Shown here one piece after another: positions 1-64,000 of a DNA stretch of 64,000 nucleotides (the first letter of the stretch is position 1; the number at the start of each line of letters is the position of its first letter). The notes beneath the pieces were generated by a model that was given only the letters and a program-made list of their open reading frames with translations, ran no database searches and had not been told where the DNA came from. The position numbers were made by a program, and so were the translations under genes. This DNA comes from Bacteroidales bacterium. GTDB lineage: Bacteria > Bacteroidota > Bacteroidia > Bacteroidales > UBA3663. The stretch covers positions 3,519 to 67,518 of the forward strand of contig JAZNGG010000047.1 of the NCBI GenBank assembly GCA_045576355.1, given 5' to 3'.

Positions 1-384
1 AACCGCGTAGAGATTCTTACCTCTACCGATAGCATCAATTGGACTTCTCAGGGTGTTCTTTCTACATACTTTGACAAGGCGATCGATCGTCAGAGCCTCG
101 TTTGTGGTGGTACCGAACCTGTCTATGTCAAGATTGCTTCTGCCAACGTGGATAATACCAGCAAGCAGAAGACCATGCTCTTCGACGTAATCCTTGCCGG
201 TGCTACAGCAGAGCGTCCTTCTACAGGTATTGAGGGTATCACAGAGACTGCTAAGTCTGTAAAGTCTGTGATGATGTACAACCTCTCAGGTCAGCAGATC
301 CGTCAAGCTGAGCAGGGCATCGTATTGATTCGCACTATCTATACTGATGGTTCTGTCGCTACTAAGAAAGTCTTTGTGAAGTAA
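1..384 (+). CDS. 3' end of a secreted protein with a T9SS (Por) C-terminal sorting domain; the 5' part lies outside the window
   Basis: Frame 1 is open from base 1 to TAA at 382-384. The tail KSVMMYNLSGQQIRQAEQGIVLIRTIYTDGSVATKKVFVK has the strand pattern of Bacteroidota T9SS CTDs. The CDSs at 8930, 18097 and 19893 end the same way. Confidence 0.6.
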   Translation, partial: NRVEILTSTDSINWTSQGVLSTYFDKAIDRQSLVCGGTEPVYVKIASANVDNTSKQKTMLFDVILAGATAERPSTGIEGITETAKSVKSVMMYNLSGQQIRQAEQGIVLIRTIYTDGSVATKKVFVK

Positions 385-408
385 GTCTTTACTGAGATAT
401 TATAAAAG

Positions 409-452
409 AATAGACTGTGTCCGGTTAATCTTGGCACAGTCTATTTTTTTTA
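409..452 (+). terminator. Rho-independent terminator
   Basis: aatagactgtg (409-419) pairs with cacagtctatt (435-445), followed by a T-run to 452. Confidence 0.8.
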
Positions 453-546
453 TTTGTTATTTGGTGTCCGATAAACCGCAAATATGCAAGCTATGTAATT
501 TTATTCGGTTATCGGCTATTAAAATTCAAGTATTATATGACCAGTT

Positions 547-634
547 TGCATGACGCCGCCGTGTAACGTGCATGATGCCGCCGTATAACATCATACGACT
601 GCATGAATAAATGTGTAAGGCGCCGTCATCCTTA
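547..634 (-). repeat. 22-bp tandem repeat: about 2 good copies plus 2 decayed copies, reverse complement of the 23859-24100 unit
   Basis: tgcatgacgccgccgtgtaacg / tgcatgatgccgccgtataaca, then decayed units. The unit taacgtgcatgatgccgccgta matches the reverse complement of cacggcggcgtcatgcacgtta at 20/22 positions. Confidence 0.85.
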
Positions 635-693
635 CAGTCCCGCCAATATATTTTTCGGATAACATTGATGACTTCTCTGTCGTCTTTGGTTAC

Positions 694-1260
694 CTACATC
701 CTTTGACTTAGAGAGAAACATTGGGAAAGTGTCTGTCGTAAATGGCTGTCTGTCATTTGAGTTTTATAAATATTCTCTTTTGAGAAGTGTTGTAAAATGG
801 ATTGTTGTGTCAATTCTTGGCTTTTTATGTTTTGTTTACAAGAATCATCCATGATGATTAGATCGTTTTTATGGATAAAATGAGGGTGCATTGACATATT
901 TCTTACGATTGTGCCGAAATATGCCGGAGTTGTTGCTAAAAAGAAAATTTGGAAATGATCTGTATCGATACTTGTTTTTATAGAGGTTAAGGTTTGTAAT
1001 ACTTTTATGTCAGACTCTTTCAGAAAGTCTATAGGAAGAAACTCAATGTGTGATAGGTATCTTTCATTATTATTGTCTCTTGAGAGATTTTGTGATAAGA
1101 TACTTCGATATTGCGCAGTTGAGAGGGCGTAGCGAGCAGTGGCAATGATTTGAAAATGATCTGTAAGTAGATTGCTGTTATATATCTTTTGGATTGCAGG
1201 AATGATCCTGCGGCGGACTTGCAGAGAGGTGCCTCCAAAAATAATCATTGTTATGCTCAT
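694..1260 (-). pseudogene. Diverged, truncated glucose-6-phosphate dehydrogenase N-terminal (Rossmann) domain-like ORF; probable gene remnant
   Basis: The 188-aa ORF is colinear with landmarks of the G6PD N-terminus. IIFGGTSLQVRRRIIPAI corresponds to FGA(T/S)GDLAKRKL.PAL, HFQIIATAR to F.IIG.AR, and IFFLATTPAYFGTIV to FYLA.PP.LF..I. ENIYKTQMTDSHL corresponds to IYRIDHYLGKE, but there the catalytic-type residues are lost. The ORF stops about 300 aa short of a full G6PD and is visibly AT-rich. Confidence 0.45.
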
Positions 1261-1335
1261 AAACTTATTTTTGTGTCAATAAAACAAGATCTGAGTTTCT
1301 AACAATAATGTCCGCCGCAGGGTTCGATCAAGGTA

Positions 1336-2736
1336 TTATTCTTCTTCGGCAAACATAGGATCCCATGCAGGGAGAAGAATCGGTTTTTGTTCCATCATTT
1401 TTAGATATTTGGCCGGTACATATTTCTTGTGGAAGACCAGGCGGAACATGTATTCATCAAACCACTTGTCGGTCATGATGAGGTTGCCTTTATAACCGCT
1501 TGTTGCTCCCCAAGAGTTTTCTACCATCCATCGTTTGGGAGTTCCATCGTTGTCCAGATCGACAGCAATCAGAGTCATGGCATGGCTGCTCCCTGAGGCA
1601 TGTGTTAAAACTCGCTCTCGTTTATCCATTTTAAAATCTGTTCCGAGCAGAGAGGCATAATCGAAATTTTCCAAATCAAGCGTTCCGCGAGTTCTATCGT
1701 AAAATTTCCCTACATCACAAGAGAAATACATGGCTGTAGTATCTTTAATGGATGCGATGGCCATAGGTTTGATCTCCTCTATGGGGAGATTAAGGTAAAG
1801 CCAGTTATGCCCATCGTGAGTGTGACGATCGTAAGCGATCTGATATAGTTTGTAGTAGTCTCGCATAGGATCGTTCATAACCATGATGTAGTTTTCATTC
1901 AAATCTTCACCATCCCAATATTTCTGATAGAATGATAGAGGAGTATATGTCTCTGTAGATACAGCTTCATCTTTCTTGTTGCGTTGTGTCCATGTAAATT
2001 CTGTCGGTGGAACTCCATAAGCCAAAGTCAATATATGATATATAGTAGATAGCATTTTAACTTTCTCTTGTTCCAGTTCTTTTGTCCCTTTCCCTTGATC
2101 AGACATTTCTCTGAGGGTCAGACCAAACTCTCTCAGTTTGTCTTTCAATCGGGCGGAGAGAGCAGCAGTATTGTTGGCAGCAAACGTTTCCGGCATAACT
2201 TCACGAGGTACAACACCGTATTTCATGACAAGATCAGATACTCCGGTAAATGTCCCTCCATCAGATAAAGGATGCTCAAAAAGCCAATCCACTTGTCTGT
2301 CCTCCATGGGGAGTTTGCGAGTATCAATGATCCCTTGCAGAAAAAGATTGGATTTTTCCAATTGGTCATAAAAGAAGAGATAAACTTGAGAGAGCTCTAA
2401 TTTCGGTAATTCATGCTTGACTTGTGCTTTGGCACGCAGTACATTGAGACCGGTAAACAACCAGCAGCGACCGGAGGACTGCTGGTCTGTAATTCCGATG
2501 GTCGGAACTCTATGAGTGAAGTGACCGTCCACATCCTTTAGGGCATCGACATTAGCCGCAAGAACCTGGATGGATGTTCGTGCCATCGCATTGCGTATAG
2601 CACGGCTTTCCGGTGTGTCTTTTTCAGAAGTCTTTAATGTGTTAAGCACTTCCGGAGTGATGGCAGACTGTGCGATAAGCCCCTCTGAAGCTATCCCGGA
2701 GAGAATGCATGTTAATGTAAAAATGATTTTTTTCAT
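1336..2736 (-). CDS. pepC: Aminopeptidase C (C1B bleomycin-hydrolase-type cysteine peptidase) with an N-terminal signal peptide
   Basis: 466 aa. Active-site motifs are QQSSGRCWLF (Cys), HAMTLIAVD (His) and ENSWG (Asn). ATG at 2736. Confidence 0.9.
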   Translation of the reverse strand: MKKIIFTLTCILSGIASEGLIAQSAITPEVLNTLKTSEKDTPESRAIRNAMARTSIQVLAANVDALKDVDGHFTHRVPTIGITDQQSSGRCWLFTGLNVLRAKAQVKHELPKLELSQVYLFFYDQLEKSNLFLQGIIDTRKLPMEDRQVDWLFEHPLSDGGTFTGVSDLVMKYGVVPREVMPETFAANNTAALSARLKDKLREFGLTLREMSDQGKGTKELEQEKVKMLSTIYHILTLAYGVPPTEFTWTQRNKKDEAVSTETYTPLSFYQKYWDGEDLNENYIMVMNDPMRDYYKLYQIAYDRHTHDGHNWLYLNLPIEEIKPMAIASIKDTTAMYFSCDVGKFYDRTRGTLDLENFDYASLLGTDFKMDKRERVLTHASGSSHAMTLIAVDLDNDGTPKRWMVENSWGATSGYKGNLIMTDKWFDEYMFRLVFHKKYVPAKYLKMMEQKPILLPAWDPMFAEEE

Positions 2737-2959
2737 ATTAGATATTTTTTTTTGAGATGATAGTGCTGCTTGTCATTGTTGCTAAATTAGGAGGACTCTA
2801 TAAACAAATGTCGAATCTTTAGAGAAGAAAATATATAGAATCATCATAAAGAGGGTGTAAATGTAAAGAAAAAACTCGAAAGGGGCAAGATTGTCCCTTT
2901 AAAACGGGAAATAATAAAAAAATATCGAATAATGATGGGGGAATAATAATCAAAATTAT

Positions 2960-2967
2960 TATCTTTG
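2960..2967 (+). promoter_or_regulatory. Bacteroides-type -7 box (TAtcTTTG) for the phosphohexomutase gene
   Basis: tatctttg lies 59 bp upstream of ATG 3026. Confidence 0.55.
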
Positions 2968-3025
2968 CCCGGAAGTAAATAATTAATTATAACATATAAC
3001 CTTTAATACCAAAATCATCCGTCAT

Positions 3026-4771
3026 ATGGAAAACGATGCATTATTGAAAGAAGTGACCGCTAAAGCACAAACGTGGTTAGGAGCGGGTTTTGATGAAGAA
3101 ACACGGGCTCAGGTGCAGGCAATGCTTGATAATCCTGACAAAACAGATCTGATCGAAAGTTTCTATCGAGAGTTAGAATTTGGAACTGGAGGCTTGCGTG
3201 GCATCATGGGCGCCGGTACCAATCGTATGAATCGTTATGTAGTTGGTATGGCAACACAAGGTCTTGCCAATTATCTCCATAAGGCATTCCCCGGGAAGAA
3301 AGATTTGAGTGTTGTTGTTGGCCATGATTGTCGTAACAATAGCCGTGCATTTGCTGAGACAGTTGCTGCTATTTTCAGTGCCAATGATATTCAGGTTTAT
3401 CTTTTTGAGTCTCTCCGTCCGACTCCGGAAATCTCTTTTGCTATTCGTGAATTGGGATGCCAAAGTGGTGTGAATATTACTGCAAGTCACAACCCTAAAG
3501 AATATAACGGCTATAAGGCCTATTGGGATGATGGAGCACAAGTGCTAAGTCCACATGATACCGGTATTATCGAAGAAGTGAATAAGGTGACAGTGGAGCA
3601 AGTGAAGTTTACTCCTAATCCGGAGTTGATCCGAATTATCGGAGGAGAAATGGATGTCAACTATCTTAAAGCTGTCAAAGAGTGCTGTGTGGATCCGGCA
3701 GTCATTGAGAGACATAAGGATTTGAAGATTGTATATACTCCTATCCATGGCACAGGCCGAGTAATTATTCCGGCATCTCTTCGTCTTTGGGGATTCCAAA
3801 ACATTTGGGTTGTTCCGGAGCAGATGGAGGTTAATGGTGATTTCCCGACAGTCATTTCTCCAAATCCGGAAAATGCTGAGGCATTGACTCTTGCCCTCCA
3901 ATTGGGAACAAAGGTGGATGCCGATTTGGTCATTGCAAGTGATCCGGATGCCGATCGTTTAGGAATTGCTTGCCGTGATGATAAGGGAGAATGGGTCTTG
4001 ATCAATGGAAACCAGACTTGTATGATGTATTGCTACTACATCATTACCAATATGAAGAAATTGGGCAAGTTGAAAGGCAACGAATTCTTGGTGAAGACCA
4101 TTGTAACTTCAGAGTTGATCCGCAAGATCGCAGATAAAAATGGTGTTAAACTCTATGATGAATACACAGGATTTAAATGGATTGCTTATCGTATCCGTCA
4201 ATTAGAGGGTGTTGAGAAATATATTGGTGGCGGTGAGGAATCTTATGGCTTCCTTCCTTATGATAAAGTGCGCGATAAAGATTCTCCGGCATCTATTTCT
4301 CTTATTGCAGAGATCGCTGCCTATGCTAAAGATAACGGTATGACTCTTTTCCAACTTCTCCAGCAGATTTATTTGGACTATGGCTTCCAAAAGGAAAAGG
4401 CTGTCTCTGTAGTTAAACCCGGCAAGAGTGGCGCAGAGGAGATCAAGGCTATGATGGAGAACTTCCGCAATGATCCTCCTAAGGAGTTAGGCGGTTCGAA
4501 AGTTATAAAGATCAAGGACTTCAAGACTTTGGAGGAAACTTGTGTCGAATGTGGTAAGGTAACCAAGATTGATATGCCGGCTACATCCAATGTATTGCAG
4601 TATTTCACAGAGGATGGAACTAAAGTGAGTGTGCGTCCATCGGGTACTGAGCCTAAGATTAAATTCTATTGTGAAGTTCCTGCAGAGATGAAATCTCGTG
4701 AAGATTATGAGGCTGCCAATGCTGCCGCAGAGGAGAAATTGAAACTCGTATGTAAGGATCTCGGCATCTGA
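3026..4771 (+). CDS. Phosphoglucomutase/phosphomannomutase (alpha-D-phosphohexomutase family)
   Basis: 581 aa. Phosphoserine loop TASHNPKEYNGYK, Mg-binding DPDADR, sugar-binding GGEESYG. Confidence 0.9.
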   Translation: MENDALLKEVTAKAQTWLGAGFDEETRAQVQAMLDNPDKTDLIESFYRELEFGTGGLRGIMGAGTNRMNRYVVGMATQGLANYLHKAFPGKKDLSVVVGHDCRNNSRAFAETVAAIFSANDIQVYLFESLRPTPEISFAIRELGCQSGVNITASHNPKEYNGYKAYWDDGAQVLSPHDTGIIEEVNKVTVEQVKFTPNPELIRIIGGEMDVNYLKAVKECCVDPAVIERHKDLKIVYTPIHGTGRVIIPASLRLWGFQNIWVVPEQMEVNGDFPTVISPNPENAEALTLALQLGTKVDADLVIASDPDADRLGIACRDDKGEWVLINGNQTCMMYCYYIITNMKKLGKLKGNEFLVKTIVTSELIRKIADKNGVKLYDEYTGFKWIAYRIRQLEGVEKYIGGGEESYGFLPYDKVRDKDSPASISLIAEIAAYAKDNGMTLFQLLQQIYLDYGFQKEKAVSVVKPGKSGAEEIKAMMENFRNDPPKELGGSKVIKIKDFKTLEETCVECGKVTKIDMPATSNVLQYFTEDGTKVSVRPSGTEPKIKFYCEVPAEMKSREDYEAANAAAEEKLKLVCKDLGI

Positions 4772-4795
4772 TCTTGATGCCCGAATGTTATAAAA

Positions 4796-4838
4796 ATATG
4801 TCCGCGATGCAATTTGATTGTTTCGCGGACATATTTTC
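4796..4838. terminator. Hairpin terminator, possibly bidirectional, between convergent genes
   Basis: atatgtccgcga (4796-4807) pairs with tcgcggacatat (4823-4834). There is an A-run before it and a T-run after it. Confidence 0.75.
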
Positions 4839-4951
4839 TTTATTTAGGGTTGTGGTTTTATTTGCCTTTTATTTTGATTGCTGAGTTATTGGGGCGATAG
4901 ATGTTGTTATGCCAAATCTTTTATAAATCTCAATCGGGGACCGATAGCGGT

Positions 4952-6148
4952 TTAATATTTTTTAGCCAATCCCCCTTCTGCAGTCTCTTTGTATAGACTA
5001 GGGAGATCATGTCCTGTCTCTTTCATGACCTCAATGACTTTGTCAAAGCATATCCGGTGTGTACCGTCGCCATAGCAAGCATAACTGCAACAATCCAATG
5101 CTCGTGCAGCTGCATACGCATTACGTTCGATGCAAGGTATCTGTACCAAGCCACACACAGGGTCGCAGGTCAATCCTAAATGGTGTTCTAATCCCATCTC
5201 TGCTGCATATTCTATTTGGCTGACCGTTCCTCCATAGATTTGTGCTGCCGCCGCTGCCGCCATAGCGCATGCTACACCGACCTCTCCCTGACATCCTACC
5301 TCTGCACCACTGATAGAAGCATTGGTCTTTACCACTGTGCCGAATAGACCGGCAGTGGCCAGCGCTCTATGGATGCGATGGTCTGAGAAGTGATGTTGTT
5401 TCCAAAGATAGTATAACACACCCGGTAATATGCCACAACTGCCACAGGTCGGTGCAGTTACGATGATGCCTCCGGCAGCATTCTCTTCAGCTGTGGCTAG
5501 TGCATATGCGTAAATTAATCCTTTAGAACGCATGCTCCCTTGATAGCTATGAGCTTTAGTCAGGTATTCACAAGCTTTTCGGCGCAGTCCTAATCCCCCA
5601 TGAAGCACCCCTTCGGCATCTAATCCACGTTCGACTGCAGCAACCATTGTTTTCCAAATTTCGTCTAGAAAATCCCAAATCTCTTTTCCTTCAGCTTGCT
5701 CGACATATTCCCAAAAACTATATCCTGTCCGGTGGCACCACTCTTGTATTTGAGAGATGCTTTGCATGTCATACACATCTTGGTGCTGCATCGGTGTATC
5801 TTCTCCTTCAGAGAGCGCTCCCCCTCCGATGCTATATACTATCCAATCTTTTTGCACATTATCATTACAATCCAATGCTTCAAACTTCATCCCGTTGGGG
5901 TGGAAAGGAAGAAATGTTTCCGGATACCAGCAAATTTCTGTCGGAGCGATGGGTGAGAGGACATTGAGTATTGCGACATCTGTAAGGTGTCCTTTCCCGG
6001 TTGCCGCCAGACTGCCATAAAGAGAGACTCTATAGTGAGACGTATTGGGTGTTTTTTCTGCAAAATGTAGGGCAGCTTTGCGGGGACCCATCGTGTGACT
6101 GGAGGAGGGACCTTGTCCAATATTATATAATTCGCGAATTGATTCCAT
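4952..6148 (-). CDS. sdaA: L-serine ammonia-lyase (iron-sulfur-dependent L-serine dehydratase, single-chain)
   Basis: 398 aa. N-terminal GQGPSSSHTMGP motif, a Cys-rich Fe-S region (APTCGSCG ... CIERNA), and full-length colinearity with SdaA. Confidence 0.9.
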   Translation of the reverse strand: MESIRELYNIGQGPSSSHTMGPRKAALHFAEKTPNTSHYRVSLYGSLAATGKGHLTDVAILNVLSPIAPTEICWYPETFLPFHPNGMKFEALDCNDNVQKDWIVYSIGGGALSEGEDTPMQHQDVYDMQSISQIQEWCHRTGYSFWEYVEQAEGKEIWDFLDEIWKTMVAAVERGLDAEGVLHGGLGLRRKACEYLTKAHSYQGSMRSKGLIYAYALATAEENAAGGIIVTAPTCGSCGILPGVLYYLWKQHHFSDHRIHRALATAGLFGTVVKTNASISGAEVGCQGEVGVACAMAAAAAAQIYGGTVSQIEYAAEMGLEHHLGLTCDPVCGLVQIPCIERNAYAAARALDCCSYACYGDGTHRICFDKVIEVMKETGHDLPSLYKETAEGGLAKKY

Positions 6149-6517
6149 GCTTTTACTTAGGGTATTAATTGGTTAATTGTTTTCGGGGCGAAGATAATAT
6201 AAAAAACAACGTTGCGCAAATCTTGGATTGAAAACTTGTAGAAACGTTTGTTTTGAAGAATACTTATCTTTTTATTATCGGTGTCCTATAAATTTTTAAC
6301 TGTCCGGAGGAGGTACATGTCGGCTCTCGTCGTAACACGTGTCGAGTCATGCTAATAGATGGATCATTACAAACCGCGTAGCTGCTTACTGCTGAATAAT
6401 AAGACAAATATATTAAAAACTAAGGAACGATTTGGGGGTGAAAAGGGAAGGTATATTTGCCGAAAGTGATAAAAATGAGGAAATAAAGCGAGAAAACTGA
6501 AAAAAAGGAAGTGAAGA

Positions 6518-6549
6518 TTTGCGAGATAAATTTAAAATAAATATCTTTG
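6518..6549 (+). promoter_or_regulatory. Bacteroides-type promoter for rplU-rpmA (-33 TTTG, -7 TAtcTTTG)
   Basis: TTTG at 6518-6521 and tatctttg at 6542-6549, 20 bp apart. The leader to ATG 6635 is about 80 nt. Confidence 0.7.
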
Positions 6550-6634
6550 CGTGCTGATTCCGAATAGGCTCGGTCAAGTGTAGTCCAAATTGGAGTGCCG
6601 CCTGTCGGAGAAACTTTAAAAGTTTTTTATTTAA

Positions 6635-6952
6635 ATGTACGCAATCGTAGAGATGCAGGGCCAGCAGTTTACTGTAGAGGCCGGACAGAAAATTTGCGTC
6701 CTCCATTTGGCTGGCGCAGAAGAGGGAAAGAGCGTAACTTTTGACAACGTTCTTCTCGTAAACAAAGAGGGTGCCATCGTTGTAGGTACTCCTGCCGTAG
6801 AAGGTGCAAAAGTAGTGTGTGAAATCGTACAGCCCCTTGTTAAGGGCAAGAAGATCAAGGTCTTCCACAAGAAGCGTCGCAAAGGCTTCGATAAGTTGAC
6901 CGGTTCTCGTCAGCATTTCACAGAGGTGTTAGTTAAAGAGATTGTTGCATAA
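6635..6952 (+). CDS. rplU: 50S ribosomal protein L21
   Basis: 105 aa, starting [20 protein letters not shown]. Typical L21. Confidence 0.95.
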
Positions 6953-6979
6953 CCTTAATTAAAGAAAGGAAATTACAGC

Positions 6980-7237
6980 ATGGCACATAAAAAAGGTGTC
7001 GGTAGTTCTAAGAACGGCCGTGAGTCACATAGCAAACGACTCGGTGTTAAGAAATTCGGTGGTGAAGTAGTTAAGGCTGGCAACATCCTTGTTCGTCAGC
7101 GCGGTACTAAGCACAATCCCGGCCTCAATGTAGGCATCGGTAAAGATGACACACTCTATGCTCTTATTGACGGAGTTGTAGTCTTTACTCGCAAACGTGA
7201 GAACAAATCTTACGTTTCCATTCAGCCGCTTTCGTAA
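6980..7237 (+). CDS. rpmA: 50S ribosomal protein L27
   Basis: 85 aa, starting [24 protein letters not shown]. Typical L27. Confidence 0.95.
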
Positions 7238-7257
7238 CCCTTAGGGTTGCGAATTAG

Positions 7258-7355
7258 ATTACGAATTACTATTATGATGGCGTGTGGCGCGCTTGCCGAT
7301 AAGTTCGGTAAGATTCTTGTGCTCCCATCTAATCGTGATTCGTAATTCTTTTTTT
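7258..7355 (+). terminator. Long structured terminator-like element after rpmA
   Basis: 7258-7269 (attacgaattac) pairs with 7335-7346 (gtgattcgtaat), followed by tcttttttt. The interior holds a nested 8-bp hairpin, cttgccga/ttcggtaag (7293-7313). Confidence 0.55.
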
Positions 7356-7460
7356 ATATCGGACGCTTTGTAAAAGTGTAAGTCTTAAGTCTGTCACTTC
7401 CTCTTTGGGTCCGGTTTAGGAGAAGAGACAAATTAGAATATACAATATAATATCTAAATC

Positions 7461-8741
7461 ATGCTAACATTAAAATTGATTACCGAACAGACCGATCGCG
7501 TTATTGCAGGTCTTAATAAAAAGCATTTTAAAGGAGCGCAAGAAGCTATTGATAAAGTGCTTGCTACGGATGCTAAGCGTCGTGCAGCTCAATTGGAATT
7601 GGATAAGAATTTAGCCGAGGTCAATAGTGTCTCAAAAAATATTGGGCTGTTAATGAGAGAGGGGAAAAAAGAGGAAGCAGAAGCAGCAAAAGTCCGTGTT
7701 TCCGAACTCAAGACAGTCAATAAAGAGTTACAAGAGCAGATGGATAAAGCTCAGGAAGAATTGACTCTGTTGCTTTGTTCGATCCCGAATATTCCTTATG
7801 ATGAGGTGCCTGAGGGTGTGGCGGCTGAGGATAATGAGGTCGTAAAAACTGGAAATGAGATTCCTGCGCTTCATGAGGGGGCAGAGGCTCATTGGGATAT
7901 TGCCAAACGCCTTAATCTTATCGATTTTGATTTAGGAGTAAAGATAACAGGAGCAGGTTTCCCTGTATATCGTGGTTTGGGTGCCCGACTCCAGCGCGCG
8001 TTAATCAATTTTTTCCTGGATGAAGCTCGTTCAGCCGGCTATGAAGAAATTATGCCTCCTACAGTTGTTAATCAAGCTTCAGGTTATGGCACAGGACAGT
8101 TGCCCGATAAGGAAGGGCAGATGTATCATTGCAATTTGGATGATCTGTATCTTATTCCTACAGCAGAAGTACCTGTGACCAACATCTATCGTGATGTAAT
8201 TATCGAAGAAAAAGATCTCCCCATTAAGAATACTGCCTATACTCAATGTTTCCGTCGTGAAGCAGGTAGTTATGGTAAAGATGTGCGTGGCTTGAACCGT
8301 TTGCATGAGTTTTCTAAAATTGAGATTGTTCGCATAGATACTCCGGAGCATTCTGCAGAGTCTCATAAGGAGATGTTGGCTCATGTTGAAAACTTGGTCA
8401 AGAAGTTGGGTCTTCCATATCGCATCTTGCGTTTGTGTGGTGGCGATATGAGCTTTACGGCAGCTGTCTGCTATGATTTTGAGATTTATTCTGCTGCACA
8501 AAATCGCTGGTTGGAGGTTTCTTCTGTTTCAAACTTTGATACCTATCAGGCTAATCGCTTGAAGTGCCGCTATCGTCGTGCGGACAACAAAAAGATCGAA
8601 CTTTGTCATACACTTAATGGTTCTGCTCTTGCTCTGCCGCGCATCGTGGCTGGTATCCTTGAAAATTATCAGCAGCCGGATGGTCGTGTAAAAGTGCCGG
8701 AAGTTTTGCTACCATACATGGGTTGCGAATATATTGGATAA
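7461..8741 (+). CDS. serS: Seryl-tRNA synthetase
   Basis: 426 aa with an N-terminal coiled-coil arm. Class II motifs FRREAG, TAEVP and GSALALPR. Confidence 0.95.
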   Translation: MLTLKLITEQTDRVIAGLNKKHFKGAQEAIDKVLATDAKRRAAQLELDKNLAEVNSVSKNIGLLMREGKKEEAEAAKVRVSELKTVNKELQEQMDKAQEELTLLLCSIPNIPYDEVPEGVAAEDNEVVKTGNEIPALHEGAEAHWDIAKRLNLIDFDLGVKITGAGFPVYRGLGARLQRALINFFLDEARSAGYEEIMPPTVVNQASGYGTGQLPDKEGQMYHCNLDDLYLIPTAEVPVTNIYRDVIIEEKDLPIKNTAYTQCFRREAGSYGKDVRGLNRLHEFSKIEIVRIDTPEHSAESHKEMLAHVENLVKKLGLPYRILRLCGGDMSFTAAVCYDFEIYSAAQNRWLEVSSVSNFDTYQANRLKCRYRRADNKKIELCHTLNGSALALPRIVAGILENYQQPDGRVKVPEVLLPYMGCEYIG

Positions 8742-8750
8742 ATGTTTATT

Positions 8751-8790
8751 GGGTGTGTCAAAATGTAAGTTTTGATGCACCCTATTTAGG
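8751..8790 (+). terminator. Putative serS terminator hairpin
   Basis: gggtgtgtcaaaa (8751-8763) pairs with ttttgatgcaccc (8770-8782), using two G-U pairs. The trailing U-tract is weak. Confidence 0.5.
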
Positions 8791-8929
8791 TCTGTATGGA
8801 TGTGACCAAGAGCATGATGTTAAGTATCCAGGGAGAGTGTTTGAGTTCGTCTTCCCAACTGAATATCGAGTGTAACGAAGCGTTGGCACATTATGCAATA
8901 TCTTATGTTCACTTATTTAAATCTGTATA

Positions 8930-11110
8930 ATGAAAAAGTTTTTAGCTCTATTACTTTTGTTTGTTGTCGTAGGGGGTCTTTCTATGGCGCAAACCAAAAA
9001 GGTTGATGCCTTTCCTGGCGCAGAAGGTGCCGGAAGATATACCACCGGTGGCCGAGGCGGAGTCGTTTATCATGTAACCTCATTGGAAGATGATGGGACT
9101 AAAAAAGGAACCCTCCGTTATGCGATTAACCAAAAAGGGGCTCGTACGATCGTGTTTGATGTGGGTGGAGTGATTGCCTTAAAAAGCAGACTTACCATAA
9201 AAAATGGAGATTTGACCATTGCAGGTCAGACTGCCCCTGGTGATGGTATTGTGCTTAAGAATTATGGGTTTCAAGTCTCTTGTAGTAATGTGATTGTACG
9301 TTTCATCCGTTGTCGTTTGGGTGATGGTATTTCAACCTGTGAAGACGATGCAGTCACTGCATGTGGTTCCAATGGAGAGTATCATGACATTATTTTTGAT
9401 CATGTTTCAGCCAGCTGGAGTATTGATGAATGCTTCTCCAGTTATGGCATTAAAAACATGACAGTACAGTGGTGTATGATTACTGAGAGTCTGTATCATT
9501 CCATCCATGGTAAAGGTGCGCATGGTTATGGCGGTATTTGGGGCGGATGTCCTGCCACATTCCATCATAACTTGATCGCTCATCATTCATCTCGTACACC
9601 GCGCCTTTGCGGTAGCCGTTATAGTAATGATCCTGCAGCAGAGCTGGTCGATATCCGCAATAATGTTTTCTATAACTACGGACCTACCAATGGCGGCTAT
9701 GCCGGAGAGGGAGGCTGTTTTAACTTTATCAATAATGCCTATAAGCCGGGTCCGATGACAGCAACTAAGACCTCTCTGTGTAATCGTATTTTCCAGGCTA
9801 GTCCTGATGATGGGTCCAATAATCAGCCGAAGGGTGTTTGGGGAATGTTTCACATGAGTGGCAACTGGTTTGATACTTCTTGCCCGGATCTGTCTGAGTC
9901 TGATCGTGCTAAAGGTGAGTCTGTCAATGCTGATAACTGGAGTGGTTTGCATGTTTCTGCGACACCTCCGGGAGGGAAGATTGCCATTGAGTCCAGTGTC
10001 CCATTCGCATGTGCTTCTGTGACCACTCACTCGGCTGAAGATGCTTATTATAAGGTGCTGGAGCATGCCGGATGTTCTTATTCTCGTGATGTGATTGATA
10101 CTCGTATTGCCAATGAGGTTGCTTCAGGGACCTATACTTACACCGGAAGTAAGGGCGGTAAATTAGGCCTTATCGATACACCGAGTGATGTCGAAGGTTA
10201 TGACATCTATAAAACTACCTCTAAGAGTTCTGATGACAGTAATAATAATGGTATTCCGGACAATAAAGAAGATCTCATTTTTGGCGGTTTGGTGGATGGC
10301 AATGCCTATGATAAATCTGCTGACTATACCAATTTGGAGTTCTATCTCAATGCGTTGGTGACCAAAATGACCAATAGTCAGTTAGATGGCGGTGTTCCCA
10401 GTGTAGATGGTACTTCCGGGTCTGGTACAGATAGCGGAAATGCTTTCATGGCAACAAAGACCGATGGAGGTTATGATTATTTTTGGTTTAATGAGGCCAA
10501 TGCTGATCAAGTGAATGCCTGGATCAGTGATGGTGTTATTACACTTAATAATGGGTCATTCAATAAGTCATTCAATAACAGCAACTCTACTCATACCGGA
10601 GCCTTGGCCTTAAAGAGTGGAGGAGGAGAGGTAATCTTTAAGTGTCCTTCTGTCTCTTCATTTGCCCTCTACATGTTCCGTACCGGTTCTTTTGCCGGAG
10701 AGGTCTATGTAAGTTCTGATGGGGTGGACTTTGGAGAACCTGTTCATACATTTAGTGGATCCAAATATATCATGGAATTAGATGTCACTTCGTTTGTGTC
10801 ATCGGCCAATGAAGTATTTGTCAAGGTGGTCAATACTTCCACCGGATCTTTGAGCATACAAGGGGCAAAGATCTTGTCTTCGACTACTTCGGGGATTGAG
10901 CAGGGCATGATTGCTGATAATGTCGTTTTCCGTTCAGATAGGATTGTTGCTCCCGGTGCCCGCCATTTGAGAGTATATGGTACTAATGGACAATGTGTCG
11001 CAGAGAAACTTGGCGATGAGATTTCTCTCGGTGCTTTGCCGCGCGGCATTTATGTAGTTCGAGTGGTGACTGAAGAGGGACGTGTCATTGTCCGTAAGGT
11101 AGTGAAGTAA
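8930..11110 (+). CDS. Pectate lyase (PL1-like) with a C-terminal beta-sandwich region and T9SS sorting domain
   Basis: 726 aa with a signal peptide. AFPGAEGAGRYTTGGRGG, AGQTAPG, IIFDHVSASWSIDE and HHSSRTPRL are PL1 landmarks. The tail is LRVYGTNGQCV...GIYVVRVVTEEGRVIVRKVVK. Confidence 0.85.
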   Translation: MKKFLALLLLFVVVGGLSMAQTKKVDAFPGAEGAGRYTTGGRGGVVYHVTSLEDDGTKKGTLRYAINQKGARTIVFDVGGVIALKSRLTIKNGDLTIAGQTAPGDGIVLKNYGFQVSCSNVIVRFIRCRLGDGISTCEDDAVTACGSNGEYHDIIFDHVSASWSIDECFSSYGIKNMTVQWCMITESLYHSIHGKGAHGYGGIWGGCPATFHHNLIAHHSSRTPRLCGSRYSNDPAAELVDIRNNVFYNYGPTNGGYAGEGGCFNFINNAYKPGPMTATKTSLCNRIFQASPDDGSNNQPKGVWGMFHMSGNWFDTSCPDLSESDRAKGESVNADNWSGLHVSATPPGGKIAIESSVPFACASVTTHSAEDAYYKVLEHAGCSYSRDVIDTRIANEVASGTYTYTGSKGGKLGLIDTPSDVEGYDIYKTTSKSSDDSNNNGIPDNKEDLIFGGLVDGNAYDKSADYTNLEFYLNALVTKMTNSQLDGGVPSVDGTSGSGTDSGNAFMATKTDGGYDYFWFNEANADQVNAWISDGVITLNNGSFNKSFNNSNSTHTGALALKSGGGEVIFKCPSVSSFALYMFRTGSFAGEVYVSSDGVDFGEPVHTFSGSKYIMELDVTSFVSSANEVFVKVVNTSTGSLSIQGAKILSSTTSGIEQGMIADNVVFRSDRIVAPGARHLRVYGTNGQCVAEKLGDEISLGALPRGIYVVRVVTEEGRVIVRKVVK

Positions 11111-11150
11111 AACTTATATTATTATTGTAAATATTTTCGTTTATTCTGTA

Positions 11151-11190
11151 AATGCGGTGTGTCGAACTCGATACACCGCATTGTTTTGTT
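11151..11190 (+). terminator. Rho-independent terminator
   Basis: aatgcggtgt (11151-11160) pairs with acaccgcatt (11173-11182), followed by gttttgtt. Confidence 0.75.
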
Positions 11191-11245
11191 GTGTGTGAGT
11201 AAATTATTATATTGGTGTTCATAATCACTTCTTATTAATTAAATT

Positions 11246-12445
11246 ATGGCATCAATTAAAGTAAAATTTCGTCCTTCAGCAGTGGCGCAAAAAGAAGGAA
11301 CAATTTATTATCAAGTAATTCAAAACCGCTTAATCCGTCATATAAATACAGATTATCGTTTGTTTGTTTCCGAGTGGAATAAGGATATTGGAAAAATTAT
11401 TATTGGAACGTCTGAAAGACAGAGTTATTTGCTTTCTGTCGAGACTCAGATAAAAAGAGATATTATTTGTCTAAGAGATATTGTCTATCGATTAGAGCAT
11501 TCTATGCTAGATTTTACCTCTGATGAGATAATTGATCTTTTTGAAAGACGGACTAAAGAATATTCTTTCTTTAAGTTTACTAATGATATAATTTTACAAA
11601 TGCGACAACGAAGAAAAATTCGGACATCCGATAATTATCGCGCTACATTAAATAGTTTCTCTCTTTTCAGGAATGGAAAAGATATTTTGTTTTCAGAAAT
11701 AAATACCGAAATACTTTTGAAGTATGAAGCTTTTTTGAGATATCGGGGAGTGAGTAAAAATAGCAGTTCGTTTTATATGTGTGTATTTCGAGCCCTTTAT
11801 AATCGTGCAGTAGATAATGATCTGACGTCACAGCGGTATCCTTTTAAGTATGTTTATACTGGAATAGATAAAACTATCAAACGTGCAATCTCCTTGAAAG
11901 TAATAAAAACTATCAAAAAAATAGACCTTTCTCATTGTCCGTCATTAGATTTTGCACGAGATATGTTCTTGTTTTCATTTTATACGAGGGGAATGTCTTT
12001 TATCGATATGGCTTATTTGAAAAAACGAGATTTAAAAAGAGGGACGTTATGTTATAAACGGCGTAAAACCGGACAAGTGTTTCTTATTAGATGGGAGTCT
12101 TGCATGCAGGAGATTCTGGATAAATGGAATAATCCGGAAGAACCATATATGTTGCCAATATTGAATAGTGACACTAAGAATGAATATTGCTTATATAGAC
12201 ATCGTTTGTCGGAGGTTAATAAAAATTTGAAAGAGGTAGCTCAACTCGTTAATATTTCACTCCCTTTAACGATGTATGTGGCTCGTCATTCTTGGGCCAA
12301 TGCAGCTAAAAACATGAAAATACCTCTTTCGGTTATTAGTGAAAGTATGGGGCATGATTCTGAAAAAACAACCAGAATTTATCTATCTTCGTTTGACACC
12401 AATGTTATAGATGATGCGAATTCGATTATTTTAAATAAACTCTAA
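11246..12445 (+). CDS. Tyrosine site-specific recombinase (phage-integrase family, Bacteroides 'PUL-adjacent' type)
   Basis: 399 aa. The N-terminal arm-type region starts MASIKVKFRPS...GTIYYQVI, followed by a SAM-like core-binding region. The catalytic region is ARHSWANAA ... MGHDSEKTTRIYL (R/H/R/Y-type residues). The gene is AT-rich relative to its neighbours. Confidence 0.85.
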   Translation: MASIKVKFRPSAVAQKEGTIYYQVIQNRLIRHINTDYRLFVSEWNKDIGKIIIGTSERQSYLLSVETQIKRDIICLRDIVYRLEHSMLDFTSDEIIDLFERRTKEYSFFKFTNDIILQMRQRRKIRTSDNYRATLNSFSLFRNGKDILFSEINTEILLKYEAFLRYRGVSKNSSSFYMCVFRALYNRAVDNDLTSQRYPFKYVYTGIDKTIKRAISLKVIKTIKKIDLSHCPSLDFARDMFLFSFYTRGMSFIDMAYLKKRDLKRGTLCYKRRKTGQVFLIRWESCMQEILDKWNNPEEPYMLPILNSDTKNEYCLYRHRLSEVNKNLKEVAQLVNISLPLTMYVARHSWANAAKNMKIPLSVISESMGHDSEKTTRIYLSSFDTNVIDDANSIILNKL

Positions 12446-12496
12446 CTATTTTAGATTATTGGGATTTCCCCTAGTATTTAGTGTTTGTTTTTCTTT

Positions 12497-12533
12497 CTTA
12501 TTGGTCCTCTCTTATTAAGAGATGACCAATAAG
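12497..12533. repeat. 37-bp near-perfect palindrome; candidate recombinase site and/or recombinase-gene terminator
   Basis: cttattggtc-c-tctctta-t-taagaga-t-gaccaataag. The only mismatch is the c/t pair at 12507/12523. Confidence 0.85.
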
Positions 12534-12635
12534 TATTTTCTCCCCTAAAATCAAATAGTTATGAATTTTAAAAAGTGAGAGATTTTAAACATACTATGAT
12601 TTTTTTAAGTTTTTTGTTAATTAGAGGGGATTTTA

Positions 12636-12666
12636 TTTGCATTTATAAATAATATTTTTACCTTTG
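12636..12666 (+). promoter_or_regulatory. Bacteroides-type promoter facing susC (-33 TTTG, -7 TAccTTTG)
   Basis: TTTG at 12636-12639 and tacctttg at 12659-12666, 19 bp apart, 178 bp upstream of ATG 12844. Confidence 0.7.
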
Positions 12667-12674
12667 TCCAAAAA

Positions 12675-12696
12675 TTGGTCCTCTCTTAATAAGAGA
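12675..12696. repeat. 22-bp partner site of the 12497-12533 palindrome
   Basis: ttggtcctctcttaataagaga equals 12501-12522 in direct orientation (21/22). It also equals the reverse complement of 12508-12529 (21/22). Confidence 0.85.
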
Positions 12697-12843
12697 TAGA
12701 TATATAATATACTATCTATGAGGAAGATATAAAGCAGAGTATGGATGATTTTCTGATACCTAAAAACGTATTATCTGATACCAATATGTGCAGTTAATAA
12801 ATTGAGTTTTTTAGACAATTAAATAACATAAACACAAATCACA

Positions 12844-15800
12844 ATGAAAAACAGAGTAAGATTAACGACCTTAACCCTTACCATGCTTTCCAGTCTTTTT
12901 GCCTTTGTTCCTGTTGAGGTGAATGCTGCTCAAAGCGCAGTTTCGCAAGGTGTTAATGAGTCAAGAAAGGTTACCGGTCAAGTGTTCGACGAATTTGGTG
13001 AACCCATGATAGGTGTAACTATCGTTGTTCAGGGTACTACTGATGGTACCATCACAGATCTTGATGGAAACTTCTCTATTGCAGTTCCGAGTTCTAATAG
13101 TGTCTTGGAAGTGCGTTATATCGGTTATAAGACTTTGACTTTCCCCGCCAATCCAAGTAAGAAATTGGTTGTCAATATGGAGCAGGACAATGTCGGACTT
13201 GAAGAAGTTGTCGTAGTTGGTTATGGTACGGTGAAGAAACGTGATCTTACCGGAGCTGTTACTACCGTGAAAGCAGAAGAGATCAAAGCTATCCCGTTGC
13301 CCAACCCGGTTGAAGCATTGCAAGGTAAAGTTGCCGGTCTTGACATTACCCGTTCTTCGGGAGCAGCCGGAGCCGGAGCCAGCATGCAGTTGCGTGGTAA
13401 TCGCTCTCTTACAGCCTCAGGTGAACCGCTTGTTCTCATTGATGGTTTGGCAGGAAGTTTGACTACATTAAATGCTAACGATATCGAAAGCATAGAAGTG
13501 TTGAAAGATGCCGCTTCTACAGCAGTATATGGTTCTGCCGGTGCCAATGGTATTATCATTGTGACTACCAAGAGCGGTAAAGCAGGAAAGACTAAAGTGA
13601 ATTTCAACTCCTATGTTGGTATCAATGGCTGGTCCACTGTGCCGGAGATGTATCATGGAGAGGATTACTTCAACTTGAGAAAAAATGCCATGATTGCTGC
13701 TGGAACCTATACGACAGACGAAGATGTGCTCAATGAGAGTGCCTATGCCGCATACCTTGCCGGACAGGATATCGACTGGGCAGACGAATTGCTCAAGACC
13801 GGTATCACTCAGAATTATTCTCTTTCTGTCAGTGGAGGTACTGAAAAGACCAAGGCATATTTGTCTTTCAACTTCTCAGGTGAGGAGGGTCAGTATAGCA
13901 ATGACAATTATCGCGTCTATTCTACCAATTCCAAGATTGATCATCAGGTAAATAAGATGGTCAATATCGGAGCCAACTTCCAGGGCAGCTATACTTATAA
14001 GAATTCAGCTTATGCCAAACTTGAGAATCTTCTTATTGCAAGTCCCATCGGAAGTCTGTATGATGAGGATGGAAATATTAACCCCTTCCCGGTGGCAGGA
14101 GATGCTTCTACCGTTAGTTTGTTGACCAATAATAAATCAACATACCGTAACAACGGACATAATGTAAACGTCTATCTTAATCCTTATATCCGCATCAACC
14201 CCTTGAAAGGTCTTACTTTCGAGAGCCGTTTGAGTTTGGCTTTAGGTTACAACAAGAGCAATCGTTTCAGCGGTATCGGTTCATATAATTACTATCGCGC
14301 TGATGCGTTGGCTGATGGCACTACTACAAGCGGAGAAGTTTCTGCAAGTGTTGCTAATACCTTCTCATATAATTATAAGTGGGAAAACATTGTTACCTAT
14401 AACTTCAATCTTTTAGAGAAGCATGACATTACTTTGACCGGTGTGACTTCTTGGAATCACAACCGTCAGGAGTATTCTTATTCAGCATCAGACAATCTGA
14501 CTGCCAACGAATATTTGTGGCATAACTTAGGCACTGGTCAGAATCAGCAGGCAGCTTCTTCTTACACCATGTCCAAAGGTCTCGGTTTCGTAGGCCGTAT
14601 CAATTATTCTTATTTGGGTCGCTATTTGGCTTCCGCTTCTGTGCGTCATGATGGGTCTTCCCGTTTGGCAGATGGCAATCGTTGGGATACTTTCCCGGCA
14701 TTCTCTTTGGGATGGCGCATCTCAGACGAGAAGTTTATGGAGAACACCAGTTCATGGCTCGATAACTTGAAGATCCGTGGCGGTTGGGGTGTAACCGGTA
14801 CAGCTTCCATCAGTGCCTACCAGACACAAGCCAACCTTATACAGTCCTATCGCATCTTAGGCAATGAGACTTTGATCTCCTATAACTATCCACAGCAGAT
14901 CGTGGATCCTAACCTCGGATGGGAAAAGTCTTATAACACCAATATCGGTTTGGATGCCAGCTTCATGAATGGTCGCATCAGTATGACCGCTGACTACTAT
15001 GTGACTAAAACTAAGGACATTATCTGGACTCGTCTCGTGCCTGTGACTAATGGTGGTTTCAACTCCAGCTCACAATACACCACTACCACCAATATCTGTG
15101 AATCGGAAAATAGCGGTATTGAGTTGGCTTTGACCGGTCGTCCGATTATTGCAGAGAAAGAGGGTGATTTCACTTGGACTATCGATGCAACCTTTACTTA
15201 TAGCAAAGAGAAATTGACCAGCTTCTCTTCTGATGATGGTTCTTCTCAATACATCAATGGCAACCGTATCTTGAAAGAGGGCGAACCGATCAACTCTTTC
15301 TATGGATATAAATTGGATGGTACTTGGAAACTCTCTGAAGCCGAGGAGGCAAAGATCTTTGGTGCAGAGCCTGGTGACTTGAAGATCAATTGTGCAGATA
15401 TCAAGCGTCATGTGGATGCTGATGGTAATGTTTATTACACAGGGGTCGATGCAGAAGGCAACGATGTGACCTATGATGTAAATAATCCGTATGATGACCA
15501 GCAGGCTCAGCAAGTGCTCGGACATCCTCAGCCGGACTGGACTATGGGATTGAAGAACACATTTACATGGAAGAATTTTGACCTCTCTGTATATCTCTAC
15601 TGGCGTTTCGGTCAGATGATCAATTATAGCATGTTGGGTCGATTCAATACGAGCGCTAGCAATAACTTCCCGACTTACTTCGACTATTGGACAGAAGAGA
15701 CCGGCAACCAGAATCACTACTATCCTGCTTTGAATGCTGCCAAAGATTTGAATCAGATGGACGGATGGAGCGGTTTGTCATTTGTCGATGGATCTTTCTG

Positions 15801-16011
15801 GAAAGTGAAGAACATCACATTGGGTTATACATTGCCTAAGAAGGCTTTGAACAAGCTCCATATTGAGAACCTCCGTGTTTATGGCACGATCACTAATCCG
15901 TTCGTATTCGCTAAGAGCGATCTCCTCGAGGATTATGATCCCGAAATGGCTGGTAGCCTGGATTATCCGCTCACCAAGCAGCTGGTATTTGGTGTGAACG
16001 TAACATTCTAA
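12844..16011 (+). CDS. SusC-family TonB-dependent outer-membrane transporter (PUL1)
   Basis: 1055 aa. Signal peptide, carboxypeptidase-regulatory-like domain (VTGQVFDEFGEPMIGVTIVVQGT..DLDGNFSI), plug, barrel, and terminal ...VFGVNVTF. Confidence 0.95.
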   Translation: MKNRVRLTTLTLTMLSSLFAFVPVEVNAAQSAVSQGVNESRKVTGQVFDEFGEPMIGVTIVVQGTTDGTITDLDGNFSIAVPSSNSVLEVRYIGYKTLTFPANPSKKLVVNMEQDNVGLEEVVVVGYGTVKKRDLTGAVTTVKAEEIKAIPLPNPVEALQGKVAGLDITRSSGAAGAGASMQLRGNRSLTASGEPLVLIDGLAGSLTTLNANDIESIEVLKDAASTAVYGSAGANGIIIVTTKSGKAGKTKVNFNSYVGINGWSTVPEMYHGEDYFNLRKNAMIAAGTYTTDEDVLNESAYAAYLAGQDIDWADELLKTGITQNYSLSVSGGTEKTKAYLSFNFSGEEGQYSNDNYRVYSTNSKIDHQVNKMVNIGANFQGSYTYKNSAYAKLENLLIASPIGSLYDEDGNINPFPVAGDASTVSLLTNNKSTYRNNGHNVNVYLNPYIRINPLKGLTFESRLSLALGYNKSNRFSGIGSYNYYRADALADGTTTSGEVSASVANTFSYNYKWENIVTYNFNLLEKHDITLTGVTSWNHNRQEYSYSASDNLTANEYLWHNLGTGQNQQAASSYTMSKGLGFVGRINYSYLGRYLASASVRHDGSSRLADGNRWDTFPAFSLGWRISDEKFMENTSSWLDNLKIRGGWGVTGTASISAYQTQANLIQSYRILGNETLISYNYPQQIVDPNLGWEKSYNTNIGLDASFMNGRISMTADYYVTKTKDIIWTRLVPVTNGGFNSSSQYTTTTNICESENSGIELALTGRPIIAEKEGDFTWTIDATFTYSKEKLTSFSSDDGSSQYINGNRILKEGEPINSFYGYKLDGTWKLSEAEEAKIFGAEPGDLKINCADIKRHVDADGNVYYTGVDAEGNDVTYDVNNPYDDQQAQQVLGHPQPDWTMGLKNTFTWKNFDLSVYLYWRFGQMINYSMLGRFNTSASNNFPTYFDYWTEETGNQNHYYPALNAAKDLNQMDGWSGLSFVDGSFWKVKNITLGYTLPKKALNKLHIENLRVYGTITNPFVFAKSDLLEDYDPEMAGSLDYPLTKQLVFGVNVTF

Positions 16012-16034
16012 TCTTATTAAAATCATAAGCAAAC

Positions 16035-18008
16035 ATGAAAAAGATATTATTATATACAGCCGTGGGTGTCATGGGAGCAATGAGTTTTACCTCTTGTGAA
16101 CTTGATGAATTTAACCCCTCTGCAGGTTCTTCTACGTTAGAGAATTATCAGACGTGGTCCGGTTTGCAGACCGAGTGTTACTCGACACTTTATCACGAAT
16201 TGTATTCTAAGGAGGACTTCTTATTCTTCTCTGAGTGTGGTACAGATCTTTGGCTCAATCCCGCCGGCAAGAGCTATGCTGCTCAGGTGTTCTATTATGA
16301 CGGACTTGGTGTGGCAAGTGCTCAGGCTCGCAAGACTTGGCAGCAAGCATATTCTGTGATCGCTACCTGTAATAGTGTTATCAATAATGCTGATAACGTA
16401 TCAGATGGAGATCCTCAAGACATTAAGATCCTGACTGCAGAGGCTAAAGTGATCCGTGCTTTCATGCACTTGACTTTGACCACCTACTTTGGTCCTATCA
16501 CCCTTTGTACTACTGAGGTTGGTGTCTCTGACAATACTCCTAAGCGTAATAGCTTGCAGGAGATCTATAACTCTATCACTAAAGACTTGCAGGAGGCTGC
16601 AGAAGATTTGGAGGTAGAGCCATTTGGAGGCAACTATGGTCGTGTTTCCAAAAAGACTGCTTTGGGTCTTTTGGCTCGTGCTTATGCTCAGGGAGCCGGT
16701 GAGGGTCTGACAGAAAATGGGACATCTTATTGGCAGCGTGCTAAAGAGGTGGCAGAAGATATGATCACCAATAAAGATCAATATGGCATGTATCTCTATG
16801 ACAATGTAGATGATCTTTGGGCACAAGCGAATAACCGTAATAACAAGGAGGCTCTTTTCATGGCAGCCGGTTTGGATGCACATGGCGCTGATGCAGGTAT
16901 GGCAGGTACTTATTTCAACTGCTTGAATTACCTCTATAATTTCACCATGACAGATCCGAGTGTTATGTCTTTGATCTATAAGACTAAGAATACTTCCAAT
17001 ATTTACCTCGGCACCAAATCTACTCCGGTGATGGCTCCGACTAAGTATGCTATGGACGTCTTTGATGCCTCTTGGGACAAACGTTATGAAAATTCATTCA
17101 TGACTGCTTTTGGTAGCTTTGCCAATGATGGAGTTCCTGCCCAGTCTTTTGCCAGAATGACTTTGCCATTGTCCAGCGCTATTTTGTCAAGATATGGTAT
17201 GAATACCGAGTTGGGTAACCAAAAGATATATCCTTATGCGGCTATGAAGCAGGTAGAATCACCCATTGGTAAGCAGAATGTCGCTGTAGGTATCTACGAA
17301 AAAGGTGGAACTCAAAAAGTGCTTGAAACCAAGAATGCCTATGTTATTGAGCACCCACTCGCTACAGACGAAGATCGTATCCTTGTTTGGCTTTCTAAAG
17401 ATCCTCTAACCGTAGAGCAGAAACATCAATACAAGTGTTTCATCATGAACATTGATGATTTGTTTGATCAGGATGGCAATTATTCGGAAGAGCAATGGAA
17501 ACCCGGTTCTTTGGCTACTACTGCCAACACTTTGTTCCCCTCATTGATCAAGTTCAACTGGTGTTATGACGGAGTTGTGCGTAACGAAGGTTATGAAGCT
17601 AAGAATGGTGACATCGCCATTATGCGTTCTGCGGAGGTTTACTTGATCGCTGCTGAGGCCAATGTGGCTTTGGGCAACCCCGGTGCAGCTGCTCCTTATC
17701 TTAAGGTGCTTCGCGATCGTGCTGCTCGCACAGGAACTACTGCCCCGGCATTGTCTAACCCGACCGAACAGGATATTCTTGATGAATATGCCAGAGAACT
17801 TGTCGGCGAACACATGCGTTGGCCCATCTTGAAGCGTCATGGCGCGTTGAAGTCTGCGCTCGAACAGCATAATAAGAAAGCTGCTGCTTCTTTCAAGGAA
17901 CATCATGTTTGGCGTCCGATTCCGGAGTTGTTCCTCGATCAGATTTCTAATAAAGAACAATATGGAGACAATGGTTATGGCACTACAGCCAAATCCGGTC
18001 TCGAATAA
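16035..18008 (+). CDS. SusD-family lipoprotein (PUL1)
   Basis: 657 aa. Lipobox MSFTSC, located 23 bp after susC. SusD/RagB-like helical features (YLIAAEANVALGN). Confidence 0.9.
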   Translation: MKKILLYTAVGVMGAMSFTSCELDEFNPSAGSSTLENYQTWSGLQTECYSTLYHELYSKEDFLFFSECGTDLWLNPAGKSYAAQVFYYDGLGVASAQARKTWQQAYSVIATCNSVINNADNVSDGDPQDIKILTAEAKVIRAFMHLTLTTYFGPITLCTTEVGVSDNTPKRNSLQEIYNSITKDLQEAAEDLEVEPFGGNYGRVSKKTALGLLARAYAQGAGEGLTENGTSYWQRAKEVAEDMITNKDQYGMYLYDNVDDLWAQANNRNNKEALFMAAGLDAHGADAGMAGTYFNCLNYLYNFTMTDPSVMSLIYKTKNTSNIYLGTKSTPVMAPTKYAMDVFDASWDKRYENSFMTAFGSFANDGVPAQSFARMTLPLSSAILSRYGMNTELGNQKIYPYAAMKQVESPIGKQNVAVGIYEKGGTQKVLETKNAYVIEHPLATDEDRILVWLSKDPLTVEQKHQYKCFIMNIDDLFDQDGNYSEEQWKPGSLATTANTLFPSLIKFNWCYDGVVRNEGYEAKNGDIAIMRSAEVYLIAAEANVALGNPGAAAPYLKVLRDRAARTGTTAPALSNPTEQDILDEYARELVGEHMRWPILKRHGALKSALEQHNKKAAASFKEHHVWRPIPELFLDQISNKEQYGDNGYGTTAKSGLE

Positions 18009-18017
18009 AGCATAAAA

Positions 18018-18051
18018 TGACATTGCTCCAATGTCATTTGGAGCAATGTCA
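18018..18051 (+). promoter_or_regulatory. Perfect 14-bp intercistronic hairpin after susD
   Basis: tgacattgctccaa (18018-18031), loop tgtcat, ttggagcaatgtca (18038-18051). There is no strong T-run. Confidence 0.6.
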
Positions 18052-18096
18052 CTTTCATTCAAAACAACCCTATTATTAACTTAAAACAATCTATTT

Positions 18097-19638
18097 ATGA
18101 AAAAAATCTTTACTTTGGTTGCTACAGCGTTTATCGCTAGTGCATCTTTTGCACAACACGCAGAGTGGACTGCAGCTCAGTTGCCGACAGAAGTTTTTGC
18201 CGACAAAGCTGCTGCTGAAGCTGCTGGTTTTAACACCATGTGGTGGAGCGAGGGTAACAAGGCTCAGTGGCTTGGTATGCCTGCTCAGGATCTCATCAAG
18301 ACCGATGAGGTAACTATTTCTTTGGCTTGCCCTTATAACTATGTTTCTACAGGTAGTGGTAAGTATTCTGGTAAGAATTATGCCTATAAGGTAATTATGG
18401 GTATGAACAACTCTACTCGTGATGGTATCGATCCTTTGTATTTCCTCGAAGGCTTGACCAACAATGATTATGTACGTAAGGCTGGTGATTCTGATCAGGG
18501 TAATGTAGTTAATGATGCTATCATCAAGATTGAGATGGCTGCTACTCCTGCTGATGCCGGAGATCCTTGGACTAGTGCTGTGACTTTCCGTGTCAATCGT
18601 AGTAGCAATGCTGCTGCTTTCTATGTAGTTGACGCTACTAAGTCTAAGCTCGTTGTTCAGACCATGATGCGTAACAATGGTAGTTATGTTGCTGATGACA
18701 TCATCCGCTTCAATGTTGAGCAGGGTCACACTTATTATTGTATGGCTTCTGAAAAGGGTTCTGTTGAGCTTTATGGCATCTCTTTCGATGGTCCGAACTC
18801 TGACCAGTTTGAAGTAGTTGCTAACGAAGAGAACACTACTGCTCTTTGGACTGCTGACATGTTGCCTACTGCAAAGTTTGCTACTGTTGACGAGGCTGTT
18901 GCTGCCGGTTATAACACTTTATGGGGTATGGGTGACTACCTTGGTATGCCTGCTCAGGATCTCATCAAGACTGATGAAATCACTGTATCTTTGGCTTGTC
19001 CTTTCAACTATATTTCTGCTGTTAATAAGATCGGTGGTGGTAAAAAGCATACTTATAAAGTGATCATGGGTATGAACAACTCTACACGTGATGGTATCGA
19101 TCCTCTCTACTTCCTCGAAGGTTTGACAAACAATGATTATGTACGCACTGCTGGTACTTCTGATCAGGGTAATGTTGTTAACGATGCTATCTTGAAGATC
19201 GAGGTTGCTCCTCAGGCTGAAGGTACAGATCCTCATTGCGGACGTTTGATTTTCAACTATAGCCGTGGTAACAACAATGGTGCATTCTATGTAGTAGATG
19301 CTACTAAGAGCATTCCGGTATATCAGGACGTAACTCGTATTAACAACTCTATCGAGAAGAAGCAGGCTGCTATTATCAACGTTTATCCCGGTCGTACATA
19401 TTATGTAATGGCTTCTGATAAGGGTTCTATTGAGCTTTATAACGTAGGTTTCTGCTCTGCAGCTTCTGAGAAGTGGGTTACTTCTTCTACTCCCAATGGT
19501 ATTGAGAACGTTAAGGTTGCTGAGACTTCTGCTTCCAATAAGATTTTCTCTATCGATGGTCGCTACGTTGGTACTGATAAGGCCGGTTTGAAGAGTGGTC
19601 TTTATATCATGAACGGCAAGAAAGTTCTTGTTAAGTAA
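18097..19638 (+). CDS. Secreted PUL1 protein of unknown function: two tandem copies of a ~210-aa domain plus a T9SS sorting domain
   Basis: 513 aa with signal peptide ...ASASFAQ. Copy A is 18160-18786 and copy B is 18841-19452, offset by 681 bp, with long identical runs (LGMPAQDLIKTDE, KVIMGMNNSTRDGIDPLYFLEGLTNNDYVR, DQGNVVNDAI). The tail is KIFSIDGRYVG...GLYIMNGKKVLVK. Confidence 0.8.
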   Translation: MKKIFTLVATAFIASASFAQHAEWTAAQLPTEVFADKAAAEAAGFNTMWWSEGNKAQWLGMPAQDLIKTDEVTISLACPYNYVSTGSGKYSGKNYAYKVIMGMNNSTRDGIDPLYFLEGLTNNDYVRKAGDSDQGNVVNDAIIKIEMAATPADAGDPWTSAVTFRVNRSSNAAAFYVVDATKSKLVVQTMMRNNGSYVADDIIRFNVEQGHTYYCMASEKGSVELYGISFDGPNSDQFEVVANEENTTALWTADMLPTAKFATVDEAVAAGYNTLWGMGDYLGMPAQDLIKTDEITVSLACPFNYISAVNKIGGGKKHTYKVIMGMNNSTRDGIDPLYFLEGLTNNDYVRTAGTSDQGNVVNDAILKIEVAPQAEGTDPHCGRLIFNYSRGNNNGAFYVVDATKSIPVYQDVTRINNSIEKKQAAIINVYPGRTYYVMASDKGSIELYNVGFCSAASEKWVTSSTPNGIENVKVAETSASNKIFSIDGRYVGTDKAGLKSGLYIMNGKKVLVK

Positions 19639-19663
19639 TCATTGATAATATTCATAACATTTG

Positions 19664-19694
19664 AGGTTGCGTCATTGTGGCGCAACCTTTTTTG
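19664..19694 (+). terminator. Rho-independent terminator
   Basis: aggttgcg (19664-19671) pairs with cgcaacct (19681-19688), followed by tttttt. Confidence 0.8.
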
Positions 19695-19831
19695 TTTAGC
19701 GACAGATTTGCGATGCATCTGCATGCATTCTCTCCTATATTCTATCTTTTCGAAATTTGCTTATAATATTGTGGACTTATCTGTCGATGGCACTATTGTG
19801 AGACTCTTTGCGATTGATTTTAAGTAACTTA

Positions 19832-19863
19832 TTTGTAAGTAAGGAAATAAATAGTTACATTTG
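19832..19863 (+). promoter_or_regulatory. Bacteroides-type promoter (-33 TTTG, -7 TAcaTTTG)
   Basis: TTTG at 19832-19835 and tacatttg at 19856-19863, 20 bp apart, 30 bp before ATG 19893. Confidence 0.7.
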
Positions 19864-19892
19864 CCCAATAATAATGTTATTTTATTTTTATT

Positions 19893-22800
19893 ATGAAAGC
19901 GTTGAAATATCTGTTTTGTATCCTCTTGTGTGCAGTGTCATCCTTGGGCTATGCCAAAATTGAGGGAAGTCTTGATCCCGATTGTGTCGTTGCGGAGTGG
20001 AGCAACTCTTCCACTTATCCCAAAGTCATAGATATCAATTTTAGTGATGAGATGTGGCCCGGAGAGACTTGGGTGAAAGAGACCGGACGGGATTGTCCCG
20101 AGTGGAGTGATAGTTGCTATGTCAATGCCATCATAGATGTGCCTGCCAATGGTACGGGAGATGTGAAATATCCTGTCCTTTTTCACAATTGTGTCTTTGC
20201 CAATAAAAATTCCTATCAAGGCTATGCAGGTGCTACTGCTGCATTCTGCCGACAATATTATTTAGGAGAGACCGCGTCAGGAAATAGTGCCACTACCTAT
20301 AATAACTGGACTGTCGAGCATCACAAAAAATATATTGAGGATCACATCAGATATAATGACAAGGGAACACCGATCTATGGTGAAGCCGGATTCGTACAGT
20401 TCTGTCGTAGTGCTGCTTTTGTCGATATGGCTACTCGCAAAAAAGTGAGTGTACATGGATGGATGGAGATTGATCATATTCCTTATGTGGAGCGCATACA
20501 GTGGGCTTGGTCTTCTACCTCATGGGGGCGAGGCATCAAGTGTGATGTGAAAATTGGTGATGGAGCGTGGAAGCCCCTCGTCTGGATGGGTTCAGATAAG
20601 CATAAAGCCGGTTATACGGTCTTTAGTGATCAAGGTTATTTCATGGAGAACGTGATTGATGCTCATGATGTCTCCATTCGTTGGAGGATTTGGGATGGTG
20701 ATAACGTTACCACTTTAGTCCAAACCAAAGAGGATGGATCATCCGCTTTTGGCATTCCGATTGACTCCACAAAACAACAGCAGGCTGCACGTGTGCATAA
20801 GATTCAGATTTTTGGAGATATGATCACGGCTGAGCAGGCAGACTATGCTCGTCAGAATCCCGTTGGAAACGTGGGAAAATTGTCTGATATAGATAATGGT
20901 AGCGACGCTAAGGAGGATTATGCTCCTGATGCCAATGCCCCGGTCGTAGTCTATACTGTGGCTAAAGATGGAAGTGGAGATTTTCTAAAGATACAGGATG
21001 CCATTGATGCTGTCCAAAATGGTCAGCGTGGCATTATTTATATTCGTCCGGGCATTTATGAAGAAAACGTTTATGCCGGTAGGAGTGAAAACAAGAATAA
21101 GTTTATCAGCTTGATCGGAGAAGACAAGGAGACCACTATTTTGACCTCTTCGGTAGATCGTGGAGCCAATAATCCTAATAATAAGTATTATGATTGTGCA
21201 GCGCTCAACGTTTATACTTCGCGTTTCTATGCAGAAAATCTGACGATTCGTAATACAGCCGGCAACGTTGGCCAAGCTGAAGCATTGTTTACCAATGGAG
21301 ATGCTCATCTCTTTAATAATTGCATTCTTTCCGGATATCAGGATACTTATAAGGCAAACTCCGGAGGCCGTGGTTATTTCACCCGTTGTCTCATTGAGGG
21401 TGCGACCGACTTTATCTATGATGGCGGTTTGGAGTGGTTTGAAGATTGTGAAATCCGCTGTGTGCAGGGTGGAGGATATATCACGGCTGCTGCAGATGCA
21501 AGTCTGACCTTGACACAGGCTTTACATCCCAATCTCAGTGTCTCTCCGTTTTATGCCGGTCTTTTCTTCCGCAACTGCAATGTAAAAGCCGAAGAGGGTG
21601 TGAAAAATGGAGCATATTATTTGGGACGTCCCTGGAAGGAGGGTTGTGGCACGATGTTTATTAACTGTAAATTAGGTGCTCATATCAATGCCAAAGGATG
21701 GAAGGAATGGGATGGCACTGAAAACAAGTGCTCTTACTTCGAGTATGGGAGCAAGGATCCTTCCGGTGCTCTGATCAATACGGCTTCGCGTGTCTCCTGG
21801 AGTCATCAGGCAACAGCCATAGAGGTGGAGGAGTATATGAATCCCGAGTTCTTGTTTGCCAAGTTCTCAGATGTGCCGTTCGATTATAATTATATCTTAA
21901 AGGGGGCTGCTGCTCCGATGAATTTCTCCCTCACTTCCTCCGGATTCTCATGGGAAAGTGATGATATGGCGGTGGCATATATCATCTATAAGGATGGACA
22001 ATTTGCGGCGATTACGACTTCTCCGGCTTATAGTAAGGAGACGACAGATGAATCTGTGTATAGTGTGAGAAGTATCTCTCGTCATGGTGTTACCTCTCCG
22101 GCAGTTGTTGCCAAAGAGCCGACGCAGTTGCTCGCATTCCCTACAGCCGAGGGTTTTGGTAAGTTTACGACCGGAGGTCGTGGCGGCAAGGTGGTGACAG
22201 TTACTTCGCTGACCAATGATGGCGTAGGGTCTTTGAGATGGGCTTTTTCACAATATCCCGGTGAGCCGATCACGATCGTTTTTGCAGTAAGTGGAGAAAT
22301 ACGACTCGCAGAGGAGTTAAACATCAAACGCAGTGACTGGACATTGGCTGGTCAGACTGCCCCTGGAGAGGGTATTGTTATTACCCATAACAAAGTCAAT
22401 GTGGGTGGTTCGCAAAATTTTATTGTGCGCAATGTCCGTTTCCGCGCAGGACAGCGCAATACGAACGATGAAATTTTGGCAACCAATGCTTTAGGATCAG
22501 AAAACTGTTCCAATTATATATTTGACCATTGCTCTTTCGGATGGTCGGTTGAGGAGAATATGAATACTGCCGATAGTCATTTTCTCACGGTGCAATACAG
22601 CATAGTGCATGAGGGGCTGTATAATAGCGGCCACTCTAAGGGCGCCCGTGGCTATGGATGTCAATGGGGTGGTTCGCCGGCAACCTATCATCATAATCTC
22701 CTGGCTCATAATAAGTCTCGCAGTCCCCGTTTCAATGGTGCTCGTGGAGAGGATTATGTGGTATTTATGGAGTATATCAATAATGTGAATTATAATTTCG

Positions 22801-23804
22801 GTGATGCCGGTGGGTGTTATGGCGGGGAGAATACAGCCGCTATCACCGAATATAATGGTCTGAACTCTGCACATGAGTGTAATTTTATCAATAATTACTA
22901 CAAGCCGGGTCCGGCTTCTTCATCGGCATCTTCGGTTAAATTTGTCAATTCCAGTTATGCTCGTAGCGGAGCTACTTCATGGGCACCTGCAAAGTGGTAT
23001 CTGAGCGGTAATGTTATCGAGGGTAATTCTTCGGCAAGTGCTAATAACTGGAATGCCATGCGGGCAGAGACCTATTCTTTGGCGCAGATACGCAGTGATG
23101 AGCGTATTGTGACGGCTACACCCTATTATAAATATACTGTGATGGGTGGGGTCGGAAAATATATGCCGGAGCAATATATGATGTATGACTATGAGACTGC
23201 CGAACAAGCTTATGCGACAGTGGTGACAAAAGCCGGAACGGTGAATAGTGATTTAATCGAACGCCGTATCTTGAAAGAGGCACGTGAGGGTGGTGCAACT
23301 ACCTATGGAGGCTCTTCGATCGGTAAAGGAAAGGGGATCATTGATACAGAAAATGACTGCGAAGGTTTTTACGCCTATACGACAGATTATGTGGTTCCCA
23401 TCGATAGCGATAAAGATGGTATGCCGGACTCATGGGAGACAGAGAATGGATTGAATCCTATGCTACAAGACAACAATACTCTGAATGCTGATGGATATAC
23501 GGCTCTGGAGGTTTATCTGAACGGATTGATGGGAGAGAAGATGGATCGTAATTTCACCACCGGACTTCGCCATGAGTCCATGGAGCAATTGCAGGTCACT
23601 TATCATCCGGAGAGCCGTATGGTCTATTTCTCCCCTTCGGCTATAGGAGGAACTCTCCATGTATATTCGACCGCAGGTCTTTTGCTTCAAGTCCGGCAGA
23701 TTGATTCTGTTGCCCTCTCTCTTGCGGATTGTCCATCCGGATATGCTTTATTGCAGATCTCAGGTCGTGGATTCTGTCCGAGGTTGTTGAAGGTAGCGTT
23801 ATGA
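19893..23804 (+). CDS. Multidomain pectin enzyme: unknown N-terminal domain, CE8 pectin methylesterase, PL1 pectate lyase, Ca-binding-type repeat and T9SS sorting domain
   Basis: 1303 aa. CE8 landmarks from about 20943: GDFLKIQDAIDAV, QAEAL, GYQDTY, DFIYDGG, YLGRPW. PL1 landmarks from about 22128: AFPTAEGFGKFTTGGRGG, AGQTAPG, YIFDHCSFGWSVEE, HNKSRSPRF. Also DSDKDGMPDSWETENGLNP, and the tail LHVYSTAGLLL... Confidence 0.85.
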   Translation: MKALKYLFCILLCAVSSLGYAKIEGSLDPDCVVAEWSNSSTYPKVIDINFSDEMWPGETWVKETGRDCPEWSDSCYVNAIIDVPANGTGDVKYPVLFHNCVFANKNSYQGYAGATAAFCRQYYLGETASGNSATTYNNWTVEHHKKYIEDHIRYNDKGTPIYGEAGFVQFCRSAAFVDMATRKKVSVHGWMEIDHIPYVERIQWAWSSTSWGRGIKCDVKIGDGAWKPLVWMGSDKHKAGYTVFSDQGYFMENVIDAHDVSIRWRIWDGDNVTTLVQTKEDGSSAFGIPIDSTKQQQAARVHKIQIFGDMITAEQADYARQNPVGNVGKLSDIDNGSDAKEDYAPDANAPVVVYTVAKDGSGDFLKIQDAIDAVQNGQRGIIYIRPGIYEENVYAGRSENKNKFISLIGEDKETTILTSSVDRGANNPNNKYYDCAALNVYTSRFYAENLTIRNTAGNVGQAEALFTNGDAHLFNNCILSGYQDTYKANSGGRGYFTRCLIEGATDFIYDGGLEWFEDCEIRCVQGGGYITAAADASLTLTQALHPNLSVSPFYAGLFFRNCNVKAEEGVKNGAYYLGRPWKEGCGTMFINCKLGAHINAKGWKEWDGTENKCSYFEYGSKDPSGALINTASRVSWSHQATAIEVEEYMNPEFLFAKFSDVPFDYNYILKGAAAPMNFSLTSSGFSWESDDMAVAYIIYKDGQFAAITTSPAYSKETTDESVYSVRSISRHGVTSPAVVAKEPTQLLAFPTAEGFGKFTTGGRGGKVVTVTSLTNDGVGSLRWAFSQYPGEPITIVFAVSGEIRLAEELNIKRSDWTLAGQTAPGEGIVITHNKVNVGGSQNFIVRNVRFRAGQRNTNDEILATNALGSENCSNYIFDHCSFGWSVEENMNTADSHFLTVQYSIVHEGLYNSGHSKGARGYGCQWGGSPATYHHNLLAHNKSRSPRFNGARGEDYVVFMEYINNVNYNFGDAGGCYGGENTAAITEYNGLNSAHECNFINNYYKPGPASSSASSVKFVNSSYARSGATSWAPAKWYLSGNVIEGNSSASANNWNAMRAETYSLAQIRSDERIVTATPYYKYTVMGGVGKYMPEQYMMYDYETAEQAYATVVTKAGTVNSDLIERRILKEAREGGATTYGGSSIGKGKGIIDTENDCEGFYAYTTDYVVPIDSDKDGMPDSWETENGLNPMLQDNNTLNADGYTALEVYLNGLMGEKMDRNFTTGLRHESMEQLQVTYHPESRMVYFSPSAIGGTLHVYSTAGLLLQVRQIDSVALSLADCPSGYALLQISGRGFCPRLLKVAL

Positions 23805-23829
23805 CCTTATTTTTAATGATTTAATAAAA

Positions 23830-23858
23830 GGCTGCATTTAGGTGCGGCCATTTTTTTT
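23830..23858 (+). terminator. Rho-independent terminator
   Basis: ggctgc (23830-23835) pairs with gcggcc (23844-23849), followed by an 8-T run (23851-23858). Confidence 0.75.
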
Positions 23859-24100
23859 CGTCCGCCGGCGATTCATTTTACACGGCGGCGTCATGCACGT
23901 TACACGGCGGCGTCATGCACGTTACACGGCGGCGTCATGCACGTTACACGGCGGCGTCATGCACGTTACGCGGCGGCGTCATGCACGTTACACGGCGGCG
24001 TCATGCACGTTACACGGCGGCGTCATGCACGTTACGCGGCGGCGTCATGCACGTTACACGGCAGCGTCATGCATGTTACACGGCGGCGTCATGCAAATAA
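23859..24100 (+). repeat. 22-bp perfect-period tandem array, about 10-11 copies (unit cacggcggcgtcatgcacgtta)
   Basis: Units begin at 23881 and recur every 22 bp to 24100. Variants are cgcggcgg... (units 5 and 8) and decayed end units. A degenerate unit sits at 23859-23880. Confidence 0.95.
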
Positions 24101-24228
24101 TGCCTTTAGCGACATTATATTTCTTCATTTGGTCAAGTGGACTTTGCAAAGGTGTTTGCTTTTTTTAGAAAAGAAACAGATTTAGAGAGAGAATCGAATT
24201 TGCTTGTTCGCGACATTGTTTTTAAAGT

Positions 24229-24236
24229 TACCTTTG
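24229..24236 (+). promoter_or_regulatory. -7 box TAccTTTG for the transporter gene
   Basis: tacctttg lies 98 bp upstream of ATG 24334. Confidence 0.55.
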
Positions 24237-24333
24237 CGCGTCTGTTTTGTCCGAATCGGATTATATCGGACCAAATGACGGCGTTTATTGTGTTTGTCAT
24301 ATATATATTATATAAGGTATAGATGTTAATGTT

Positions 24334-26016
24334 ATGGATTGGTTAGTCAGTCTTTTTGCCGGTTCCGGAGTGGCGCACTCTGTGTTTTTAGTGGCGTTGA
24401 CCATTGCCATAGGATTGTTTTTCAGCAGGTTTAAGATCTGTGGAGTCTCCTTAGGAGTTACATGGATATTGTTTGCCGGCATCTTTGCCGGGCATTTCGG
24501 ATTGGAGTTGGATCCGGTCACCTCTCACTTTGTCAAAGAGTTCGGTCTCATCCTCTTCATCTATTCCATCGGCATCCAGGTCGGACCGGGATTCTTCTCC
24601 TCGTTTCGCAAAGGGGGTGTCACGCTCAATATGCTTGCCTCCGGTGTCGTTCTGCTGGGGTGTACGGTGGCCTATGCGATCCATCTGGTGACCGGAGAAA
24701 ACCTTTTTGCCATGATCGGCGTCCTTTATGGCGCTGTGACCAATACCCCCGGTCTGGGTGCGGCACAGCAGACATTTTCCGATATGCACGGCGGTGAGAA
24801 TAACTCGCTCTTTGCTCAAGGCTACGCTGTGGCATATCCGTTGGGTGTGGTGGGCATCATACTCTCCATCATTTTGATCAAAATGATATTCCGCATCAGG
24901 TTTGATAAAGAGCAGTCGCTCTTTCAGGCTGCTGCCCGTCTCAATAGTAAAGCCCTTGAGGCTGTCACCATCAAGATCGAGAATGACGCGGTGGTCGGTA
25001 AGACTGTGGCTGAAATTCAGGAGATCTCCGGACGCCAGTGTGTGATGTCCCGTATCTTGCACCGCGAAACGAGTGACATCGAACTGGTAGTAAGCGATAC
25101 AAAGTTGCAGAAGGGTGATCGACTCTTTTTGGTCGCTTCGCCTGCCGATGCCTCTGCGCTTAGTGTCCTCCTCGGCCGACGTATAGAGGGGATGATGACC
25201 GAGCAGTGGAATGCCCTCGATCATAACGACCTGATCAGTGAGCGCATGGTGGTGACCAATCCCAAACTCAATGGCAAACGTTTGGGTGACCTGGCATTGC
25301 GCAAGACGTTTAATGTCAATATCACCCGAGTGAAGCGTTCGGGGGTAGATATCATCGCTCATCCCGGGTTGCTCTTGCAGCTTGGTGACCGTCTGGTCGT
25401 GGTGGGTAAAGCTGAGAGCATCCGTAAGATCCAGCCCATGCTCGGAGACTCTGTCAAGAAACTTGATGAGCCTAATCTGATGGCGATATTCCTGGGCATC
25501 TCCTTGGGTGTCATATTAGGATCTATGCCGATCCTTTTCCCCGGTATGCCCGTGCCGGTGAAACTGGGACTTGCCGGAGGACCTCTGATCATCTCCATAT
25601 TGGTCTCCAAGTTCGGACCGCAACTCAAATTGGTCACTTATACCACCTCTTCGGCCAATCTTCTGATGCGACAGGTCGGCATCTGTATGTTTATGGCCGC
25701 TGTCGGATTGGGTGCCGGCAAAGGTTTTGTCGATACGGTCCTGCAAGGGGGATACTGGTGGGTCCTTTATGGTGTATTGATCACTATGATTCCCTGCTTG
25801 GTGGTGGGTGTCATTGCCCGACGTTTTTTCCGTCTCAGTTATTTCACGATTGCCGGCATGATTTCCGGCTCGATGACCGATCCACCGGCTTTGGCTTATA
25901 GCAATAGCATCTGTGGCAATGATCAGGCTTCTGTCGCATATTCCACCGTCTATCCGCTGACCATGTTCCTGCGTGTCTTGACTGCTCAGGTGATGGTACT
26001 TATGGGAGGATATTGA
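24334..26016 (+). CDS. AAE-family (YidE/YbjL-like, aspartate:alanine exchanger family) transporter with two central RCK_C/TrkA-C domains
   Basis: 560 aa. Two hydrophobic halves flank two soluble repeats (VTIKIENDAVVGKTVAEI... and VVTNPKLNGKRLGDLALR...). Confidence 0.8.
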   Translation: MDWLVSLFAGSGVAHSVFLVALTIAIGLFFSRFKICGVSLGVTWILFAGIFAGHFGLELDPVTSHFVKEFGLILFIYSIGIQVGPGFFSSFRKGGVTLNMLASGVVLLGCTVAYAIHLVTGENLFAMIGVLYGAVTNTPGLGAAQQTFSDMHGGENNSLFAQGYAVAYPLGVVGIILSIILIKMIFRIRFDKEQSLFQAAARLNSKALEAVTIKIENDAVVGKTVAEIQEISGRQCVMSRILHRETSDIELVVSDTKLQKGDRLFLVASPADASALSVLLGRRIEGMMTEQWNALDHNDLISERMVVTNPKLNGKRLGDLALRKTFNVNITRVKRSGVDIIAHPGLLLQLGDRLVVVGKAESIRKIQPMLGDSVKKLDEPNLMAIFLGISLGVILGSMPILFPGMPVPVKLGLAGGPLIISILVSKFGPQLKLVTYTTSSANLLMRQVGICMFMAAVGLGAGKGFVDTVLQGGYWWVLYGVLITMIPCLVVGVIARRFFRLSYFTIAGMISGSMTDPPALAYSNSICGNDQASVAYSTVYPLTMFLRVLTAQVMVLMGGY

Positions 26017-26274
26017 GTCGGCTGATATATTCCCTCTTCGAAATGTTAATTTGTATCATCAAATCTAAATGAAGTATATATATTCATCGTAAGATTTTTA
26101 TTGAAACAAGGGAATAATTCATCTAATTTTGCCTATTTTCTCTCTTTTTGGGAAAGAAAGTTGCAAAAAGATGTTATTTTTACCAAATACCTTCCTAAAA
26201 ACTTAATTTTACATGCTTTTTAATGATTAAAAGGTGAATATTTACTCTTTTTCACTCTTTAATAGGTGTTTTTC

Positions 26275-26305
26275 TTTGTCAATCAATAATCTTTTGCTAT
26301 ATTTG
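26275..26305 (+). promoter_or_regulatory. Bacteroides-type promoter for PUL2 (-33 TTTG, -7 TAtaTTTG)
   Basis: TTTG at 26275-26278 and tatatttg at 26298-26305, 19 bp apart. Confidence 0.65.
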
Positions 26306-26390
26306 CTGCTCGACTAAGCGGATTTTATGTCATTTTTGTAAAAAATCAGAGTTTATTATTATATTTATGTATCATTTCAAAGTAACAGTT

Positions 26391-29300
26391 ATGAGAAAAC
26401 TCCTTTCATTCATTGTGTGCTTCTTGATGAGCATGTCAGTGATGATGGCGCAGTCCCGTCTTGTAAAGGGTACTGTCGTCTCAAGTGAAGACGGTTTGCC
26501 GATCATTGGTGCTACGGTAATGGTTACAGGTACCCAAACCGGTACTACTACCGACCTGGATGGTAAATTCGAACTTCGAGTTCCTAACGGATCAACTACG
26601 TTGACAGTTTCTTATGTAGGTATGGTTACGCAGCAGGTTTCTGTCGATAAGGCAAAAAATGTTGTGCTTCATCCTGACCAGCAGATGCTCGACGACGTTG
26701 TGGTCCTCGGTTATGGTACTGCTTCCAAGCAGACATTTACCGGTTCGGCAGCAACAGTTAAGGCTGACGCTATCGAGAAAATCCAAGCAGCTAACCCGGT
26801 CAATGCTTTGGCTGGTAAGGTTTCCGGTGTACAGTTGAATACTGCTTCCGGTCAGCCCGGTCAGACATCTCCGACTATCCGCGTGCGTGGTATCTCTTCT
26901 ATCAATGCCGGCAATGCTCCTCTCTACATCGTAGATGGTGCTCCGTATGATGGTGACATCAACAATATCGCCGCTTCTGATATCGAGACCATGACCGTGT
27001 TGAAGGATGCTGCCACTACTTCTCTTTATGGTGCGCGTGGTGCCAACGGTGTCATCGTGATCACTACTAAGAAGGGTCAGAACAAGGGTGCAGGTGCTAC
27101 GATCAACGTAGATGCTAAGTGGGGTGTGAACTCTCGCGCTGCCCGTGACTATAAGTTGGTGACCGATCCTGCTCAGTATTATGAGATGTATTATCATGCT
27201 TTGAACAGCTATGCCGGTACTAAGGGTATGGATCCCGCTGCCGCTCACGCATGGGCTAATGCTAACATGATCGAGGGTGACTATGGTTTGCAGTACAATG
27301 TTTATAGCGTGCCACAAGGTCAGTACATGATTGGTGCTAATGGTAAGTTGAACCCGAACGCTACTATGGGTAACCTCGTTACTTATGGCGATCAGCAGTA
27401 TCTCTTGCGTGCTGACGACTGGATGGATGCCACTTATAAGAATGGTAACCGTCAGGAGTATAACGTAAGCGTATCTAATGCTTCTCAGACAGGTTCTTAC
27501 TATACATCTGTATCTTACCTCAACACTGAGGGTATCACTGATAACTCTGCTTACGAGCGTCTTTCTGCACGTTTGAAAGCTGATACTCAGGCTAAGTCTT
27601 GGTTGCGTGTTGGTGCGAGCGCTGCTTACACTCACTATGGTTCTAAGGCGTTGGATGAGGATGGTGTATCTAACTCTTCCGGTAACGCATTTGCCTATGC
27701 TACTCAGATCGCTCCGATCTATCCGCTTTATCTCCGTGATGCTCAGGGTAACATCATCGTTGATGCTAATGGTATCACTCGTTATGACTATGGTGATGGC
27801 GAAAATGCAGGTTTGACCCGTCCTTATATGTCTATGGGTAATGCCCTTTCAGACCTCTCTTTAAATACTAACAAGAGCGAGGGTAATGCATTCTCTGGTA
27901 CAGCTTATGCTACTATCGACTTCTTGAAGCATTTCTCTTTCACTACCAATAACACCGTAAACTTGGATGAGACTCGTATGTCTTACGTGACCAATCCTTT
28001 CTATGGTGCCTACGCTTCCTCAAACGGTATTGTTTCCAAGTATCACGTTCGTTCATGGTCACAGACTTTCCAGCAGATTTTGAACTACTCTCAGACCTTT
28101 GCAGAGAAGCATGAAGTAGAGGCAATGTTGGGTCACGAGTCTTATGACTATCGTTACTACTATCTCTATGCTAACCGTACCAACATGTTCGATCCTAACA
28201 ACAACGAGTTGGCTGGTGCTGTAACTGATGGTGGTGTTAACTCTTATCGTACTCATTATAATACTGAGGGTTACTTTGCACGTGCTCAGTATGCTTATGA
28301 TGGCAAGTACATTTTGAACGGATCTTTCCGTCGCGATGCTTCTTCTCGTTTCCATCCGGATAACCGTTGGGGTAACTTCTGGTCTGCATCTGCAGCTTGG
28401 TTGCTCAATAAGGAGGAGTTCTTCGACTTTGATTGGGTTGATCAGTTGAAGGTGAAGGCTTCTTATGGTGAGCAGGGTAACGATAACATCGGTAACTACC
28501 TCTACACCAATACTTACACTATCCAGAACTCAGGTGGTAACGTTGCTGCCGTTCCTTCTCAGAAGGGTAACAAGGACATCACTTGGGAGACCAACGCAAA
28601 CTTCAACGCCGGTGTAGAATTCGAGCTCTTCAAGGGTCGTATCTCAGGTTCTGTTGAGTACTTCTACCGCAAGACCTCTGACATGCTCTTCTCATTCCCA
28701 TTGCCGCCTTCATTCGGTTACACCTCTTACTATGCTAACGTAGGTGACATGGTGAACAATGGTGTTGAACTCGAGGTGACTCTCGGTCTTGTTGAAACCA
28801 AGGACTTTAACTGGGATCTTACATTAAACCTCACCAGCTATAAGAATAAGATCGATTACCTCCCCAGCGAGCGTAAGACTATGACTGTCGATGGTGTAGA
28901 TGGTTACTCAAGTGGTAACTTCTTCTATGGCGAGGGTGAGTCTCTCTACACATTCTACACTAAGCGTTATGCAGGTGTTGATCCTGAGACAGGTTTGGCT
29001 CAGTACTGGAAGACAGCCAACAAACTTGATGACCAAGGTAACGTGATGAAGGATGCCAAGGGTAACGTTATTACCGAAGAGGTAAAGACTACTAACTACT
29101 CTGAGGCTAACTATCACCTCTGTGGTACTGCTCTTCCGGACGCTTATGGTGGTTTCAGCACATCTTTGAGCTATAAGGGCTTTGACCTCTCTGTTGACTT
29201 CACATACCAGATCGGTGGTCAGATCTATGACAGCGACTATGCTAGTGCTATGAATGCTCCATCTGCCACTCAGAAGGGTAGCGCATTCCACGCTGACCTC

Positions 29301-29627
29301 CTCAATGCCTGGTCTCCGGACAACAAGGGCTCTAACATCCCGCGTCTCACATTCGGTGACTCTTATACAGCTGCTAACTCAGATCGTTTCTTGACTGATG
29401 CTTCTTATTTGAGCCTCAACAACATCAACTTAGGTTATACTATGCCTGTTACTTTGACTCGTAAGGCTGGTATCGAGCGCGTACGTTTCTATGTGACTGC
29501 CGACAACATCTACTACTGGTCTAAGCGTCAGGGTATGGATCCACGTCAGTCTATCACCGGTAGCACTTCCGGTTCTTATTATTCACCGATCCGTTCTATT
29601 TCCGGCGGTCTTACAGTTACATTCTAA
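26391..29627 (+). CDS. SusC-family TonB-dependent outer-membrane transporter (PUL2)
   Basis: ORF 26367-29627. The start is placed at the second ATG (26391, MRKLLSFIVCFLMSMSVMMAQS, a classical signal peptide). Carboxypeptidase-regulatory-like domain, plug, barrel, terminal GGLTVTF. Confidence 0.93.
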   Translation: MRKLLSFIVCFLMSMSVMMAQSRLVKGTVVSSEDGLPIIGATVMVTGTQTGTTTDLDGKFELRVPNGSTTLTVSYVGMVTQQVSVDKAKNVVLHPDQQMLDDVVVLGYGTASKQTFTGSAATVKADAIEKIQAANPVNALAGKVSGVQLNTASGQPGQTSPTIRVRGISSINAGNAPLYIVDGAPYDGDINNIAASDIETMTVLKDAATTSLYGARGANGVIVITTKKGQNKGAGATINVDAKWGVNSRAARDYKLVTDPAQYYEMYYHALNSYAGTKGMDPAAAHAWANANMIEGDYGLQYNVYSVPQGQYMIGANGKLNPNATMGNLVTYGDQQYLLRADDWMDATYKNGNRQEYNVSVSNASQTGSYYTSVSYLNTEGITDNSAYERLSARLKADTQAKSWLRVGASAAYTHYGSKALDEDGVSNSSGNAFAYATQIAPIYPLYLRDAQGNIIVDANGITRYDYGDGENAGLTRPYMSMGNALSDLSLNTNKSEGNAFSGTAYATIDFLKHFSFTTNNTVNLDETRMSYVTNPFYGAYASSNGIVSKYHVRSWSQTFQQILNYSQTFAEKHEVEAMLGHESYDYRYYYLYANRTNMFDPNNNELAGAVTDGGVNSYRTHYNTEGYFARAQYAYDGKYILNGSFRRDASSRFHPDNRWGNFWSASAAWLLNKEEFFDFDWVDQLKVKASYGEQGNDNIGNYLYTNTYTIQNSGGNVAAVPSQKGNKDITWETNANFNAGVEFELFKGRISGSVEYFYRKTSDMLFSFPLPPSFGYTSYYANVGDMVNNGVELEVTLGLVETKDFNWDLTLNLTSYKNKIDYLPSERKTMTVDGVDGYSSGNFFYGEGESLYTFYTKRYAGVDPETGLAQYWKTANKLDDQGNVMKDAKGNVITEEVKTTNYSEANYHLCGTALPDAYGGFSTSLSYKGFDLSVDFTYQIGGQIYDSDYASAMNAPSATQKGSAFHADLLNAWSPDNKGSNIPRLTFGDSYTAANSDRFLTDASYLSLNNINLGYTMPVTLTRKAGIERVRFYVTADNIYYWSKRQGMDPRQSITGSTSGSYYSPIRSISGGLTVTF

Positions 29628-29642
29628 TAAAGAAAAGTCGAT

Positions 29643-31253
29643 ATGAAAACTATATTTAAAGCATTTCTTACCGTGGGTGTTGCTGTCTCTACGCTCTCTA
29701 TGACGAGCTGTATTGACGAGACAAACCCGACCAGCGGTGCGACTGATGAGCAACTTTCATCATCTTCTAAAGCGACTGAGGCCCTCCTCTGGGCGATGCC
29801 TGCTTACCTGAACGCCCTTATGTGGGATGGTGACTATGGCTATGACTGGGGATATGGCTCTATTCTTCACGTTCGTGACATCATGACTGAGGACATGTGT
29901 CGTATCAGCTCAGGTTATGACTGGTACTCTCGTTGGGCTGTCAATCAGTATCAGAGTGAGGATTATATCTATAATCAGTATCTCTGGAACTACTATAACA
30001 AACTCGTTCAGACTTCTAACAACGTTTGCGGCGCCCTCAATCCTGAGACAGCTTCTGACGCACAGCTCGGTTACCTCGCTGCAGGTAAGGGTTATCGTGC
30101 TATGGCTTACCTCGATATGGCTCGTATGTTTGAGTTCCTCCCGAGTGATGTAAATCCTGAGGGTCTCAATGCTGCAGGCAATTGTGTTATTAATCTTACT
30201 GTGCCGATCGTAACTGAGGCTACTACTGAAGATGAAGCTCGTCACAATCCTCGTGCTACTCGTGAGGAGATGTTTACATTCATCCTCTCTGACCTCGATT
30301 GGGCTGAGAAGTACATCGAGTTGAATCCTAACAAGGTGAAGACTTTGCCTGACTTGACTGCTATCTATGGTCTTAAGGCTCGTCTTTACATGTGGGTAGA
30401 GGATTATGTAAACGCAGAGAAGTATGCTCGTCTTGCTATCAATGCCGGTGACTACGTTCCGACTTCTAAGGCAGACTGGCTTAGCACTACTACAGGCTTC
30501 AACACACTCAATTGCTCTTCTTGGGTTTGGGGTGCGAAGGCTATGAAGGATGATGATTGCGTGAAGACCGGTATCTTGAACTGGACTTCCTGGATGTCTA
30601 ACGAGACTACTTTCGGTTATGCTGCTGCTGAACCTTTCACCATGATCGGTGCTGCTGTCTATAATCGTATCAATGACCTCGACTTCCGCAAACTCTCTTA
30701 TAAGGCACCTGAAGGACATCCTCTCGCAGGTAAAGAGCCTTATGTAGATGCAGACATCTTTGCTTCTCTTCCTGCCTATGCAGGCTTGAAGTTCCGTCCG
30801 TCTGAGGGTAACATCAGTGACTATGCCGTAGCTGCTGCTTCTGCATTCCCGTTGATGCGTATCGAGGAGATGTATCTCATCGAGGCTGAGGCTGCTGCTC
30901 ATCAGAATGCCGCTAATGGTAAGGCTCTCTTGGAGGCTTTCATGACCACTTATCGTTATCCTGAGTATGTATGTAACGTTACTGAACAGGATGCTGTCAT
31001 CGAGGAGATCGTATTCCAGAAGCGTGTTGAGCTTTGGGGTGAGGGTCAGACTTTCTATGACATCAAGCGTCTTAACTACTCTGTGGATCGTGTTTACGAA
31101 GGTTCTAACTTCCAGGCTGAGTCTAAGTTTGAGACCAATGGTCGTCCTGCTTGGATGAGCATTCCGATCGTTAAGTCAGAGAAGAATAACAACGATGCAT
31201 TGATCGACTGGGAGAACCCGGATCCGAGTGATGCATATGAAGTTAAGGAGTAA
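29643..31253 (+). CDS. SusD-family lipoprotein (PUL2)
   Basis: 536 aa. Lipobox LSMTSC, located 15 bp after susC. It has a SusD-like helical core (MRIEEMYLIEAEAAAHQN). Confidence 0.9.
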   Translation: MKTIFKAFLTVGVAVSTLSMTSCIDETNPTSGATDEQLSSSSKATEALLWAMPAYLNALMWDGDYGYDWGYGSILHVRDIMTEDMCRISSGYDWYSRWAVNQYQSEDYIYNQYLWNYYNKLVQTSNNVCGALNPETASDAQLGYLAAGKGYRAMAYLDMARMFEFLPSDVNPEGLNAAGNCVINLTVPIVTEATTEDEARHNPRATREEMFTFILSDLDWAEKYIELNPNKVKTLPDLTAIYGLKARLYMWVEDYVNAEKYARLAINAGDYVPTSKADWLSTTTGFNTLNCSSWVWGAKAMKDDDCVKTGILNWTSWMSNETTFGYAAAEPFTMIGAAVYNRINDLDFRKLSYKAPEGHPLAGKEPYVDADIFASLPAYAGLKFRPSEGNISDYAVAAASAFPLMRIEEMYLIEAEAAAHQNAANGKALLEAFMTTYRYPEYVCNVTEQDAVIEEIVFQKRVELWGEGQTFYDIKRLNYSVDRVYEGSNFQAESKFETNGRPAWMSIPIVKSEKNNNDALIDWENPDPSDAYEVKE

Positions 31254-31275
31254 TCATTTAAATTGAGAGAAAATT

Positions 31276-33219
31276 ATGAAATTATTCAATAAATTATTTG
31301 CTGCAATGTTTGTGGTGCCGATGTTCATCGGCTTCACAGCTTGCGAAGACGAGGAGGCCTCATATACACCGGCTAACCCTGAGACCGGTCATCAGGTTTA
31401 TTTCTCTGCAGAGGAGAGCGACGATGTCATCTCTTTGGCTGACGGTCAGAACTCTGTTTCTATCAGTGTTTATCGTGCAGATTCTGTCGGTGATTTGACA
31501 GTTCCTGTAACTTTGATTAACGATACACTCGGTACTTTCTCTTGTCCTTCTGAAGTAATTTTTGCTGCCGGTCAGACTGTGGCTACTTTGGAAGTATCAT
31601 TTGGTGAGATTGAGGCTGATACCGAGTATTCTTGCTCCGTAGAGTTGGGTCAATATACCAACGGCTATGGTAAGAACACTAAGACTATCACCATTAAGTA
31701 TGCTCCTTGGAGCGAGTGGGAAGAGATCGAAGGTACTCACACTTATACCTATGCTACTTATTATAGTGGTGCTGATAAGGGTGTTCATGTGTTCACTCGT
31801 GCCTCTTTGCTCAACCCGAATAATGTGCAGTATATGGTATATCTCAATGCCTATAACGATGGTACTTACTATCTCCCGATGACAATCGATTTGGATCGTT
31901 CTACAGGATATTGTAAAGTAACTCCTTTCTGGACTGGTGAAATGTATGATCCGGGTGATGGCAGTCAGATTAAAGTTATGACCGGAGATATCATTTCTGT
32001 TGTTTATGCTACAGGCTTTAATCCTCTTAAGGCTTCTGCTTTGGAAGAGTATAATAATGAGACTTGTCCAAGTACATTCAACCCCGAAACAGGTTTATTC
32101 TCTCTGTACATGATGACTTATGTAGAGGGCTTAGGATGGTTCGGTTATGATTATGAGACACTTCAGTTGGATGGTTATAAACAGTATGATTATAGTGCTA
32201 CTTTGGCTTTCCAGGGTCATTATATCGGTGCAGACAACGTAGATAGAGCTGTAGTTTCTCTTCAGTTAGGTGCTGATGTTGCTTCTTACAAGTATGCTTT
32301 TGTAAATCAAAAGTTGGGTAGCAGTAATATCTCTGCTCTTTATGAGGCTATCTCTTCCGGTAACATCGTTGATGGCGAGGGCACAGAGAGTGGTTATTTG
32401 CTCGTAGAGGCAGGTGAGGGTGATAACACCGTTGCTGTTTTGACTTATGATGCAGAAGGCAATCAGGTAGGTGAGGCTTTCGTAACCTTCGAATTCCATG
32501 CTGCCGGATCAGACTATGTAGATCCATGGGTTTCTATGGGCTATGGTCGCTTGACAGATGATATCTATTCTTCATTATTGTTCGATGGTGCTACCGATAC
32601 ATGGATTACTTATTCAGTAGAGGTGTTTGAGAACATCGAGAAACCCGGTCTCTATCGTGTCTTGAATCCGCTCAGTCCGGATGTATATCCTGTTGAAATT
32701 ACCGGAGCTACTTATCCGGAGGGTGATTTCTATATGGAGATCAATGCAGAGGATCCGGAGGGAGTATATGTTCCTTACCAGTCTCTCGGTGCCAATTGGG
32801 GCTTAGGTGAGTTCTATATCTACTCAATGGCTGCTAATTATCTTGATCAAGGCATTACTTTAGAAGAGATTAAGGCTGCAGGCTATTGCGGTACTTTGGT
32901 AGATGGAGTTATTACTTTCCCGGTTAAGGGTCTTTTGTGGACAGGTGCTGACATGGGTGGTAGCTTGTACTATGGTAACGCAGAAGGCAAATTCAAGTTG
33001 GATATGTCTAACTTGACTGCTGAACCAATTGAACCTGAAGCAGGTGCTGCTTGGTTTGCAGGTGGTAAGCCTGCAGCACGTAAAGCTGCAGCACGCGGTA
33101 CCGCTACAGACCTTAAGGCTCCTAAATCTAAGAGTAAAGTGACTTTCATGCCTTTCTCTACACGCATTAATAACTCTAAGGAGGCTTTGGATTTCGAATT
33201 GATTCCTTTCAATAAATAA
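31276..33219 (+). CDS. Surface lipoprotein of unknown function (position of SusE/F-like glycan-binding proteins)
   Basis: 647 aa. Lipobox IGFTAC followed by an acidic linker (EDEE). Third gene of the PUL2 operon. No catalytic motif recognised. Confidence 0.7.
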   Translation: MKLFNKLFAAMFVVPMFIGFTACEDEEASYTPANPETGHQVYFSAEESDDVISLADGQNSVSISVYRADSVGDLTVPVTLINDTLGTFSCPSEVIFAAGQTVATLEVSFGEIEADTEYSCSVELGQYTNGYGKNTKTITIKYAPWSEWEEIEGTHTYTYATYYSGADKGVHVFTRASLLNPNNVQYMVYLNAYNDGTYYLPMTIDLDRSTGYCKVTPFWTGEMYDPGDGSQIKVMTGDIISVVYATGFNPLKASALEEYNNETCPSTFNPETGLFSLYMMTYVEGLGWFGYDYETLQLDGYKQYDYSATLAFQGHYIGADNVDRAVVSLQLGADVASYKYAFVNQKLGSSNISALYEAISSGNIVDGEGTESGYLLVEAGEGDNTVAVLTYDAEGNQVGEAFVTFEFHAAGSDYVDPWVSMGYGRLTDDIYSSLLFDGATDTWITYSVEVFENIEKPGLYRVLNPLSPDVYPVEITGATYPEGDFYMEINAEDPEGVYVPYQSLGANWGLGEFYIYSMAANYLDQGITLEEIKAAGYCGTLVDGVITFPVKGLLWTGADMGGSLYYGNAEGKFKLDMSNLTAEPIEPEAGAAWFAGGKPAARKAAARGTATDLKAPKSKSKVTFMPFSTRINNSKEALDFELIPFNK

Positions 33220-33242
33220 GAAATCTTTTCTACAATACAATG

Positions 33243-33280
33243 ATTAAGGCTGTGCCAATCCGGTACAGCCTTAATTTTTT
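33243..33280 (+). terminator. Rho-independent terminator
   Basis: attaaggctgt (33243-33253) pairs with acagccttaat (33265-33275), with a T-run to 33280. Confidence 0.85.
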
Positions 33281-33286
33281 ATCCCT

Positions 33287-33440
33287 AACGAGCGTAGCCT
33301 CGTTCCTTCACGAGTGTAGCCTCGTTGCTTCATGAGGGTAGCCTTATTGCTTCACGAGCGTAGCCTCGTTGCCTCACGAGGGTAGCCTCGTTGCTTCACG
33401 AGCGTAGCCCCGTTGCTTCACGTGGTTGACGCGTAGTGTC
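33287..33440 (+). repeat. 22-bp tandem array, 6 good copies plus decayed copies (unit cacgagcgtagcctcgttgctt)
   Basis: Units start at 33287, 33309, 33331, 33353, 33375 and 33397, then degenerate. Each unit contains the small dyad acgag-N6-ctcgt. Confidence 0.9.
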
Positions 33441-33585
33441 CCGAGGTTGTGTCGATTGATGGATCAGTAATTTTTTTTCCAAATGTGGATACGAGGATAA
33501 GCACATTGCCCCAAGCTCCCCGATGAGGTTATAGAGTATTAATGGTATTTACTTAGAACTTTGCTAATGGTCTCTTGATTTTGGA

Positions 33586-34872
33586 TTACTCAAAGCCTTC
33601 ATCCCTTACCAACCATTCCCAAATCGGGATAACCTGTATTGTATATTCCTGTTCTTCAATGATTTCTGTTTCTTGATCTGTGATAAGAAATATATTATTA
33701 CATTTTGTAGCCTTGGCTCCTGCAATACATCCTTTGATTTCCCGTTTCCTTGTTTTTGAATTGGTGATATCATAACTTACTTGATATACTGCAAGAGTTT
33801 TGTTTCCATCGCATACCACAAAATCTGCTTCAGCACTTCTGCCTTGGTAGTAGTATATGTCTTTTTCCGTCCCGGCTTTCCTGCGCAATAATTCCAAATA
33901 TACTATTGTCTCTAATCTCCAACCTAAATTTTCTCCCGAAAAGGCATTTTCTCGTTTGTCCATAAATGAGACATCTATAGCATATGATTTTTCGCCTCTT
34001 GTTCGTATTGTACTTTTTGTCGAATATTTTTTTATGGTAGAGATCAAATATGTTTGATTCAAATATAGGAGGAAATTGCTAAGGGTTTGTTCGCTTTTTA
34101 TATTTATCGTATTTTGAAGTGTCTCCTTAACTATAATTGTAGGAGTTTCATTGAGAATATGATGTGCAAGTCTTTTCAAAGCATCAATATTGCGTATATT
34201 ATATCGTTTCTTGATGTCTTGTGTTATGATGTTGTCTATTAAAGTACTTATATATTCTTTCGGTTTCTCTTCGCCTGATATAAGTTCCGGAAAACCTCCT
34301 TGATGAAAATATTCTTCGTAGGCTTTGGATATTAACCCTCTGTTTTTTGTTGTCAATCGAGTATAATCCAATCCTTTTATCATGCACCAGTCTTTAAATG
34401 AAAAAGGAAATAACTCGATCTTATGATGTCTTCCTGTGAGATGAGATGCTAATTCGACACTCAAAAGTTTTGCATTACTACCGGTGATTAGTACATGAAT
34501 CCGTTGTCTAAGTAAACGGTTTACAAATAATGGCCATCCGTCTATATTTTGTATTTCGTCTAAAAACAGATAATCAAACTTGCCATATATTTTGTATAAA
34601 ATCTGAAGAACTTTATCCAAATCTTGAGTCCCTAACTCCTCTAAACGCTCGTCATCAAAGTTTGCATATGCAAATTGTACTTTGGCTTTTTTCAGAGCAT
34701 TAAAACAAAGAGTGGACTTCCCGCTTCGACGCACACCAATTACTACCTGGGCAAGTTTGCTTTTCAGATTTATAAAATCTTCTTCCGGTCGGTGTATCAA
34801 TACGTCTTTCCCTAAAGCTTTCAGTTCATCTTGCTGCTCGAGTAATACTTTCTCTATTTCTGTATGTTTCAT
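33586..34872 (-). CDS. AAA ATPase (AAA_14-type) with a DUF4143-like C-terminal PD-(D/E)xK-like region
   Basis: 428 aa. Walker A GVRRSGKST, Walker B YLFLDEIQ. The C-terminal AEADFVVCDGNKTLAVYQVSYD resembles a restriction-endonuclease-fold motif. The gene is AT-rich. Confidence 0.8.
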   Translation of the reverse strand: MKHTEIEKVLLEQQDELKALGKDVLIHRPEEDFINLKSKLAQVVIGVRRSGKSTLCFNALKKAKVQFAYANFDDERLEELGTQDLDKVLQILYKIYGKFDYLFLDEIQNIDGWPLFVNRLLRQRIHVLITGSNAKLLSVELASHLTGRHHKIELFPFSFKDWCMIKGLDYTRLTTKNRGLISKAYEEYFHQGGFPELISGEEKPKEYISTLIDNIITQDIKKRYNIRNIDALKRLAHHILNETPTIIVKETLQNTINIKSEQTLSNFLLYLNQTYLISTIKKYSTKSTIRTRGEKSYAIDVSFMDKRENAFSGENLGWRLETIVYLELLRRKAGTEKDIYYYQGRSAEADFVVCDGNKTLAVYQVSYDITNSKTRKREIKGCIAGAKATKCNNIFLITDQETEIIEEQEYTIQVIPIWEWLVRDEGFE

Positions 34873-34898
34873 GACGTTTTACAGTTTTATTTGTGCTG

Positions 34899-34906
34899 CA
34901 AATATA
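34899..34906 (-). promoter_or_regulatory. -7 box TAtaTTTG (minus strand) for the ATPase gene
   Basis: Plus-strand caaatata at 34899-34906, 27 bp upstream of the ATG (34872). Confidence 0.55.
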
Positions 34907-34918
34907 CAAATATTTTTT

Positions 34919-35087
34919 TCTAATTGGTATAAATTACACATTTTATGTGTTTCTAATTGGGATAAATTACATGTTTTGCCCTTTCGTAGTTGGGATAAAT
35001 TACATGTTTTGTCCTTTCCTAATTGGGATAAATTACATGTTTTGTTATTTCTTAGTTTGGATAAATTACATGTTTTACCCCTTCCCG
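34919..35087. repeat. Iteron-like array: 5 copies of a 22-bp core (ttgggataaattacatgttttg) separated by 11-12-bp pyrimidine-rich spacers (period 33 bp)
   Basis: Cores start at 34924, 34957, 34990, 35023 and 35057. The three central cores are identical and the outer two are diverged. The core contains the palindrome acatgt. Confidence 0.9.
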
Positions 35088-35139
35088 AAGTTATTAACGA
35101 TGATTGATAATGATATTCCCGACAGCAATAAAACCAATG

Positions 35140-35180
35140 AAAAAACGAATGACCAATTTGGAGCAAACCCAAATTGATCA
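35140..35180 (-). terminator. recN terminator (minus strand)
   Basis: tgaccaatttgg (35150-35161) pairs with ccaaattgatca (35169-35180) with 1 mismatch. The plus-strand A-run at 35140-35145 becomes the U-tract on the minus strand. Confidence 0.65.
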
Positions 35181-35214
35181 TTAGATTTCAGTAGGCCGAA
35201 AATTATAAGAATCT

Positions 35215-36870
35215 TTATCCCATCAACACGCGAGCATTCTCCATGGCTTGCTCTGTGAGCTGACTACCGCTCAACATACGGGCGATTTCCTCCACTCGAG
35301 CTGTAGTGTCTAAAAGAGTGAGGTGGGTAGTAGTAGCTTCCTCATCGTCAGCCTTATACACTTTATAATGTGTATCTCCTTTGCCTGCCACTTGTGGTAA
35401 GTGGGTGATGGTGATGACCTGTAGGGCTTTCGCCATCTCCTTCATCACTACCCCCATGCGATCTGCCATCTCTCCGCTTACACCTGTATCAATCTCATCA
35501 AAGATGATCGTGGGAAGAGTCTTGGCACTGGCTATGAGCGACTTGATGGCGAGCATCAGACGGCTGATCTCTCCTCCGGAGGCAATCTCTCCGGCAGGGC
35601 GGAGTGGCTGATTTTTATTGGCAGAAAAGAGGAAAGTGATGTCGTCCGCTCCGTGAGGAGTGAAGTCTGGTGTGGGAGAGATGCTGATTTCGAGGCGTAT
35701 TTTGGGCATCCCTAAATATGCTGCTTTTTCGATCAGTGCTTTTTCTAACTTGCGGGCAGCTCGGGTGCGACTTTCGGTCAATGATGCGGCACAAGTCCGG
35801 ATTTGTGATGTAAGATCGCTGATTATCCTCTCCAGTGCTGCAATCTCCTCGTCGTTGTTGTCGATGTGTTGTAATTTTTTGTCGAGTTCGTCGCGTAGCG
35901 ATATGAGTTCGCTAACCTCATGTTTGCCATGTTTTTTGAGCAGCATATAGAGAGTATCGAGTCGTTCGGTCACAGCCTCGTTGCGTTCGGGATCGAAATT
36001 TACATCGTCGGCTTTACCTGCTACTTCGTCTGCGATGTCTTTCAAGTCGATATAGTCACTCTCTAATCGGTCGGCAATTTCTCCTATCTCGGGAAGGAGA
36101 TGCTGCAGACTGTGCATGGTGTTCAGACTCTGTTTGAGACTTTGTATGACACTTTGTGTCGAACCATCCAGTAACTCAGAGACAGAGAGTAAGCCCCCTT
36201 TGATCTCTTCGGCATGACTGAGTAGAGTCTGCTCAGCTTCCAGTTCTTCTTGTTCTCCATCTTTCAGATGGGCAGCATCCAGTTGGTCAAACTGAAAGCG
36301 GAGATAATCTTGCTCACTTACGTTTTTGGCTGCCTCCTCTCGGAGTTGCTGCAGCTTGCGTTTCTCTTCGGAGAGACGTTTATATAGGTTATGGTATTGC
36401 TCTCGGATGTTGGCATTGTCGGCTAAAGTATCGACTACTTCCTGCTGAAACGAATCTTTTCCGAGCAGCAGATTTTGATGTTGGGAGTGTATGTCAATCA
36501 GCGATAGACCTAACTCTTTGAGCAGAGTGAGCTGCACCGGAGTATCGTTGATGAATGCACGAGACTTGCCGGAGGCATGAATCTCACGGCGGATGATGGT
36601 GGCAGCGGGATCATATTCGAGGTCGTTGCTCTCAAAAAAACTCTGCAACGCATATCGGGAGATGTCAAATGAAGCCTCTATGACACATTTATTTCGTCCG
36701 GTCCTGACGGTTTTGGCATCGGCTCGTCCTCCAAGGATCATGGAGAGTGCTCCCATGATGATGGATTTACCGGCACCGGTCTCTCCGGTGATGACGGTCA
36801 TCCCTTGTTTTACTTGTAGTTCCAGATGGTCTATGAGCGCGTAGTTATCGATTTGAAGAGATTGCAACAT
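35215..36870 (-). CDS. recN: DNA repair protein RecN
   Basis: 551 aa. Walker A GETGAGKS, long coiled coil, signature SGGEISRLMLA, Walker B IIFDEIDTG. Confidence 0.95.
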   Translation of the reverse strand: MLQSLQIDNYALIDHLELQVKQGMTVITGETGAGKSIIMGALSMILGGRADAKTVRTGRNKCVIEASFDISRYALQSFFESNDLEYDPAATIIRREIHASGKSRAFINDTPVQLTLLKELGLSLIDIHSQHQNLLLGKDSFQQEVVDTLADNANIREQYHNLYKRLSEEKRKLQQLREEAAKNVSEQDYLRFQFDQLDAAHLKDGEQEELEAEQTLLSHAEEIKGGLLSVSELLDGSTQSVIQSLKQSLNTMHSLQHLLPEIGEIADRLESDYIDLKDIADEVAGKADDVNFDPERNEAVTERLDTLYMLLKKHGKHEVSELISLRDELDKKLQHIDNNDEEIAALERIISDLTSQIRTCAASLTESRTRAARKLEKALIEKAAYLGMPKIRLEISISPTPDFTPHGADDITFLFSANKNQPLRPAGEIASGGEISRLMLAIKSLIASAKTLPTIIFDEIDTGVSGEMADRMGVVMKEMAKALQVITITHLPQVAGKGDTHYKVYKADDEEATTTHLTLLDTTARVEEIARMLSGSQLTEQAMENARVLMG

Positions 36871-36924
36871 GGGAGGAGAATATGATCTTGTCCGATTATA
36901 GAACTTGTTTATAAAATAATCACC

Positions 36925-37854
36925 TTATTTTTTCGTCGGTTTTTTCTTGATGTCGTTCAACCTATTGGTGTATGAGGGGAAGATGTCGCGCATCAGGTCA
37001 AACATCTCTGTCTTTTCTGTCTGTGGTGCTTTAGAATAGATATTGACAATCTCATCCAGCTTGGCATCGATGAAGAGAGTCAGCAGGACACTCTGTGGCG
37101 ATGTGCTTTTGACATTTTTGAGCAAAGGGCATGCTTTAGCCACTTCACTGCGACCGCGATCGACACTTTGGTGCATGGCATCGAGTCCTCGCCGGTGGTA
37201 GTCGTACCAAAGCTGGCGATAGTCTGCATGACTTTCTGCCAAGAGATCTGTGATGATGGCATGGCGATTACGCTTGCTGTCAAACGCTTTCCATCCTTTG
37301 TTTTCGGAACTTTGCATCTGGCTGACAATGTTTTCCGCTTTGCGGAGAAATGCCTCTCCTCCTTTAGGGGAGAAACTGTCGAAATCGACACCAAGAATGA
37401 GGTAGATGTAATAGACAACAACGGCAACCAACTCGCTCTCAGAAGGGTTGAACTCATTGAAATTGAGCGTTTGTCCCTCAGTGAACTCAAATGACACATC
37501 TCCATCCTGCAGGTTGAGCAGTGGGGAGAAGTAGTTGCTGTTATAGACCGGTCTCCGGCTCTGTATGGTGAGTGATGCCTGATAGTGGTCTGTCGATGGG
37601 ATGGAGTTGATGATGAATGCGAAAGTGCATTGGATCTTCTCTACGTTGGTAAACTGAGCTTCTGACCACGCTCGGTTATTGATAAACTCCGTAAGGTCGT
37701 TTTGCAGCGTTTCGAAACGCTCTTGATAGGCAGTTTCGATCTGCTGGGCATTGATCGTAACTGTTGCTTCCAGTTCTTGTGCTGCAACATTCATATTGGA
37801 GAAGAGTGTCACAGTAAGTATGTACAAAAGGGTCAATAGGGTGTTTCGAAACAT
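36925..37854 (-). CDS. DUF4835-like secreted protein (conserved Bacteroidota neighbour of recN)
   Basis: 309 aa. Signal peptide, then AQELEATVTINAQQIE... The family assignment is from memory of its architecture and synteny, not from a search. Confidence 0.6.
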   Translation of the reverse strand: MFRNTLLTLLYILTVTLFSNMNVAAQELEATVTINAQQIETAYQERFETLQNDLTEFINNRAWSEAQFTNVEKIQCTFAFIINSIPSTDHYQASLTIQSRRPVYNSNYFSPLLNLQDGDVSFEFTEGQTLNFNEFNPSESELVAVVVYYIYLILGVDFDSFSPKGGEAFLRKAENIVSQMQSSENKGWKAFDSKRNRHAIITDLLAESHADYRQLWYDYHRRGLDAMHQSVDRGRSEVAKACPLLKNVKSTSPQSVLLTLFIDAKLDEIVNIYSKAPQTEKTEMFDLMRDIFPSYTNRLNDIKKKPTKK

Positions 37855-37881
37855 GCTTTATGTCTTTTTGGGGTGAGGAGA

Positions 37882-38652
37882 TTATTTTCCCTGCATCATA
37901 GAGAGCCTGATCTTGGTGATGACTTTTTTAGTGCTAAGTGCAAATTTTCCCTGCATCATCCAGCTGAAATATCCGGGATCACGACGGAGAACATCTCTGA
38001 CAGCTTCGCCTTTATACTTGCCGAAATTGAAGACTTCGATGTCCTTTTCGTTATAGACAAAAGCTCCACAAGGATCTACGTTGCGACTCATTCTGCTATA
38101 TTCGGCAAGGAATGTTATATCGTTTTGCAGATCCGGATAACGATCTAATTGGGCTTGGAGCACTTCATAGGTGGCAAGAGTGTCGGCATTGGCATCGTGT
38201 GCCCCTTCCAGATTCTTATTGCAGTAAAAGAGGTAGGCTGCTGATAAGGTGCGTTGCTCCTTTTTATGGAAGATGTTTTGTACGTCGATAAATTTGCGAT
38301 TATTGATGTCGAAGTCGATGCCGGCTCGCAGCATCTCTTCGACCAGCAGCGGAACGTCGAAACGATTACTGTTATATCCACCGAAATCACAGCCCTCCAT
38401 TTCTGTTGCGATCTTTTGTGCAACTTGCTTGAAAGTCGGTTTGTCTGCTACATCTGCATCTGTGATGTGATGGATAGCCGTTGCCTGCGGTGGAATGGGC
38501 ATTTCAGGATTGATAAATAGAGTGCGGCTGATCTCCTCTCCGGAGGGCATTACCTTAAGATAACAGATTTGTACGATGCGGTCGGTAGCAACGTTGGTCC
38601 CGGTTGTCTCTAAGTCAAAAAATATGATGGGTCTTTTGAGTTGTAATTTCAT
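37882..38652 (-). CDS. DEDDh 3'-5' exonuclease (DnaQ/epsilon-like)
   Basis: 256 aa. Exo I IFFDLETTG, Exo II GYNSNRFDVPLL, Exo III HDANADT. Confidence 0.85.
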   Translation of the reverse strand: MKLQLKRPIIFFDLETTGTNVATDRIVQICYLKVMPSGEEISRTLFINPEMPIPPQATAIHHITDADVADKPTFKQVAQKIATEMEGCDFGGYNSNRFDVPLLVEEMLRAGIDFDINNRKFIDVQNIFHKKEQRTLSAAYLFYCNKNLEGAHDANADTLATYEVLQAQLDRYPDLQNDITFLAEYSRMSRNVDPCGAFVYNEKDIEVFNFGKYKGEAVRDVLRRDPGYFSWMMQGKFALSTKKVITKIRLSMMQGK

Positions 38653-38794
38653 AATCAGTCAAATATCTTTCTTGGATAGAAATGGCTGTCAGTAAGAATT
38701 TTATACGGATTACAAGCGCCTTATGGGGATCCGATGGGAAGCCTTGGGACGTCTGTAATCCGTGTGTATGATCCTGATAAAGGATGTGTGCTGT

Positions 38795-39925
38795 TTAGAA
38801 TTGCTCCAAACGGATCGGCATCTGCAGCATCAGCAGGTCTTCTCCCTCTTCGTTTTCTACCGGTACGATGAGCGCTGCGCGGTAGGGGTCAGAGAGCTGG
38901 ATCTCAACCTCCTGAGAATTGATGTTGTTGAGGATCTCTGCCAGGTGGCTGGCGCTGAATCCTATTTGCATCGGCTTGCCTTCATAGTTGCACTCGATGG
39001 TTTCCTCTGCGAGACGAGAGTAGTCGATGTCCTGAGCGGAGACTACCATACGATCGATTTCGATGTCGAGTTTGACAATGCTGGTTGAGTCGTTGCAGAA
39101 GAAAGAGACACGGCGCAAAAGGTTGATAAACAACTGGCGATCCAAAATGAACTTATTGATGTTGTTTTTGGGGATTACTGCTTCGTATGGGGGGAAGCGG
39201 CCTTCGATCAGGCGACAAGAAAGCTCATAATCCTCAAATGTGATGTAGGCATTTTTAGTATCGAAAGCGATGGTAACATCACCCATCTCCTTGTTAAGCG
39301 TGCTCTTAAGCATGAGAGCCGGTTTTTTGGGGAGGATGAACGAATCAACGAAGCCGGCTTTTATTGTGCTGTTATGGAGTCGAACCAGCTTTTTGGTGTC
39401 TGTGGAGACAAATACCAATCCGTCCTCTTTGAAGTCAAAATAGATACCGGTCATCTGTGCACGCAGATTGTCACTGTATGTGGCAAAAGAGGTGCAGTTG
39501 ATGCCGCTGAGTAAAACAGATGCCGGGATGGTTACTTGTTTAACTTCTTCTTCTTTAAGTGTCGGTTTGGAGGGGTATTCGTTGGCATTGTTGCCTATCA
39601 TGTTATACTTGCCATTCGGGAAGAGGATGAAAATCTCAAGGTTTTCATCGTTGATCTGGAAAGTAAGGAGTTGCTGCGGAAATTCCTTAAGGGAACCAAG
39701 CAGGACTTTGGCTGTAACGGCAAAAGAGCCTTTTCCTTCGACATTGGAAATGGCTACTGATGTTACCATGGTTGTCTCTCCGTCTGAGGCAGTTAAGGTG
39801 AGTTTCTCGTCTTCCACTTGAAATAAGAAACAGTCAAATATGGGCATTGTGTTCTTAGAATTGAGCACACGCCCGATCGTTTGCAAGTGGTTTAACAAAT
39901 CTGAACTGAGAACTTCAAATTTCAT
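38795..39925 (-). CDS. dnaN: DNA polymerase III beta subunit (sliding clamp)
   Basis: 376 aa. Starts MKFEVLSSDLLNHLQTIGRVLNSKNTMPIFDCFLF. Length is consistent with a three-domain clamp. Ends MLQMPIRL. Confidence 0.9.
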   Translation of the reverse strand: MKFEVLSSDLLNHLQTIGRVLNSKNTMPIFDCFLFQVEDEKLTLTASDGETTMVTSVAISNVEGKGSFAVTAKVLLGSLKEFPQQLLTFQINDENLEIFILFPNGKYNMIGNNANEYPSKPTLKEEEVKQVTIPASVLLSGINCTSFATYSDNLRAQMTGIYFDFKEDGLVFVSTDTKKLVRLHNSTIKAGFVDSFILPKKPALMLKSTLNKEMGDVTIAFDTKNAYITFEDYELSCRLIEGRFPPYEAVIPKNNINKFILDRQLFINLLRRVSFFCNDSTSIVKLDIEIDRMVVSAQDIDYSRLAEETIECNYEGKPMQIGFSASHLAEILNNINSQEVEIQLSDPYRAALIVPVENEEGEDLLMLQMPIRLEQF

Positions 39926-39993
39926 AATTATACATTTTAAGATTAGTTTCTATTTTCAGGGTGCAGTAATAACTTGTTTTTTACCACACAAAT

Positions 39994-40048
39994 ATGGGAC
40001 AAATATATGCAGATTTCACTGAATCGGCAAATATTTGTCCCATTTTTT
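39994..40048. terminator. 13-bp hairpin between pepD and dnaN (terminator-like in both directions)
   Basis: atgggacaaatat (39994-40006) pairs with atatttgtcccat (40031-40043), then a T-run to 40048. The left arm contains caaatata (40000-40007), which is a minus-strand TAtaTTTG box for dnaN. Confidence 0.6.
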
Positions 40049-40071
40049 CTAACTAATCACTTGAAAAAGTA

Positions 40072-41511
40072 TCAGCAACGGCTCAACACCTCTTTGAGGA
40101 AATTCCAGAATCGTCCGACAGAGGGGATGAAGAGACGTTCGTCAGGAGAATGTACACCTCTCATCGTTGGGCCAATACTTACCATGTCCATATCCGGATA
40201 TTTGGTGAGGAAAAGACCACATTCCAAACCGGCATGGATCGCCATGATCTCGGGTTCTTCTTTAAAGAGATCCCGATATGCGCTCTGGCAAACTTTCATG
40301 ATGGGGGATTGTGTGTTGGGTTTCCATCCGGGATAGCTGCTGCGGTGACAAACTTCAGCTCCAGCCAACTTGAAGACGGTCTCAACAGTGTTGGCAATAT
40401 CGATCTTCTCACTTTCGACAGAACTGCGCTGACTGGTCTCCACGTTGATTACACCCGGTTCGGGCATCTTGACAGAAGCAAGGTTGGTAGAGGTTTCTAC
40501 CAAGCCCGGCATCGAACGGCTCATGCCTACCACTCCGTGAGGACAAGCCTGCAATGCCTGCAAAAGTTGATGGGCTACGATTGTCTCGATGATGGTCTCC
40601 GGAGTATCCACAGACTCGATGGTCATCTTGAAACCTTTTTCGATGTCTCCTACTTCTCCCTCGATGGTGGCAATCAGACGATTGAGTGTGCACATCATGT
40701 CATCACGTTGTGCTGCCGGAATACCGAAGGTGGCAACCGCTTCACGGGCAATGGCATTGCGGAGATTACCACCCTGAATGGAGGCAATGACTGCATCCGG
40801 GAGGGAGAGGAGGAAACGGGTCAGGATCTTGTTGGCATTGGCATGACCTAAATGAATGTCGCCTCCGGAGTGTCCACCGAGCAAACCACTCACTTTAACC
40901 TCAGCATAGTAGAGGTTTTTGGGGGCAGGTGATGGGGTGTAACGGAAAGTGGCCAATGTGTCCATGCCACCGGCACAACCGATGAAGATCTGATTTTCAT
41001 CTTCTGAGTCTAAGTTGATCAGCGTCTTGCCGGTCATAAATCCGGCTTCCAAAGCATTGGCTCCGCTCATGCCGGTCTCTTCATCATAAGTGAAGAGGGC
41101 TTCGAGTGGTCCATGTTCATAAGTGTCATCGATCAAGGCCGCCAAAGAGAGGGCTACGCCGATGCCGTTATCTGCGCCGAGTGTTGTGCCACGAGCTTTG
41201 CACCAATCGTCATCGATGTAGGTTTCGATCGGGTCGTTGTCAAAATCGTGGGTGATGTCACTGTTTTTCTCGCATACCATATCAATATGTCCCTGCATGA
41301 CGATGGTCTGACAATTTTCACGACCGGGTGTTGCTGGTTTACGCATCAATACGTTGCCGGTGGTATCCACATGACACTCCAAACTGTGTTTTTGGGCGAA
41401 GTCGATGAGCCACTGACGAATCTTTTCTTCTTTTTTGCTCGGACGAGGCACTTGAGTGATCTCGTCAAAGATGCTCCAGACAATTTCCGGAGAGAGGTTT
41501 TTGATTTCCAT
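40072..41511 (-). CDS. pepD: Aminoacyl-histidine (Xaa-His) dipeptidase, M20 family
   Basis: 479 aa. Motifs GHIDMV, GADNGIG, DEETGMSGA, and C-terminal HSPDERL. Confidence 0.9.
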   Translation of the reverse strand: MEIKNLSPEIVWSIFDEITQVPRPSKKEEKIRQWLIDFAQKHSLECHVDTTGNVLMRKPATPGRENCQTIVMQGHIDMVCEKNSDITHDFDNDPIETYIDDDWCKARGTTLGADNGIGVALSLAALIDDTYEHGPLEALFTYDEETGMSGANALEAGFMTGKTLINLDSEDENQIFIGCAGGMDTLATFRYTPSPAPKNLYYAEVKVSGLLGGHSGGDIHLGHANANKILTRFLLSLPDAVIASIQGGNLRNAIAREAVATFGIPAAQRDDMMCTLNRLIATIEGEVGDIEKGFKMTIESVDTPETIIETIVAHQLLQALQACPHGVVGMSRSMPGLVETSTNLASVKMPEPGVINVETSQRSSVESEKIDIANTVETVFKLAGAEVCHRSSYPGWKPNTQSPIMKVCQSAYRDLFKEEPEIMAIHAGLECGLFLTKYPDMDMVSIGPTMRGVHSPDERLFIPSVGRFWNFLKEVLSRC

Positions 41512-41609
41512 GATGAAGTTGAAATATTTAAAAAGGTTAAATATATGTCTGTTTGCTGTCGTTTTCTTAAATCTTAAGATGACGCATCGTCAATCTGTAG
41601 AGATAAGTT

Positions 41610-41672
41610 TATATTTGCAGCTACGAATACCTAATATATTTTCGCACAATAATAAATTTTTTATTATCTTTG
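41610..41672 (+). promoter_or_regulatory. Two tandem -7 boxes (TAtaTTTG at 41610-41617, TAtcTTTG at 41665-41672)
   Basis: Both lie on the plus strand upstream of the small ORF and ompH. Confidence 0.5.
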
Positions 41673-41723
41673 CAGCGAAAATTCAGCGAAGATTACATAT
41701 TCGGCGTAGCAAAAATAGTCATT

Positions 41724-41945
41724 ATGTGGTTAACTTTAGTATTTTCGATCATAATTCTGATAATATCTTTTGTTTTTTTAGCAATTAAGATGTTATTTTC
41801 GAAAAAAGGAACCTTTCCCAAGACTCATGTGAGCCAAAACAAGGCATTGCGAGATCGGGGGATTACTTGTGTACAGACACAAGATTTCGAGGAGCGGAAT
41901 CGAGAGGGGCTTTATGGTAAAAACAATCACACTTCTCGCCGTTGA
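41724..41945 (+). CDS. Small single-pass membrane protein (hypothetical)
   Basis: 73 aa counted from ATG 41724, downstream of the -7 box. The track ORF's TTG start at 41670 lies inside that -7 box. MWLTLVFSIIILIISFVFLAIKMLF is a TM helix, followed by a polar tail KKGTFPKTHVSQNKALRDRGITCVQTQD. Confidence 0.4.
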   Translation: MWLTLVFSIIILIISFVFLAIKMLFSKKGTFPKTHVSQNKALRDRGITCVQTQDFEERNREGLYGKNNHTSRR

Positions 41946-41993
41946 AGATAAGAAACGTTTAACGACAAAATATAATTGAATCATATAATTATT

Positions 41994-42605
41994 ATGAAAA
42001 AACATTTTTCCTTAGTTTCAGCCTTTTTGGGCTTGTCTTGTGTTGCCCTTATCGGGTTTACATCTTGTGGCGAGAAAAAAAGTCAGATGCCGGTTCAGTC
42101 TTGTGCAATGTCTGCCATGACAGATTCTTGCCGTTTGCCTGTGGCATATATCAATGTGGACTCTTTGCTTTTAAATTATGATTTTGCAAAAGATCTTAAT
42201 GAGGAGTTGATTACCAAAATGGAGGATGCTCGGACCAAACTTAACAGCAAGGCTCAGGCATTTGAGAAAGATTATGCCAATTTCCAGAAAAAGTTACAGA
42301 GCAATGGTTTCCTTTCCGAAGAACGAGCTCGCCAGGCAGCTGCTGCTTTGGAGAAAAAGAAAGTTGAACTTGATGAACTCAATGCAAAACTTCAGCAGGA
42401 GATGGCTCAGGAGCAGGCTCAGATGAATATCCGTCTTAACGACACTGTACGTGGTTATTTGAAAGAGTATAACGCTGACCGCAAGTTTGAGTTGATTTTC
42501 TCTAACTCTATGTATGACAATATCCTCATCGACTTCCCCAAATATGACATTACAGCAGAAGTGTTAGAGGGTCTTAATGCACGTTACGCTGCAACCAAGA
42601 AATAA
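41994..42605 (+). CDS. OmpH/Skp-family periplasmic chaperone (lipoprotein form)
   Basis: Start placed at ATG 41994 (MKKHFSLVSAFLGLSCVALIGFTSC); the track start at 41976 is TTG. Coiled-coil-rich body (QKKLQ...ELDELNAKLQQEMAQEQ). Confidence 0.8.
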   Translation: MKKHFSLVSAFLGLSCVALIGFTSCGEKKSQMPVQSCAMSAMTDSCRLPVAYINVDSLLLNYDFAKDLNEELITKMEDARTKLNSKAQAFEKDYANFQKKLQSNGFLSEERARQAAAALEKKKVELDELNAKLQQEMAQEQAQMNIRLNDTVRGYLKEYNADRKFELIFSNSMYDNILIDFPKYDITAEVLEGLNARYAATKK

Positions 42606-42644
42606 ACATAGTTTAGACATATTCACAAGGACATTTTATAAAGC

Positions 42645-42682
42645 ACGATGGTGGGTCGATTGACTCACCATCGTCATTTTTT
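42645..42682 (+). terminator. Rho-independent terminator
   Basis: acgatggtgggtc (42645-42657), loop gatt, gactcaccatcgt (42662-42674) with one G-U pair, then catttttt. Confidence 0.85.
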
Positions 42683-42695
42683 ACTCTACTAAAAA

Positions 42696-42827
42696 ACACA
42701 GCGTGCTGTGTCCCCTGACGGAGCACGCTGTGTCAGCCTTCATAGCGCACTGCGTTGCCCTACACAGCGTGCTGTGTTTGCTTGTTCAGCGCACTGCGTT
42801 CAGAGTGCTGCGCCCTACTCTGGCGAT
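42696..42827 (+). repeat. Degenerate 22-bp-period array, about 6 units (e.g. acacagcgtgctgtgtcccctg)
   Basis: Units start at 42696, 42718, 42740, 42762, 42784 and 42806. The cores cacagcgtgctgtg and agcgcactgcgt alternate. An atggca microrepeat follows (42828-42860). Confidence 0.8.
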
Positions 42828-42918
42828 GGCTATGGCAGATGGCAATGGCAATGGCTTGGAACTAGGATTAACAAACGAATTTTTGAGAGAAAAATGTTCG
42901 TGAGAGGAGCTATTTTTG

Positions 42919-42926
42919 TACCTTTG
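42919..42926 (+). promoter_or_regulatory. -7 box TAccTTTG for the EamA gene
   Basis: tacctttg lies 35 bp upstream of ATG 42961. Confidence 0.6.
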
Positions 42927-42960
42927 CACACGCAAAAGTAACAATAATCATCATAGATTT

Positions 42961-43878
42961 ATGAATAAAGCGAAGATAAGTATATTCCAGCGACCAGTTT
43001 GGGTAGTGGTGTTTGCCCTTACGGCAGCGATGGCTTGGGGATGGGCATATCCTCTTATCAAATTGGGATTCGGCGCTTTCGGGATAACCCAGGAGATGAC
43101 CGGCAGTAAAATGCTTTTTGCCGGTATAAGGTTTGCCATTTCGGGATTGATCATTTTAGCCATAGCAGGGTGCTCCCGACGAAATTTTACCGTTGCTAAG
43201 CCACGTAATTGGTGGTATATACTCCTTTTTGCGTTGCTCAATACCACCCTGCATTATGCCTGTTTCTATATAGGTCTTTCTCATAGCGAGGGGGCTCGTG
43301 CCGCTATCCTTAATTCTATGGGAGTCTTTTTATTAGTGCTTATGGCTTGTCTCTTTTTCAAAAGTGATAAACTGACAGGGCGGAAAATAATGGGGTGTAT
43401 CATTGGCTTTGTCGGTATTCTCGCACTTAATATTGGAGGAGGCGAGAGTGGCCAGTTTACATTATTAGGAGACGGAATGATTATCCTCAATGCCCTATGT
43501 TCTGCCTTTGCAGGATTGATGACACGCGGTTTGCGAACACGAGTGGATGTATTTGTGGGGACGGGGTATAGTTTGGCTATAGGAGGGGTGTTATTGGTCG
43601 TTCCCGGTTTGATAATGGGTGGAACTTTGCCGTGGATTACTTCTGTCGGTGTGTTGATTTTAGGATTGCTTATCTGTATCTCAACATTAGGCTTTGCGCT
43701 TTATAACAAACTATTGAGTTGTAATCCGGTCGGTAAGGTGGCAATTTTCAATTCGCTTATCCCTGTCGTAGGAGCTTTAACTTCTTGTCTTTGTCTTAAT
43801 GAGCCTTTTTATTGGAAGTACCTCCTGGCCGCAGTCCTGGCTACACTCGGTATCTATATCATTAATAAAGGGAAATAA
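42961..43878 (+). CDS. EamA/DMT-family transporter
   Basis: Start placed at ATG 42961, because the track start at 42916 lies upstream of the -7 box. About 10 TM helices in two EamA-like halves. Confidence 0.8.
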   Translation: MNKAKISIFQRPVWVVVFALTAAMAWGWAYPLIKLGFGAFGITQEMTGSKMLFAGIRFAISGLIILAIAGCSRRNFTVAKPRNWWYILLFALLNTTLHYACFYIGLSHSEGARAAILNSMGVFLLVLMACLFFKSDKLTGRKIMGCIIGFVGILALNIGGGESGQFTLLGDGMIILNALCSAFAGLMTRGLRTRVDVFVGTGYSLAIGGVLLVVPGLIMGGTLPWITSVGVLILGLLICISTLGFALYNKLLSCNPVGKVAIFNSLIPVVGALTSCLCLNEPFYWKYLLAAVLATLGIYIINKGK

Positions 43879-43903
43879 TACGTTGTTATTATTATATAAA
43901 AAA

Positions 43904-43957
43904 CGTCCATAAGAGAACTTGCTTTAGCAAAAGTAACTCTTATGGACGATAATTTTT
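43904..43957. terminator. Bidirectional terminator between convergent EamA and oadB
   Basis: cgtccataagag (43904-43915) pairs with ctcttatggacg (43937-43948). There is an A-run before it and ataattttt after it. Confidence 0.8.
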
Positions 43958-44009
43958 GTTGTAAACAATGTTCGTATGTTGTTATTCTATATCGAACATA
44001 ATCTGATCA

Positions 44010-45269
44010 TCAACTCAAGAACGAGATAAGTACACCTGCTGCAACAGCCGAACCAATCACACCGGAAATATTGGATGACATACAATATTGCAAGATGTTA
44101 TTCTTGGGATCTAATTTGGTTGCAATATCATTGGCTACGCGTGATGCCATGGGCACAGCTGAGAGCCCACATGCTCCTACCAATGGATTGATTTTTTTCT
44201 TGGAGAAGCAGTTGAAAAGTTTTACTAATCCGATGCCACCGGCAATACTGATTGCAAACGCGAGGAAACCTCCGACTACGATACCAATAGTTTGCCAATT
44301 GAGGAAAGACTCTGCTGTCATCGTAGCTCCCACACAAAGACCGAGGAAAATGGTGGCAGCATTCATGATGGCATTAGCAGCTGCATCTGCTATGCGGCTT
44401 GTGTTGGTGCCAATCTCCTTGATCAAATTACCAAACATGAGCATGCCGATAAGTGAAACGGCTGACGGCACGATAAGTGCTACGAGGATAGTAACAAAGA
44501 TAGGGAAGATGATTTTAGCAACACGAAGGTTTTTGATCTCTATTTTATTAGGATAGAGTTTTTCCTGCTGCTTCATGTTAATGAGCATCTCTTTCTTTGA
44601 GCAAGTCCATTTTGCCACGAGTGGAACGATAACCGGTACGAGTGCCATGTAACTATAAGCTGCGATGGCAATAGGTCCGAGTAATTCTGGCGCTAACTTT
44701 GTAGTTGTGTAGATGGCTGTCGGACCATCAGCACCTCCGATGATGCCGAGTGATGCAGCTTGTTGTGGAGTAAATTGTCCACTTGCGATAGCTACAAGAA
44801 TCACAGTGAAAATACCGACTTGGGCGGCAGCTCCAAAGATGGCAAGTTTCAAGTTGCGTAGCATGGGACCAAAGTCTGTCATGGCACCTACTCCCATGAA
44901 AATAATAGGAGGAAGGAATCCGGTCTTGATGAGGCCATAGTAGAGCATGTTCATGAGTCCCATCTCATGAGCAATATCGGGTAGAGACATCTCATAGATA
45001 TTTTGACGAACTTGCTCTCCATGAGAGTTGATGAAAGTAACGAAACCTTCAGGGTCTGCTGCGATTACTCCCATCCCTCCACCAGGGAAATTAGCTAAAA
45101 GGACACCCATAGCAATGGGAATGAGGAGAAGAGGCTCAAATTCTTTTTTGATACCCAGGTACAATAATAACAGACCGAGGGCTATCATGACGAGAATATT
45201 CGGATTTTCAGCAATATTGCTGAAAGCGGTCATCTCATAAAGTTTATTTAATACTTCTGAAAAATTCAT
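44010..45269 (-). CDS. oadB: Sodium-translocating decarboxylase beta subunit
   Basis: 419 aa, polytopic. N-terminus ...LVMIALGLLLLYLGIKKEFEPLLLIPIAMGVLLAN is typical of OadB/MmdB/GcdB. Confidence 0.9.
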   Translation of the reverse strand: MNFSEVLNKLYEMTAFSNIAENPNILVMIALGLLLLYLGIKKEFEPLLLIPIAMGVLLANFPGGGMGVIAADPEGFVTFINSHGEQVRQNIYEMSLPDIAHEMGLMNMLYYGLIKTGFLPPIIFMGVGAMTDFGPMLRNLKLAIFGAAAQVGIFTVILVAIASGQFTPQQAASLGIIGGADGPTAIYTTTKLAPELLGPIAIAAYSYMALVPVIVPLVAKWTCSKKEMLINMKQQEKLYPNKIEIKNLRVAKIIFPIFVTILVALIVPSAVSLIGMLMFGNLIKEIGTNTSRIADAAANAIMNAATIFLGLCVGATMTAESFLNWQTIGIVVGGFLAFAISIAGGIGLVKLFNCFSKKKINPLVGACGLSAVPMASRVANDIATKLDPKNNILQYCMSSNISGVIGSAVAAGVLISFLS

Positions 45270-45334
45270 TGTTGTGATGTTTCTGAGTTCTTAGAATGTT
45301 TAATTGTGTTTCTCTCTTTCTTCAGAACTCTTTA

Positions 45335-47173
45335 TTATCCGATTTTGAAGAGAACATCGTCTTCATAAACACTGCTTCCTATGGTAGCGCAGATGGCTGT
45401 AATTGTTCCGTCGCAATCTGCAGTAACAGCATTATAAGTCTTCATTGCCTCGATGTAGCCGAGGGTTTGTCCTTTTTTGACAACGTCTCCAACTTTAATG
45501 GCTGTTTCAGACGCATTCTTAACGAGGAAGAATTTACCTTCGAGCGGAGAGAGGACATCTGCCCCTTCTCCTGCAGGTGCTGCCGGAGCGGCAGAAGCCT
45601 GGGAGGGTGCTGCCTCTTTTCCATCGTTGGGAGCAATGCTTACGCTGTATTTCTCGCCATTAACCTCGATGGTAAGAGTTTGTGCCTTGATTTCTCCGGT
45701 AGCCTGATTCTTTGCGGCTTTCTTGGCTGCAAGATCTGCTTCGAAGTCTGCCTTGGCTTTGCCACTGCGATAGTTCTCATATTGAGGTTCGTGCATAGCA
45801 TACTCAAATAGCTCTTCGTCATCTTGTCCGAAATCCCATCCTTTGTCTTGCATCTTCTGACGATATGTGTCGAGAGCATCCGGATAAGAGTCTTGCGGAT
45901 TTTCGGTTACGAACTGACGACCTTGAGCCTCTGCCAATGCCTTGATCTCAGGAGCAACTTCGCCCGGGAGTTTGCCGGATTTGCCAAGCACCATATTCCA
46001 AATGTCATCGGCTATGATGGACCAGCGCTCTTTACCTTTGAGCATCTGCATAACGTTCATAAGAGCCAAATTCTTTACATATTGGCTGAATGGAGTCACA
46101 AGCGGCGGATAGCCTACTTTAGGCCAAACGTATGCCACCTCATCAAAGAGTTTAATCATCAAGTCTTCTTGAGTAATGGAGGGCTTGCCATTCTTTTCAA
46201 AATAGCGGTTGATGCTTTCGAGGTTGTCTGCCAAATCGTTCATCAGAGAACCCATCATACCTCCGGGAAGACCCGGAGCAATGAGCAAGGAATTCATTAA
46301 GCGGTTACGCTGAGGGATATAGTATCCGAGGAAATCATCCATGAACTCCTGAGTGAGTGAACGAACTTTCATGTATGCCTCCATATTGATTTCCGGCACT
46401 TTGAATCCGGCATCCTTCAGCATGGCTTGTACGGCGAGAACATCCGGATGGCCGGTACCCCATGAGAGAGGCTCCATCCCGACATCAACATAATCACAAC
46501 CGGCCTTACATACCTCTAAGATTGAGGCCATGGCAAAACCGGGACCTGCATGAGAGTGATATTGTACGGGGATTTCTGGATGTTTGGTCTTGATATTTTT
46601 TACAATCTTGCCCAAAGATTCCGGACGACCGATGCCGGCCATGTCCTTAAGACAGATTTCATCAGCACCGGCAGCGATAAGTACTTCGGCAAGGTTGGTA
46701 TAATACTCTACAGTGTGAATAGGAGAGAATGTGATGCAGAGACAGCATTGTGAGATCATGCCACCCTCATGAGCATAGCCAATGGAGGGGATGATGTTAC
46801 GGGTGTCGTTAAGTCCACAGAATGTGCGGGCAATGTCTGTCCCTTGAACATGCTTTACCTTATAGAATAATTTACGGACATCTGCAGGGACCGGATTCAT
46901 GCGAATGCCATTCAATCCACGATCAAGCATGTGGGTCTGGATGCCGGCCTCACGGAACGGACGTGTCCACTCGCGAACTGCTTTATTGGGGTTTTCTCCA
47001 AAAAGAAGGTTTACCTGTTCAAATCCACCACCATTAGTCTCCACTCGTGCAAAGCAACCCATCTTGATAATTTCAGGAGCTACGCGAACTAACTGATCAA
47101 CCCGCGGAACATACTTGCCTGCGGACTGCCACATGTCTCGATAGAGAAGACTGAATTTTACCTCTTTAGCCAT
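45335..47173 (-). CDS. oadA: Oxaloacetate decarboxylase alpha subunit (carboxyltransferase plus biotinyl carrier domain)
   Basis: 612 aa. N-terminal HMGL-like TIM-barrel region, Ala/Pro linker, C-terminal biotinyl domain with the YIEAMKT motif. Confidence 0.85.
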   Translation of the reverse strand: MAKEVKFSLLYRDMWQSAGKYVPRVDQLVRVAPEIIKMGCFARVETNGGGFEQVNLLFGENPNKAVREWTRPFREAGIQTHMLDRGLNGIRMNPVPADVRKLFYKVKHVQGTDIARTFCGLNDTRNIIPSIGYAHEGGMISQCCLCITFSPIHTVEYYTNLAEVLIAAGADEICLKDMAGIGRPESLGKIVKNIKTKHPEIPVQYHSHAGPGFAMASILEVCKAGCDYVDVGMEPLSWGTGHPDVLAVQAMLKDAGFKVPEINMEAYMKVRSLTQEFMDDFLGYYIPQRNRLMNSLLIAPGLPGGMMGSLMNDLADNLESINRYFEKNGKPSITQEDLMIKLFDEVAYVWPKVGYPPLVTPFSQYVKNLALMNVMQMLKGKERWSIIADDIWNMVLGKSGKLPGEVAPEIKALAEAQGRQFVTENPQDSYPDALDTYRQKMQDKGWDFGQDDEELFEYAMHEPQYENYRSGKAKADFEADLAAKKAAKNQATGEIKAQTLTIEVNGEKYSVSIAPNDGKEAAPSQASAAPAAPAGEGADVLSPLEGKFFLVKNASETAIKVGDVVKKGQTLGYIEAMKTYNAVTADCDGTITAICATIGSSVYEDDVLFKIG

Positions 47174-47217
47174 AACAAATTAGGTTTATTGATTTATTAT
47201 TATTTTTTTCTGTAAGA

Positions 47218-47478
47218 TTATTTTTTCTTGATATCCACGACTTTCATGCCGGGGGCTACTTGTGCCATAGCCTTACGGATGGCCTCTGCCACTTGTGGTT
47301 TGATCACCACCGGTGCCACTTGTGGGGCTTTTTTAGGTGCCTCTTCAGGCGCAAACTTGTTGATGAGAATGATCATACCTTTACTGAGGTAGATGATCAG
47401 GATAAGAATGACAAACACCGTGCCCATACCTACGCACATGAGTAGGAGGGCTTGTTGCATTGGAGTCAAATTTTCCAT
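47218..47478 (-). CDS. oadG: Oxaloacetate decarboxylase gamma subunit
   Basis: 86 aa. A single N-terminal TM helix and a Pro/Ala-rich tail. First gene of the gamma-alpha-beta order. Confidence 0.75.
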   Translation of the reverse strand: MENLTPMQQALLLMCVGMGTVFVILILIIYLSKGMIILINKFAPEEAPKKAPQVAPVVIKPQVAEAIRKAMAQVAPGMKVVDIKKK

Positions 47479-47804
47479 AGATTTAATATTTAATGTAATA
47501 TTGCAGATTATACTTATTGGTTGTTTTTACGCATCCGGATAGAGATGACAAACAGATTCCTTAATAATACGAAACTTACCTTGTGTATATCGATTGCGCG
47601 AAAACGCTACAAATTTACGAAAAAAAATAAATGGGTGTCCTCTTTTGGGAGCTTTTTTTATTAAGTATAACATATTTATGAGAGAATTGCGCAATATCTC
47701 TTTCCTAATCTGCACTTTTGGAATGGTAAACGAGAAACTTCATGGCTAAAATAATTAACCAAGTAATATAGTAAAAGATAGAGTATGGGGAGGATTTTTA
47801 GATT

Positions 47805-49187
47805 TTATTTGCCGAGTGTTTTCCACTTTTCACATTGTGAAAGAAGTACTTCTTTTCCATCGGCATCTGTTACAAACGTACTTTCTGAAGGAAGATCTAC
47901 AACCCAATAATCCCCCTCTTTACGGGGAAGTCTGGGGTGCAGATGGGGAAATGCAGAGAGTGCTGAGATGATTTCTCTTTTAAGTTTAGAAAGATTTTGC
48001 GATAGGTGTGTATCAAATCTGATCTCTTCTTCCTCTTCGCTTCCATCCAGCCAATTGATGTATATCTGTCTGAAAATATTATCGATTTTTTTGCGATGTG
48101 CCTCGGTGGGGTAGTGGACGTAGAGAGCACCATCTTTTCCACATAGAGTCTGTCGGATGATGAGCAAATAGAGCGCCATCCGTTTAGGTGGTAAATGAAG
48201 TTCTGCACCGACCTCTGGATATCGGATTACTCTGTGGAGTGTGTCTATAACCATTCGACTATCTTGCTGTTTGCGGAATAGAAAAATATCATAGAGGGTT
48301 TTATAAAATCCAAAATACTTGAATGAGTGCTCTTTATTTGGATAAATGACAGATGGGTTATATCCGGAAAGATGTTTATAACTCTCTAAGAAATTTTTCA
48401 TCTCCTCTTTGAACGTATTTTGGATATCAATGCGGAGAATCTCAGAGAAAAATCGACTTTTCCCATCAGGAAGAGCAGGTGTAAGTGTGGAATAACCAAC
48501 ATTGATTATTAATGCCGGATCTGTTTCCCGGATCCCATAGTAAGACATTGTGTCACTTAAATAATCTTTGCAGAATTTTTGAGATGTTAGGGAGCAGATA
48601 TGCTGATATATCGTAGTGATTTCAGATTCATGAAGCCGAGGAGAAATATAACTGAGTACGTTACACATATATTTCTGAGGCATTGCTCTAAAATCCTGAA
48701 CGAATTGGGGAATGTAGATAAAATCAAAGCCTGCAAGTTTAAAAGTGCTATGTATGCTCTCGATGTTTTGTCCGATGTAGGCATTGAGTTCCTCATCGTA
48801 TTCACTTTCAACATAGATCACATATTGCTCTTTAAAAGTCAAATAATTGGTTTCTATAGAGGTGAGTGCACAATAATCTGCAGTTTCTTTATTCAGACGA
48901 TATTGCAGTGCCAATAATAATAATGCCTCTCGAGGGGAGCTGTTGCCATCGATCATGCATAGTTTACGACAGTCGGTAATCAGCTCTGCTTTACATTCGC
49001 AGTTGTCCAGCATTGAGACAGCAGAGGAAAATGAAATCTCCTGCGCTTTAATTTTGTGTTCTTGAGAGATGGAATATTTTTGAGTTAGCTCATTGAGAAA
49101 ACTGATTTCCTCTTCATCAATGATGCCATCTACTCTGATAAAAACAGTAAACAGATGAGCAATGGCAATGCGTTGGTCGCAAGTCAT
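47805..49187 (-). CDS. TerB-like N-terminal domain protein with a large uncharacterised C-terminal region
   Basis: 460 aa. Two TerB-type helices (FIRVDGIIDEEEISFLNEL; LCMIDGNSSPREALLLLAL). The remaining ~330 aa were not recognised. Its ATG overlaps the upstream stop codon (ATGA, 49184-49187). Confidence 0.6.
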   Translation of the reverse strand: MTCDQRIAIAHLFTVFIRVDGIIDEEEISFLNELTQKYSISQEHKIKAQEISFSSAVSMLDNCECKAELITDCRKLCMIDGNSSPREALLLLALQYRLNKETADYCALTSIETNYLTFKEQYVIYVESEYDEELNAYIGQNIESIHSTFKLAGFDFIYIPQFVQDFRAMPQKYMCNVLSYISPRLHESEITTIYQHICSLTSQKFCKDYLSDTMSYYGIRETDPALIINVGYSTLTPALPDGKSRFFSEILRIDIQNTFKEEMKNFLESYKHLSGYNPSVIYPNKEHSFKYFGFYKTLYDIFLFRKQQDSRMVIDTLHRVIRYPEVGAELHLPPKRMALYLLIIRQTLCGKDGALYVHYPTEAHRKKIDNIFRQIYINWLDGSEEEEEIRFDTHLSQNLSKLKREIISALSAFPHLHPRLPRKEGDYWVVDLPSESTFVTDADGKEVLLSQCEKWKTLGK

Positions 49188-50140
49188 GTTTGTTGGACGT
49201 CTTTAATGGAAATGATTTTGTTTACTATGGCAAAGATGGTAAGTCCGGAAACAGAACGGATGTTGAGTTTTCGAGAAATATTTTTACGGTGAGTTAGCAC
49301 AGTATTTACTGAGATATAGAGCTCGTCTGCGATTTCCTTGTTGGTTTTCCCCTTGACGATCCATCCTACGATTTCTTTTTCTCTTTCACTGAGAATGTCA
49401 GATTTTTCATCCGATGAGGATGAAGGTGTTTTTTCAGTGGTGGGCTGCAAGCGAATTTGTTCTTCTAAAATTTGTATCGCCGGAAGGAAGAGTAAGTCTT
49501 CTACTTCGCAGTGGTTGTGCATGTCTGCCTCACAAGTAAAAATGTCAAAGAGCACGCTGTTAAGTAGTTCTGAATTGCAAGATGATCCTTGATAATATTT
49601 GATGATAAGATTTTTCAATTCTTGTAATTTCTTATCTGTATCATCATGTGTCTTGGAGTAGGTGGTTATGTCAAATTCTTTAGGAATAATCCCTTGCATC
49701 AATTGATCTACATAGGTAAAAAGGTTTTTGTTTTCGAGCAACATGTGTTTTCTGACTTTTCCCATGTATTCATCGTAAAATTTCAGAATTAAGAAAGCCA
49801 CTTCATTTTCAGCAGAGCAGTCAAGAGCTTCGATCAACTTACGTCTGATCTTTGGTAACTGGAAGTCTAAAAAATAACTATGAGCTTGACGCAGATAGGA
49901 AATTAGTCCGGGCACCGAAACTTTATCGATATAGTAAGGAAGCACCTGTCGCCCGTGCTTCATGTAATTGGCAACAGCCAAGAAAGTGAGTGTGTCCACA
50001 TTATTTTCCTCACAGATTTCTTGGACGGTCTTTTCTCCACAACCCAAGGGAATACCGAAACGACACATCATCTGAAGTAAGTGAAATTCATCACTGATTA
50101 TGTCGCAGATTTTATCGGTTTGTTTATATGTTGATGCCAT
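49184..50140 (-). CDS. Transcription factor: RIC/YtfE-like (ScdA_N plus di-iron hemerythrin-like) sensor domain fused to a LuxR/GerE-type HTH
   Basis: 318 aa. RFGIPLGCGEKTVQEICEENNVD matches the ScdA_N pattern FGIDFCCGG..TL.EAC. His/Glu ligand positions align with YtfE: AHSYF, KHMLLEN..LF, KTHDD, HNHCEVEDLLFLP. The C-terminal EREKEIVGWIVKGKTNKEIADELYISVNTVLTHRKNISRKL is a LuxR HTH. Confidence 0.75.
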   Translation of the reverse strand: MASTYKQTDKICDIISDEFHLLQMMCRFGIPLGCGEKTVQEICEENNVDTLTFLAVANYMKHGRQVLPYYIDKVSVPGLISYLRQAHSYFLDFQLPKIRRKLIEALDCSAENEVAFLILKFYDEYMGKVRKHMLLENKNLFTYVDQLMQGIIPKEFDITTYSKTHDDTDKKLQELKNLIIKYYQGSSCNSELLNSVLFDIFTCEADMHNHCEVEDLLFLPAIQILEEQIRLQPTTEKTPSSSSDEKSDILSEREKEIVGWIVKGKTNKEIADELYISVNTVLTHRKNISRKLNIRSVSGLTIFAIVNKIISIKDVQQT

Positions 50141-50161
50141 AATCGTATGGTTTTATGCTGG

Positions 50162-50191
50162 CAAAGATAACAAAAATTCTGAATTGTTATC
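50162..50191 (-). promoter_or_regulatory. -7 box TAtcTTTG (minus strand) overlapped by an inverted repeat; candidate operator or chrA terminator
   Basis: Plus-strand caaagata at 50162-50169, 22 bp from the ATG (50140). gataacaa (50166-50173) pairs with ttgttatc (50184-50191), with an inner aattc/gaatt dyad. Confidence 0.55.
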
Positions 50192-50214
50192 ATTTTTAAA
50201 CCCAAACTTTCTTA

Positions 50215-50835
50215 CTATAACAATGGTAAACCGTAAATCAAAAAGCCTGCTACTCCAGACATGCAGATGGTGTAAATGAGATTCCATTTATAGTGACGAG
50301 ACCCCAAAAACACGATAATAAATATCAGTATGCTGATGGCAAATTGTAGAGGACTATCTTTTATATTTCCAAAATTAGCAGAGGTCATCAAAGACAATGA
50401 GGCAGCTGCAATCAGACCAATGATGGCGGGACGTAAAAAACTGAATATTGTACGGCTGATAAGATCGTTTTTGTGCTTGAGTATGAATTTACTGATGGCA
50501 ATCATCAGCATAAAAGGAAGCCATAATACAGATAGGGTGGCAATGACCGACCCCAACACCCCCATGGCAGAGAGTAAAGTGGGAGAGGAGGCAAATAAGT
50601 CTTGCATATAGGGATCATTGATAACTGATGTATAACCGACATAAGTAGCAGCATTGATTCCGATAGGTCCCGGTGTCATTTGTGATATGGCGACGATGTC
50701 AGTAAATTCTGACTCAGATATCCAGCCGTTTTTATTCACCACTTCATTTTGGATAAAAGAGAGCATGGCATATCCTCCTCCAAAATTGAATATGCCGATT
50801 TTGCTGAAGACTAAAAATAGTTTTAAAAGTATCAT
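50215..50835 (-). CDS. chrA: Chromate transporter (CHR family) half-protein, C-terminal partner
   Basis: 206 aa. FGGGYAMLSFIQNEVV...WISESEF motif. Overlaps the upstream half by 4 bp. Confidence 0.8.
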   Translation of the reverse strand: MILLKLFLVFSKIGIFNFGGGYAMLSFIQNEVVNKNGWISESEFTDIVAISQMTPGPIGINAATYVGYTSVINDPYMQDLFASSPTLLSAMGVLGSVIATLSVLWLPFMLMIAISKFILKHKNDLISRTIFSFLRPAIIGLIAAASLSLMTSANFGNIKDSPLQFAISILIFIIVFLGSRHYKWNLIYTICMSGVAGFLIYGLPLL

Positions 50836-51404
50836 TCTTTCTCTCTCTGATTAGTATTATTTTTGTCTTTCATTTTGAGATATCTTCCATAAAAGAACCC
50901 TCCTATACCGGCTGAAGCAATGATCCACACCGGAGAGACTCCGAGTAAAACAATCAGTAGTGTAGCTATGATGGGTATCCAAATGGTGTAGCGAGTAAGT
51001 TGTGCAGTCTTTGCCAGACTGAAAACCGGAAGGGCAATGAGGGCAACGACAGCCGGGCGAATTCCTTTAAAGATCGCTTCTATATAGGGGTTGTTCTTAT
51101 ATCGAGTGAATATTCCTGCTATTAGGAGAATAATGATTAAAGAGGGAAGAATGTTACCTAAAGTGGCATAAATAGCCCCTCTTATACCGGCTATCTTGTA
51201 TCCGATATGACTTGCCATATTGATGGCAAAAACACCCGGCATAGCTTGTGAAACAGCTAAGATATCGAGGAACTCTTTTTGATTGAGCCAACCTTTTCTT
51301 TGTACAATCTCTTTCTCCATCAAAGGGATCATGGCTGCACCTCCTCCGATGGTAAATCCTCCAATCTTTAGAAACGAGATAAAAAGTTGTTTGTTGATAT
51401 TCAT
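50832..51404 (-). CDS. chrA: Chromate transporter (CHR family) half-protein, N-terminal partner
   Basis: 190 aa, with the motif GGFTIGGGAAMIPLMEKEIVQRKGWL. Confidence 0.8.
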   Translation of the reverse strand: MNINKQLFISFLKIGGFTIGGGAAMIPLMEKEIVQRKGWLNQKEFLDILAVSQAMPGVFAINMASHIGYKIAGIRGAIYATLGNILPSLIIILLIAGIFTRYKNNPYIEAIFKGIRPAVVALIALPVFSLAKTAQLTRYTIWIPIIATLLIVLLGVSPVWIIASAGIGGFFYGRYLKMKDKNNTNQREKE

Positions 51405-51495
51405 TCTCCTGTTTTACTTGGCTGAGTAAGATCTTTTATTAGATAAACTTCTATGTCGGTTTTGCTCAAATTGTTTGTATATCAGCGAAATATAA

Positions 51496-51542
51496 AACGG
51501 AAAACTGAGTTATGTACGTAGCATAGTTTTCAGTCTTCCGTT
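51496..51542 (-). terminator. metG terminator (minus strand)
   Basis: aacggaaaactga (51496-51508) pairs with tcagtcttccgtt (51530-51542) with 1 mismatch, flanked by A- and T-runs. Confidence 0.7.
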
Positions 51543-51557
51543 TTCTTTATTTTGTTT

Positions 51558-53621
51558 TTATTTCACTTCCGATCCGGGTTTAACGTCATGTTCGGTAGTG
51601 ATGACGGAGAGAGAACCATCGAAATTTTCAGCAGAGAGAATCATGCCCTGGCTTTCTATGCCTTTAAGTTTTCGTGGAGGAAGATTTGCAATAAAGCAAA
51701 TTTGTTTTCCAACCAAAGTCTCCGGTTCATAATATTTAGCTATACCGCTCACAATGGTTCGCGGAGTGCCACTTCCATCATCGATTGTAAATTTAAGAAG
51801 TTTGTCTGCTTTCGGCACTTTTACACATTCGATGACATTACCTACGCGGATATCAAGTTTCATAAAGTCATCAAATGAGCAATCTTGCGCAATGGGTTTA
51901 GCTTTGTAAGCCGCTTCTTCGTTTGCTTTTTTGATGGCTTCCAGTTTCTTAAGTTGCCCGTCGATAACTTCGTCTTCGATCTTCTCAAAGAGTAATTCGG
52001 AAGCACCTAAGCTATGTCCGACGGGAAGAAGATCGGTTTTGCCCAAATCGTTCCACTCGAAGGATTCCATCTGCAACATATTACGTAGTTTTTGTGCGCT
52101 GAATGGGAGGAACGGTTCAAATGCAATAGCGAGATTGGCAGAAATCTGCAAGGATAGATTCAAGATGGTTCCAACCCGCTCCATGTCTGTTTTTGCCAAT
52201 TTCCAAGGCTCTGTCTCGGCTAAATATTTGTTGCCGATACGAGCCAGATTCATGGCTTCTTTTTGTGCATCTCTGAACTTGAAGTTGTTTAAAAGTTCTT
52301 CTACCTGCTTTTTGATGTCTTCAAATTCGCGTAATGTCTCCTGGTCGTAGTCAGTCAAGACGCCAACAGAAGGTACTTTCCCATCAAAATATTTTTCGGT
52401 AAGCTTCATAGCTCGATTGATGAAGTTTCCGAAAACTGCAACTAACTCATTATTGTTGCGTGCCTGAAAATCTTTCCACAAGAAGTCGTTGTCTTTGGTT
52501 TCCGGAGCATTGGCAGTGAGGACGTAACGGAGGACGTCTTGCTTGCCGGGAAATTCTTCAAGATATTCATGCAGCCATACTGCCCAATTGCGTGAGGTAG
52601 AAATTTTGTCCCCCTCCAAATTTAGGAATTCGTTACTTGGAACATTGTCCGGGAGGATGAAACTACCTTCCGCTTTGAGCATTGCGGGGAAGACAATACA
52701 GTGGAAAACAATGTTGTCTTTACCAATGAAGTGGATGAGTCGGGTATCCTCATCTTTCCACCAAGTCTCCCATGCTCCGGCTTCCGGATGACTATCGCAA
52801 TATTCTTTAGTATTAGAGATGTAACCTATCGGAGCATCAAACCATACATAAAGGACTTTTCCTTCGCCCCCTTCCACCGGTACAGGGATGCCCCAATCGA
52901 GGTCGCGGCTTACTGCTCGAGGCTGCAGATGCATATCCAGCCAACTTTTGCATTGCCCATATACATTGGGACGCCATTCCTTATGATCCTCCAGAATCCA
53001 TTGGCTCAACCACTCCTCATGTTTGTCTAAGGGGAGATACCAATGTTTGGTCATCCGTTTTACTGGCTTCGAGCCCGATAATTTACTGACCGGGTTGATC
53101 AATTCTTCAGGCGAGAGAGTTGATCCGCATTTTTCACACTGATCTCCATAAGCTCCCTCTGCATGACATCTGGGACATTCGCCGACAATATAACGATCTG
53201 CCAAAAACTGTTTTGCTTCCTCATCATAATATTGCTCACTCTCTTTTACGATGAGTTGGTCATTGTCATGGAGTTTTTTGAAGAAGTCGCTGGCCACTTG
53301 TGCATGAGTTTGGGATGTGGTGCGTGAATATATGTCGAATGATATGCCAAACTCTTCGAAAGACTTTTTGATAATGCCATGATAGCGATCGACAATGTCT
53401 TGCGGTGTACAACCTTCTTTGCGTGCACGAACGGTGATCGGAACACCATGTTCATCAGAGCCTCCAATAAAGAGTACATCTTGTTTTTTCAGACGGAGAT
53501 ATCGAACATAGATGTCTGCCGGTACATAGACACCTGCCATGTGTCCGATATGGACAGGACCATTGGCATAAGGCAATGCTGTGGTGACAAGTGAACGTTT
53601 GAATTTCTTTGTTTCTGTCAT
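51558..53621 (-). CDS. metG: Methionyl-tRNA synthetase with a C-terminal tRNA-binding (EMAP-like) domain
   Basis: 687 aa. HIGH motif (PVHIGHMAG), zinc knuckle [23 protein letters not shown]-type KISTSR, C-terminal [23 protein letters not shown]. Confidence 0.95.
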
Positions 53622-53667
53622 ATTATGTCGAGGATTTATTTATGAATATTTAACTGAATTGTCTTTT

Positions 53668-55209
53668 TTACACCTGTTGTTGTTCGATCATAAATGCTTG
53701 TAATTCGTCCAAATAAGATGTCGAATTACTTAATCTGGGTATCTTATGTTGTCCGCCAAGTTTCCCTTTGGCTTTAAGCCAATCATTGAACAATCCTTGT
53801 GGAGCTTTGATCAAATGCAATCTTTCCAGAAATATTCCTTTATATCGTTTTGCTTCGTAATCTGAGTTCAGATTTTGGAGAGTCTCATCTAAAAAGTCTG
53901 CAAATGCTTCCAGATCTTTGGGCGCCTTCTCAAAATCAATAATCCAAGTGTGATGAGCCTTTTTATTGTCTTGGGCAAAAGTGGGACCGGCTGTATAGTC
54001 TGCGATTACGGCATCAAATTCCTTACAAGCAATGGCCAATGCCTGATCCGTATTACTCACCATCAACTCTTCTCCAAAAGCATTTATGTAGTGTTTGGTG
54101 CGTCCGGTGATCAAGATTTTATAAGGGTCGCGAGACGTGAATTTGACGGTGTCACCGATGATGTATCTCCATAATCCGGGGGTAGAGATTACCATGGCAT
54201 AATTCTTTTCTAATTCTACTTCCCAAAGTGGTACAATCTTAGGATTGGGCGTATCAAATTCATCCATCGGAATAAATTCATAGAAAACCGCCAGGTCAAG
54301 CATCAGCAGCATGGACGAGTCATTCCAATCGTTTTGGATGGCAAAGAAACCTTCGCTAGCATTGTAGGTTTCGAGGTAATGCATTTTGGAAGAAGGAATC
54401 AACTTTTTATATTGTTCACGATAGGGGGTGAAACTGATACCTCCATGGAAGAAGACTTCCAGGTTGGGCCATACCTCTGTAAGGTCTTTTGCCCCTTTTG
54501 CCTCCATGACATTTTTGATCAATCCCATCATCCACGAGGGGACTCCGCTTAGGCTCGTAACATCAACATTCATAGTGGCTTGTGTCAAAGCTTTAAGTTT
54601 GGCTTCCCATTCGTCCATCAATGCGATTTCCTTGCTCGGTGTTCGGATGACGTTGACAAGGGGATTGATATTTTGGATCAGACAAGCCGAGAGGTCTCCC
54701 GCATGAATGTTTGGGGCGATTTCTGTAGGCTTGTGACTCCCTCCCAAAATCAGACCTTTGCCATTAAAAAAACGACTTTTCGGATTGAGATGTAAATAGA
54801 TTGACACAACGTCTGTCCCTCCCTTATAATGAGTCCGTTTTAAGGCATCTTTCGTAACAGGAATAAATTTACTCTTGTCTGCTGTTGTGCCAGATGACTT
54901 GGCAAACCATTTTACTAAGCCCGGCCATAACACACTGGTTTCACCTTTTAACATGCGCTCAATCCAAGGCTTTATCTCATCATAAGTATTGAGAGGTACA
55001 GCCTTGGCAAAATGTTCATAGTTGGGCATACCATCGATATAGGCAATCCGTTTTTTCAATTCGTACTCTTTTCCGAATTGAGTCTTATAGCCGTTCTTTA
55101 AAAGATAATTCAACTGACGGAGTTGTATCTTTTTGGCGTCAGTATCATATCGTTTGATTTGCTTGTATCGATGGTTAAAAACCAGCTTGTTAATGAGCTT
55201 CGTGATCAT
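53668..55209 (-). CDS. GH3-family (plant GH3/JAR1-like) acyl-adenylate-forming enzyme
   Basis: 513 aa. FAKSSGTTADKSKFIPVT (SSGTT adenylation motif) and overall colinearity with bacterial 'GH3 auxin-responsive promoter' family proteins, from memory. Confidence 0.7.
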   Translation of the reverse strand: MITKLINKLVFNHRYKQIKRYDTDAKKIQLRQLNYLLKNGYKTQFGKEYELKKRIAYIDGMPNYEHFAKAVPLNTYDEIKPWIERMLKGETSVLWPGLVKWFAKSSGTTADKSKFIPVTKDALKRTHYKGGTDVVSIYLHLNPKSRFFNGKGLILGGSHKPTEIAPNIHAGDLSACLIQNINPLVNVIRTPSKEIALMDEWEAKLKALTQATMNVDVTSLSGVPSWMMGLIKNVMEAKGAKDLTEVWPNLEVFFHGGISFTPYREQYKKLIPSSKMHYLETYNASEGFFAIQNDWNDSSMLLMLDLAVFYEFIPMDEFDTPNPKIVPLWEVELEKNYAMVISTPGLWRYIIGDTVKFTSRDPYKILITGRTKHYINAFGEELMVSNTDQALAIACKEFDAVIADYTAGPTFAQDNKKAHHTWIIDFEKAPKDLEAFADFLDETLQNLNSDYEAKRYKGIFLERLHLIKAPQGLFNDWLKAKGKLGGQHKIPRLSNSTSYLDELQAFMIEQQQV

Positions 55210-55262
55210 TGTGAGGATGTTTTTAGTCGCTTCTATGTATTGTCATTCAAAGACTTAACACA

Positions 55263-57620
55263 TCATGCCTTAGTCTTACGTTTGCTATATCGACGAGTAG
55301 GCTTGCTTTTTTGAGGAGCGGATTCTGCCTCTGTAATGATGGCAATACACTCTTCGTATGTAATGGTTTCAGCCTTTTTGCCTTTCGGGAGTTTATAATT
55401 CTTGCCATCTTTGTTCAGGTAGGGCCCGAATCGTCCGTTTAACACTGATAGAGACGGATCTTGTTCAAATGTCTGAAGCAATGATTTCTTACTCTCTTCT
55501 TGTTTCTTATGTATCAATGAAACAGCCTCTTCCAATGTAACGTTATTGGGATCGGCCTCTTTGTCCAAGGAGTAATATTTGTCAATGTGTTTGATGTATG
55601 GTCCGTAACGACCCACTCCGACAATTACGTCATGACCCTCCAAATCTCCTAAAGTCTTAGGAAGGTCAAATAGCTTAATCGCTTCTTCGAGTGTAATGCT
55701 ACTGATGGTTTGCCCTTTCTGCAGTGGGGCAAAAAGGGGCTTTTCGCATTCGTTCGGTTGCCCTATTTGTACCACAGAACCATAGCGGCTCAATTTGACT
55801 GAGACTGTATGCCCTGTTTTGGGGTCTTTCCCTAATATGCGTTCTCCTACTTTTCTTTCAGTACGTTCTTCTATCGTAGAGGTAACTAATGGATGAAATA
55901 TCTTGTAGAAGTTATCGATGCAAACTCTCCACTCTTCATTTCCCTCTGCGATTTCGTCAAACCTTTCTTCCACTTTGGCAGTGAAATCATACTCCATGAT
56001 TTCGGGGAAATGCTGTTGTAAAAAGTCGTTGACAATTACTCCAATGTCTGTAGGTACAAGTTTCCCTTTATCATTGCCATAGGTCTCTGATGCAATGGAT
56101 TTGGTGATTCTACCATTTCGGAGTTTAAGATGGATAATCTCTCTTTTTTCAGAGGGTAAATCATATCGTGTGATATACTCACGAGCTTGTATCGTAGAAA
56201 TTGTTGGGGCATAGGTGGAAGGTCGTCCAATGCCTAATTCCTCCATTTTTTTGACCAAACTTGCTTCGGTAAATCTGGGAGGTCTCTGAGAAAAGCGTTG
56301 GATGGCTTCAGCTTGGCTCAAAAGTAATGTCTCACCGGCTGAAAGAGTAGGCAAAATTGGAGCAGACTCATTCTCAACTCCTTCGTCAAAAGACTCGGCA
56401 TATACACTTAGGAATCCATCAAATTTGATAACCTCTCCAGAAGCGATGAAACTATCAGAGGTCCCTTCCATGGCAATCTCGATTGTGGTTTTCTCAATTT
56501 CAGCATCTGCCATCTGTGAGGCAACAGTCCGTTTCCAGATTAAGTCATAGAGCCGTTTTTCCGTTGCAGTTCCCTCTATGGTTGTCCGATTGATATACGA
56601 GGGTCTGATGGCCTCATGTGCCTCCTGAGCTCCTTTGCTGTGGGTGTGATAGTTGCGTGTGTGTAAATACCTCTCACCTTTTGTTGAGAGTATTTGCTCT
56701 TTTGCTGTAGCGAGTGCCAATCCGGAAAGATTCACAGAGTCTGTACGCATATAAGTGATGAGTCCGGACTCATAAAGTTTCTGTGCGATTCGCATCGTTT
56801 GCGAGACACTGAGTCGAAGCTTACGTGCAGCCTCTTGTTGAAGTGTTGATGTAGTGAATGGTGGTGCCGGAACCCGCTTGATGGGTTTTTGTGTGACATT
56901 AGCCACTTGGAATGACGCCATTTTACATCTTTCAAGAAATGCAACTGCCTCTTCCTGAGACTTAAAGCGCTTGCTGAGTTCGGCATTCAGTTGAATCTCT
57001 TTCCCCTCTGTATCATGAGTGCTGAATGTCGCAGTAAGACGATAAGACTCTTCGGTTTTAAAATTCTTAATCTCTCGTTCTCTATCGACGATGAGCCTTA
57101 CAGCTACACTTTGTACGCGTCCGGCAGAAAGTGAGGGTTTGATTTTTTTCCATAAGATAGGGGAGAGCTGAAAACCAACGATTCTGTCCAAAACTCGGCG
57201 AGCTTGTTGGGCATTGACAAGATGGGCATCTATCGTTCGAGGATTCTCTATAGCGTGTAAAATAGCACTTTTAGTGATCTCATGGAAGACTATGCGGCGG
57301 GTATTTTCCGGTTTTAAGTCTAAAACCTCATAAAGATGCCAGGAGATAGCTTCCCCTTCGCGGTCTTCATCGGATGCCAGCCATACAACTTCTGCTTTCT
57401 TTGCCTCCTTCTTCAGGTTTTCCACCAAATTTTTCTTTTCAGATGGAACTTCGTATAGAGGGGTAAAATTGTTTTCAATGTCTATGCTGAAGTTGTTTTT
57501 TTGGAGATCTCTAATGTGACCATAGCTGGAGGTCACCTTATAGTCACTTCCCAAAAACTTTTCTATAGTTTTAGCTTTAGCCGGAGACTCTACGATAACG
57601 AGATTTTTGGACATGATCAA
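55263..57620 (-). CDS. topA: DNA topoisomerase I
   Basis: 785 aa. Toprim LVIVESPAKAKTI, active-site tyrosine in ITYMRTDS, basic C-terminal tail. The start could instead be the third codon (MSKNL). Confidence 0.95.
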   Translation of the reverse strand: MIMSKNLVIVESPAKAKTIEKFLGSDYKVTSSYGHIRDLQKNNFSIDIENNFTPLYEVPSEKKNLVENLKKEAKKAEVVWLASDEDREGEAISWHLYEVLDLKPENTRRIVFHEITKSAILHAIENPRTIDAHLVNAQQARRVLDRIVGFQLSPILWKKIKPSLSAGRVQSVAVRLIVDREREIKNFKTEESYRLTATFSTHDTEGKEIQLNAELSKRFKSQEEAVAFLERCKMASFQVANVTQKPIKRVPAPPFTTSTLQQEAARKLRLSVSQTMRIAQKLYESGLITYMRTDSVNLSGLALATAKEQILSTKGERYLHTRNYHTHSKGAQEAHEAIRPSYINRTTIEGTATEKRLYDLIWKRTVASQMADAEIEKTTIEIAMEGTSDSFIASGEVIKFDGFLSVYAESFDEGVENESAPILPTLSAGETLLLSQAEAIQRFSQRPPRFTEASLVKKMEELGIGRPSTYAPTISTIQAREYITRYDLPSEKREIIHLKLRNGRITKSIASETYGNDKGKLVPTDIGVIVNDFLQQHFPEIMEYDFTAKVEERFDEIAEGNEEWRVCIDNFYKIFHPLVTSTIEERTERKVGERILGKDPKTGHTVSVKLSRYGSVVQIGQPNECEKPLFAPLQKGQTISSITLEEAIKLFDLPKTLGDLEGHDVIVGVGRYGPYIKHIDKYYSLDKEADPNNVTLEEAVSLIHKKQEESKKSLLQTFEQDPSLSVLNGRFGPYLNKDGKNYKLPKGKKAETITYEECIAIITEAESAPQKSKPTRRYSKRKTKA

Positions 57621-57722
57621 ACTATATTATTTTTATTTATATTTCTACAATGAATCTACTCTTGCTTCTGTTCAAATGGAGAAAATACCTTTCCCTCATT
57701 TTTATAGATGGAATTTGCAGCG

Positions 57723-57730
57723 CAAAAGTA
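57723..57730 (-). promoter_or_regulatory. -7 box TActTTTG (minus strand) for topA
   Basis: Plus-strand caaaagta at 57723-57730. Confidence 0.45.
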
Positions 57731-57765
57731 CAACTTTTTTTATTATAGGACAATATTTTAATCGG

Positions 57766-57802
57766 AAAACTGAATGCAGCGAGTAGAGCAGCATTCAGTT
57801 TT
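57766..57802 (-). terminator. Terminator hairpin after the beta-barrel gene
   Basis: aaaactgaatgc (57766-57777) pairs with gcattcagtttt (57791-57802). Confidence 0.7.
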
Positions 57803-57820
57803 CAACTTTCTGTTTTAAGT

Positions 57821-59650
57821 TTAAAATTGCAAAGAGGCTCCTATGTTGAAATTCAAACGCTGTGCCGGGATTCCAGCCCAGACATCATACTTTTGACAAA
57901 GTAGATTGCCGAAAGAGGCATAGGCCAACAATTTGTCGCTGAAAGTCCAGGTCCCTTTCAGCCCTAAGTCAGATACACTCTTGAGCGATAATTCTTTTAA
58001 ACCGGATATAGTTTGCACCCATGCATTACGTCCATAATATCCTCTGAATGACAATTCAATATTCAATTCCTTGAGCGGATTGGAGTATAAGAAAATTCCT
58101 GTTTGTAGGGCAGGCTGATAACTTCCCGTTTTCTCCCTGGTGTGCAGGTTATAGAGGATTGATCCTCGAGCAGAAAAATATCGGTCATAGGTATATGATA
58201 CCTTTCCGCCGGCTTTAAAGCAGAGATCGTCGATATTTTCTATTCCGGTTAAAGTGTATCCATAGCGAGGGGACTGAACGATAGGGATCATGGCATCCAT
58301 AGTATATTTTGCACCGACAAAGATTTCTCCATTAAGATCTCCCCAGTTATGATCACAAAAACCTAACGTCATATCAAATAGTTCCCAGGGTGTTTTATAT
58401 TGTTCGTAAGGGAGATAGAAGGGGTAACGAGACATCATCTCTCTTTGTGTATAGCGGTGCAGTCCTCCGGTAATGTCGGCATAGATCTTTTGTTTGGTGT
58501 CTCTGAAAGTATATGTCATGTGGATCTTTGGCGCAATACCCCAATGATTATCCGGTCCACTAATATAATCTGCACGCACACCTACTTGCAGGCGCAAGCT
58601 ATCTTGTTGCAGTTTTATGTAGGGGGTAACGGAGATCTGTATGCCATCGGAGAGTTCCGGAAGTGAGGTTATTTCCTCTTCACGGTCTGCATAACTATAA
58701 TTGAGTCCGGAGATGAATGCTGAAAGACCGCAGTCATAGGCATCAATGCGGGTAGCGATGTCCCCGAAAAGTTTAAATCTAAGCTCTGTGGCATCCGGCA
58801 GAGAGATGGCATAATCCTCCAGCTCCAGTCCGCTGCGGAATGTAATTCCCTCCTGTTGCTGTTTGTGGTTATCCAATGTAATACCAAAACGAAAATCGCT
58901 AAGCCCTACATTTTCGTCTTCATCAGTTGTGGTCCAAATGAATTTGGTGTTTGTTGGAGGAAAGTTTGTTAAGTAGCTCTCGTCTCCGAGGAGAGCATTG
59001 GGGAGTGTATAGTTTTTGTAGTCGTAATGCACAGAAGCCTCAACGGTCATTGCTGAAAGATCTCTGGTCAGAGCCGCCGCTACATACCCATTATAATATC
59101 TGTTTTTCCAATCGGGAAGACGGGTTTTATCGAAATAGTTCTTGTGGTTGGATTCTATGTCAGCAATGGACATGTGATACCCTCCATTGACCCGCACTTG
59201 TGTTTTGTCGTCATCGATGATTTTGTAACCCGCATCAATGTTCGTATTCCAGTAGTTGCCCAAATTGGCATCAAGATAGCCCCGATAGGGAGAAAACGCT
59301 CTGTCATCAAATACCTGTCCTACAGGTAACTGTGTCACCGTTGTGTCTGTTGCCATGCTAGCATTCCAATCTGCATATTTCACTGCTGTGCGCGTTACTA
59401 TGGGCTGTTCGATAGCCGGTGTACGAACGATTTTATTGGCATCTCTCACTACGGGATCAAATTCTCTTTCGATCACCATAGACTGAGACATATTATCCTC
59501 ATTTTTCTTCTCTTCTTCTACGGTGGTTTGTATTCCTTTTCTTGTTGCTTTTCTCTTTCTCGCCCAAGCTTCTGTCGGAGTTAGGGTAGTGGATAGGACT
59601 AAGAGAGCGAGTAGCAGTACACGAGTATAGTGTATATTATTTTTTTTCAT
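57821..59650 (-). CDS. Predicted outer-membrane beta-barrel protein (unknown function)
   Basis: 609 aa. Signal peptide, charged linker (RKRKATRKG...EEEKKNED), alternating aromatic beta-strand pattern, C-terminal ...NIGASLQF. Confidence 0.6.
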   Translation of the reverse strand: MKKNNIHYTRVLLLALLVLSTTLTPTEAWARKRKATRKGIQTTVEEEKKNEDNMSQSMVIEREFDPVVRDANKIVRTPAIEQPIVTRTAVKYADWNASMATDTTVTQLPVGQVFDDRAFSPYRGYLDANLGNYWNTNIDAGYKIIDDDKTQVRVNGGYHMSIADIESNHKNYFDKTRLPDWKNRYYNGYVAAALTRDLSAMTVEASVHYDYKNYTLPNALLGDESYLTNFPPTNTKFIWTTTDEDENVGLSDFRFGITLDNHKQQQEGITFRSGLELEDYAISLPDATELRFKLFGDIATRIDAYDCGLSAFISGLNYSYADREEEITSLPELSDGIQISVTPYIKLQQDSLRLQVGVRADYISGPDNHWGIAPKIHMTYTFRDTKQKIYADITGGLHRYTQREMMSRYPFYLPYEQYKTPWELFDMTLGFCDHNWGDLNGEIFVGAKYTMDAMIPIVQSPRYGYTLTGIENIDDLCFKAGGKVSYTYDRYFSARGSILYNLHTREKTGSYQPALQTGIFLYSNPLKELNIELSFRGYYGRNAWVQTISGLKELSLKSVSDLGLKGTWTFSDKLLAYASFGNLLCQKYDVWAGIPAQRLNFNIGASLQF

Positions 59651-59659
59651 TGTCTGTTT

Positions 59660-62600
59660 TTATTTACAAAGGTTTATACGTTGTTCTATCATTTGATTGA
59701 TTTCTTCATTGCTGTTATAATTGCTTTGCAAACTTTGTAGATATTGTTTTGCTTGGAACGTGTCTCCCTTTTGGATGTAAATGTCTGCCAATAGGATAAA
59801 TGCCCGAGCCAGCCAGTATTGATGCGGTGTTCCGCTATTGATCAATTGGAAAACCTGAGTCTCTGCCTCTGCTGTTTGGTTGTCGTCAAAATAAAGTTGT
59901 GCCAATTGGTATTTTGCTTCAGCTCCATACATGCTGCGTGTGTCAGCAGATGCCTCTTTAAGGTCATCGATGGCATATTTTAACTCTTTCATCTCCATGA
60001 GTGATTTGCCACGGAGCAATTTGCCTTCCTGCCGCAGTGTTTCAGAGAGATGAGTGTCGGAATTAAGTTGTGTGAAGTTGAGCACTACATCTTCATGTTT
60101 GCCGAGTTGGGCAGCCATACGGGTGCTACCCATCAATGCTTTGCGTTTATGCTCTGCCTGGTCTGTCCTGACCACCAGTTGCTGATAGATGTCAAAAGCT
60201 TTTTCATAGTTCTGTTGTTCCTGATGTATTTCTGCCATGGCCATAAGCGCCTCGTCTGTATATTCCGAACCGGGCATGTTGGTTATGGCATCGTAATATT
60301 TGAGCGCCTCTTCCCAGCGTCCCTCTTTGTGGGTTGCCCGGGCAAGAGATATATTGGCATTCAATGCAAATTGTCCGTTAGGATAGACCACAAGATAGTC
60401 TTTAAGGGCTTTCTCTGCCTCTTGTGTTTTTCCGTTGGCGATAAGACGCGTTGCAGCAATGTAGGTCAAAGAATCCTGTTCTCCAAGTGACATAGGCATC
60501 TTTCCATCGATTTGTTGGATATATGAAGCATAGTCAGCGACTTGATTTCGCTCAACGTAAATGTTTTTCAAGTCATCGAGTGCTGTCTGAGCCTCCTCGC
60601 TGCCGGGATGAAGTGTGATGATGTTTTTGTAGGCATCTATGGCTTCATTGACCCGCCCTGTATTATAATATACTAAAGCCAATTGCAGACCTGCTTCCGG
60701 TGCGCTTTGAGAGTTATAAAAATGAGATGTTACTTCTTGAAATGACTTGATCGCATATTCATTGTTGCCCAATATGAGATAGGTTTTTCCTTTCTCCAAA
60801 TAGGCTTCGTCCAAATACTCACTTTCCGGATAATTTCGGATAAGGATGTCCAGATTGTCGATTTTGGCAGTGTATTTCTTTTGCAGACCTTGCATAAATG
60901 CTTTTTGATAGACCGCATAGTCAGCCGATGGAGTACCATTGTCATTGGCTGCGATACTATAATAATTTTCTGCCTGGTTGAAATTGCGTAGATAGTAATA
61001 GCAGTCTGCCATGCGTGTGGTGGCATCTATATAAGGAGCCGTGTTCCGTTCGGAAGGCTGTGCTACATATTTCCCTAAAGCCTCCAGTGCACCGGAGAAA
61101 TCCTGTTGTTTGTATTTGGTATATCCCAAATTGTAATATCCTGAAGCCAAATGAGAGGCATCGGATTGAGGCTTAATAGCGAGAAACTTTTCAAAGTCTT
61201 TTGCTGCAAGTGGATACTGACCATTCATGTAGTAAGCCTCTCCTCGCCAGTAATGAGCCTCTCCCAAAGTGTTTAGATTGAGTTTCCCAATGTTGATACA
61301 CTCGGAAAAGAGTACGATGGCACGATCTCGATTTTCATTGATAAACTCTTGTACGGCAAGTCTGTAGAGCAAACGTTGCTTGGCTGTCTGGATCTTTATG
61401 GAGGGTTTTCTGATTTTTGCTATTGAGGCAAGTGCAGCTTCGTAGTTATGAGTCGTAGTGTACACATCTGAAAGATAGGTGCTGGCATTATCAGCATAGG
61501 GAGAGTTTGGATATTCGTTGAGGAAGTTTTCAAAAAGAGAGACCTCTTCATTAAAAGGAGAAAATGCTGTTTCGTGTACGACGACAGCATGATTATATGC
61601 CGCTTCTTCTCGTATTTTTGCATCGGCTACGAGGGTTGCCGCACGTTCGAAAGCCATGCGGGCGCGAGAAAATTCTCCTTGATTCATATAGGTTTGTCCG
61701 AGTAACATAAATGATTTTTGTCCGGTCAGATCACAATCATTCACCTCGATGGCTTTGGTCAATGCTCGAACTGCAAGGTCATGATTACCTTCTTGGGCAG
61801 CCAATACACCACAATTGTATGCGCTGGAGGCAATCACTTGTTCCGCCTCTGTTATATATGCGCTCAGATATTGCATCGCTTCTCGCGCTCTCCCTTTTTG
61901 CATATAGCACTCACCGATGATTCGGTTCAACTCATTCTTTTGCTCAATGGTAGTCGTGCTCTGAGAAAGTAATTGTAAAGATTGGGAAAGAGTCTCGTCC
62001 CACTTCTGTTGCCTATAAAGGATCTGTACGATGTAATAAGGGACTGTTGTATTATACTTTTTGGATGATGGTAAAGCTCTGAATCTTTTCAGTGCTTGAT
62101 CGTAATTCTGCTCTTCGTAATCGAGATAAGCTACGTAATAGGTCGCTTCGGTAGCAAAATCGCTGTTCCCGGATTTTTCGATGGCGATGAAGTATGGACG
62201 TGCTTCTCTGTAATTCTTGTTTTCGATCAGTGCCTGACCCAGTCGGAAGAAAAGTAAAGGCTGCTCTGTGGGTTTGATCTCTGCAACATTGATCTGTTGG
62301 AGCACATTCAGAGCAAGATCACTTTGGTTGTTGTACAGATAATGTGTGCCCAAAGCCAATTTTATTTCAGCGGCATAGGTTGAAGTCGGATATTCTGATA
62401 AAAAGCGTTTCAGCAGATATTCGCTATCACTATCGTTAAGTCCGGCTGTAGCTAATGCTTTTAGGCATTCGAGACGTTCCTGCTCCGAAGAGGAAAGCGC
62501 CATGTCTCCCCATTCTTGTAATCTGTCCAAACAATCTCTATAAAGGTGCTGCGAGAACAAATATTCGGCTTGCTGTAACTTCTCTGTCTGTATGTCCTGA

Positions 62601-62722
62601 CTGTTATGCACTGCAGCCTGCTGTGCCATGAGTTGAAAAGGGAAAGAGATACTTACGACCCAAATCAGAGTGTATAATAAGCCGGACACCTTAGCAATCG
62701 GTGTGAGTGAACGGATATTCAT
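59660..62722 (-). CDS. Large tetratricopeptide-repeat (TPR) protein
   Basis: 1020 aa. N-terminal hydrophobic segment, then many 34-aa TPR-like units (A..YY.G..Y....Y..A...F). Its 3' end (59660) lies 9 bp upstream of the start codon of the beta-barrel gene (59650). Confidence 0.75.
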   Translation of the reverse strand: MNIRSLTPIAKVSGLLYTLIWVVSISFPFQLMAQQAAVHNSQDIQTEKLQQAEYLFSQHLYRDCLDRLQEWGDMALSSSEQERLECLKALATAGLNDSDSEYLLKRFLSEYPTSTYAAEIKLALGTHYLYNNQSDLALNVLQQINVAEIKPTEQPLLFFRLGQALIENKNYREARPYFIAIEKSGNSDFATEATYYVAYLDYEEQNYDQALKRFRALPSSKKYNTTVPYYIVQILYRQQKWDETLSQSLQLLSQSTTTIEQKNELNRIIGECYMQKGRAREAMQYLSAYITEAEQVIASSAYNCGVLAAQEGNHDLAVRALTKAIEVNDCDLTGQKSFMLLGQTYMNQGEFSRARMAFERAATLVADAKIREEAAYNHAVVVHETAFSPFNEEVSLFENFLNEYPNSPYADNASTYLSDVYTTTHNYEAALASIAKIRKPSIKIQTAKQRLLYRLAVQEFINENRDRAIVLFSECINIGKLNLNTLGEAHYWRGEAYYMNGQYPLAAKDFEKFLAIKPQSDASHLASGYYNLGYTKYKQQDFSGALEALGKYVAQPSERNTAPYIDATTRMADCYYYLRNFNQAENYYSIAANDNGTPSADYAVYQKAFMQGLQKKYTAKIDNLDILIRNYPESEYLDEAYLEKGKTYLILGNNEYAIKSFQEVTSHFYNSQSAPEAGLQLALVYYNTGRVNEAIDAYKNIITLHPGSEEAQTALDDLKNIYVERNQVADYASYIQQIDGKMPMSLGEQDSLTYIAATRLIANGKTQEAEKALKDYLVVYPNGQFALNANISLARATHKEGRWEEALKYYDAITNMPGSEYTDEALMAMAEIHQEQQNYEKAFDIYQQLVVRTDQAEHKRKALMGSTRMAAQLGKHEDVVLNFTQLNSDTHLSETLRQEGKLLRGKSLMEMKELKYAIDDLKEASADTRSMYGAEAKYQLAQLYFDDNQTAEAETQVFQLINSGTPHQYWLARAFILLADIYIQKGDTFQAKQYLQSLQSNYNSNEEINQMIEQRINLCK

Positions 62723-62821
62723 GATGTCGTTATTTTTTTCGTTTAAGTGTATAAGCTTTTATATGTTTTACTATGTTAACTCTCAACGTTTCAATGAGAC
62801 TTAACCCATTGTACACTCCGG

Positions 62822-62853
62822 CAAAGATATATAGTTTATTTGTTTTGTGCAAA
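62822..62853 (-). promoter_or_regulatory. Bacteroides-type promoter (minus strand) for the TPR/beta-barrel operon
   Basis: Plus-strand caaagata at 62822-62829 (TAtcTTTG) and caaa at 62850-62853 (-33 TTTG), 20 bp apart. Confidence 0.6.
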
Positions 62854-63044
62854 ATTTTTGTTATTTATCCTCTTTACCATACTTGTCGGATTTTTATAGT
62901 TCCCCTTCAAAAATTATCTTTTATGTCTTCTGACAAAATTCGTAAGACATTCTTGCAAAAAAAGAGATAGTATGTTATAAATGTTTAAATTTTACTTTTT
63001 CATGCTTTATTTGTTGATAAACTTCAAGTGTAGGTTGATATTTC

Positions 63045-63075
63045 TTTGGAAAATAAATGCTTTTTTGTACCTTTG
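63045..63075 (+). promoter_or_regulatory. Bacteroides-type promoter for the TolC-like gene
   Basis: TTTG at 63045-63048 and tacctttg at 63068-63075, 19 bp apart. Confidence 0.65.
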
Positions 63076-63161
63076 CAGGCACTTTAATGTCAGTGCGTGT
63101 AACGGATTACACACACTTGAACAAAATAACGAAAAGGTAAATCGAATTATAATAAAAACTA

Positions 63162-64000
63162 ATGAAACAAATCGTCGAGATGAAAGGTTTGGTTATGGGT
63201 TTAGGCATGTCTTGCTGTTTATTGACCGCAACGTCTGTTCAGGCACAAGACAGTATCAGTATGAACCTAAACAAGATTTTGGAGGTTGCCCTGAGTGACA
63301 ATCCGACCGTCAAGGTGGCAAATCAGGAAATTGAGATCAAGAAGTATGCGAAAAAAGAGACAGTCTCCGGATTGTTCCCAACGATTGCAGTCTCTGCTAC
63401 CGGTAGTGATGCCATTGTGCAGCAGAAGATGAAACTCTCTTTCATGCCTGAGCCGATCACCATGGGTCAGCAATTTACATATGCGTTAAGTGGATCTTTG
63501 ACTCTGCCATTGATCGCACCCCAACTTTGGAAAACCATCTCCATCAACGAAGAGGAGGTGAAACTTGCCGTAGAAAAGGCGCGTTCTTCTAAGGTTGAGG
63601 CCATCAGTCAAGTGAAAAATGCTTATTATAGTCTTTTGTTGGCACGAGACTCTTATGACGCATTAAATGCCAATTACAAAACAGCCATGCTCAATGCTGA
63701 GACCGTAAAGGCTAAATATGAGCAGGGACGTGTTTCTGAGTATGACAAGTTGGTGGCAGATGTACAAGTGGCATCAATCAAGCCCCAATTGTTGAGCAGC
63801 GAAAATGGTATAAAACTGGCAGAGATGCAACTCAAAGTTTTGATGGGTGTCGATGTGAATCAGCCCATCCGTTTTGAGGGACATTTGAGTGACTTTGAGG
63901 AGCAACTCTTTGCCGATCTGATGACACTTAAGAGTGATACTTCGTTGACCGATAATAGCGCCCTCCGTCAGTTGGATATTCAGGAGCGTCAGCTAAAGTT
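63162..64000 (+). CDS. TolC-family outer-membrane efflux protein; 5' part only, continues beyond the window
   Basis: Not in the ORF track because no stop codon falls in the window. From ATG 63162: MKQIVEMKGLVMGLGMSCCLLTATSVQAQDSISMNLNKILEVALSDNPTVKVANQEIEIKKY... The frame is open to 64000, with TolC-like repeat helices (VKNAYYSLLLARDSYDAL). Confidence 0.8.
   Translation, partial: MKQIVEMKGLVMGLGMSCCLLTATSVQAQDSISMNLNKILEVALSDNPTVKVANQEIEIKKYAKKETVSGLFPTIAVSATGSDAIVQQKMKLSFMPEPITMGQQFTYALSGSLTLPLIAPQLWKTISINEEEVKLAVEKARSSKVEAISQVKNAYYSLLLARDSYDALNANYKTAMLNAETVKAKYEQGRVSEYDKLVADVQVASIKPQLLSSENGIKLAEMQLKVLMGVDVNQPIRFEGHLSDFEEQLFADLMTLKSDTSLTDNSALRQLDIQERQLK

Follow-up and report, generated by a model that had tools for sequence, protein, structure and literature searches.

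Does the tyrosine recombinase gene that lies directly upstream of a susC gene, together with the repeats in the spacer between them, form an ON/OFF switch for a pectin-utilisation operon? An earlier note on the window (the whole 64-kb stretch of DNA analysed here) had proposed such a switch, captured in its ON orientation. We consider it probable, from the anatomy of the spacer and the behaviour of related loci, that a recombinase-plus-promoter-inverton cassette acts here as a phase-variation switch for the susC-susD pectin operon. The interpretation appears largely supported, via homology rather than direct evidence.

The recombinase and the operon downstream of it

The recombinase gene (11246..12445, + strand) encodes 399 aa, and both the open reading frame and Pfam bear out its earlier description as a tyrosine recombinase. 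The SAM-like domain (Phage_int_SAM_5, 67.9 bits) and the catalytic domain (Phage_integrase, 35.2 bits) score above cut-offs and the Pfam match to Arm-DNA-bind_5 is marginal. The catalytic C-terminus aligns to IntI4 and XerA, and residues R248, K274, R347, H348, W350, H370 and Y379 are invariant across 158 members of the recombinase family. An exact look-up of the recombinase returned nothing on record. Upstream lies a pectate-lyase-like gene (8930..11110, + strand; PelZ-like N-terminus by NCBIfam and a T9SS sorting tail, Por_Secre_tail), followed by its intrinsic terminator, an inverted repeat at 11151..11182 (+ strand) which is the sole terminator-like site in 11000-13000. This gene is outside the control of the switch.

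The controlled operon comprises at least susC (12844-16011), susD (16035-18008) and a conserved 513-aa ORF (18097-19638), all on the + strand; this minimum extent (12844..19638) reflects a susC-susD-~510-aa gene order kept in orthologous loci. Beyond a gap of 255 bp comes the gene for a 1303-aa pectinesterase (19893-23804). The 5' leader of susC (12697..12843, + strand) contains the direct repeat TCTGATACC twice, at 12752-12760 and 12774-12782, and an Rfam scan of 11000-13000 identified no RNA family. As had been claimed, no HTCS, SusR, ECF-sigma or anti-sigma gene is found between 8930 and 33219. In a 76% orthologue of this polysaccharide utilisation locus (PUL), an AraC regulator and a large histidine kinase stand where the window PUL has no sensor or regulator.

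Inverted cores bracket a predicted promoter

The proximal recombination site (12497..12533) begins 52 nt past the recombinase stop codon and is the 37-bp near-perfect palindrome described before, with 18-nt arms that are 17/18 complementary and separated by 1 nt; within it lies the core TCTCTTATTAAGAGA (12508-12522). The distal site (12674..12696) carries the core TCTCTTAATAAGAGA at 12682-12696, and the 8-nt arm ATTGGTCC flanks both sites alike. The two sites form an inverted pair, 12508-12530 and 12674-12696, whose 23-nt arms match at 22/23 positions and lie 143 nt apart. The distal site (as 12674-12697) also matches 12500-12523 in direct orientation (23/24), and to this extent the earlier statement that it resembles both palindrome arms was right. 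The 15-nt cores are exact reverse complements of each other, TCTCTTA-T-TAAGAGA at the proximal and TCTCTTA-A-TAAGAGA at the distal site, and in a direct alignment their single mismatch is the central base. Since this is the only asymmetric position of the core, the inverted and not the direct relation is the meaningful one; the direct match arises from the core being palindromic.

The inverted repeat is far above chance. Scoring the 64-kb window for inverted repeats of score ≥15 with a spacer of 90-260 yielded this pair alone, with a score of 19; in 40 first-order Markov simulations of the window the mean was 0.075 such pairs and none (0/40) reached the observed score. The core TCTCTTNNNAAGAGA, allowing ≤1 mismatch, occurs twice in the window (0.32 expected), both times at the recombination sites.

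Between the cores lies the putative invertible segment (12523..12681, ON orientation), which belongs to the same length class as those of 128 related loci and whose inner block aligns to their family consensus. It contains a predicted Bacteroides-type promoter (12636..12666, + strand) with −33 TTTG at 12636-12639 and −7 TAccTTTG at 12659-12666. The earlier note had singled this out as the only good promoter between the sites and pointing at susC; indeed it is the sole exact −7/−33 pair (TTTG-N19-TAnnTTTG) in the recombinase-susC spacer by consensus match. The −7 box is oriented toward susC and ends 7 nt short of the distal repeat, the same position as in related cassettes. The promoter and its transcription start, which is expected at ~12672-12680, are predictions from the consensus, and with the predicted promoter facing susC the locus is read as being in the ON state.

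On these features the following mechanism is proposed. The 399-aa recombinase would bind both 15-bp cores, in each of which TCTCTT/AAGAGA half-sites enclose an asymmetric centre, and strand exchange in the central overlap of the inverted cores would invert the ~160-bp segment. In the captured state the only consensus promoter of the spacer would read across the distal site into susC (ON); in the flipped state it would face back into the recombinase gene at its 3' end, leaving the operon silent (OFF). Reverse-complementing 12516-12688 gives an in-silico OFF reference with the proximal junction TCTTATTGGTCCTCTCTTATTAAGAGAGGACCAATTTTTGGACAAAGGTA and the distal junction GGGGAGAAAATACTTATTGGTCATCTCTTAATAAGAGATAGATAT. 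We infer that the window copy continues to flip and that this promoter is the only one of the operon.

Related cassettes are found in both orientations

We assembled a family set of 160 loci (L001-L160) whose recombinases are 50-61% identical to that of the window over residues 1-399; in protein-guided scans, which covered contigs from genomes and metagenomes, no recombinase relative exceeded 61% identity, and so no same-species copy came up. Architecture was counted over the 142 loci with ≥230 bp downstream of the recombinase, and 128 of these share the same arrangement: an inverted-repeat pair with the core TCTCTTnnnAAGAGA, a similar spacer and the same placement of the −7 box. The first site typically lies 20-60 bp past the stop codon, the spacer is ~135-165 bp and the −7 box stands ~7-12 nt inside one repeat; against this geometry the window has an exact core, a repeat arm 62 nt after the stop and a spacer of 143 nt. 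The family profile gives a full-length match to the invertons of two further copies of the window locus (L174 and L175, see below), and the window's own inverton is matched in fragments. An exact search of metagenome contigs for the palindrome in either state gave 0 matches, and a literature search for the core sequences returned nothing relevant, the PhaseFinder and B. fragilis SusC/SusD invertase motifs lying outside this comparison.

In the family, ~104 loci are OFF and ~19 are ON. Between the closest recombinase relatives (L001 and L002, 61%), the flanks run collinear, whereas the inner segment reaches 94% identity solely as the reverse complement. Nine further ON loci can each be matched to an OFF locus whose 150-bp flanks are 90-100% identical, and the inner segments of these pairs match at 73-100% as reverse complements (8/9 at 91-100%) and at 48-59% in the forward direction. 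Flipped inner segments between near-identical flanks mean that the family really does invert. Contigs also tend to break at the inverton, which favours the switch: 12 end no more than 120 bp beyond the recombinase stop and one within 120 bp upstream of its start, and several family contigs terminate exactly at the proximal core.

The cargo of the family consists mostly of restriction-modification or defence genes, located within ~65 bp of the distal repeat. The susC of the window lies 148 bp beyond the distal repeat and is a singleton among the first ORFs of the family, so a SusC/SusD cargo is atypical for this cassette. An accessory motif, TGTTTAGCAAA, is present outside the segment in 80 of 129 loci (a count that includes the window) and inside it in ~91; allowing ≤1 mismatch, the window lacks it.

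Same-species copies and orthologous loci

Same-species contigs were obtained solely via members of the recombinase 90% cluster, and the collections searched yielded no other sequence of this species. Samples that bear the cassette include SRR24653763 and ERR11638249. The cassette-bearing copies (window, L174 and L175; 99-99.6% identical) are ON in 3/3 cases. Orientation across related genomes presents two pictures, both states occurring in the family and ON alone in these three copies. No flipped copy of the window locus is seen among the three consensus assemblies, a comparison of low power since each reveals the majority orientation alone and a switch biased to ON would look identical. The proposal of an ON/OFF switch is partly supported, as regards its anatomy and the behaviour of its family, and a flipped copy of this very locus is what was not recovered.

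Both the window and L175 have an intact recombinase ORF; that of L174 carries two frameshifting indels. The central bases of the two cores are T/A in the window and A/T in both L174 and L175, with exact inverted identity kept. Inversion alone was rejected as the origin of this swap, since inverting exact repeats changes nothing; we treat the swap as a single compensatory change or as gene conversion (n = 1). Two other same-species contigs (L172 and L173) have no recombinase and neither core, yet retain the promoter block in the ON direction, so that the promoter works, or has worked, without the switch. The leader repeat TCTGATACC is also kept in L172. L172 gave no match to the family nhmmer profile, and its reading as a fossil inverton is therefore unsupported.

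In orthologous PULs of two other species (L161; L162-165) the same core-type pair stands around the susC promoter and all are ON. L161 and L162 have the repeats with no adjacent recombinase. In L161 (ERZ28633347) the sites stand between a pair of divergent susC operons, and the segment separating the two susC genes is 599 bp long.

Alternative explanations

One alternative is a decaying or locked-ON inverton with no meaningful flip rate, whose bracketed promoter acts as an ordinary one, possibly regulated through the leader. The uniform ON state of the three same-species cassette copies and of all the repeat-bearing orthologous PULs fits such a history, as do the repeats that have no neighbouring recombinase (L161 and L162), the frameshifted recombinase of L174, the L172/L173 allele with the same promoter and no repeats, and the missing accessory motif TGTTTAGCAAA; the conserved, duplicated leader repeat TCTGATACC suggests a further layer of control. 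It is however less easily reconciled with recombinase ORFs that are intact in the window and L175 and have all catalytic residues present, or with repeats that are 22/23 identical and whose centres have changed in compensatory fashion, and three consensus assemblies that report the majority orientation would look alike for an ON-biased switch. Overall we think it rather unlikely.

The recombinase might instead serve a small mobile or excisable element as its integrase, with the repeats as attachment sites and excision or deletion as the main reaction. Its arm-binding-like, SAM-like and catalytic domain layout, as given by the Pfam matches, resembles that of the integrases of Bacteroides conjugative transposons, a direct match (23/24) links the left arms of both sites, and presence of the cassette varies within the species. 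But the direct core alignment fails at the only asymmetric base, and family members differ through inversion and not through excision. The earlier note had suggested that the same pair of sites could also support deletion; the predicted product, with the recombinase kept, a single hybrid junction (...ATTGGTCCTCTCTTA[A/T]TAAGAGATAGATAT) and the promoter lost, is not seen among same-species contigs. The cassette-less allele of L172/L173, which keeps the promoter and has neither a hybrid site nor a target duplication, is not that product. An IntDOT-like integrative element was rejected on the latter grounds and on finding no transfer, mobilisation or other mobility genes in 1-34 kb, and the excision reading as a whole is in our view very improbable. 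Least credible of all is that the palindrome does no more than terminate the recombinase transcript, with the second site arising by chance or as an operator-like copy. The palindrome does stand 52 nt behind the stop codon, and the RNA fold of 12440-12560 gives a strong hairpin from it (−29.4 kcal/mol, z = −4.6), so that the proximal site may double as a 3'-terminal hairpin of the recombinase mRNA. It has no T-run that would meet the terminator rule, though, and receives no terminator call; moreover the core pair recurs at like spacing after 128 related recombinase genes, bracketing segments in both orientations, and the chance expectation for the pair is close to zero. A terminator role could thus apply solely as an addition for the proximal site and is contradicted as the sole explanation.

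Implications

The phase-variation switch, our preferred reading, would make the element of an ordinary type, a member by sequence of a large Bacteroidales cassette family with an unusual cargo. A more far-reaching possibility, which we put forward tentatively and hold to be doubtful, is that the cassette (an IntDOT-like recombinase, a ~190-bp inverton and accessory sites) is a portable module that mostly holds anti-phage defence OFF in Bacteroidales and was here taken over by a pectin PUL, where it stands in for a sensor-regulator and is kept ON. Action of a recombinase in trans would then be implied for the related PULs that keep the sites with no recombinase of their own nearby, and the L161 arrangement would amount to a toggle of two PULs. 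The external and internal copies of TGTTTAGCAAA might together serve as an arm-type site and set the ON/OFF bias.

Should the switch be active, a fraction of the population would stochastically shut down a pectin uptake system that lacks a visible substrate sensor, either as bet-hedging on a nutrient system or as an escape from phages or antibodies directed against the SusC/SusD surface complex. What was learnt about the family may be of more use than this one locus, as it defines a recognisable cassette in gut and rumen Bacteroidales. Its geometry is fixed and public assemblies show it in both states, so that silent defence genes, and PULs that are phase-variable, should be annotatable from sequence alone.

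Comparison with known invertible systems

The precedent cited before, tyrosine-recombinase-driven phase variation of SusC/SusD loci in B. fragilis, proved to be a shufflon of large inversions (PMC4747536) and not a simple promoter flip. In SusC/SusD shufflons of this sort, described for B. fragilis (Tsr0667) and B. thetaiotaomicron (BT1040-1046, with BT1041), multiple genes are rearranged through sites that lie within several susC genes at their 5' ends (PMC4747536; Porter et al. 2020). They share with the window the variation of SusC/SusD expression by a tyrosine recombinase, whereas the window would flip a single intergenic promoter. A shufflon was rejected here, as both susC genes are on the + strand and long-range inverted repeats are lacking: apart from the pair described above, 8000-34000 has a single inverted repeat of ≥20 nt, which is weak (80% complementary) and lies at 18933/20830.

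The S-layer invertons of BT1927 in B. thetaiotaomicron, elements of 256-301 bp with GTTAC-N7-GTAAC repeats (Taketani et al. 2015, PMC4611039; Porter et al. 2020), are likewise recombinase-adjacent promoter invertons, and their imperfect palindromic sites differ in a central trinucleotide. In contrast, the window has the core TCTCTT-N3-AAGAGA in place of GTTAC-N7-GTAAC and a segment of ~160 bp. In B. fragilis, Tsr15 and Tsr19/BF2766 are tyrosine recombinases beside short invertible promoters of surface-structure operons (Weinacht et al. 2004; PMC4747536). We liken these to the window by layout and not by recombinase or repeat sequence; their cargo is fimbriae and EPS, unlike the PUL of the window, and Tsr19 also acts at a distant site.

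At the BT4014-BT4013 restriction-enzyme locus of B. thetaiotaomicron, a recombinase lies upstream of ~18-bp inverted repeats and a near-consensus promoter (Porter et al. 2020, bioRxiv 10.1101/521070). That locus is OFF in the reference genome and its inversion was confirmed by PCR and amplicon sequencing (bioRxiv 10.1101/521070). The likeness is one of described architecture and not of sequence, so that identity with the present family is unproven; most relatives of the window cassette also drive restriction-modification genes and are OFF, whereas the window drives a SusC/SusD PUL and appears to be ON.

A predicted promoter between inverted repeats separates the recombinase gene from susC

The ORF listing and Pfam place a gene for a 399-aa tyrosine recombinase (11246-12445, +) directly before susC (12844-16011) and susD (16035-18008), with a 398-bp spacer between recombinase gene and susC, just as the earlier note described. 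The product carries phage-integrase SAM-like, tyrosine-recombinase catalytic and, marginally, arm-DNA-binding domains, and its catalytic residues (R248, K274, R347, H370 and Y379) are invariant across 158 family members. Since the upstream neighbour, which has its own terminator, encodes a pectate-lyase-like protein and a gene for a 1303-aa pectinesterase lies downstream, ‘pectin PUL’ is a reasonable label. The interval 8930-33219 contains no gene for an HTCS, SusR, ECF-sigma or anti-sigma protein, which bears out the claim that such regulators are missing. A second susC/susD pair on the same strand (26367-31253), which follows an Asp-Al_Ex/TrkA_C transporter gene (24334-26016), has no associated recombinase or repeat core. 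The sole regulator-like product among the window ORFs scanned is a LuxR/GerE-type protein with a hemerythrin domain (49184-50140, −), encoded far from the PUL.

A repeat finder recovered the 37-bp palindrome reported in the spacer (12497-12533, the proximal site) and a distal site nearer susC that matches it both directly (12500-12523 with 12674-12697, 23/24) and in inverted orientation (12508-12530 with 12674-12696, 22/23, inter-arm distance 143 nt). The inverted pair is the only member of its class across the 64-kb window and was reached in none of 40 composition-matched simulations. Its 15-nt core, TCTCTTNNNAAGAGA, occurs in the window at these two sites only, as exact reverse complements (TCTCTTA-T-TAAGAGA and TCTCTTA-A-TAAGAGA). 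Because both cores are palindromic save for the central base, the proximal and distal sites can be aligned ‘directly’ as well, with the centre mismatched; as that base alone gives the core a direction, the functional relation is inverted and the direct match, which the earlier note also listed, is a by-product. The proximal site extends to 37 bp because an 8-nt arm, ATTGGTCC, stands on both of its sides, whereas the distal site has the arm on the inner side only. Between the sites, a Bacteroides-type promoter (TTTG-N19-TAccTTTG, 12636-12666), the sole exact consensus match in the spacer, faces susC, as had been noted, and ends 7 nt ahead of the distal repeat. Beyond it, the susC leader contains a direct repeat, TCTGATACC, at 12752-12760 and 12774-12782 (22 bp apart), which has no further exact match in the window and might serve as an operator or leader element that brings in control by substrate.

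The cassette family inverts in nature

Relatives of the recombinase number in the thousands at 50–62% identity, and none above this range was found outside its own species. Using custom scripts, we compared 160 related loci, 80 from species-representative genomes and 80 from metagenomes, and took geometry counts on the 142 whose sequence continues for 230 bp or more past the recombinase gene. The sites prove to be conserved beside these recombinases: in 128 of the 142 loci an inverted-repeat pair sharing the window core begins 20–60 bp past the recombinase stop codon, with a spacer of ~135–165 bp and a TAnnTTTG box ~7–12 nt inside one repeat. The box takes either of two mirror-image positions, lying beside the proximal repeat and pointing toward the recombinase gene (OFF) in ~104 related loci, and beside the distal repeat and pointing toward the downstream genes (ON) in ~19 related loci and in the window.

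Between the closest relatives, L001 and L002, the flanks are collinear and nearly identical, and the inner segments are 94% identical as reverse complement only. For nine ON loci we found an OFF partner with 90–100% identical 150-bp flanks on both sides; the inner segments of these pairs are 73–100% identical as reverse complement (eight of them 91–100%) compared to 48–59% in forward alignment. Moreover, 12 contigs end no more than 120 bp after the recombinase stop and one no more than 120 bp before its start, several of them exactly at the proximal core, as expected if both orientations of the segment, or several copies of it, coexist in a sample. From the ON/OFF pairs between matching flanks and these contig breaks, we conclude that the cassette family inverts in nature; the window element shares its anatomy.

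An 11-nt motif, TGTTTAGCAAA (up to one mismatch), lies just past the recombinase stop in constant orientation in 80 of 129 loci, with a second copy inside the invertible segment of family loci; the two copies are direct in OFF and inverted in ON segments. The motif, absent from the window at up to one mismatch, could serve as an arm-type or accessory site and set the switching bias.

Family cassettes mostly precede defence genes

The first and second ORFs past the distal repeat were clustered and cluster representatives scanned against Pfam. Where a downstream gene was called, the cargo is of restriction-modification or defence type in about two thirds of loci: Type ISP enzymes (28 loci), a small MmeI-methylase-like ORF followed by Eco57I/ResIII proteins (16), SNF2/PLD helicases (14), an unannotated 338-aa ORF followed by a 1329-aa Eco57I/ResIII protein (12), and Type III Mod, Type I HsdM and Eco57I/N6-methylase proteins. 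These genes often start 0–65 bp from the distal repeat, and their loci are mostly OFF. The remaining cargo includes a BspA-type LRR surface protein, an MBOAT acyltransferase, an FtsK-like ATPase, an Hsp70-like protein and a radical-SAM protein. The window susC is a singleton among family cargoes.

Orthologous PULs and same-species alleles

SusC orthologues were found at 85%, 83%, 76% and ~74% identity. The 85% orthologue (L161) has no recombinase within 6 kb. Its own repeat pair, ATCTCTTATTAGGAGATA and TATCTCCTAATAAGAGAT, shares the core type and encloses 599 bp (L161:5160-5795), with a TAtcTTTG box adjoining the repeat nearer the orthologous susC. The bracketed segment sits between two divergently transcribed susC genes, so that flipping it would take the promoter away from one PUL and give it to its neighbour, a possible two-PUL toggle. 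Upstream of the 76% orthologue (L162-165) are an AraC-type regulator and a large histidine kinase; here a slightly degenerate pair, ATCTCCTTGCAGGAGAT and ATCTCCTGCAAGGGGAA, 172 nt apart, surrounds the susC promoter in the ON direction (L162:5637-5848, also in L164 and L165), and the family profile matches the region (E = 0.0017). The other SusC orthologues have no pair of this core type; all orthologous PUL copies carrying the pair are ON.

Same-species sequences came from the few Logan-assembly members of the 90% clusters of the recombinase and SusC. Two of these (L174 and L175) are 99–99.6% identical to the window over 8.2 kb and collinear with it through the spacer, and are therefore also ON. 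In L174 two indels, +1 at window position 11744 and −1 at 12353, split the recombinase gene (L174:2402-3605) into 170-aa and 210-aa ORFs, reflecting either a pseudogene, and hence a locked switch, or homopolymer/assembly error. Aligning the three copies, the proximal and distal core centres are T and A in the window and A and T in L174 and L175, yet each pair stays an exact inverted copy. Inversion itself is unable to produce this swap, which is a single compensatory change or gene-conversion event and would fit a reaction that needs the overlap regions to be identical when aligned in inverted orientation.

Two further contigs (L172 and L173), with flanks 97–98% identical to the window, carry 437 bp in place of window 11199-12800 (L172:3521-3957 and L173:1-81), containing neither the recombinase gene nor either core. 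They still conserve a ~75–100 nt promoter block (window ~12577-12670) in the ON direction and the last 45 nt of the susC leader. Thus, presence of the cassette varies within the species, and the promoter also occurs where there is no switch. The TCTGATACC repeat is retained in this otherwise diverged allele.

A probable ON/OFF switch and its alternatives

The feature is real and belongs to a known kind, the recombinase-adjacent promoter invertons of Bacteroidales. Judged from sequence, the window element is probably an ON/OFF promoter switch that is active or was so until recently. The earlier proposal of such a switch captured in the ON state thus stands as to kind and anatomy, within a family found in both orientations, but the window, L174 and L175 are all ON and no flipped copy was seen among them. 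The main alternative, that the same element is locked ON or decaying, appears rather unlikely to us, and draws on the uniformly ON state of this PUL lineage, the several PUL copies without a local recombinase, the switch-less allele and the missing accessory motif.

The proximal palindrome would form a strong RNA hairpin and may additionally serve as the end of the recombinase transcript. As a mere recombinase terminator it fails, since it falls short of the T-run rule for terminators and the family-wide pairing of sites would be left unexplained. An excision or integration role for the recombinase is unsupported. Deletion through direct alignment of the sites, also raised in the earlier note, may be chemically possible because only one mismatched base opposes it, and related enzymes such as IntDOT tolerate heterology; the predicted product was not observed, the L172/L173 allele being something else.

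Three aspects of the element go beyond the routine: PUL cargo for a cassette that elsewhere in its family gates defence genes, a PUL that contains no sensor-regulator, and presence/absence polymorphism of the cassette within a species.

Comparison with known systems

The S-layer invertons of B. thetaiotaomicron (BT1927, PMC4611039) use the motif GTTAC-N7-GTAAC, unlike the window core. The SusC/SusD system of B. fragilis (PMC4747536), previously offered as a precedent, is a shufflon rather than a promoter flip, and the window locus has no long-range repeats. The nearest described case that we found for the cassette family, likened by described architecture and not by sequence, is BT4014-13 of B. 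thetaiotaomicron, a phase-variable restriction locus with PCR-confirmed inversion, whose promoter is flanked by 18-bp repeats, with the recombinase upstream and OFF as the reference state (Porter et al. 2020, bioRxiv 10.1101/521070).

Follow-up and report, generated by a model that had tools for sequence, protein, structure and literature searches.

Dispersed intergenic repeats of modular build, in which the number of central units varies, are represented by BOX of Streptococcus pneumoniae and MIRU-VNTR of Mycobacterium tuberculosis. The unit is 45 nt long in boxB and 46–101 nt long in MIRUs, and MIRUs lie within operons and can be translated. To our knowledge, neither BOX nor MIRU has a dedicated enzyme. 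Plasmid iterons, such as those of R6K and RK2, are direct repeats with ca. 22-bp spacing, which form a single cluster by a rep gene or origin and go with one Rep protein. The closest system described in Bacteroidales is BrickBuilt of Porphyromonas gingivalis (Klein et al. 2015, PMC4596501), a minisatellite-containing MITE with 23-nt units that occurs as 19 copies of one family. BrickBuilt has a leader and a tail with IS-like terminal repeats, which its authors matched to ISPg1-type IS5 elements; it is strictly intergenic, its copy number varies between strains, and terminators flank 10 of the 19 copies (PMC4596501). Apart from this paper, the literature search turned up nothing on 22-bp arrays in Prevotellaceae or Bacteroidales.

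Here we describe a tandem array of 22-bp units in a 64-kb stretch of DNA (the window; positions 3519–67518 of contig C47) of a MAG (2.8 Mb, 63 contigs, 43% GC). The source organism is an uncultured Prevotellaceae/Bacteroidales bacterium of the herbivore gut, whose nearest relatives show only 77% identity in the transporter encoded downstream of the array. We moderately favor reading the array as non-coding and as an amplified solo arm within a species-specific family of intergenic repeats (family A), for which the other loci point to a mobile origin. The locus contains the following features.

23830–23857, forward strand: intrinsic terminator of the pectinesterase gene, an 8-bp stem (GGCTGCAT/GTGCGGCC; hairpin at 23830–23849) followed by a T-run (terminator scan).
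23858–23877, forward strand: short junction TCGTCCGCCGGCGATTCATT with a small hairpin at 23858–23871 (terminator scan).
23878–24100, forward strand: family A tandem array of 10 units, consensus CACGGCGGCGTCATGCACGTTA (TRF and pattern search).
24079–24100, forward strand: terminal unit variant CACGGCGGCGTCAT-GCAAATAA, the 3′ boundary across family A.
24264–24278, forward strand: weak resemblance of TATCGGACCAAATGA to the IS4-type terminal repeat …ATCGGACACCAATAA, 165 bp past the array and of doubtful membership.

TRF called 9.9 copies of a 22-bp unit at 23878–24095 with 96% matches and 0% indels (score 408), and a pattern search found 10 in-register units in a 220-bp run at 23881–24100, where 0 were expected in shuffles. 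The units are contiguous, the period being equal to the unit length. Both searches uphold the description in an earlier note on this DNA, which had called the locus a head-to-tail 22-bp array without spacers, and CRISPR was rejected because no spacers lie between the units. Units 5 and 8 read CGC, unit 9 differs by two transitions, and the last bases of unit 10 are GCAAATAA. The pattern CAC-CAC-CGC occurs twice (units 3–5 and 6–8) and makes up a 66-bp higher-order duplication; in several other arrays of the genome, higher-order periods of 44 or 66 bp outscore 22. This duplication and the 44/66-bp periods are, to judge from the sequence, marks of slippage or unequal exchange. All three forward frames of the array contain 0 stops, and the reverse frames contain 6–7 stops each. 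The resulting 108-aa pseudo-ORF had no Pfam match, in agreement with the earlier claim that the open forward frames create false ORFs, and a coding repeat was rejected because 22 is not divisible by 3 and because no Pfam family matches. False ORFs arising from such arrays are an annotation trap.

The array lies between a pectinesterase gene (19893–23804; PF01095 in Pfam on the ORF) and a gene for an Asp-Al_Ex/TrkA_C (AAE) transporter, which begins 239 bp past the array end. The 8-bp-stem hairpin and T-run of the pectinesterase terminator end 20 bp before position 23878, so the array starts just 3′ of the terminator of the upstream gene, as had been claimed. The junction at 23858–23877 weakly resembles the leader motif of other family A elements (GACGGCGCCG…ATTCAGG) and may be a decayed inverted unit or a leader remnant; BLAST found no second copy of it in the genome. 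When both flanks of the array were compared with the genome by BLAST, nothing matched, and no recognizable leader, tail, or terminal repeat was seen. The stretch 24090–24340 showed no significant similarity to the tails of other family A elements, and neither target-site duplications nor an empty site was found. The nearest relatives of the AAE transporter (77% identity) carry a different upstream gene.

In Logan, contigs of four further metagenomes (four studies) lead from either unique flank into the array and break ca. 30–55 bp inside it; when the copy number of this array was sought in other strains, the Logan contigs always ended ca. 31 bp in. The array is therefore not an artefact of one assembly, and the figure of 10 copies comes from a single short-read assembly. 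We find it hardly credible that the array is an assembly artefact or a collapsed repeat. Such an origin would suit the breaks of short-read contigs inside the array and the many arrays of this genome that stand at contig ends (C11, C19, C20, C21, C32, C38, C48, and C60), but both flank–array junctions were reproduced in the four independent metagenomes, and the internal variants keep a consistent register, the exact copy number alone being uncertain. Many contigs of the MAG end in these arrays, which break metagenome assemblies.

Three further arrays in the window had been reported to keep the 22-bp period and a fifth to use a 22-bp core. The features found at these places and next to them are as follows.

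456–634, reverse strand: second family A element, with decayed units at 590–634, 2 units at 547–589, the conserved tail GCAAACTGGTCATATAATACTTGAA…, and a TIR-like end GTTATTTGGTGTCCGATAA at 456–474.
33288–33422, forward strand: family B array of 6.1 copies (TRF), an ACGAG-CGTAGC-CTCGT hairpin unit plus a 6-nt spacer, directly after a terminator.
42696–42810, forward strand: family C array after a terminator, made up of degenerate CACAGCGYGCTGTG palindromes at 22-bp intervals.
42821–42856: TGGCAA microsatellite (6/13-bp) 3′ of the family C array, which varies between strains.

Period 22 was found again at 33288–33422 (6.1 copies) and at 547–589 (2 copies). At 42696–42810 the array is weak: TRF made no call, palindromic cores stand at 42699, 42743, 42765, and 42787, and the autocorrelation is highest at lag 22 (0.51). 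Two other details of the earlier description were not borne out. The array at 547–634 had been listed as a locus with a different unit of its own, but 547–589 holds 2 copies of the family A unit on the minus strand; and the array placed at 34919–35087 has a period of 33 (34917–35085) instead of a 22-bp core. By inspection of the sequence, a terminator precedes each of the four arrays, and the TIR-like end at 456–474 abuts the T-run of an upstream terminator at 410–452.

Across the genome, 22-mer consensus units were clustered at a 16-of-22 threshold, which gave five families.

Family B, 48 TRF rows: AACGAG-CGTAGC-CTCGTT hairpin plus spacer.
Family A, 39 TRF rows: ACACGGCGGCGTCATGCACGTT.
Family D, 10 TRF rows: AATATTGTGGAGCATTATCCAA.
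Family C, 9 TRF rows: CACAGCGYGCTGTG palindrome plus spacer.
Family E, 7 TRF rows: GAAATTCGAATTTC palindrome plus TACGCGAT.

No similarity between families exceeded a composition-matched null in circular, both-strand, ungapped comparisons, and the merging of families by single linkage at 15/22 matches was accounted for by chance edges. The shared period is therefore not attributable to detectable common descent, and common descent of the five families was rejected as its cause. The 22-bp register common to five dissimilar families is a real regularity. Patterns of two units occurred 37 times (family A) and 146 times (family B) in the genome and were absent from 30 relatives, 18 of them of the same genus; in 185,000 species genomes and metagenomes, only 2 and 5 chance matches appeared, in high-GC organisms. 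Since the units are absent from all relatives tested, their sequences are not conserved. The units were also absent from viral and JGI metagenome contigs, and a phage origin was rejected on their absence from the viral contigs.

Period 22 was the commonest period in the genome, with 127 of 596 TRF rows; the next were periods 8 (73 rows) and 16 (63 rows). These 127 rows merge into ca. 120 arrays, which total 10.5 kb and amount to 43 arrays per Mb, so that the scan of the whole genome, which the earlier note had suggested as a check, revealed a large population. With a crude ORF model, intergenic positions were found for 116 of the 120 arrays. Spacers between convergent genes account for 42 of the 96 array-bearing spacers (44%) against 20% expected by length (p = 1e-7), and spacers between divergent genes are depleted in arrays; these counts mean that one quarter of the convergent-gene spacers of the genome hold an array. 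This occupancy shows the reach of a selfish or neutral repeat in terminator-distal DNA and ties it to the burst of IS4-family elements described below. A terminator-like hairpin and T-run pointing at the array lay within 25 bp of 19 of the 120 arrays, compared with 6.3 ± 2.6 in random intergenic placements (ca. 3-fold), and within 60 bp of 33 arrays, compared with 12.3 ± 3.7. The earlier note had made its proposal of placement 3′ of terminators depend on such an enrichment genome-wide, which is thus present. The orientation of family A arrays relative to the upstream gene is mixed and is not tied to the neighboring genes.

An Rfam search of the window array gave no family match and only two chance-level matches (E ~0.6), and a known RNA family was rejected for this reason. 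The strand given here folds like shuffles, both as single-stranded DNA (z = −0.46) and as sense RNA (z = +0.39), and the antisense (minus-strand) RNA folds better than shuffles (z = −2.5). In the only metatranscriptome with the species, a shallow one, no contig ran across a flank–array junction, and a 52-nt contig consisting of array sequence alone, without unique flank, had a depth above that of the neighboring genes. The fold of the minus-strand RNA and the depth of this contig, together with the enrichment of arrays by terminators and between convergent genes and the hairpin form of the family B, C, and E units, would agree with REP-like RNA or DNA structures in 3′ untranslated regions, in which read-through transcripts form hairpin arrays that protect mRNA 3′ ends or reinforce termination between convergent genes. 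We regard this explanation as quite improbable, as the arrays stand after the terminator T-run and not before it, the sense RNA of the window array behaves like shuffles, family A takes either orientation to the upstream gene, and Rfam contains no match; the RNA contig, which lacks unique flank, could stem from any of the 57 family A loci or from DNA carry-over in a shallow run. Because the window array lies between a terminator and the promoter of the AAE transporter, it is most likely hardly transcribed, with slight transcription at most. It is probably without a dedicated function.

Chaining of core matches defined family A as 57 arrays with 223 units. The window array had been named the founding member of a dispersed 22-bp family; its membership is clear from these 57 loci, and founder status is not demonstrable. 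Within the unit, ACACGGC, CA, and T are near-invariant, including a conserved CpG, and the remaining positions vary in 20–40% of units, mainly by CpG-type transitions. Such uneven conservation could reflect recognition by a protein. The last unit reads GCAAAY (…GTCAT-GCAAAY) in 37 of the 57 arrays, and this variant never occurs at internal units. Since arrays at unrelated loci share the terminal unit variant, family A has been dispersed as a defined segment. An inverted unit lies at most 110 bp upstream in 32/57 arrays, a conserved turn CATTTATTCAGGC is present in 19/57, and a conserved tail (…TCATATAAGACTTGAA…) in 12/57. Most short copies are palindromic hairpin elements that run from inverted units through the turn CATTTATTCAGGC to direct units, and a complete element of this kind forms a hairpin of −49 kcal/mol (z = −8.5); among family A, only short elements are inverted doublets. 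The 18/57 arrays that are solo, having no inverted unit, turn, or tail, include the window array and most arrays of at least 5 units.

Variation between strains was seen at the sister array of family B at 33288–33422. Run X1 yielded a 2.7-kb contig from which exactly 66 bp, or 3 units, are missing (33315→33382), and a contig from run X4 lacks 88 bp, or 4 units (33305→33394). The overlap at the X1 junction (17 nt) is shorter than the assembler word, so that the junction words are absent from the reference and must derive from reads. The VNTR behavior that the earlier note had proposed to look for by comparing copy number between strains was therefore observed at this array, which is shorter by 66 and 88 bp. 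Such length changes by whole units could supply VNTR markers for this uncultured Prevotellaceae species of the herbivore gut.

From these data, we lean toward viewing the window array as a selfish or neutral, mobile-element-derived dispersed minisatellite that expands by slippage and is BrickBuilt-, BOX-, or MIRU-like. A few family A units would have landed as a seed downstream of the pectinesterase terminator, either by MITE-like composite transposition or through recombination with another copy. The flanks of the seed would then have been lost or would never have come along, and replication slippage or unequal recombination would have expanded the seed to ca. 10 units. The choice of site is presumed to follow from the tolerance for insertions of terminator-distal spacers, especially those between 3′ ends. 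A preference of the associated IS/MITEs for such sites may have added to this.

The mobile origin is suggested by the ends of other elements. Some family A elements carry a tail of ca. 110 bp that ends in the 18-nt motif TTTCCCGGACACCAATAA. Inverted pairs of this motif, which we also denote the TTATTGNTGTCCGGTAAA repeat, bound MITE families of ca. 145, 270, and 480 bp in this genome, and the 480-bp MITE-like elements contain family D arrays; the motif also lies ca. 124–260 bp from many contig ends. This terminal repeat is widespread in Bacteroidales, with at least 120 loci, and the matches include the cultured species Palleniella muris, Duncaniella muris, Prevotella ihumii, and Bacteroides ihuae. 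In B. ihuae, the repeat is the end of an IS that encodes a DUF4372 + DDE_Tnp_1 transposase (IS4 family). In the genome studied, fragments of this transposase are found at contig ends, with the repeat before each, and there is also a distant full copy. The genome contains 43 repeat ends as against 0–3 in each of 30 relatives. One IS copy (on C4) lies ca. 30 bp past a terminator hairpin, and another (on C32) ca. 55 bp from a family B array. A strict match to the repeat was found within 350 bp of only 13 of the 120 arrays, roughly 2-fold over expectation, and the tail or repeat end is kept at only 3–12 of the 57 family A loci. That the unit might be part of a mobile element had been considered in the earlier note as a point against its own proposal, and this turned out to be so in part: family A forms palindromic elements, and some composites end in the IS4-family TIR. 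Two observations speak against a mobile origin: leader, tail, and terminal repeat are all missing from the window array, and the palindromic elements have no known mobilizing enzyme, RAYT being absent.

The period was also counted in other genomes, with the following results in TRF rows.

Transporter loci of ca. 60 other Bacteroidales, 683 kb: period 22, 8 rows (5 arrays); period 20, 3; period 23, 0.
16 species of the same genus, 300 kb: period 22, 6 rows.
One further genome (G008), 200 kb: period 22, 6 rows, among many periods of 21–27.
A second further genome (G016), 200 kb: period 22, 1 row.
Other families of the order, 299 kb: period 22, 1 row.
Loci centered on the terminal repeat, among the matches listed, 764 kb: period 22, 19 rows; period 20, 1; period 23, 7; a sample biased by design.

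In the pooled ca. 2.4 Mb of other genomes, TRF rows numbered 7, 37, 41, 9, and 14 for periods 20, 21, 22, 23, and 24, respectively, 22 thus being the commonest. Perfect dyad arms of at least 6 were present in 22% of period-22 units of other Bacteroidales against 4% under the null, and in 5% against 3% for other periods. The density of period-22 arrays was 3–25 per Mb elsewhere and 43 per Mb in the genome studied. The period counts and the dyad enrichment show that a preference for palindrome-cored 22-bp arrays exists beyond the studied genome, though it is not universal. The earlier note had viewed as adverse to its proposal a situation in which arrays are absent or non-syntenic in close relatives and the period is not kept; the units are indeed absent from the relatives and the locus is non-syntenic, but the period-22 preference recurs in other Bacteroidales.

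The 22-bp period across unrelated palindromic units is the one regularity here that is genuinely odd. Slippage keeps the period within a family and does not account for 22 bp in five dissimilar families or in other Bacteroidales. Of the rival explanations, only phased protein binding and a transposase-linked ruler address the constant 22 bp.

Under phased binding, the arrays would be iteron- or nucleoid-protein-like, with one dyad site per 22-bp unit on about the same helix face, on which a host or transposase-derived protein polymerises, possibly insulating convergent transcription or organizing DNA. The five families keep exactly 22 bp with ca. 0% indels and without shared sequence, their units consist of a 10–18-bp dyad core plus spacer, and family E has a perfect 14-bp palindrome without a loop (GAAATTCGAATTTC), typical of dimer sites; the unevenly conserved family A unit and the dyad enrichment of period-22 units elsewhere (22% vs 4%) also agree with this explanation. 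We nevertheless consider it rather improbable. With at least five unrelated sequences, binding would take several proteins or a single structure-specific one, and no candidate was found; species-specific units in strain-variable number are unusual for functional operator arrays; the dyad symmetry of family A is weak and its orientation is untied to neighboring genes; and there is no rep gene or origin context. The iteron-like reading offered in the earlier note likewise does not fit arrays that occupy 120 places in the chromosome and comprise at least five unrelated units.

The other explanation, a dedicated 22-bp ruler in which the IS4-family transposase (DUF4372-DDE) or the MITEs belonging to it take part, for instance by repeated aberrant processing of ends or by gap repair, would have the period set mechanically and not by descent or selection. 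Period 22 is the commonest period among the matches listed at repeat-centered loci of other species (19 rows against 1 at 20 and 7 at 23), a sample that is, however, biased by design. At these loci, arrays sometimes abut the repeat, some of them with 100% identical units (L117, L162, L126, and L177). In the genome studied, a burst of the repeat coincides with a burst of arrays, and family D arrays sit inside 480-bp repeat-bounded elements. Yet most arrays of this genome have no repeat end nearby, the distance from array to repeat end is not fixed, and genome G008 has many minisatellites with only 3 repeat ends; moreover, we know of no IS4-family mechanism that yields 22-bp duplications. Such a ruler thus seems improbable as the origin of the window array. 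A wider form of the idea, an undescribed Bacteroidales class of minisatellites whose palindrome-cored units are fixed at 22 bp by a ruler-like process (a structure-specific DNA-binding protein or the DUF4372-DDE transposase/MITEs), is a tentative possibility about which we are doubtful. If it were true, the genome studied, with five families, ca. 120 arrays, and an IS burst, would be an extreme case; and if a mechanism or a protein does set 22 bp, this would be a new principle for the formation of bacterial minisatellites.

The reading as a slippage-expanded, dispersed minisatellite of family A is in keeping with the comparison with known systems. With plasmid iterons, the window array shares direct repeats, a spacing of ca. 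22 bp, and the lack of spacers. It differs in that the arrays are spread over 120 loci of the chromosome, have at least five unit sequences, and stand in no rep context; an iteron or origin was rejected for the window array, whose neighbors are genes for a pectinesterase and an AAE transporter. REP, BIME, and REPIN elements of Proteobacteria resemble the arrays in being short, lineage-specific palindromic units of 3′ intergenic regions whose inverted doublets form long hairpins, as does the palindromic element of family A (z = −8.5). In contrast to them, the long arrays here run head to tail and do not alternate, family A is weakly palindromic, and no Y1/RAYT gene is present: PF01797 had 0 matches in the six-frame translation of the genome, and control genomes were positive. 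A RAYT-driven REPIN was rejected on the absence of PF01797. The window array consists of 10 direct units that fold like shuffles. BOX and MIRU are similar in that they are dispersed intergenic repeats with a tandemly reiterated unit in strain-variable number; however, their units are longer and are not palindromic 22-mers, they belong to other phyla, and no sequence is shared.

BrickBuilt shares the most features. It too is found in Bacteroidales, has spacer-less tandem units of 22–23 nt at many intergenic sites, often by Rho-independent terminators, and is species-restricted, with broken assemblies and a copy number that varies between strains, as seen here at the family B array. Conserved and variable halves can be distinguished within the unit in both, and both include copies with a leader, a tail, and IS-like TIRs as well as copies that consist of repeats alone. 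On the other hand, the BrickBuilt unit AGAYCATARTATCCTCTCRTRTG is unrelated to CACGGCGGCGTCATGCACGTTA or to any of the five families, and its period is 23 instead of 22. BrickBuilt comprises 19 copies of one family as compared with ca. 120 arrays of five families here; the leader here consists of inverted units, which makes a palindromic element; and the terminal repeat here is of the IS4 family (DUF4372-DDE), that of BrickBuilt of IS5 (ISPg1-type). Leader or tail features are present at 12–32 of the 57 family A loci and absent at the window array, whose flanks are unique. In the strict sense the window locus therefore falls outside BrickBuilt, to which it shows no homology and whose leader, tail, and terminal repeat have no counterpart here.

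Among the 22-bp tandem-array units of family A, to which the main array of the window belongs, CpG-type transitions dominate the within-unit changes genome-wide (116 of the 402), as in CACGTT→CATGTT/CACATT and GGCGGC→GGCAGC. The CpG within ACACGGC is almost invariant in these units across the genome, and this combination hints at cytosine methylation and deamination together with position-specific constraint.

Three further short repeats in the window are as follows.

24298: (AT)n tract of the AAE transporter gene (Asp-Al_Ex/TrkA_C), located after the -7 box and before the ATG
34917-35085: 33-bp × 4.9 array, unit TTTCTAATTGGGATAAATTACATGTTTTATCCA, immediately 5' of the start of a gene on the minus strand
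42821-42856: TGGCAA/TGGCTA 6/13-bp microsatellite adjoining the family C array

The TATATATAT tract in the 5' leader of the AAE transporter is a dinucleotide microsatellite and, compared with the window, contigs of other strains from metagenome runs X6 and X9 carry an additional AT, while that of run X1 carries an additional ATAT. This microsatellite could modulate expression. In many other Bacteroidales (loci L013, L015, and L034-L036, about 5910-6000), tandem repeats with an AT-rich 7/21-bp unit, such as AGTAATT×3, were found directly 5' of the same gene. The TGGCAA/TGGCTA microsatellite is shorter in other strains, by 13 bp in X1 and by 6 bp in run X4. Similar CCATAG/GCCATC tracts were observed on the flanks of several family A arrays (C27:15326 and C29:3786).

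The 33-bp array may represent a reiterated operator or promoter region. Part of it falls in a segment that differs among strains (34235-34990), where X1 has 63 other letters in place of 754 bp and X4 lacks 664 bp.

Genome-wide, arrays with a period of 8 bp (73 TRF rows) or 16 bp (63 TRF rows) form a second class, exemplified by the GAAAACTG-type tracts adjoining C27:15326. Two other elements were observed next to arrays of family B, a 22-bp family with no detectable sequence similarity to family A.

C11:268, C48:219, C48:18883, C20:164, C40:37050: family B arrays directly abutted by the end (…GTCTAGTGAAATCAGGAAAAGACA) of another multi-copy element
C20:39250, C5:22831, C8:64080, C57:50444: examples of the roughly 12 family B arrays that have the conserved module …CCTTAAACCATAAATAGCGAGGATAGATC-NNN-TCTATCTTCGCTAT plus T-run 40-60 bp ahead of them

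The latter module is a promoter-less hairpin-terminator unit.

The genome also contains at least four MITE families, with sizes of about 145, 270, and 480 bp, which share the terminal repeat TTATTGNTGTCCG(G/C)TAAA with an IS4-family IS (DUF4372 + DDE_Tnp_1).

C12:34225-34494, C1:25389-25534, C5:64907-65404: examples of MITEs carrying this terminal repeat

The IS itself is collapsed at the ends of contigs, one of these being the start of the contig that carries the window (C47:122-139). This genome has 43 terminal-repeat ends, compared with 0-3 per genome among 30 relatives, a difference that indicates a recent burst.

Follow-up and report, generated by a model that had tools for sequence, protein, structure and literature searches.

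What is an array of short direct repeats doing on the promoter of a solitary ATPase gene, and which protein reads it? The question arises from the window analysed here, a 64,000-nucleotide stretch of a Bacteroidales genome. We consider it likely that the array serves the gene downstream of it as a cognate operator, bound by the encoded ATPase-nuclease itself, probably for negative autoregulation. The gene belongs to the PDC-S01 family, which is reported to outnumber every other single "defence" locus in rumen genomes, with 10,358 occurrences in 6,530 genomes (PMC13356809). We found no published description of the mechanism, DNA target or regulation of PDC-S01.

The cassette gene and its product

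The gene and the domains of its product lie as follows.

33586-34872, minus strand: AAA_14/DUF4143 gene of the PADLOC PDC-S01 type, predicted ATPase-nuclease (428-aa ORF; Pfam, PADLOC and AF2)
34378-34752, minus strand: AAA+ P-loop domain, residues 41-165 (Pfam, AF2 and homologue alignment)
33979-34188, minus strand: winged helix-turn-helix, residues 229-298 (DSSP on the AF2 model)
34054-34092, minus strand: predicted recognition helix, residues 261-273 (co-change test and clade contrast)
33625-33936, minus strand: C-terminal PD-(D/E)xK-like nuclease domain, residues 313-416 (domain model and Foldseek)

In the 428-aa protein, Pfam places AAA_14 at residues 41-161 (110.6 bits versus a cut-off of 27) and, C-terminal to this ATPase, DUF4143 at residues 218-366 (58 bits versus a cut-off of 28.1). 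The PADLOC model PDLC04787 aligns residues 33-424 with positions 19-409 of its 412-position profile (E 1.4e-91). Both motifs picked out in a first-pass annotation of this DNA, the Walker A GVRRSGKST and the C-terminal EADFVV...YQVSY, lie within this ORF. The AF2 model of the whole protein (pLDDT 88.6, pTM 0.89) runs in the order AAA+ domain, lid, canonical winged helix and McrC-like nuclease domain.

Within the AAA+ domain, Walker A residues G46, K52 and S53 and Walker B residues D105-E106 show no variation in 66 homologues, and the best Foldseek matches are the archaeal AAA+ ATPase 2fna_A (4e-8), ORC subunits (2e-6) and STAND proteins. By DSSP on the AF2 model, the winged helix comprises H1 (229-242), H2 (249-256), H3 (261-273) and two wing strands (277-282 and 294-298). 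The specificity positions of the predicted recognition helix are E261, Q262 and S265; T263 is invariant.

Modelled alone, the C-terminal domain (pLDDT 89.1) shows a helix at 14-33, three strands, a helix at 73-90 and further strands, and by this model and Foldseek it has the alpha-beta-beta-beta-alpha-beta core fold of the PD-(D/E)xK superfamily, among whose families DUF4143 has been counted (PMC3424549). The nuclease-like C-terminal fold suspected in the first-pass annotation is upheld by the best Foldseek matches, to McrC (6ut7_G, E 3.5e-4; 6hz4) and then to Hjc, Card1, EcoT38I, NucS and EcoRV; a sequence search of the PDB with the protein matched nothing informative. Among the putative nuclease residues E321, D350 and Q364 are invariant and K373 is nearly so. 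The activity of the predicted nuclease is nevertheless uncertain, because the canonical (D/E)xK place reads Q364-V365-S366, of which Q and V do not vary; the helix that follows bears K373, which might stand in.

The box array on the promoter

Upstream of the gene's Bacteroidetes -7 box lie five phased boxes, at 34920-35070, with a period of 33 bp.

34899-34906, minus strand: -7 promoter box TATATTTG (TAnnTTTG), Bacteroidetes-type (sequence reading)
34920-34938, minus strand: box 1, promoter-proximal, TGTAATTTATACCAATTAG, over the promoter -33 region (box registration)
34953-34971, minus strand: box 2, TGTAATTTATCCCAATTAG (box registration)
34986-35004, minus strand: box 3, TGTAATTTATCCCAACTAC (box registration)
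35019-35037, minus strand: box 4, TGTAATTTATCCCAATTAG (box registration)
35052-35070, minus strand: box 5, distal, TGTAATTTATCCAAACTAA (box registration)

A five-copy array on this promoter had been described before, and both TRF (tandem array at 34917-35077, period 33 bp, 4.9 copies) and a count in the sequence bear it out; the TAtaTTTG box placed at 34899-34906 was also correct, on the minus strand. In the original description the repeated element was a 22-bp core. Its copies at 34957, 34990 and 35023 are identical, the copy at 35056 has two mismatches and the promoter-proximal copy (34924-34945) is degenerate; the chance expectation, from 100 shuffles of the sequence, is 0 matches. Among the three central units the core differs at 0 of 66 compared positions and the 11-bp spacer at 11 of 33. 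What is conserved is instead a box of 19 bp that reads TGTAATTTATCCCAATTAG in the direction of the gene, is offset from the earlier core and leaves A/T-rich spacers of 13-14 bp. The -7 box starts 32 bp past the start of the proximal box. RNA runs were searched for the locus with the transcription start in view, and none contained it.

A genome-wide search for the core had been proposed as a check that it is not a common dispersed repeat, and it is not: at up to 3 mismatches in the 2.8-Mb genome, the 19-mer matches the array and one stray site. The core is also absent from the 60 relatives in which it was sought. The ACATGT palindrome singled out in the first-pass annotation proved incidental and is ruled out as a functional core, since it is not kept in homologues of 78-87% identity and close homologues read TGTCATT or TGCATT. 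Tandem promoters are ruled out too, the boxes having no TAnnTTTG and a single -7 box following the array. We likewise discarded an RNA element or mini-CRISPR, which we took to mean either an RNA-family match or repeats of about 28-37 nt separated by unique spacers no shorter than about 26 nt: the 19-bp boxes and their short spacers lie upstream of the -7 box, and the only Rfam match falls outside the box array, at 33239-33361 (E 0.77, far below threshold).

That match covers part of a second array, at 33288-33422 (22 bp × 6.1), whose unit is a different sequence matter altogether. It has 61 genome matches at up to 3 mismatches, on contigs throughout (reversed-pattern control 0), and a scan of the genome with its 16-nt core found 43 arrays of at least two units; sought at the homologous loci, it is shared with none. 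The bracketing of the gene by two arrays, as first described, is therefore coincidental, the second array being an unrelated dispersed repeat. A single bracketed element comprising both arrays is ruled out, the 22-bp unit lying outside the conserved module. The window thus offers a case in which a putatively functional cis-element can be told apart from an adjoining genome-wide repeat.

Comparison of homologous loci indicates that the box array is a family-wide feature, not peculiar to the window locus. A PWM search seeded on the window box found the closest clade only, and periodicity-anchored registration was used instead. The best upstream self-match offset (range 12-60 scanned) is 31-33 bp in 69 of 71 homologous loci, at identities of 37-87%. 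At offsets of 31-34, at least 14 of 16 positions match in 59/71 upstream regions, compared with 1/65 downstream controls and 1/56 distant controls, and TRF arrays with a period of 31-34 occur in 39 of the 71 upstream regions versus 6 in 415 kb elsewhere. An independent set of relatives has the same upstream periodicity. Within loci, identity is 0.79 among boxes and 0.42 among spacers; judged by sequence, the boxes are under selection relative to the spacers.

The relation to the promoter is also kept. TAnnTTTG starts 31-34 bp from the proximal-box start in 31 homologous loci and 21 bp from it in 12 others, and no clade has a proximal box clear of the core promoter, the overlap being with either the -33 region or the spacer. 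Array copy number differs among strains, from 5 to 3 units. One paralogue in the same genome (on C19) shows no array, which we count against a self-operator.

Proposed reading of the boxes and mobility of the cassette

If the product reads its own boxes, the two should bear marks of each other. Co-variation was scored by contrasting clades and by testing for co-change on tree branches; simple mutual information of protein columns with box positions was tried and set aside as uninformative, because phylogeny confounds it. Residue 261, the first of the predicted recognition helix, co-changes with the variable box core (positions 10-15): 13 of its 14 branch changes fall on the 21 of 114 branches with a box-core change (p = 6e-11), which places it top of the 329 columns tested (next-best column 2e-5). 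The pairing of D261 with C11-G12 recurs in at least two lineages, as does that of N261 with G11-G12. Moreover, the two proteins with CCCAA boxes (those of the window and of locus L069, which are not sisters in the tree) are split from 15 CCGTA-box proteins by only 2 of 428 columns, Q262|R and residue 408. These patterns indicate that the boxes and the protein's DNA-reading helix evolve together, a co-variation that does not in itself prove contact.

The same patterns bear on whether a host transcription factor or nucleoid protein occupies the boxes instead of the ATPase. AT-rich phased repeats can attract nucleoid proteins; we nonetheless regard a host factor as very improbable, because box cores vary by clade in step with residues 261 and 262 of the cassette protein. 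The cassette's hosts, moreover, span families and phyla, and the box is missing from the rest of the genome, the one stray match apart. The first-pass annotation had left open whether the product or a host factor binds the array; conservation, promoter phasing and co-variation favour the product and autoregulation, and the host-factor half of that suggestion is disfavoured.

In the self-operator reading, the protein, a member of the AAA_14/DUF4143 (PDC-S01) family, would combine an AAA+ ATPase, a winged helix and a PD-(D/E)xK nuclease in one chain. Each 19-bp box would be read by the recognition helix (residues 261-273), with invariant S260, T263 and Y267 facing invariant bases T8, A9 and T16, and variable residues 261, 262 and 265 reading the variable core, positions 11-15. 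Because the boxes are head-to-tail direct repeats 33 bp apart, or about three helical turns, protomers would line up along a single DNA face, all pointing the same way, a geometry that would suit the ATP-dependent, head-to-tail oligomers that AAA+ proteins typically form. Straight DNA of 33 bp measures about 112 Å, which is beyond the usual spacing of AAA+ protomers, and contact between adjacent protomers would require DNA bending or an extended protomer. With the proximal box over the -33 region and the -7 box one period downstream, a bound proximal box would block RNA polymerase, and the potentially toxic nuclease gene would be negatively autoregulated. Binding itself, its dependence on ATP, which way regulation runs and what the nuclease does in the cell are inferred; the pointer to repression is solely the position of the proximal box.

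Activation is the nearest competitor. The array might be an assembly or licensing platform on which the oligomerised protein is activated or positively autoregulated, or a decoy or sensor, titration of the protein then releasing nuclease expression or activity. Such a platform would draw on the same evidence of self-binding (periodicity, co-change and promoter phasing); three to five boxes exceed what simple repression needs, their number varies among strains as noted above, and the AAA+ fold is similar to that of the ORC and STAND switches, which assemble on ligand. Activation and repression would both fit the evidence, but in all clades the proximal box covers part of the core promoter, as is classic for a repressor site, and we judge the platform unlikely.

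A bolder extension of the self-operator, which we put forward tentatively and with considerable doubt, is that two or three residues (261, 262 and 265 in this protein) form a code for bases 11-15 and that the array, besides being an operator, is a platform on which the ATPase-nuclease oligomerises and stays inactive. The candidate code would pair R262 with G13, Q262 with C13/A14, D261 with C11-G12 and N261 with G11-G12. Lost occupancy, upon infection or transfer to a new host, would then release expression or nuclease activity, and PDC-S01 cassettes would be self-contained AAA+ nucleases with reprogrammable DNA specificity.

Under the self-operator reading, gene, promoter and array would move jointly as one horizontally transferred single-gene cassette, and DNA homology to the closest loci delimits a unit of that composition.

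33602-35043, minus strand: transferable module of gene, promoter and array, as the extent of DNA homology to the closest loci (blastn)

Blastn against L057-L076 gives 73-77% identity from about 33602-33613 to 34965-35043 and nothing beyond on either side. As the first-pass annotation had proposed, the gene-plus-array module looks horizontally acquired, since the gene is AT-rich (34.7% GC against 43.4% for the genome), is absent at the window site in 29 genus relatives and has its nearest copies in other families. Cassettes occur in unrelated contexts, in hosts from many families and even phyla, and the gene has a patchy distribution, occurs in multiple copies and is deleted from one strain; the locus is present in all conspecific metagenome contigs. 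In the window the locus is chromosomal and adjoins a conserved exo-p309-recN block. A search for an empty site recovered none among genus relatives, which are distant (recN 56-69% identical) and have synteny broken downstream of recN; a search of the genome contigs for relatives of the PUL gene found none.

Among neighbours of homologues (n = 117; 144 Pfam families), the only recurrent family is another AAA_14/DUF4143 gene, and the 80 homologous loci have no common partner besides such paralogues, which cluster. The neighbours are otherwise unrelated, mostly metabolic and housekeeping genes with few defence genes, and the 25 neighbour families met most often include neither an integrase nor a transposase. 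Plasmids carry family members too, in 276 records.

One might ask whether the boxes are a mobility or recombination site of the cassette, with the nuclease working at the boxes of its own gene much as at a homing or transposon end. The DNA-level bounds of the module (array plus gene), its unrelated contexts across many families and even phyla, its AT-richness and absence at the site in relatives, the clustered paralogues and the plasmid records would all fit. We find this improbable, however: the boxes lie on a single side, neither a second end nor a downstream box copy was seen, no empty site was recovered, the top 25 neighbour families hold no integrase or transposase, and the constant phasing with the -7 box indicates transcription control.

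Least credible of all is the alternative offered in the first-pass annotation, that the array is a remnant of plasmid or phage iterons or of a partition site, to which we give next to no weight. Direct repeats of about 20 bp at fixed helical phase, and the distant family members on plasmids, are what would recommend it. The replication or partition reading fails on the chromosomal context, beside the exo-p309-recN block, and on the lack of any partner gene, Rep or Par included, shared by the 80 loci. The array is also held at a fixed distance from the gene's promoter, and the protein matches AAA_14 and DUF4143 only in Pfam, with no match to a Rep initiator (WH1-WH2, Rep_3 and relatives).

Comparison with known systems

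By sequence the window protein is a member of PDC-S01 (AAA_14 plus DUF4143; COG1373), a single-gene system found in great numbers in Bacteroidales of the rumen and gut (PMC13356809). PDC-S01 is a candidate defence system only; the one representative gene assayed in E. coli did not protect against T4, T5 or T7 (10.1101/2024.09.26.614923). The literature we found on DUF4143, PDC-S01 or COG1373 consists of surveys or passing mentions, and we found in it no account of a cis-element, DNA specificity or autoregulation. The family has been defined by protein models alone, to which the window adds a candidate cis-element. A conserved cognate site would be the family's first concrete molecular handle: together with the recognition-helix residues, it would supply a defined binding substrate and predicted specificity-swap mutants, and the cassette promoter and site can be annotated from sequence alone. 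It would also suggest how the gene of a potentially toxic nuclease can pass from host to host as a single-gene unit that regulates itself.

Plasmid iterons offer a formal parallel. In P1 RepA/incC, iterons overlap the repA promoter and the Rep gene is autoregulated. Shared with iterons are direct repeats of about 19-22 bp at fixed helical phase over the promoter of the gene for the binder, a putative one in the window, and private sites that evolve in step with the protein and are transferred along with its gene (binding by the window protein being read from co-variation). The period is about 21-22 bp in iterons versus 32-33 bp in the window family; furthermore, the window protein combines AAA+, winged helix and nuclease instead of being a WH1-WH2 Rep, and the window has no origin, DUE or plasmid context.

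Archaeal Orc1/Cdc6 boxes and DnaA boxes are likewise arrayed sites, often beside the gene of their own AAA+/lid/winged-helix (or HTH) protein. The AF2 model and Foldseek show the Orc1/Cdc6-type architecture of AAA+, lid and winged helix in the window protein, and a search for Cdc6/ORC membership by sequence in Pfam and NCBIfam gave no match. Unlike Orc1/Cdc6 and DnaA, it has an added C-terminal nuclease domain, and its gene is multi-copy, horizontally mobile and dispensable, with sites on a promoter and not an origin. With McrBC (AAA+ McrB and PD-(D/E)xK McrC) it shares an AAA+ motor and a McrC-like nuclease domain, whereas the window protein is one polypeptide and carries a winged helix predicted to be sequence-specific, not a modification reader.

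The C proteins of restriction-modification systems act at tandem C-boxes, two palindromic operators. The window family differs in that the predicted DNA-binding module is inside the ATPase-nuclease, in having 3-5 direct repeats as putative sites and in the lack of a methyltransferase. The likeness lies in the arrangement: a mobile nuclease gene would bring its own upstream operator, proposed in the window family, to set its expression after transfer.

The ATPase–nuclease gene and the arrays on either side of it

The region holds one intact open reading frame, encoding a 428-aa protein with AAA_14 and DUF4143 domains. As the first-pass annotation had it, the gene is AT-rich (34.7% GC compared to 43.4% for the 2.8-Mb genome), and the two motifs it named, GVRRSGKST and EADFVV...YQVSY, are both present in the protein. 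The PADLOC candidate-defence model for PDC-S01 (PDLC04787) covers the protein nearly end to end (E 1.4e-91); no NCBIfam model was found for it.

Features of the locus and of the encoded protein
33586..34872, minus strand: sole intact ORF of the region, 428 aa
34899-34906, minus (gene) strand: Bacteroidetes -7 box TATATTTG, read from the sequence
34917-35077: 33-bp array, 4.9 copies (Tandem Repeats Finder, TRF)
33288-33422: 22-bp array, 6.1 copies (TRF)
Residues 41-161: AAA_14 (Pfam, 110.6 bits)
Residues 218-366: DUF4143 (Pfam, 58 bits)
AlphaFold2 model, N-terminal end: helix
AlphaFold2 model, residues 41-165: AAA+ core
AlphaFold2 model: helical lid
AlphaFold2 model, helices 229-242, 249-256, and 261-273, wing strands 277-282 and 294-298: canonical winged helix
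AlphaFold2 model, C-terminal end: alpha/beta domain

The full-length AlphaFold2 model, built from a 66-sequence alignment, is confident (pLDDT 88.6, pTM 0.89); in Foldseek against the PDB its top match is the archaeal AAA+ ATPase 2fna, with ORC subunits and STAND proteins next. Modelled separately (pLDDT 89.1), the C-terminal domain has the nuclease-like fold predicted earlier from its motif: its best match is McrC (6ut7_G, E 3.5e-4), followed by Hjc, Card1, EcoT38I, NucS, and EcoRV, all PD-(D/E)xK nucleases, consistent with how DUF4143 has been classified (PMC3424549). The alignment shows no variation in Walker A, Walker B, E321, D350, or Q364; Q-V-S stands in place of the canonical (D/E)xK, which makes the catalytic competence of the nuclease domain uncertain.

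The phased upstream array with its -7 box, as first annotated, is borne out: besides the 33-bp periodicity, the 22-bp core occurs in three exact copies and one with two mismatches, compared to none in shuffled sequences, and a fifth, promoter-proximal copy is more degenerate. With copies registered by periodicity, the box in the window is the 19-bp TGTAATTTATCCCAATTAG in gene orientation. The ACATGT palindrome once singled out in these cores shows no conservation even in homologues of 78-87% identity.

The gene had also been described as bracketed by two arrays, and this does not hold as a description of one element. The unit of the second array, ACGAGCGTAGCCTCGTTGCTTC, contains a 6-nt loop closed by a 5-bp stem (ACGAG/CTCGT) and has 61 matches at up to three mismatches, on contigs throughout the genome, compared to 0 for a reversed-pattern control. 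A scan with its 16-nt core found 219 unit matches (28 for the control) at 104 places, of which 43 are arrays of 2-9 units; examples in other contigs of this genome are C6:6320-6452, C24:57120-57296, and C20:160-292. Although stop-free frames of at least 100 aa make up 90% of the genome, they hold 39% of these places, and metagenome contigs show 22-bp and 110-bp indels by which unit copy number differs between strains. The unit looks like a REP/BIME-like intergenic repeat family. Because the family is dispersed and this array falls outside the DNA common to homologous loci, its position beside the gene is a coincidence.

Conservation of the upstream boxes and co-variation with the protein

The comparison drew on 80 homologous loci in named genomes, with protein identities of 37-87%; most are Bacteroidales gut or rumen MAGs of several families, and a few come from bins labelled as other phyla. 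In the 200 bp before the start codon, 40 of 71 loci had their best self-match offset (range 12-60 bp) at 32 bp, 28 at 33 bp, and one at 31 bp; in the control regions, located downstream of the gene or 1.3-1.5 kb upstream, the statistic was flat. At offsets of 31-34 bp, at least 14 of 16 positions matched in 59/71 upstream regions, compared to 1/65 and 1/56 in the controls, and arrays with a 31-34-bp period were called by TRF in 39/71 upstream regions versus six in 415 kb of other flanks. A second, separate set of relatives reproduced the periodicity.

Loci carry 2-5 boxes, separated by A/T-rich spacers of 13-14 bp without sequence conservation; within a locus, identity is 0.79 among boxes compared to 0.42 among spacers. 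Box positions T1, G2, T8, A9, T10, and T16 are nearly constant across clades, while positions 11-15 are clade-dependent (CCCAA, CCGTA, GGCGT, GGAAA, CGAAG, CGCAG, TGCAT, and others). Measured from the first base of the proximal box, a perfect TAnnTTTG begins 31-34 bp downstream in 31 loci (32 bp in the window) and 21 bp downstream in 12 loci belonging to a single clade. The -7 box of Bacteroidetes promoters has a usual position relative to the transcription start; if it lies there in these loci, the proximal box would cover the -33 region or, in the 21-bp clade, the core-promoter spacer. That the array represents replication iterons, as its repeats had first suggested, is poorly supported.

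More distant relatives vary in layout. In genus relatives at 32-36% identity (L023-L026 and L029), the upstream self-match period is 41-43 bp, not 32-33 bp; both periods look like multiples of ∼10.7 bp, i.e. four or three helical turns. An AAA_14/DUF4143 paralogue in the same genome (C43:46950-48078, plus strand, 24% identity) carries two 32-bp units in an array of its own; each unit is a near-palindrome (TAATCCAAAA...TTTTGGATTA), and the array is followed by TATTTTTG. No array was seen at the third such gene, on contig C19.

In the closest clade, CCCAA cores are found in the window and locus L069, and CCGTA cores in 15 others. The proteins of these two groups are told apart by only 2 of 428 alignment columns: residue 262 (Q versus R), the second of the predicted recognition helix, and the variable residue 408. 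In the tree, the window protein is not sister to that of L069, so the association of CCCAA with Q262 either had two origins or underwent one reversion. A FastTree phylogeny of 58 proteins, with changes reconstructed by Fitch parsimony, puts changes of the box core (positions 10-15) on 21 of 114 branches, and 13 of the 14 branches on which residue 261 changes are among them (hypergeometric p = 6e-11). Among the 329 variable columns the runner-up reaches 2e-5, an internal control since one tree is common to all columns. Two pairings, D261 with C11-G12 and N261 with G11-G12, each recur in two or more separate lineages, and K265 pairs mostly with CAG at positions 13-15, with one exception. Invariant T263 and nearly invariant S260 and Y267 correspond to the invariant bases, and variable helix residues to the variable core. 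These comparisons are strong evidence that the encoded protein would read its own boxes through its winged helix; binding by a host factor, the other possibility first raised, is poorly supported.

Genomic context and dispensability of the cassette

The 19-mer is confined, at up to three mismatches, to the five array positions and one stray match in the genome, and the core was not found as an array in 60 relatives. DNA homology to the nearest loci runs from ∼33602 to 34965-35043, taking in gene, promoter, and boxes, and ends on both sides. Immediate neighbours of homologues (117 proteins, 144 Pfam families) include few matches to defence models; the only recurrent one is another AAA_14/DUF4143 gene (7/117).

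The suggestion of an acquired islet fits the genus, where nearly all of the 29 loci compared keep the exo-p309-recN block (the two exceptions are truncated or have no exo match), and neither the ATPase gene nor the PUL genes lie downstream of recN in any of them. The best in-genus homologue is 53% identical, and copies of 81-87% identity sit in MAGs of other families. Relatives at ∼34% identity or less occur on 276 plasmid records and a few phage-labelled contigs. A mobility site is one rival reading of the array. Homologues of 38-84% identity (loci L064, L086, L091, L111, L114, L124, L134, and L136) also occur in bins labelled Agathobacter, Methanomassiliicoccales, Spirochaetales, Flexilinea, Gastranaerophilales, Fibrobacter, and Victivallales; either extensive horizontal transfer between gut taxa or mis-binning of short contigs would account for this.

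Near-identical strains (metagenome contigs, runs X1 and X4) carry the locus with array alleles two units shorter, whose joints skip 66-69 bp (window 34952-35035). In one conspecific strain, a 664-bp deletion (window 34236-34899) has taken out the -7 box together with the 5′ half of the ATPase gene. These alleles show that the cassette is dispensable, that it is decaying in a part of the population, and that the length of its array is labile.

We also examined the flanks (window 29643-33219 and 35215-38652). Relatives of the SusD-like gene and the upstream 647-aa PUL gene were not detected in the genome contigs searched, nor downstream of recN in genus relatives; with exo-p309-recN conserved throughout the genus, the 3′ end of recN is a synteny breakpoint, and the PUL itself may be a recent acquisition.

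A candidate cognate operator

The best-supported reading, drawn from sequence comparison, is that the array is probably the cognate operator array of the ATPase–nuclease gene. What the sequences show is how the array is laid out and conserved, its phasing with the promoter, selection on the boxes, their co-variation with the protein, and the privacy of the site; physical binding, a role of ATP, repression over activation, and the nuclease's function are inferred. Protomers would bind the boxes head-to-tail on one DNA face at three-helical-turn spacing, and binding at the proximal box would repress the promoter of the gene itself. Such self-repression could fix the level of a possibly toxic ATPase–nuclease and let the cassette regulate itself whatever its host. 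A rival reading gives the array a platform or activation role.

The papers found on DUF4143, PDC-S01, and COG1373 are classifications, surveys, or incidental mentions, and those consulted describe no DNA site or regulation; a PDC-S01 gene tested against phage was negative (10.1101/2024.09.26.614923). That such an array is built into this very abundant ATPase–nuclease family and co-evolves with it appears not to have been described. In kind it is familiar: direct-repeat operators bound by the product of the adjacent gene are known, as are AAA+ winged-helix proteins on arrayed sites.

Follow-up and report, generated by a model that had tools for sequence, protein, structure and literature searches.

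A predicted di-iron LuxR-type regulator, probably of the CdhR kind, adjoins a probably unrelated TerB-like gene in a Bacteroidales lineage

The stretch of Bacteroidales DNA analysed here (64,000 nucleotides, hereafter the window) contains a short pair of overlapping genes, preceded by two Chromate_transp (PF02417, chrA) genes and followed by a spacer toward oadG. The pair and its parts are laid out as follows, with the kind of evidence behind each assignment.

50162..50169, minus strand: Bacteroidetes-type -7 box TATCTTTG, 22 nt 5' of the regulator ATG (sequence)
49184..50140, minus strand: regulator gene, 318 aa, RIC/hemerythrin-like sensor and GerE/LuxR helix-turn-helix (HTH) (ORF list, Pfam, TIGR03652, AF2, Foldseek)
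49931..50113, minus strand: ScdA_N-like helical subdomain, residues ~10-70, RFGIPLGCGEKTVQEIC... (colinear with the corresponding domain of S. aureus ScdA)
49448..49915, minus strand: predicted four-helix-bundle di-iron domain, residues 76-231, ligands H87, H132, E136, H165, H210 and E214 (PF01814, model, invariant ligands)
49397..49447, minus strand: flexible linker, residues 232-248 (low pLDDT, variable alignment columns)
49229..49396, minus strand: GerE/LuxR HTH, residues 249-304 (PF00196, Foldseek, invariant recognition helix)
49184..49187, minus strand: ATGA stop/start overlap of the regulator and the TerB-like gene (sequence)
47805..49187, minus strand: TerB-like family gene, 460 aa (ORF list, family alignment, AF2)
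48894..49187, minus strand: helical N-terminal domain of TerB-like type, residues 1-98, including D20/E27 and D80/E87 (Pfam TerB at family level, 2h5n, invariant residues)
47479..47804, minus strand: 326-bp spacer toward oadG with its own -7 box TAAATTTG at 47610-47617 (sequence)

The ORF list and the junction sequence confirm that both reading frames, their overlap and the motifs quoted in an earlier, sequence-only reading of this DNA are real. At the junction ...CAA ACA TGA CTT GC the TGA of the regulator and the ATG of the TerB-like gene share ATGA, and this is not a start-codon artefact because Met1 of the TerB-like protein aligns with Met1 of its family. No second -7 box was found on the same strand between the two gene starts, so the TerB-like gene is probably transcribed from the regulator promoter or by read-through. 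The pair had been credited with its own -7 box; a box is indeed present upstream of the regulator, but with 68 copies of TATCTTTG in the window, counting both strands, it is weak evidence. The 326-bp spacer before oadG yielded no terminator-like hairpin, an Rfam scan of the window gave no match, and a sigma-70 promoter scan stayed at chance level, the sigma-70 model not applying to Bacteroidetes. The pair had also been described as AT-richer than its flanks. This holds relative to the window as a whole (GC 0.38-0.39 against a median of 0.44; GC3 of the TerB-like gene 0.36 against 0.43); the GC of the adjacent chrA genes is likewise low (0.39-0.41).

The N-terminal part of the regulator aligns with almost the entire architecture of the RIC (YtfE/ScdA) proteins, as had been proposed for its first ~250 amino acids. 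Residues 13-219 match positions 3-213 of the 216 positions of NCBIfam TIGR03652 (RIC; E 2e-10), and residues 80-222 match Pfam Hemerythrin PF01814 with 29.7 bits, above the cut-off of 25.3. The ligand motif residues H87, H132/E136, H165 and H210/E214 map to the bundle helices of the AF2 model (residues 76-105, 113-148, 166-182 and 187-231), and in the family profile alignment they fall on EHMQKED, SDH and EHVHLEN of ScdA. Their spacing is the same as that of YtfE H84/H129/E133/H160/H204/E208. These six positions (four His, two Glu) do not vary among 66 close homologues and are near-invariant (at least 89% conserved) among 93 representatives, 35 fused and 58 stand-alone, obtained by clustering the regulator homologues at 50% identity. 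The assignment of His and Glu to the YtfE di-iron positions on four helices is thereby borne out.

The preceding helical segment is less clear-cut. It is colinear with the N-terminal domain of ScdA, and the regulator family profiles reach the ScdA structures 9j47/9r7j, whereas a single-sequence phmmer search with the N-terminal 235 residues found no match in the PDB. Thus an ScdA_N-like segment stands in terms of its position, but Pfam ScdA_N was not detected in the regulator at E<=10 and the characteristic Cys pair is absent: opposite GIDFCCGG of ScdA the regulator family carries GIPLG(V/C)GEK (GIPLGVGEK in the window), the Cys-Cys motif being replaced by GVG/GCG. The invariant residues of the subdomain are R27, F28, G33 and C43, the last being its only invariant Cys.

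The C-terminal LuxR/GerE HTH is likewise detected by Pfam (PF00196, residues 249-304, 68.8 bits, E 3e-19), which places hemerythrin and GerE domains in one chain. The recognition-helix residues N279, T280, T283, H284, R285, K286 and N287 are invariant in the 66 homologues. In Foldseek comparisons the HTH superimposes on the DNA-binding domains of LiaR, VraR and GerE with a TM of ~0.8 and an rmsd of 1.4-1.9 A. The AF2 model of the whole regulator has a pLDDT of 90.4, which drops to 58-64 in the residue blocks covering 231-250 and to below 50 at residues 238-242, i.e. in the linker. Besides GerE-type domains, the best PDB matches of this model are YtfE (5fnn/5fny/7bhc) and ScdA (9j47/9r7j), with a probability of 1.00, a TM of 0.72-0.73 over 156-161 columns and an rmsd of 3.5 A. 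Since profiles, invariant ligands and the AF2/Foldseek model agree, a one-component sensor-regulator with a RIC fold as input, as the sequence-only reading had it, is a sensible interpretation. Profiles and model thus support a regulator in which a flexible linker connects a RIC-like, predicted di-iron module with the LuxR/GerE HTH. Compared to E. coli YtfE and S. aureus ScdA (TIGR03652; 5FNN, 9J47, 9R7J), with which it shares the helical N-terminal domain, the four-helix bundle and the His4Glu2 spacing, the identity is only ~14-18% and the profile score is far below the equivalog level. RIC proteins are stand-alone proteins of ~220 amino acids acting in Fe-S repair, whereas the window regulator is fused to an HTH and its predicted role is signal input.

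All of the best 120 homologues are fused, carrying both PF01814 and PF00196. The closest relative is 73% identical, followed by proteins with 66% and 64% identity. At E<=1e-3 we found 2094 family representatives, a mixture of ~230-aa and ~320-aa proteins, and the family covers at least 288 GTDB species loci. A split form also exists, consisting of a 234-aa hemerythrin gene and a 202-aa GerE gene. In one such metagenomic pair (locus L140) the hemerythrin protein is 49% identical to the N-terminus of the window protein and the HTH of the GerE protein is 57% identical to that of the window regulator. The family is therefore already known and widespread, being present in fused or split form in hundreds of Bacteroidales species. 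Its JGI annotation name is 'regulator of cell morphogenesis and NO signaling'.

The earlier statement that no characterised example exists is outdated. A split form has been studied genetically in P. gingivalis, where PG1236 is hemerythrin-like and PG1237 is the LuxR regulator CdhR (PMC10434189, PMC11018363), and Prevotella intermedia has been described as carrying a fused form (PIN17_RS10465; PMC10434189). In these systems, as in BT0519-BT0520 of B. thetaiotaomicron, a hemerythrin-type domain is paired with a GerE/LuxR regulator; the two are encoded by neighbouring co-transcribed genes or share a single chain (PMC10434189 Fig. 3E; PMC11018363). The sizes of PG1236 and CdhR (27.5 and 22 kDa) agree with the 234 and 202 amino acids of the L140 pair, and restriction to the order Bacteroidales and, presumably, a role in the iron/haem/NO response are common to CdhR-type regulators and the window family. 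We therefore regard the window regulator as a new member of this known kind, matched by layout, sizes, annotation names, gene content and the descriptions in the papers rather than by sequence alignment. It differs from the split form in being fused and in having no counterpart of the ~130 N-terminal residues present in the split GerE protein. Its surroundings also differ from those of CdhR-type loci, the TerB-like gene lying after it and the Chromate_transp genes before it, with no iron/haem uptake genes adjacent.

A conserved genomic context is found among the homologues: 45 of 73 close relatives are divergent to an operon encoding OMP-like, imelysin (M75), DHOR (di-haem), porin and CcsA proteins. 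The B. thetaiotaomicron BT2482 operon matches it in gene content and gene order, and the regulator there, which bears the same generic NCBI name as members of the regulator family, presumably belongs to this family. Iron uptake has been linked to imelysin/DUF1111 operons (PMC3143127). Between the regulator homologues and the divergent operon lies the palindrome TACCCA-N4-TGGGTA; allowing up to two mismatches, 42 of 79 loci have it in the 400 bp upstream, compared to only 15 such sites in the other ~907 kb. The NarL consensus is TACYYMT, arranged as 7-2-7 inverted heptamers. The candidate operator, in the form TACCCAc-aa-gTGGGTA, resembles such heptamers, and the HTH of the window regulator is of the same NarL/GerE type. 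Judging from its sequence, however, it would operate with no receiver domain or phosphorylation, its input being a metal-centre domain. The window itself contains neither the palindrome at up to two mismatches (matches with three are at chance level) nor any imelysin, DHOR, porin or CcsA gene in its 64 kb. Because the gene is separated from both operon and operator, the targets of the window regulator would lie elsewhere in the genome, and its function could have diverged.

The expression data on CdhR-type systems bear on the signal. PG1236-37 and BT0519-20 are 7- to 20-fold upregulated in low iron (PMC10434189). A predicted di-iron site that fills when labile iron is sufficient could serve as a reporter of iron availability; iron starvation would empty it, and NO or oxidants would damage it. 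The resulting change would affect how the regulator dimerises or binds the palindromic DNA, and would thereby switch both the iron-acquisition operon and the regulator gene itself. We lean to the iron-free form as the activator because hmuY expression was lower in a cdhR mutant. Alternatively, the sensor domain may respond mainly to NO or oxidants and not to iron, the signal arising when the di-iron centre is nitrosylated or oxidised. This would be expected from the link of RIC proteins, which are NO/H2O2 stress proteins (PMC9268430), to nitrosative stress, and the family's JGI name points the same way. NO moreover induces PG1236 11.9-fold and CdhR 7.7-fold, and a cdhR mutant is sensitive to NO (PMC11018363). 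Yet the same mutant has no H2O2 phenotype (PMC11018363), iron depletion alone induces both operons (PMC10434189), and the conserved neighbour of the family is an iron-uptake-type operon, not a set of NO-detoxification genes. We consider a signal of mainly NO or oxidants a minority view, at about one chance in four. Neither signal excludes the other: damage by NO would mimic iron loss.

The TerB-like gene has a different background. Its family comprises proteins of 440-480 amino acids with ~30% identity, and its closest non-self relative is 32% identical, compared to 73% for the regulator. The TerB-like N-terminus noted before is supported at the family level, but not by the window protein alone, which has no match in Pfam or NCBIfam: 71 of 75 family members match Pfam TerB (PF05099) at E<=1 (best 2e-6), and the family profile matches PDB 2h5n over residues 5-89 (E 0.006). 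The motifs quoted earlier lie at residues 18-34 and 78-96, and D20, I23, E27, D80 and E87 are invariant. Conserved acidic pairs of TerB domains have reportedly been proposed to bind metal. The AF2 model has a pLDDT of 89; searched as a whole against PDB and BFVD with Foldseek it gave no match with E<0.6 and no TerB structure, and for the C-terminal ~360 residues no relative could be detected in any of Pfam, PDB and BFVD. Against PADLOC and PHROGs the sole match is a weak one to a CARF5 model (E 1e-3, residues 306-412), possibly reflecting a winged-helix-like region.

Relatives of the TerB-like gene lie among the phage-defence genes PDC-M45, Tiamat, AbiP2 and Shosta, with neighbour matches to PDC-M45A/B/C, TmtA (2e-167), AbiP2 (6e-161) and ShosA (1.5e-64). 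In its TerB-like N-terminus and these surroundings the family resembles the TerB proteins of Shango/Bunzi defence systems and ter clusters (bioRxiv 10.1101/2022.05.11.491447). In contrast to Shango/Bunzi, no helicase or ATPase gene neighbours the window gene, and the PADLOC Shango/Bunzi models match neither the window protein nor two relatives.

The sequence-only reading had joined both genes into a NO/O2/iron-responsive module; in a dedicated module of this kind the TerB-like partner would modulate or execute the output of the RIC-LuxR protein. The 4-bp overlap and the lack of an internal -7 box fit this proposal and argue that the two genes are really co-expressed here. The low GC of both genes relative to their neighbours, the recurrence of the arrangement in at least three assemblies of the lineage and the acidic pairs D20/E27 and D80/E87, of a type proposed to bind metal, would also be compatible with it. 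Conservation speaks otherwise. A TerB-like profile search found no match at any of 82 regulator-homologue loci, 66 of which have at least 1.4 kb of sequence downstream; even the three nearest regulator relatives are without the gene. Conversely, none of 55 TerB-like family loci outside the window's own lineage has a regulator homologue. TerB-like relatives normally begin their own unit beside defence genes, with a gap of at least 11 bp or a divergent upstream gene, so that the ATGA overlap is confined to this lineage. In one homologue locus (L004) a 461-aa gene that precedes the regulator was considered as a diverged TerB-like partner, but it proved unrelated: it encodes the OMP-like protein at the head of the imelysin operon. 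The two genes are thus not co-conserved, which the sequence-only reading had itself named as counting against a module. They are probably unrelated neighbours, and a conserved two-gene module is not supported; as a conserved system it is largely refuted already, and we regard a dedicated module as improbable. A functional link specific to this lineage may exist, and, the GC of the regulator also being low (0.38), both genes might have arrived together.

Least likely is that the N-terminal module is a working RIC (iron donor or Fe-S repair protein) with an HTH for autoregulation or localisation only: every di-iron ligand is kept and colinearity with the RIC architecture extends from end to end, but the TIGR03652 score of 40.9 bits is far under the equivalog cut-off of 204.7, the ScdA_N Cys pair is missing, a GerE regulator is always fused to the module or encoded next to it, a conserved candidate operator lies upstream, and CdhR functions in transcriptional regulation as a transcription factor (PMC11018363).

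We therefore favour, with a probability of roughly 70%, a CdhR-type one-component regulator standing side by side with an unrelated TerB-family gene from defence surroundings. Elsewhere, in Bacteroidales of rumen and gut, the TerB-like family heads or adjoins phage-defence modules, and it would have landed behind the regulator in this lineage only. Here the gene is probably co-transcribed and translationally coupled with the regulator, and its expression would thus follow the regulator promoter.

A more far-reaching and still tentative idea, which we hold to be possible rather than probable, is that the RIC-LuxR family, in its fused and its PG1236-CdhR split form, provides the hitherto missing direct sensor of iron in Bacteroidales, and secondarily that the sensor operon captured a defence-island TerB gene in this lineage. 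Occupancy of the bundle would report iron by analogy to the hemerythrin domain of FBXL5 in mammals, and the NarL-like HTH, switched at TACCCA-N4-TGGGTA, would control the imelysin/DHOR operon, which iron starvation strongly induces. The iron-stimulon study describes regulatory mechanisms in Bacteroidales as scarce and notes that iron binding by CdhR is still to be demonstrated (PMC10434189).

For the window itself the value of the analysis is mostly corrective, the TerB coupling being probably a local accident and no system; if the capture did occur, a defence or stress gene would have been placed under iron/NO control. Iron sensing in Bacteroidales is poorly understood, and a RIC-like sensor with six conserved ligand positions, in fused and split form, is now a concrete candidate. 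Its close fused homologues lie mostly beside an operon whose B. thetaiotaomicron counterpart, by gene content, ranks with the loci that iron starvation induces most strongly, and a candidate operator, TACCCA-N4-TGGGTA, is now defined for the regulator family.

Both genes of the pair described in the sequence-only reading were found in the window, together with a promoter element upstream of the regulator:

49184..50140, minus strand: regulator gene, ORF of 318 aa
47805..49187, minus strand: TerB-like partner gene, ORF of 460 aa
50162-50169, minus strand: Bacteroidetes -7 box TATCTTTG, 22 nt upstream of the regulator ATG, from sequence

The regulator combines a RIC-like module and a LuxR HTH in one chain. 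Pfam places Hemerythrin at residues 80-222 (29.7 bits, cut-off 25.3) and GerE at residues 249-304 (68.8 bits), and positions 3-213 of 216 of the NCBIfam RIC model TIGR03652 align with residues 13-219 (E 2e-10), at a score of 40.9 bits that lies far under the equivalog cut-off of 204.7. Profiles of the regulator family reach S. aureus ScdA (9j47, 9r7j) colinearly along the whole chain, and in the profile alignment ScdA EHMQKED, SDH and EHVHLEN correspond to H132/E136, H165 and H210/E214. ScdA GIDFCCGG is aligned with GIPLG(V/C)GEK of the family, and thus the ScdA_N Cys pair is not retained. Of the three domains expected in one chain, hemerythrin and GerE are confirmed, while Pfam detects no ScdA_N domain in the regulator. 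H87, H132, E136, H165, H210 and E214 do not vary among 66 homologues at 56-73% identity. Across representatives of clusters at 50% identity, 35 of them fused and 58 stand-alone, these six ligand positions are near-invariant.

The AlphaFold2 model (mean pLDDT 90.4) starts with a helical subdomain at the N-terminus, continues with four long helices and, after a linker modelled at low confidence (pLDDT under 50 at residues 238-242), closes with a four-helix HTH. Its top PDB matches are YtfE (5fnn, 5fny, 7bhc) and ScdA/RIC with TM 0.72-0.73, superimposing with an rmsd of 3.5 A over 156-161 columns. The HTH matches the DNA-binding domains of LiaR, VraR and GerE (TM ~0.8, rmsd 1.4-1.9 A), and the recognition-helix residues are invariant across homologues, including the window protein. 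Together, the Pfam and RIC profiles, the invariant ligands, the model and its PDB matches demonstrate that the structural reading of a RIC/YtfE-like di-iron domain with a LuxR HTH was correct. Three cysteines have no equivalents in canonical ScdA: the ScdA_N-like subdomain carries Cys43 (window 50012-50014), invariant in fused and stand-alone forms, while Cys203 and Cys211 adjoin the ligand H210 and are common among fused members. These residues might make up a second redox or metal site.

The ATGA at 49184-49187 is shared by the regulator TGA and the partner ATG (junction CAA ACA TGA CTT), and the overlap is real, since Met1 of the partner aligns with Met1 of its homologues. The pairing is not conserved, and the proposed two-gene module is not supported. 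No partner gene was found with the partner profile in 82 regulator-homologue loci (at least 1.4 kb of downstream sequence in 66, at least 500 bp in 74), and outside that lineage the regulator profile found none in 55 partner-homologue loci. Among the partner loci compared, the -4 overlap with the upstream gene is limited to the window's lineage; at the others, the gene is preceded by a gap or by divergently oriented genes. The nearest non-self relative shows 32% identity for the partner versus 73% for the regulator.

The TerB-like N-terminus is supported at the family level: Pfam and NCBIfam models do not match the window partner alone, while 71 of 75 family members match Pfam TerB at E<=1 and the family profile matches the TerB-like structure 2h5n. 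The family (218 matches, ~30% identity, 440-480 aa) has invariant D20, I23, E27, D80 and E87. The partner model is confident (pLDDT 89), and a structure search with it gave no match in PDB or BFVD for the remaining ~360 residues. About 17 homologues head a DuOB / DUF488 / DUF488-N3a / DuOB block matching the PADLOC candidate system PDC-M45 (PDC-M45A/B/C), which is followed by Tiamat TmtA (E 2e-167), AbiP2 reverse transcriptase (E 6e-161) or a GajB-like helicase of 1500 aa. Others adjoin ShosA/ShosT-like genes, and neighbours include Shosta-like DprA/PRTase together with HAD and LRR genes. The numbered homologue loci in defence islands are:

L005:7481-13344
L093, L103, L111, L112, L119
L098, L104, L109, L124, L126

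No PADLOC model includes the partner family, which may represent a defence or sensor component not yet described. Read most simply, a gene from a defence island would have moved in behind the regulator, with which it would now be co-expressed.

The pair is AT-rich as proposed (GC 0.38-0.39 versus a median of 0.44 for long ORFs in the window; partner GC3 0.36), but the flanking chrA genes are likewise low (0.39-0.41). The -7 box is weak evidence for a promoter of its own, as the window contains 68 copies of the motif; no further same-strand box was found between it and the partner start. Two Chromate_transp genes (PF02417; 190 and 206 aa) overlapping by 4 bp form a split ChrA (50215-51404, minus strand). 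It lies on the regulator's strand and ends 74 bp before that gene, and its transcription may read through into the regulator. A weak terminator-like hairpin (50245-50260) falls inside the second of the two genes, at its 3' end. Two long ORFs, probably 4952-6148(-) and 33586-34872(-) as matched by ORF length alone, have a GC of 0.33 and 0.35 (GC3 0.27-0.30) versus the median of 0.44 and may have been acquired horizontally.

The regulator's family is large, and the literature already covers it. PF01814 and PF00196 are present in all of the best 120 database matches, and homologues are confirmed at no fewer than 288 loci of GTDB species representatives, with record titles mostly of Alloprevotella, Prevotella, Prevotellaceae, Bacteroidaceae and Tannerella. 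At E<=1e-3 the profile of the sensor part matches 2094 representatives; ~320-aa proteins with GerE and ~230-aa proteins without it are mixed among the best 150. The gene for the stand-alone sensor homologue P0245 (234 aa, 49% identical to the regulator's N-terminus) overlaps the next gene by 14 nt; that gene encodes a GerE protein of 202 aa, whose HTH shares 57% identity with the HTH of the window protein. This is the layout of P. gingivalis PG1236 (hemerythrin-like, 27.5 kDa) and PG1237 CdhR (LuxR, 22 kDa), which are NO-induced and apparently co-transcribed, a cdhR mutant being NO-sensitive (PMC11018363). B. thetaiotaomicron BT0519-20 has been equated with PG1236-37, the split operons are up 7- to 20-fold at low iron, and iron binding by CdhR has not been demonstrated (PMC10434189). 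From layout, sizes and descriptions rather than sequence, we infer that the family is of the PG1236-CdhR / BT0519-20 kind. The regulator belongs to a known, biochemically uncharacterised kind of protein; of the overall interpretation, the sensor-regulator architecture is supported and the module with the TerB-like protein is not.

A conserved operon runs divergently from the regulator at 45 of the 73 close homologue loci; its members are:

OMP-like protein, ~460 aa
Peptidase_M75 imelysin
DHOR di-haem protein (PF06537)
Porin_O_P porin
ResB/CcsA cytochrome c assembly protein

Operons of the imelysin/DUF1111 kind have been linked to iron uptake (PMC3143127), and an imelysin/DHOR-type locus rises 69- to 324-fold on iron depletion, with upregulation also reported in a colitis model (PMC10434189). 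When k-mers were counted in the intergenic regions between the divergent genes, a TACCCA-N4-TGGGTA palindrome emerged, e.g. aaaaTACCCAcaagTGGGTAtt:

L004:5880-5935, with equivalents at L023, L024, L032, L036, L037, L041, L043, L048, L049, L072 and L075

In 42/79 loci the 400 bp upstream of the regulator contain a site with up to 2 mismatches, versus only 15 sites elsewhere in those loci (~907 kb), an ~80-fold enrichment. The spacing resembles NarL 7-2-7 sites and is compatible with a GerE-type dimer, making the palindrome a candidate operator; no description of it as such was found in the cited literature. A putative ORF of ~120-180 aa lies on the same strand between the OMP-like gene and the regulator at L032, L035, L037, L042, L043, L075 and L076.

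Neither the imelysin/DHOR/porin/CcsA operon nor a palindrome site with up to 2 mismatches was found in the 64-kb window, and the nearest relatives (73% and 64% identity) are likewise in other contexts. The closest (L003:3345-5870) directly follows same-strand CbiM/CbiQ/ABC genes, read as an ECF-type cobalt/nickel transporter, which would make this another metal-related context. In Tannerella MAGs (L082-L086), distant fused homologues (~30% identity) come after two same-strand genes, one for a TAT-signal GFO_IDH_MocA oxidoreductase and one for a xylose-isomerase-like TIM barrel. The palindrome is absent at these loci, pointing to a different regulon in this branch.

Starting from the observed fold, ligands, fused and split forms, conserved iron-operon neighbour and conserved palindrome, we infer that the di-iron site would be occupied when iron is sufficient, emptied by starvation or damaged by NO. 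The altered site would change dimerisation or DNA binding at the palindrome, which in turn would switch both the divergent operon and the promoter of the regulator itself. We lean towards the iron-free form as the activator, given that CdhR behaved like an hmuY activator in a single strain (PMC11018363, citing Wu et al. 2009), although a Fur-like holo-repressor would fit the expression data equally well. While the window locus itself is modest, the part worth following is the family as a candidate Bacteroidales iron sensor with a candidate operator.
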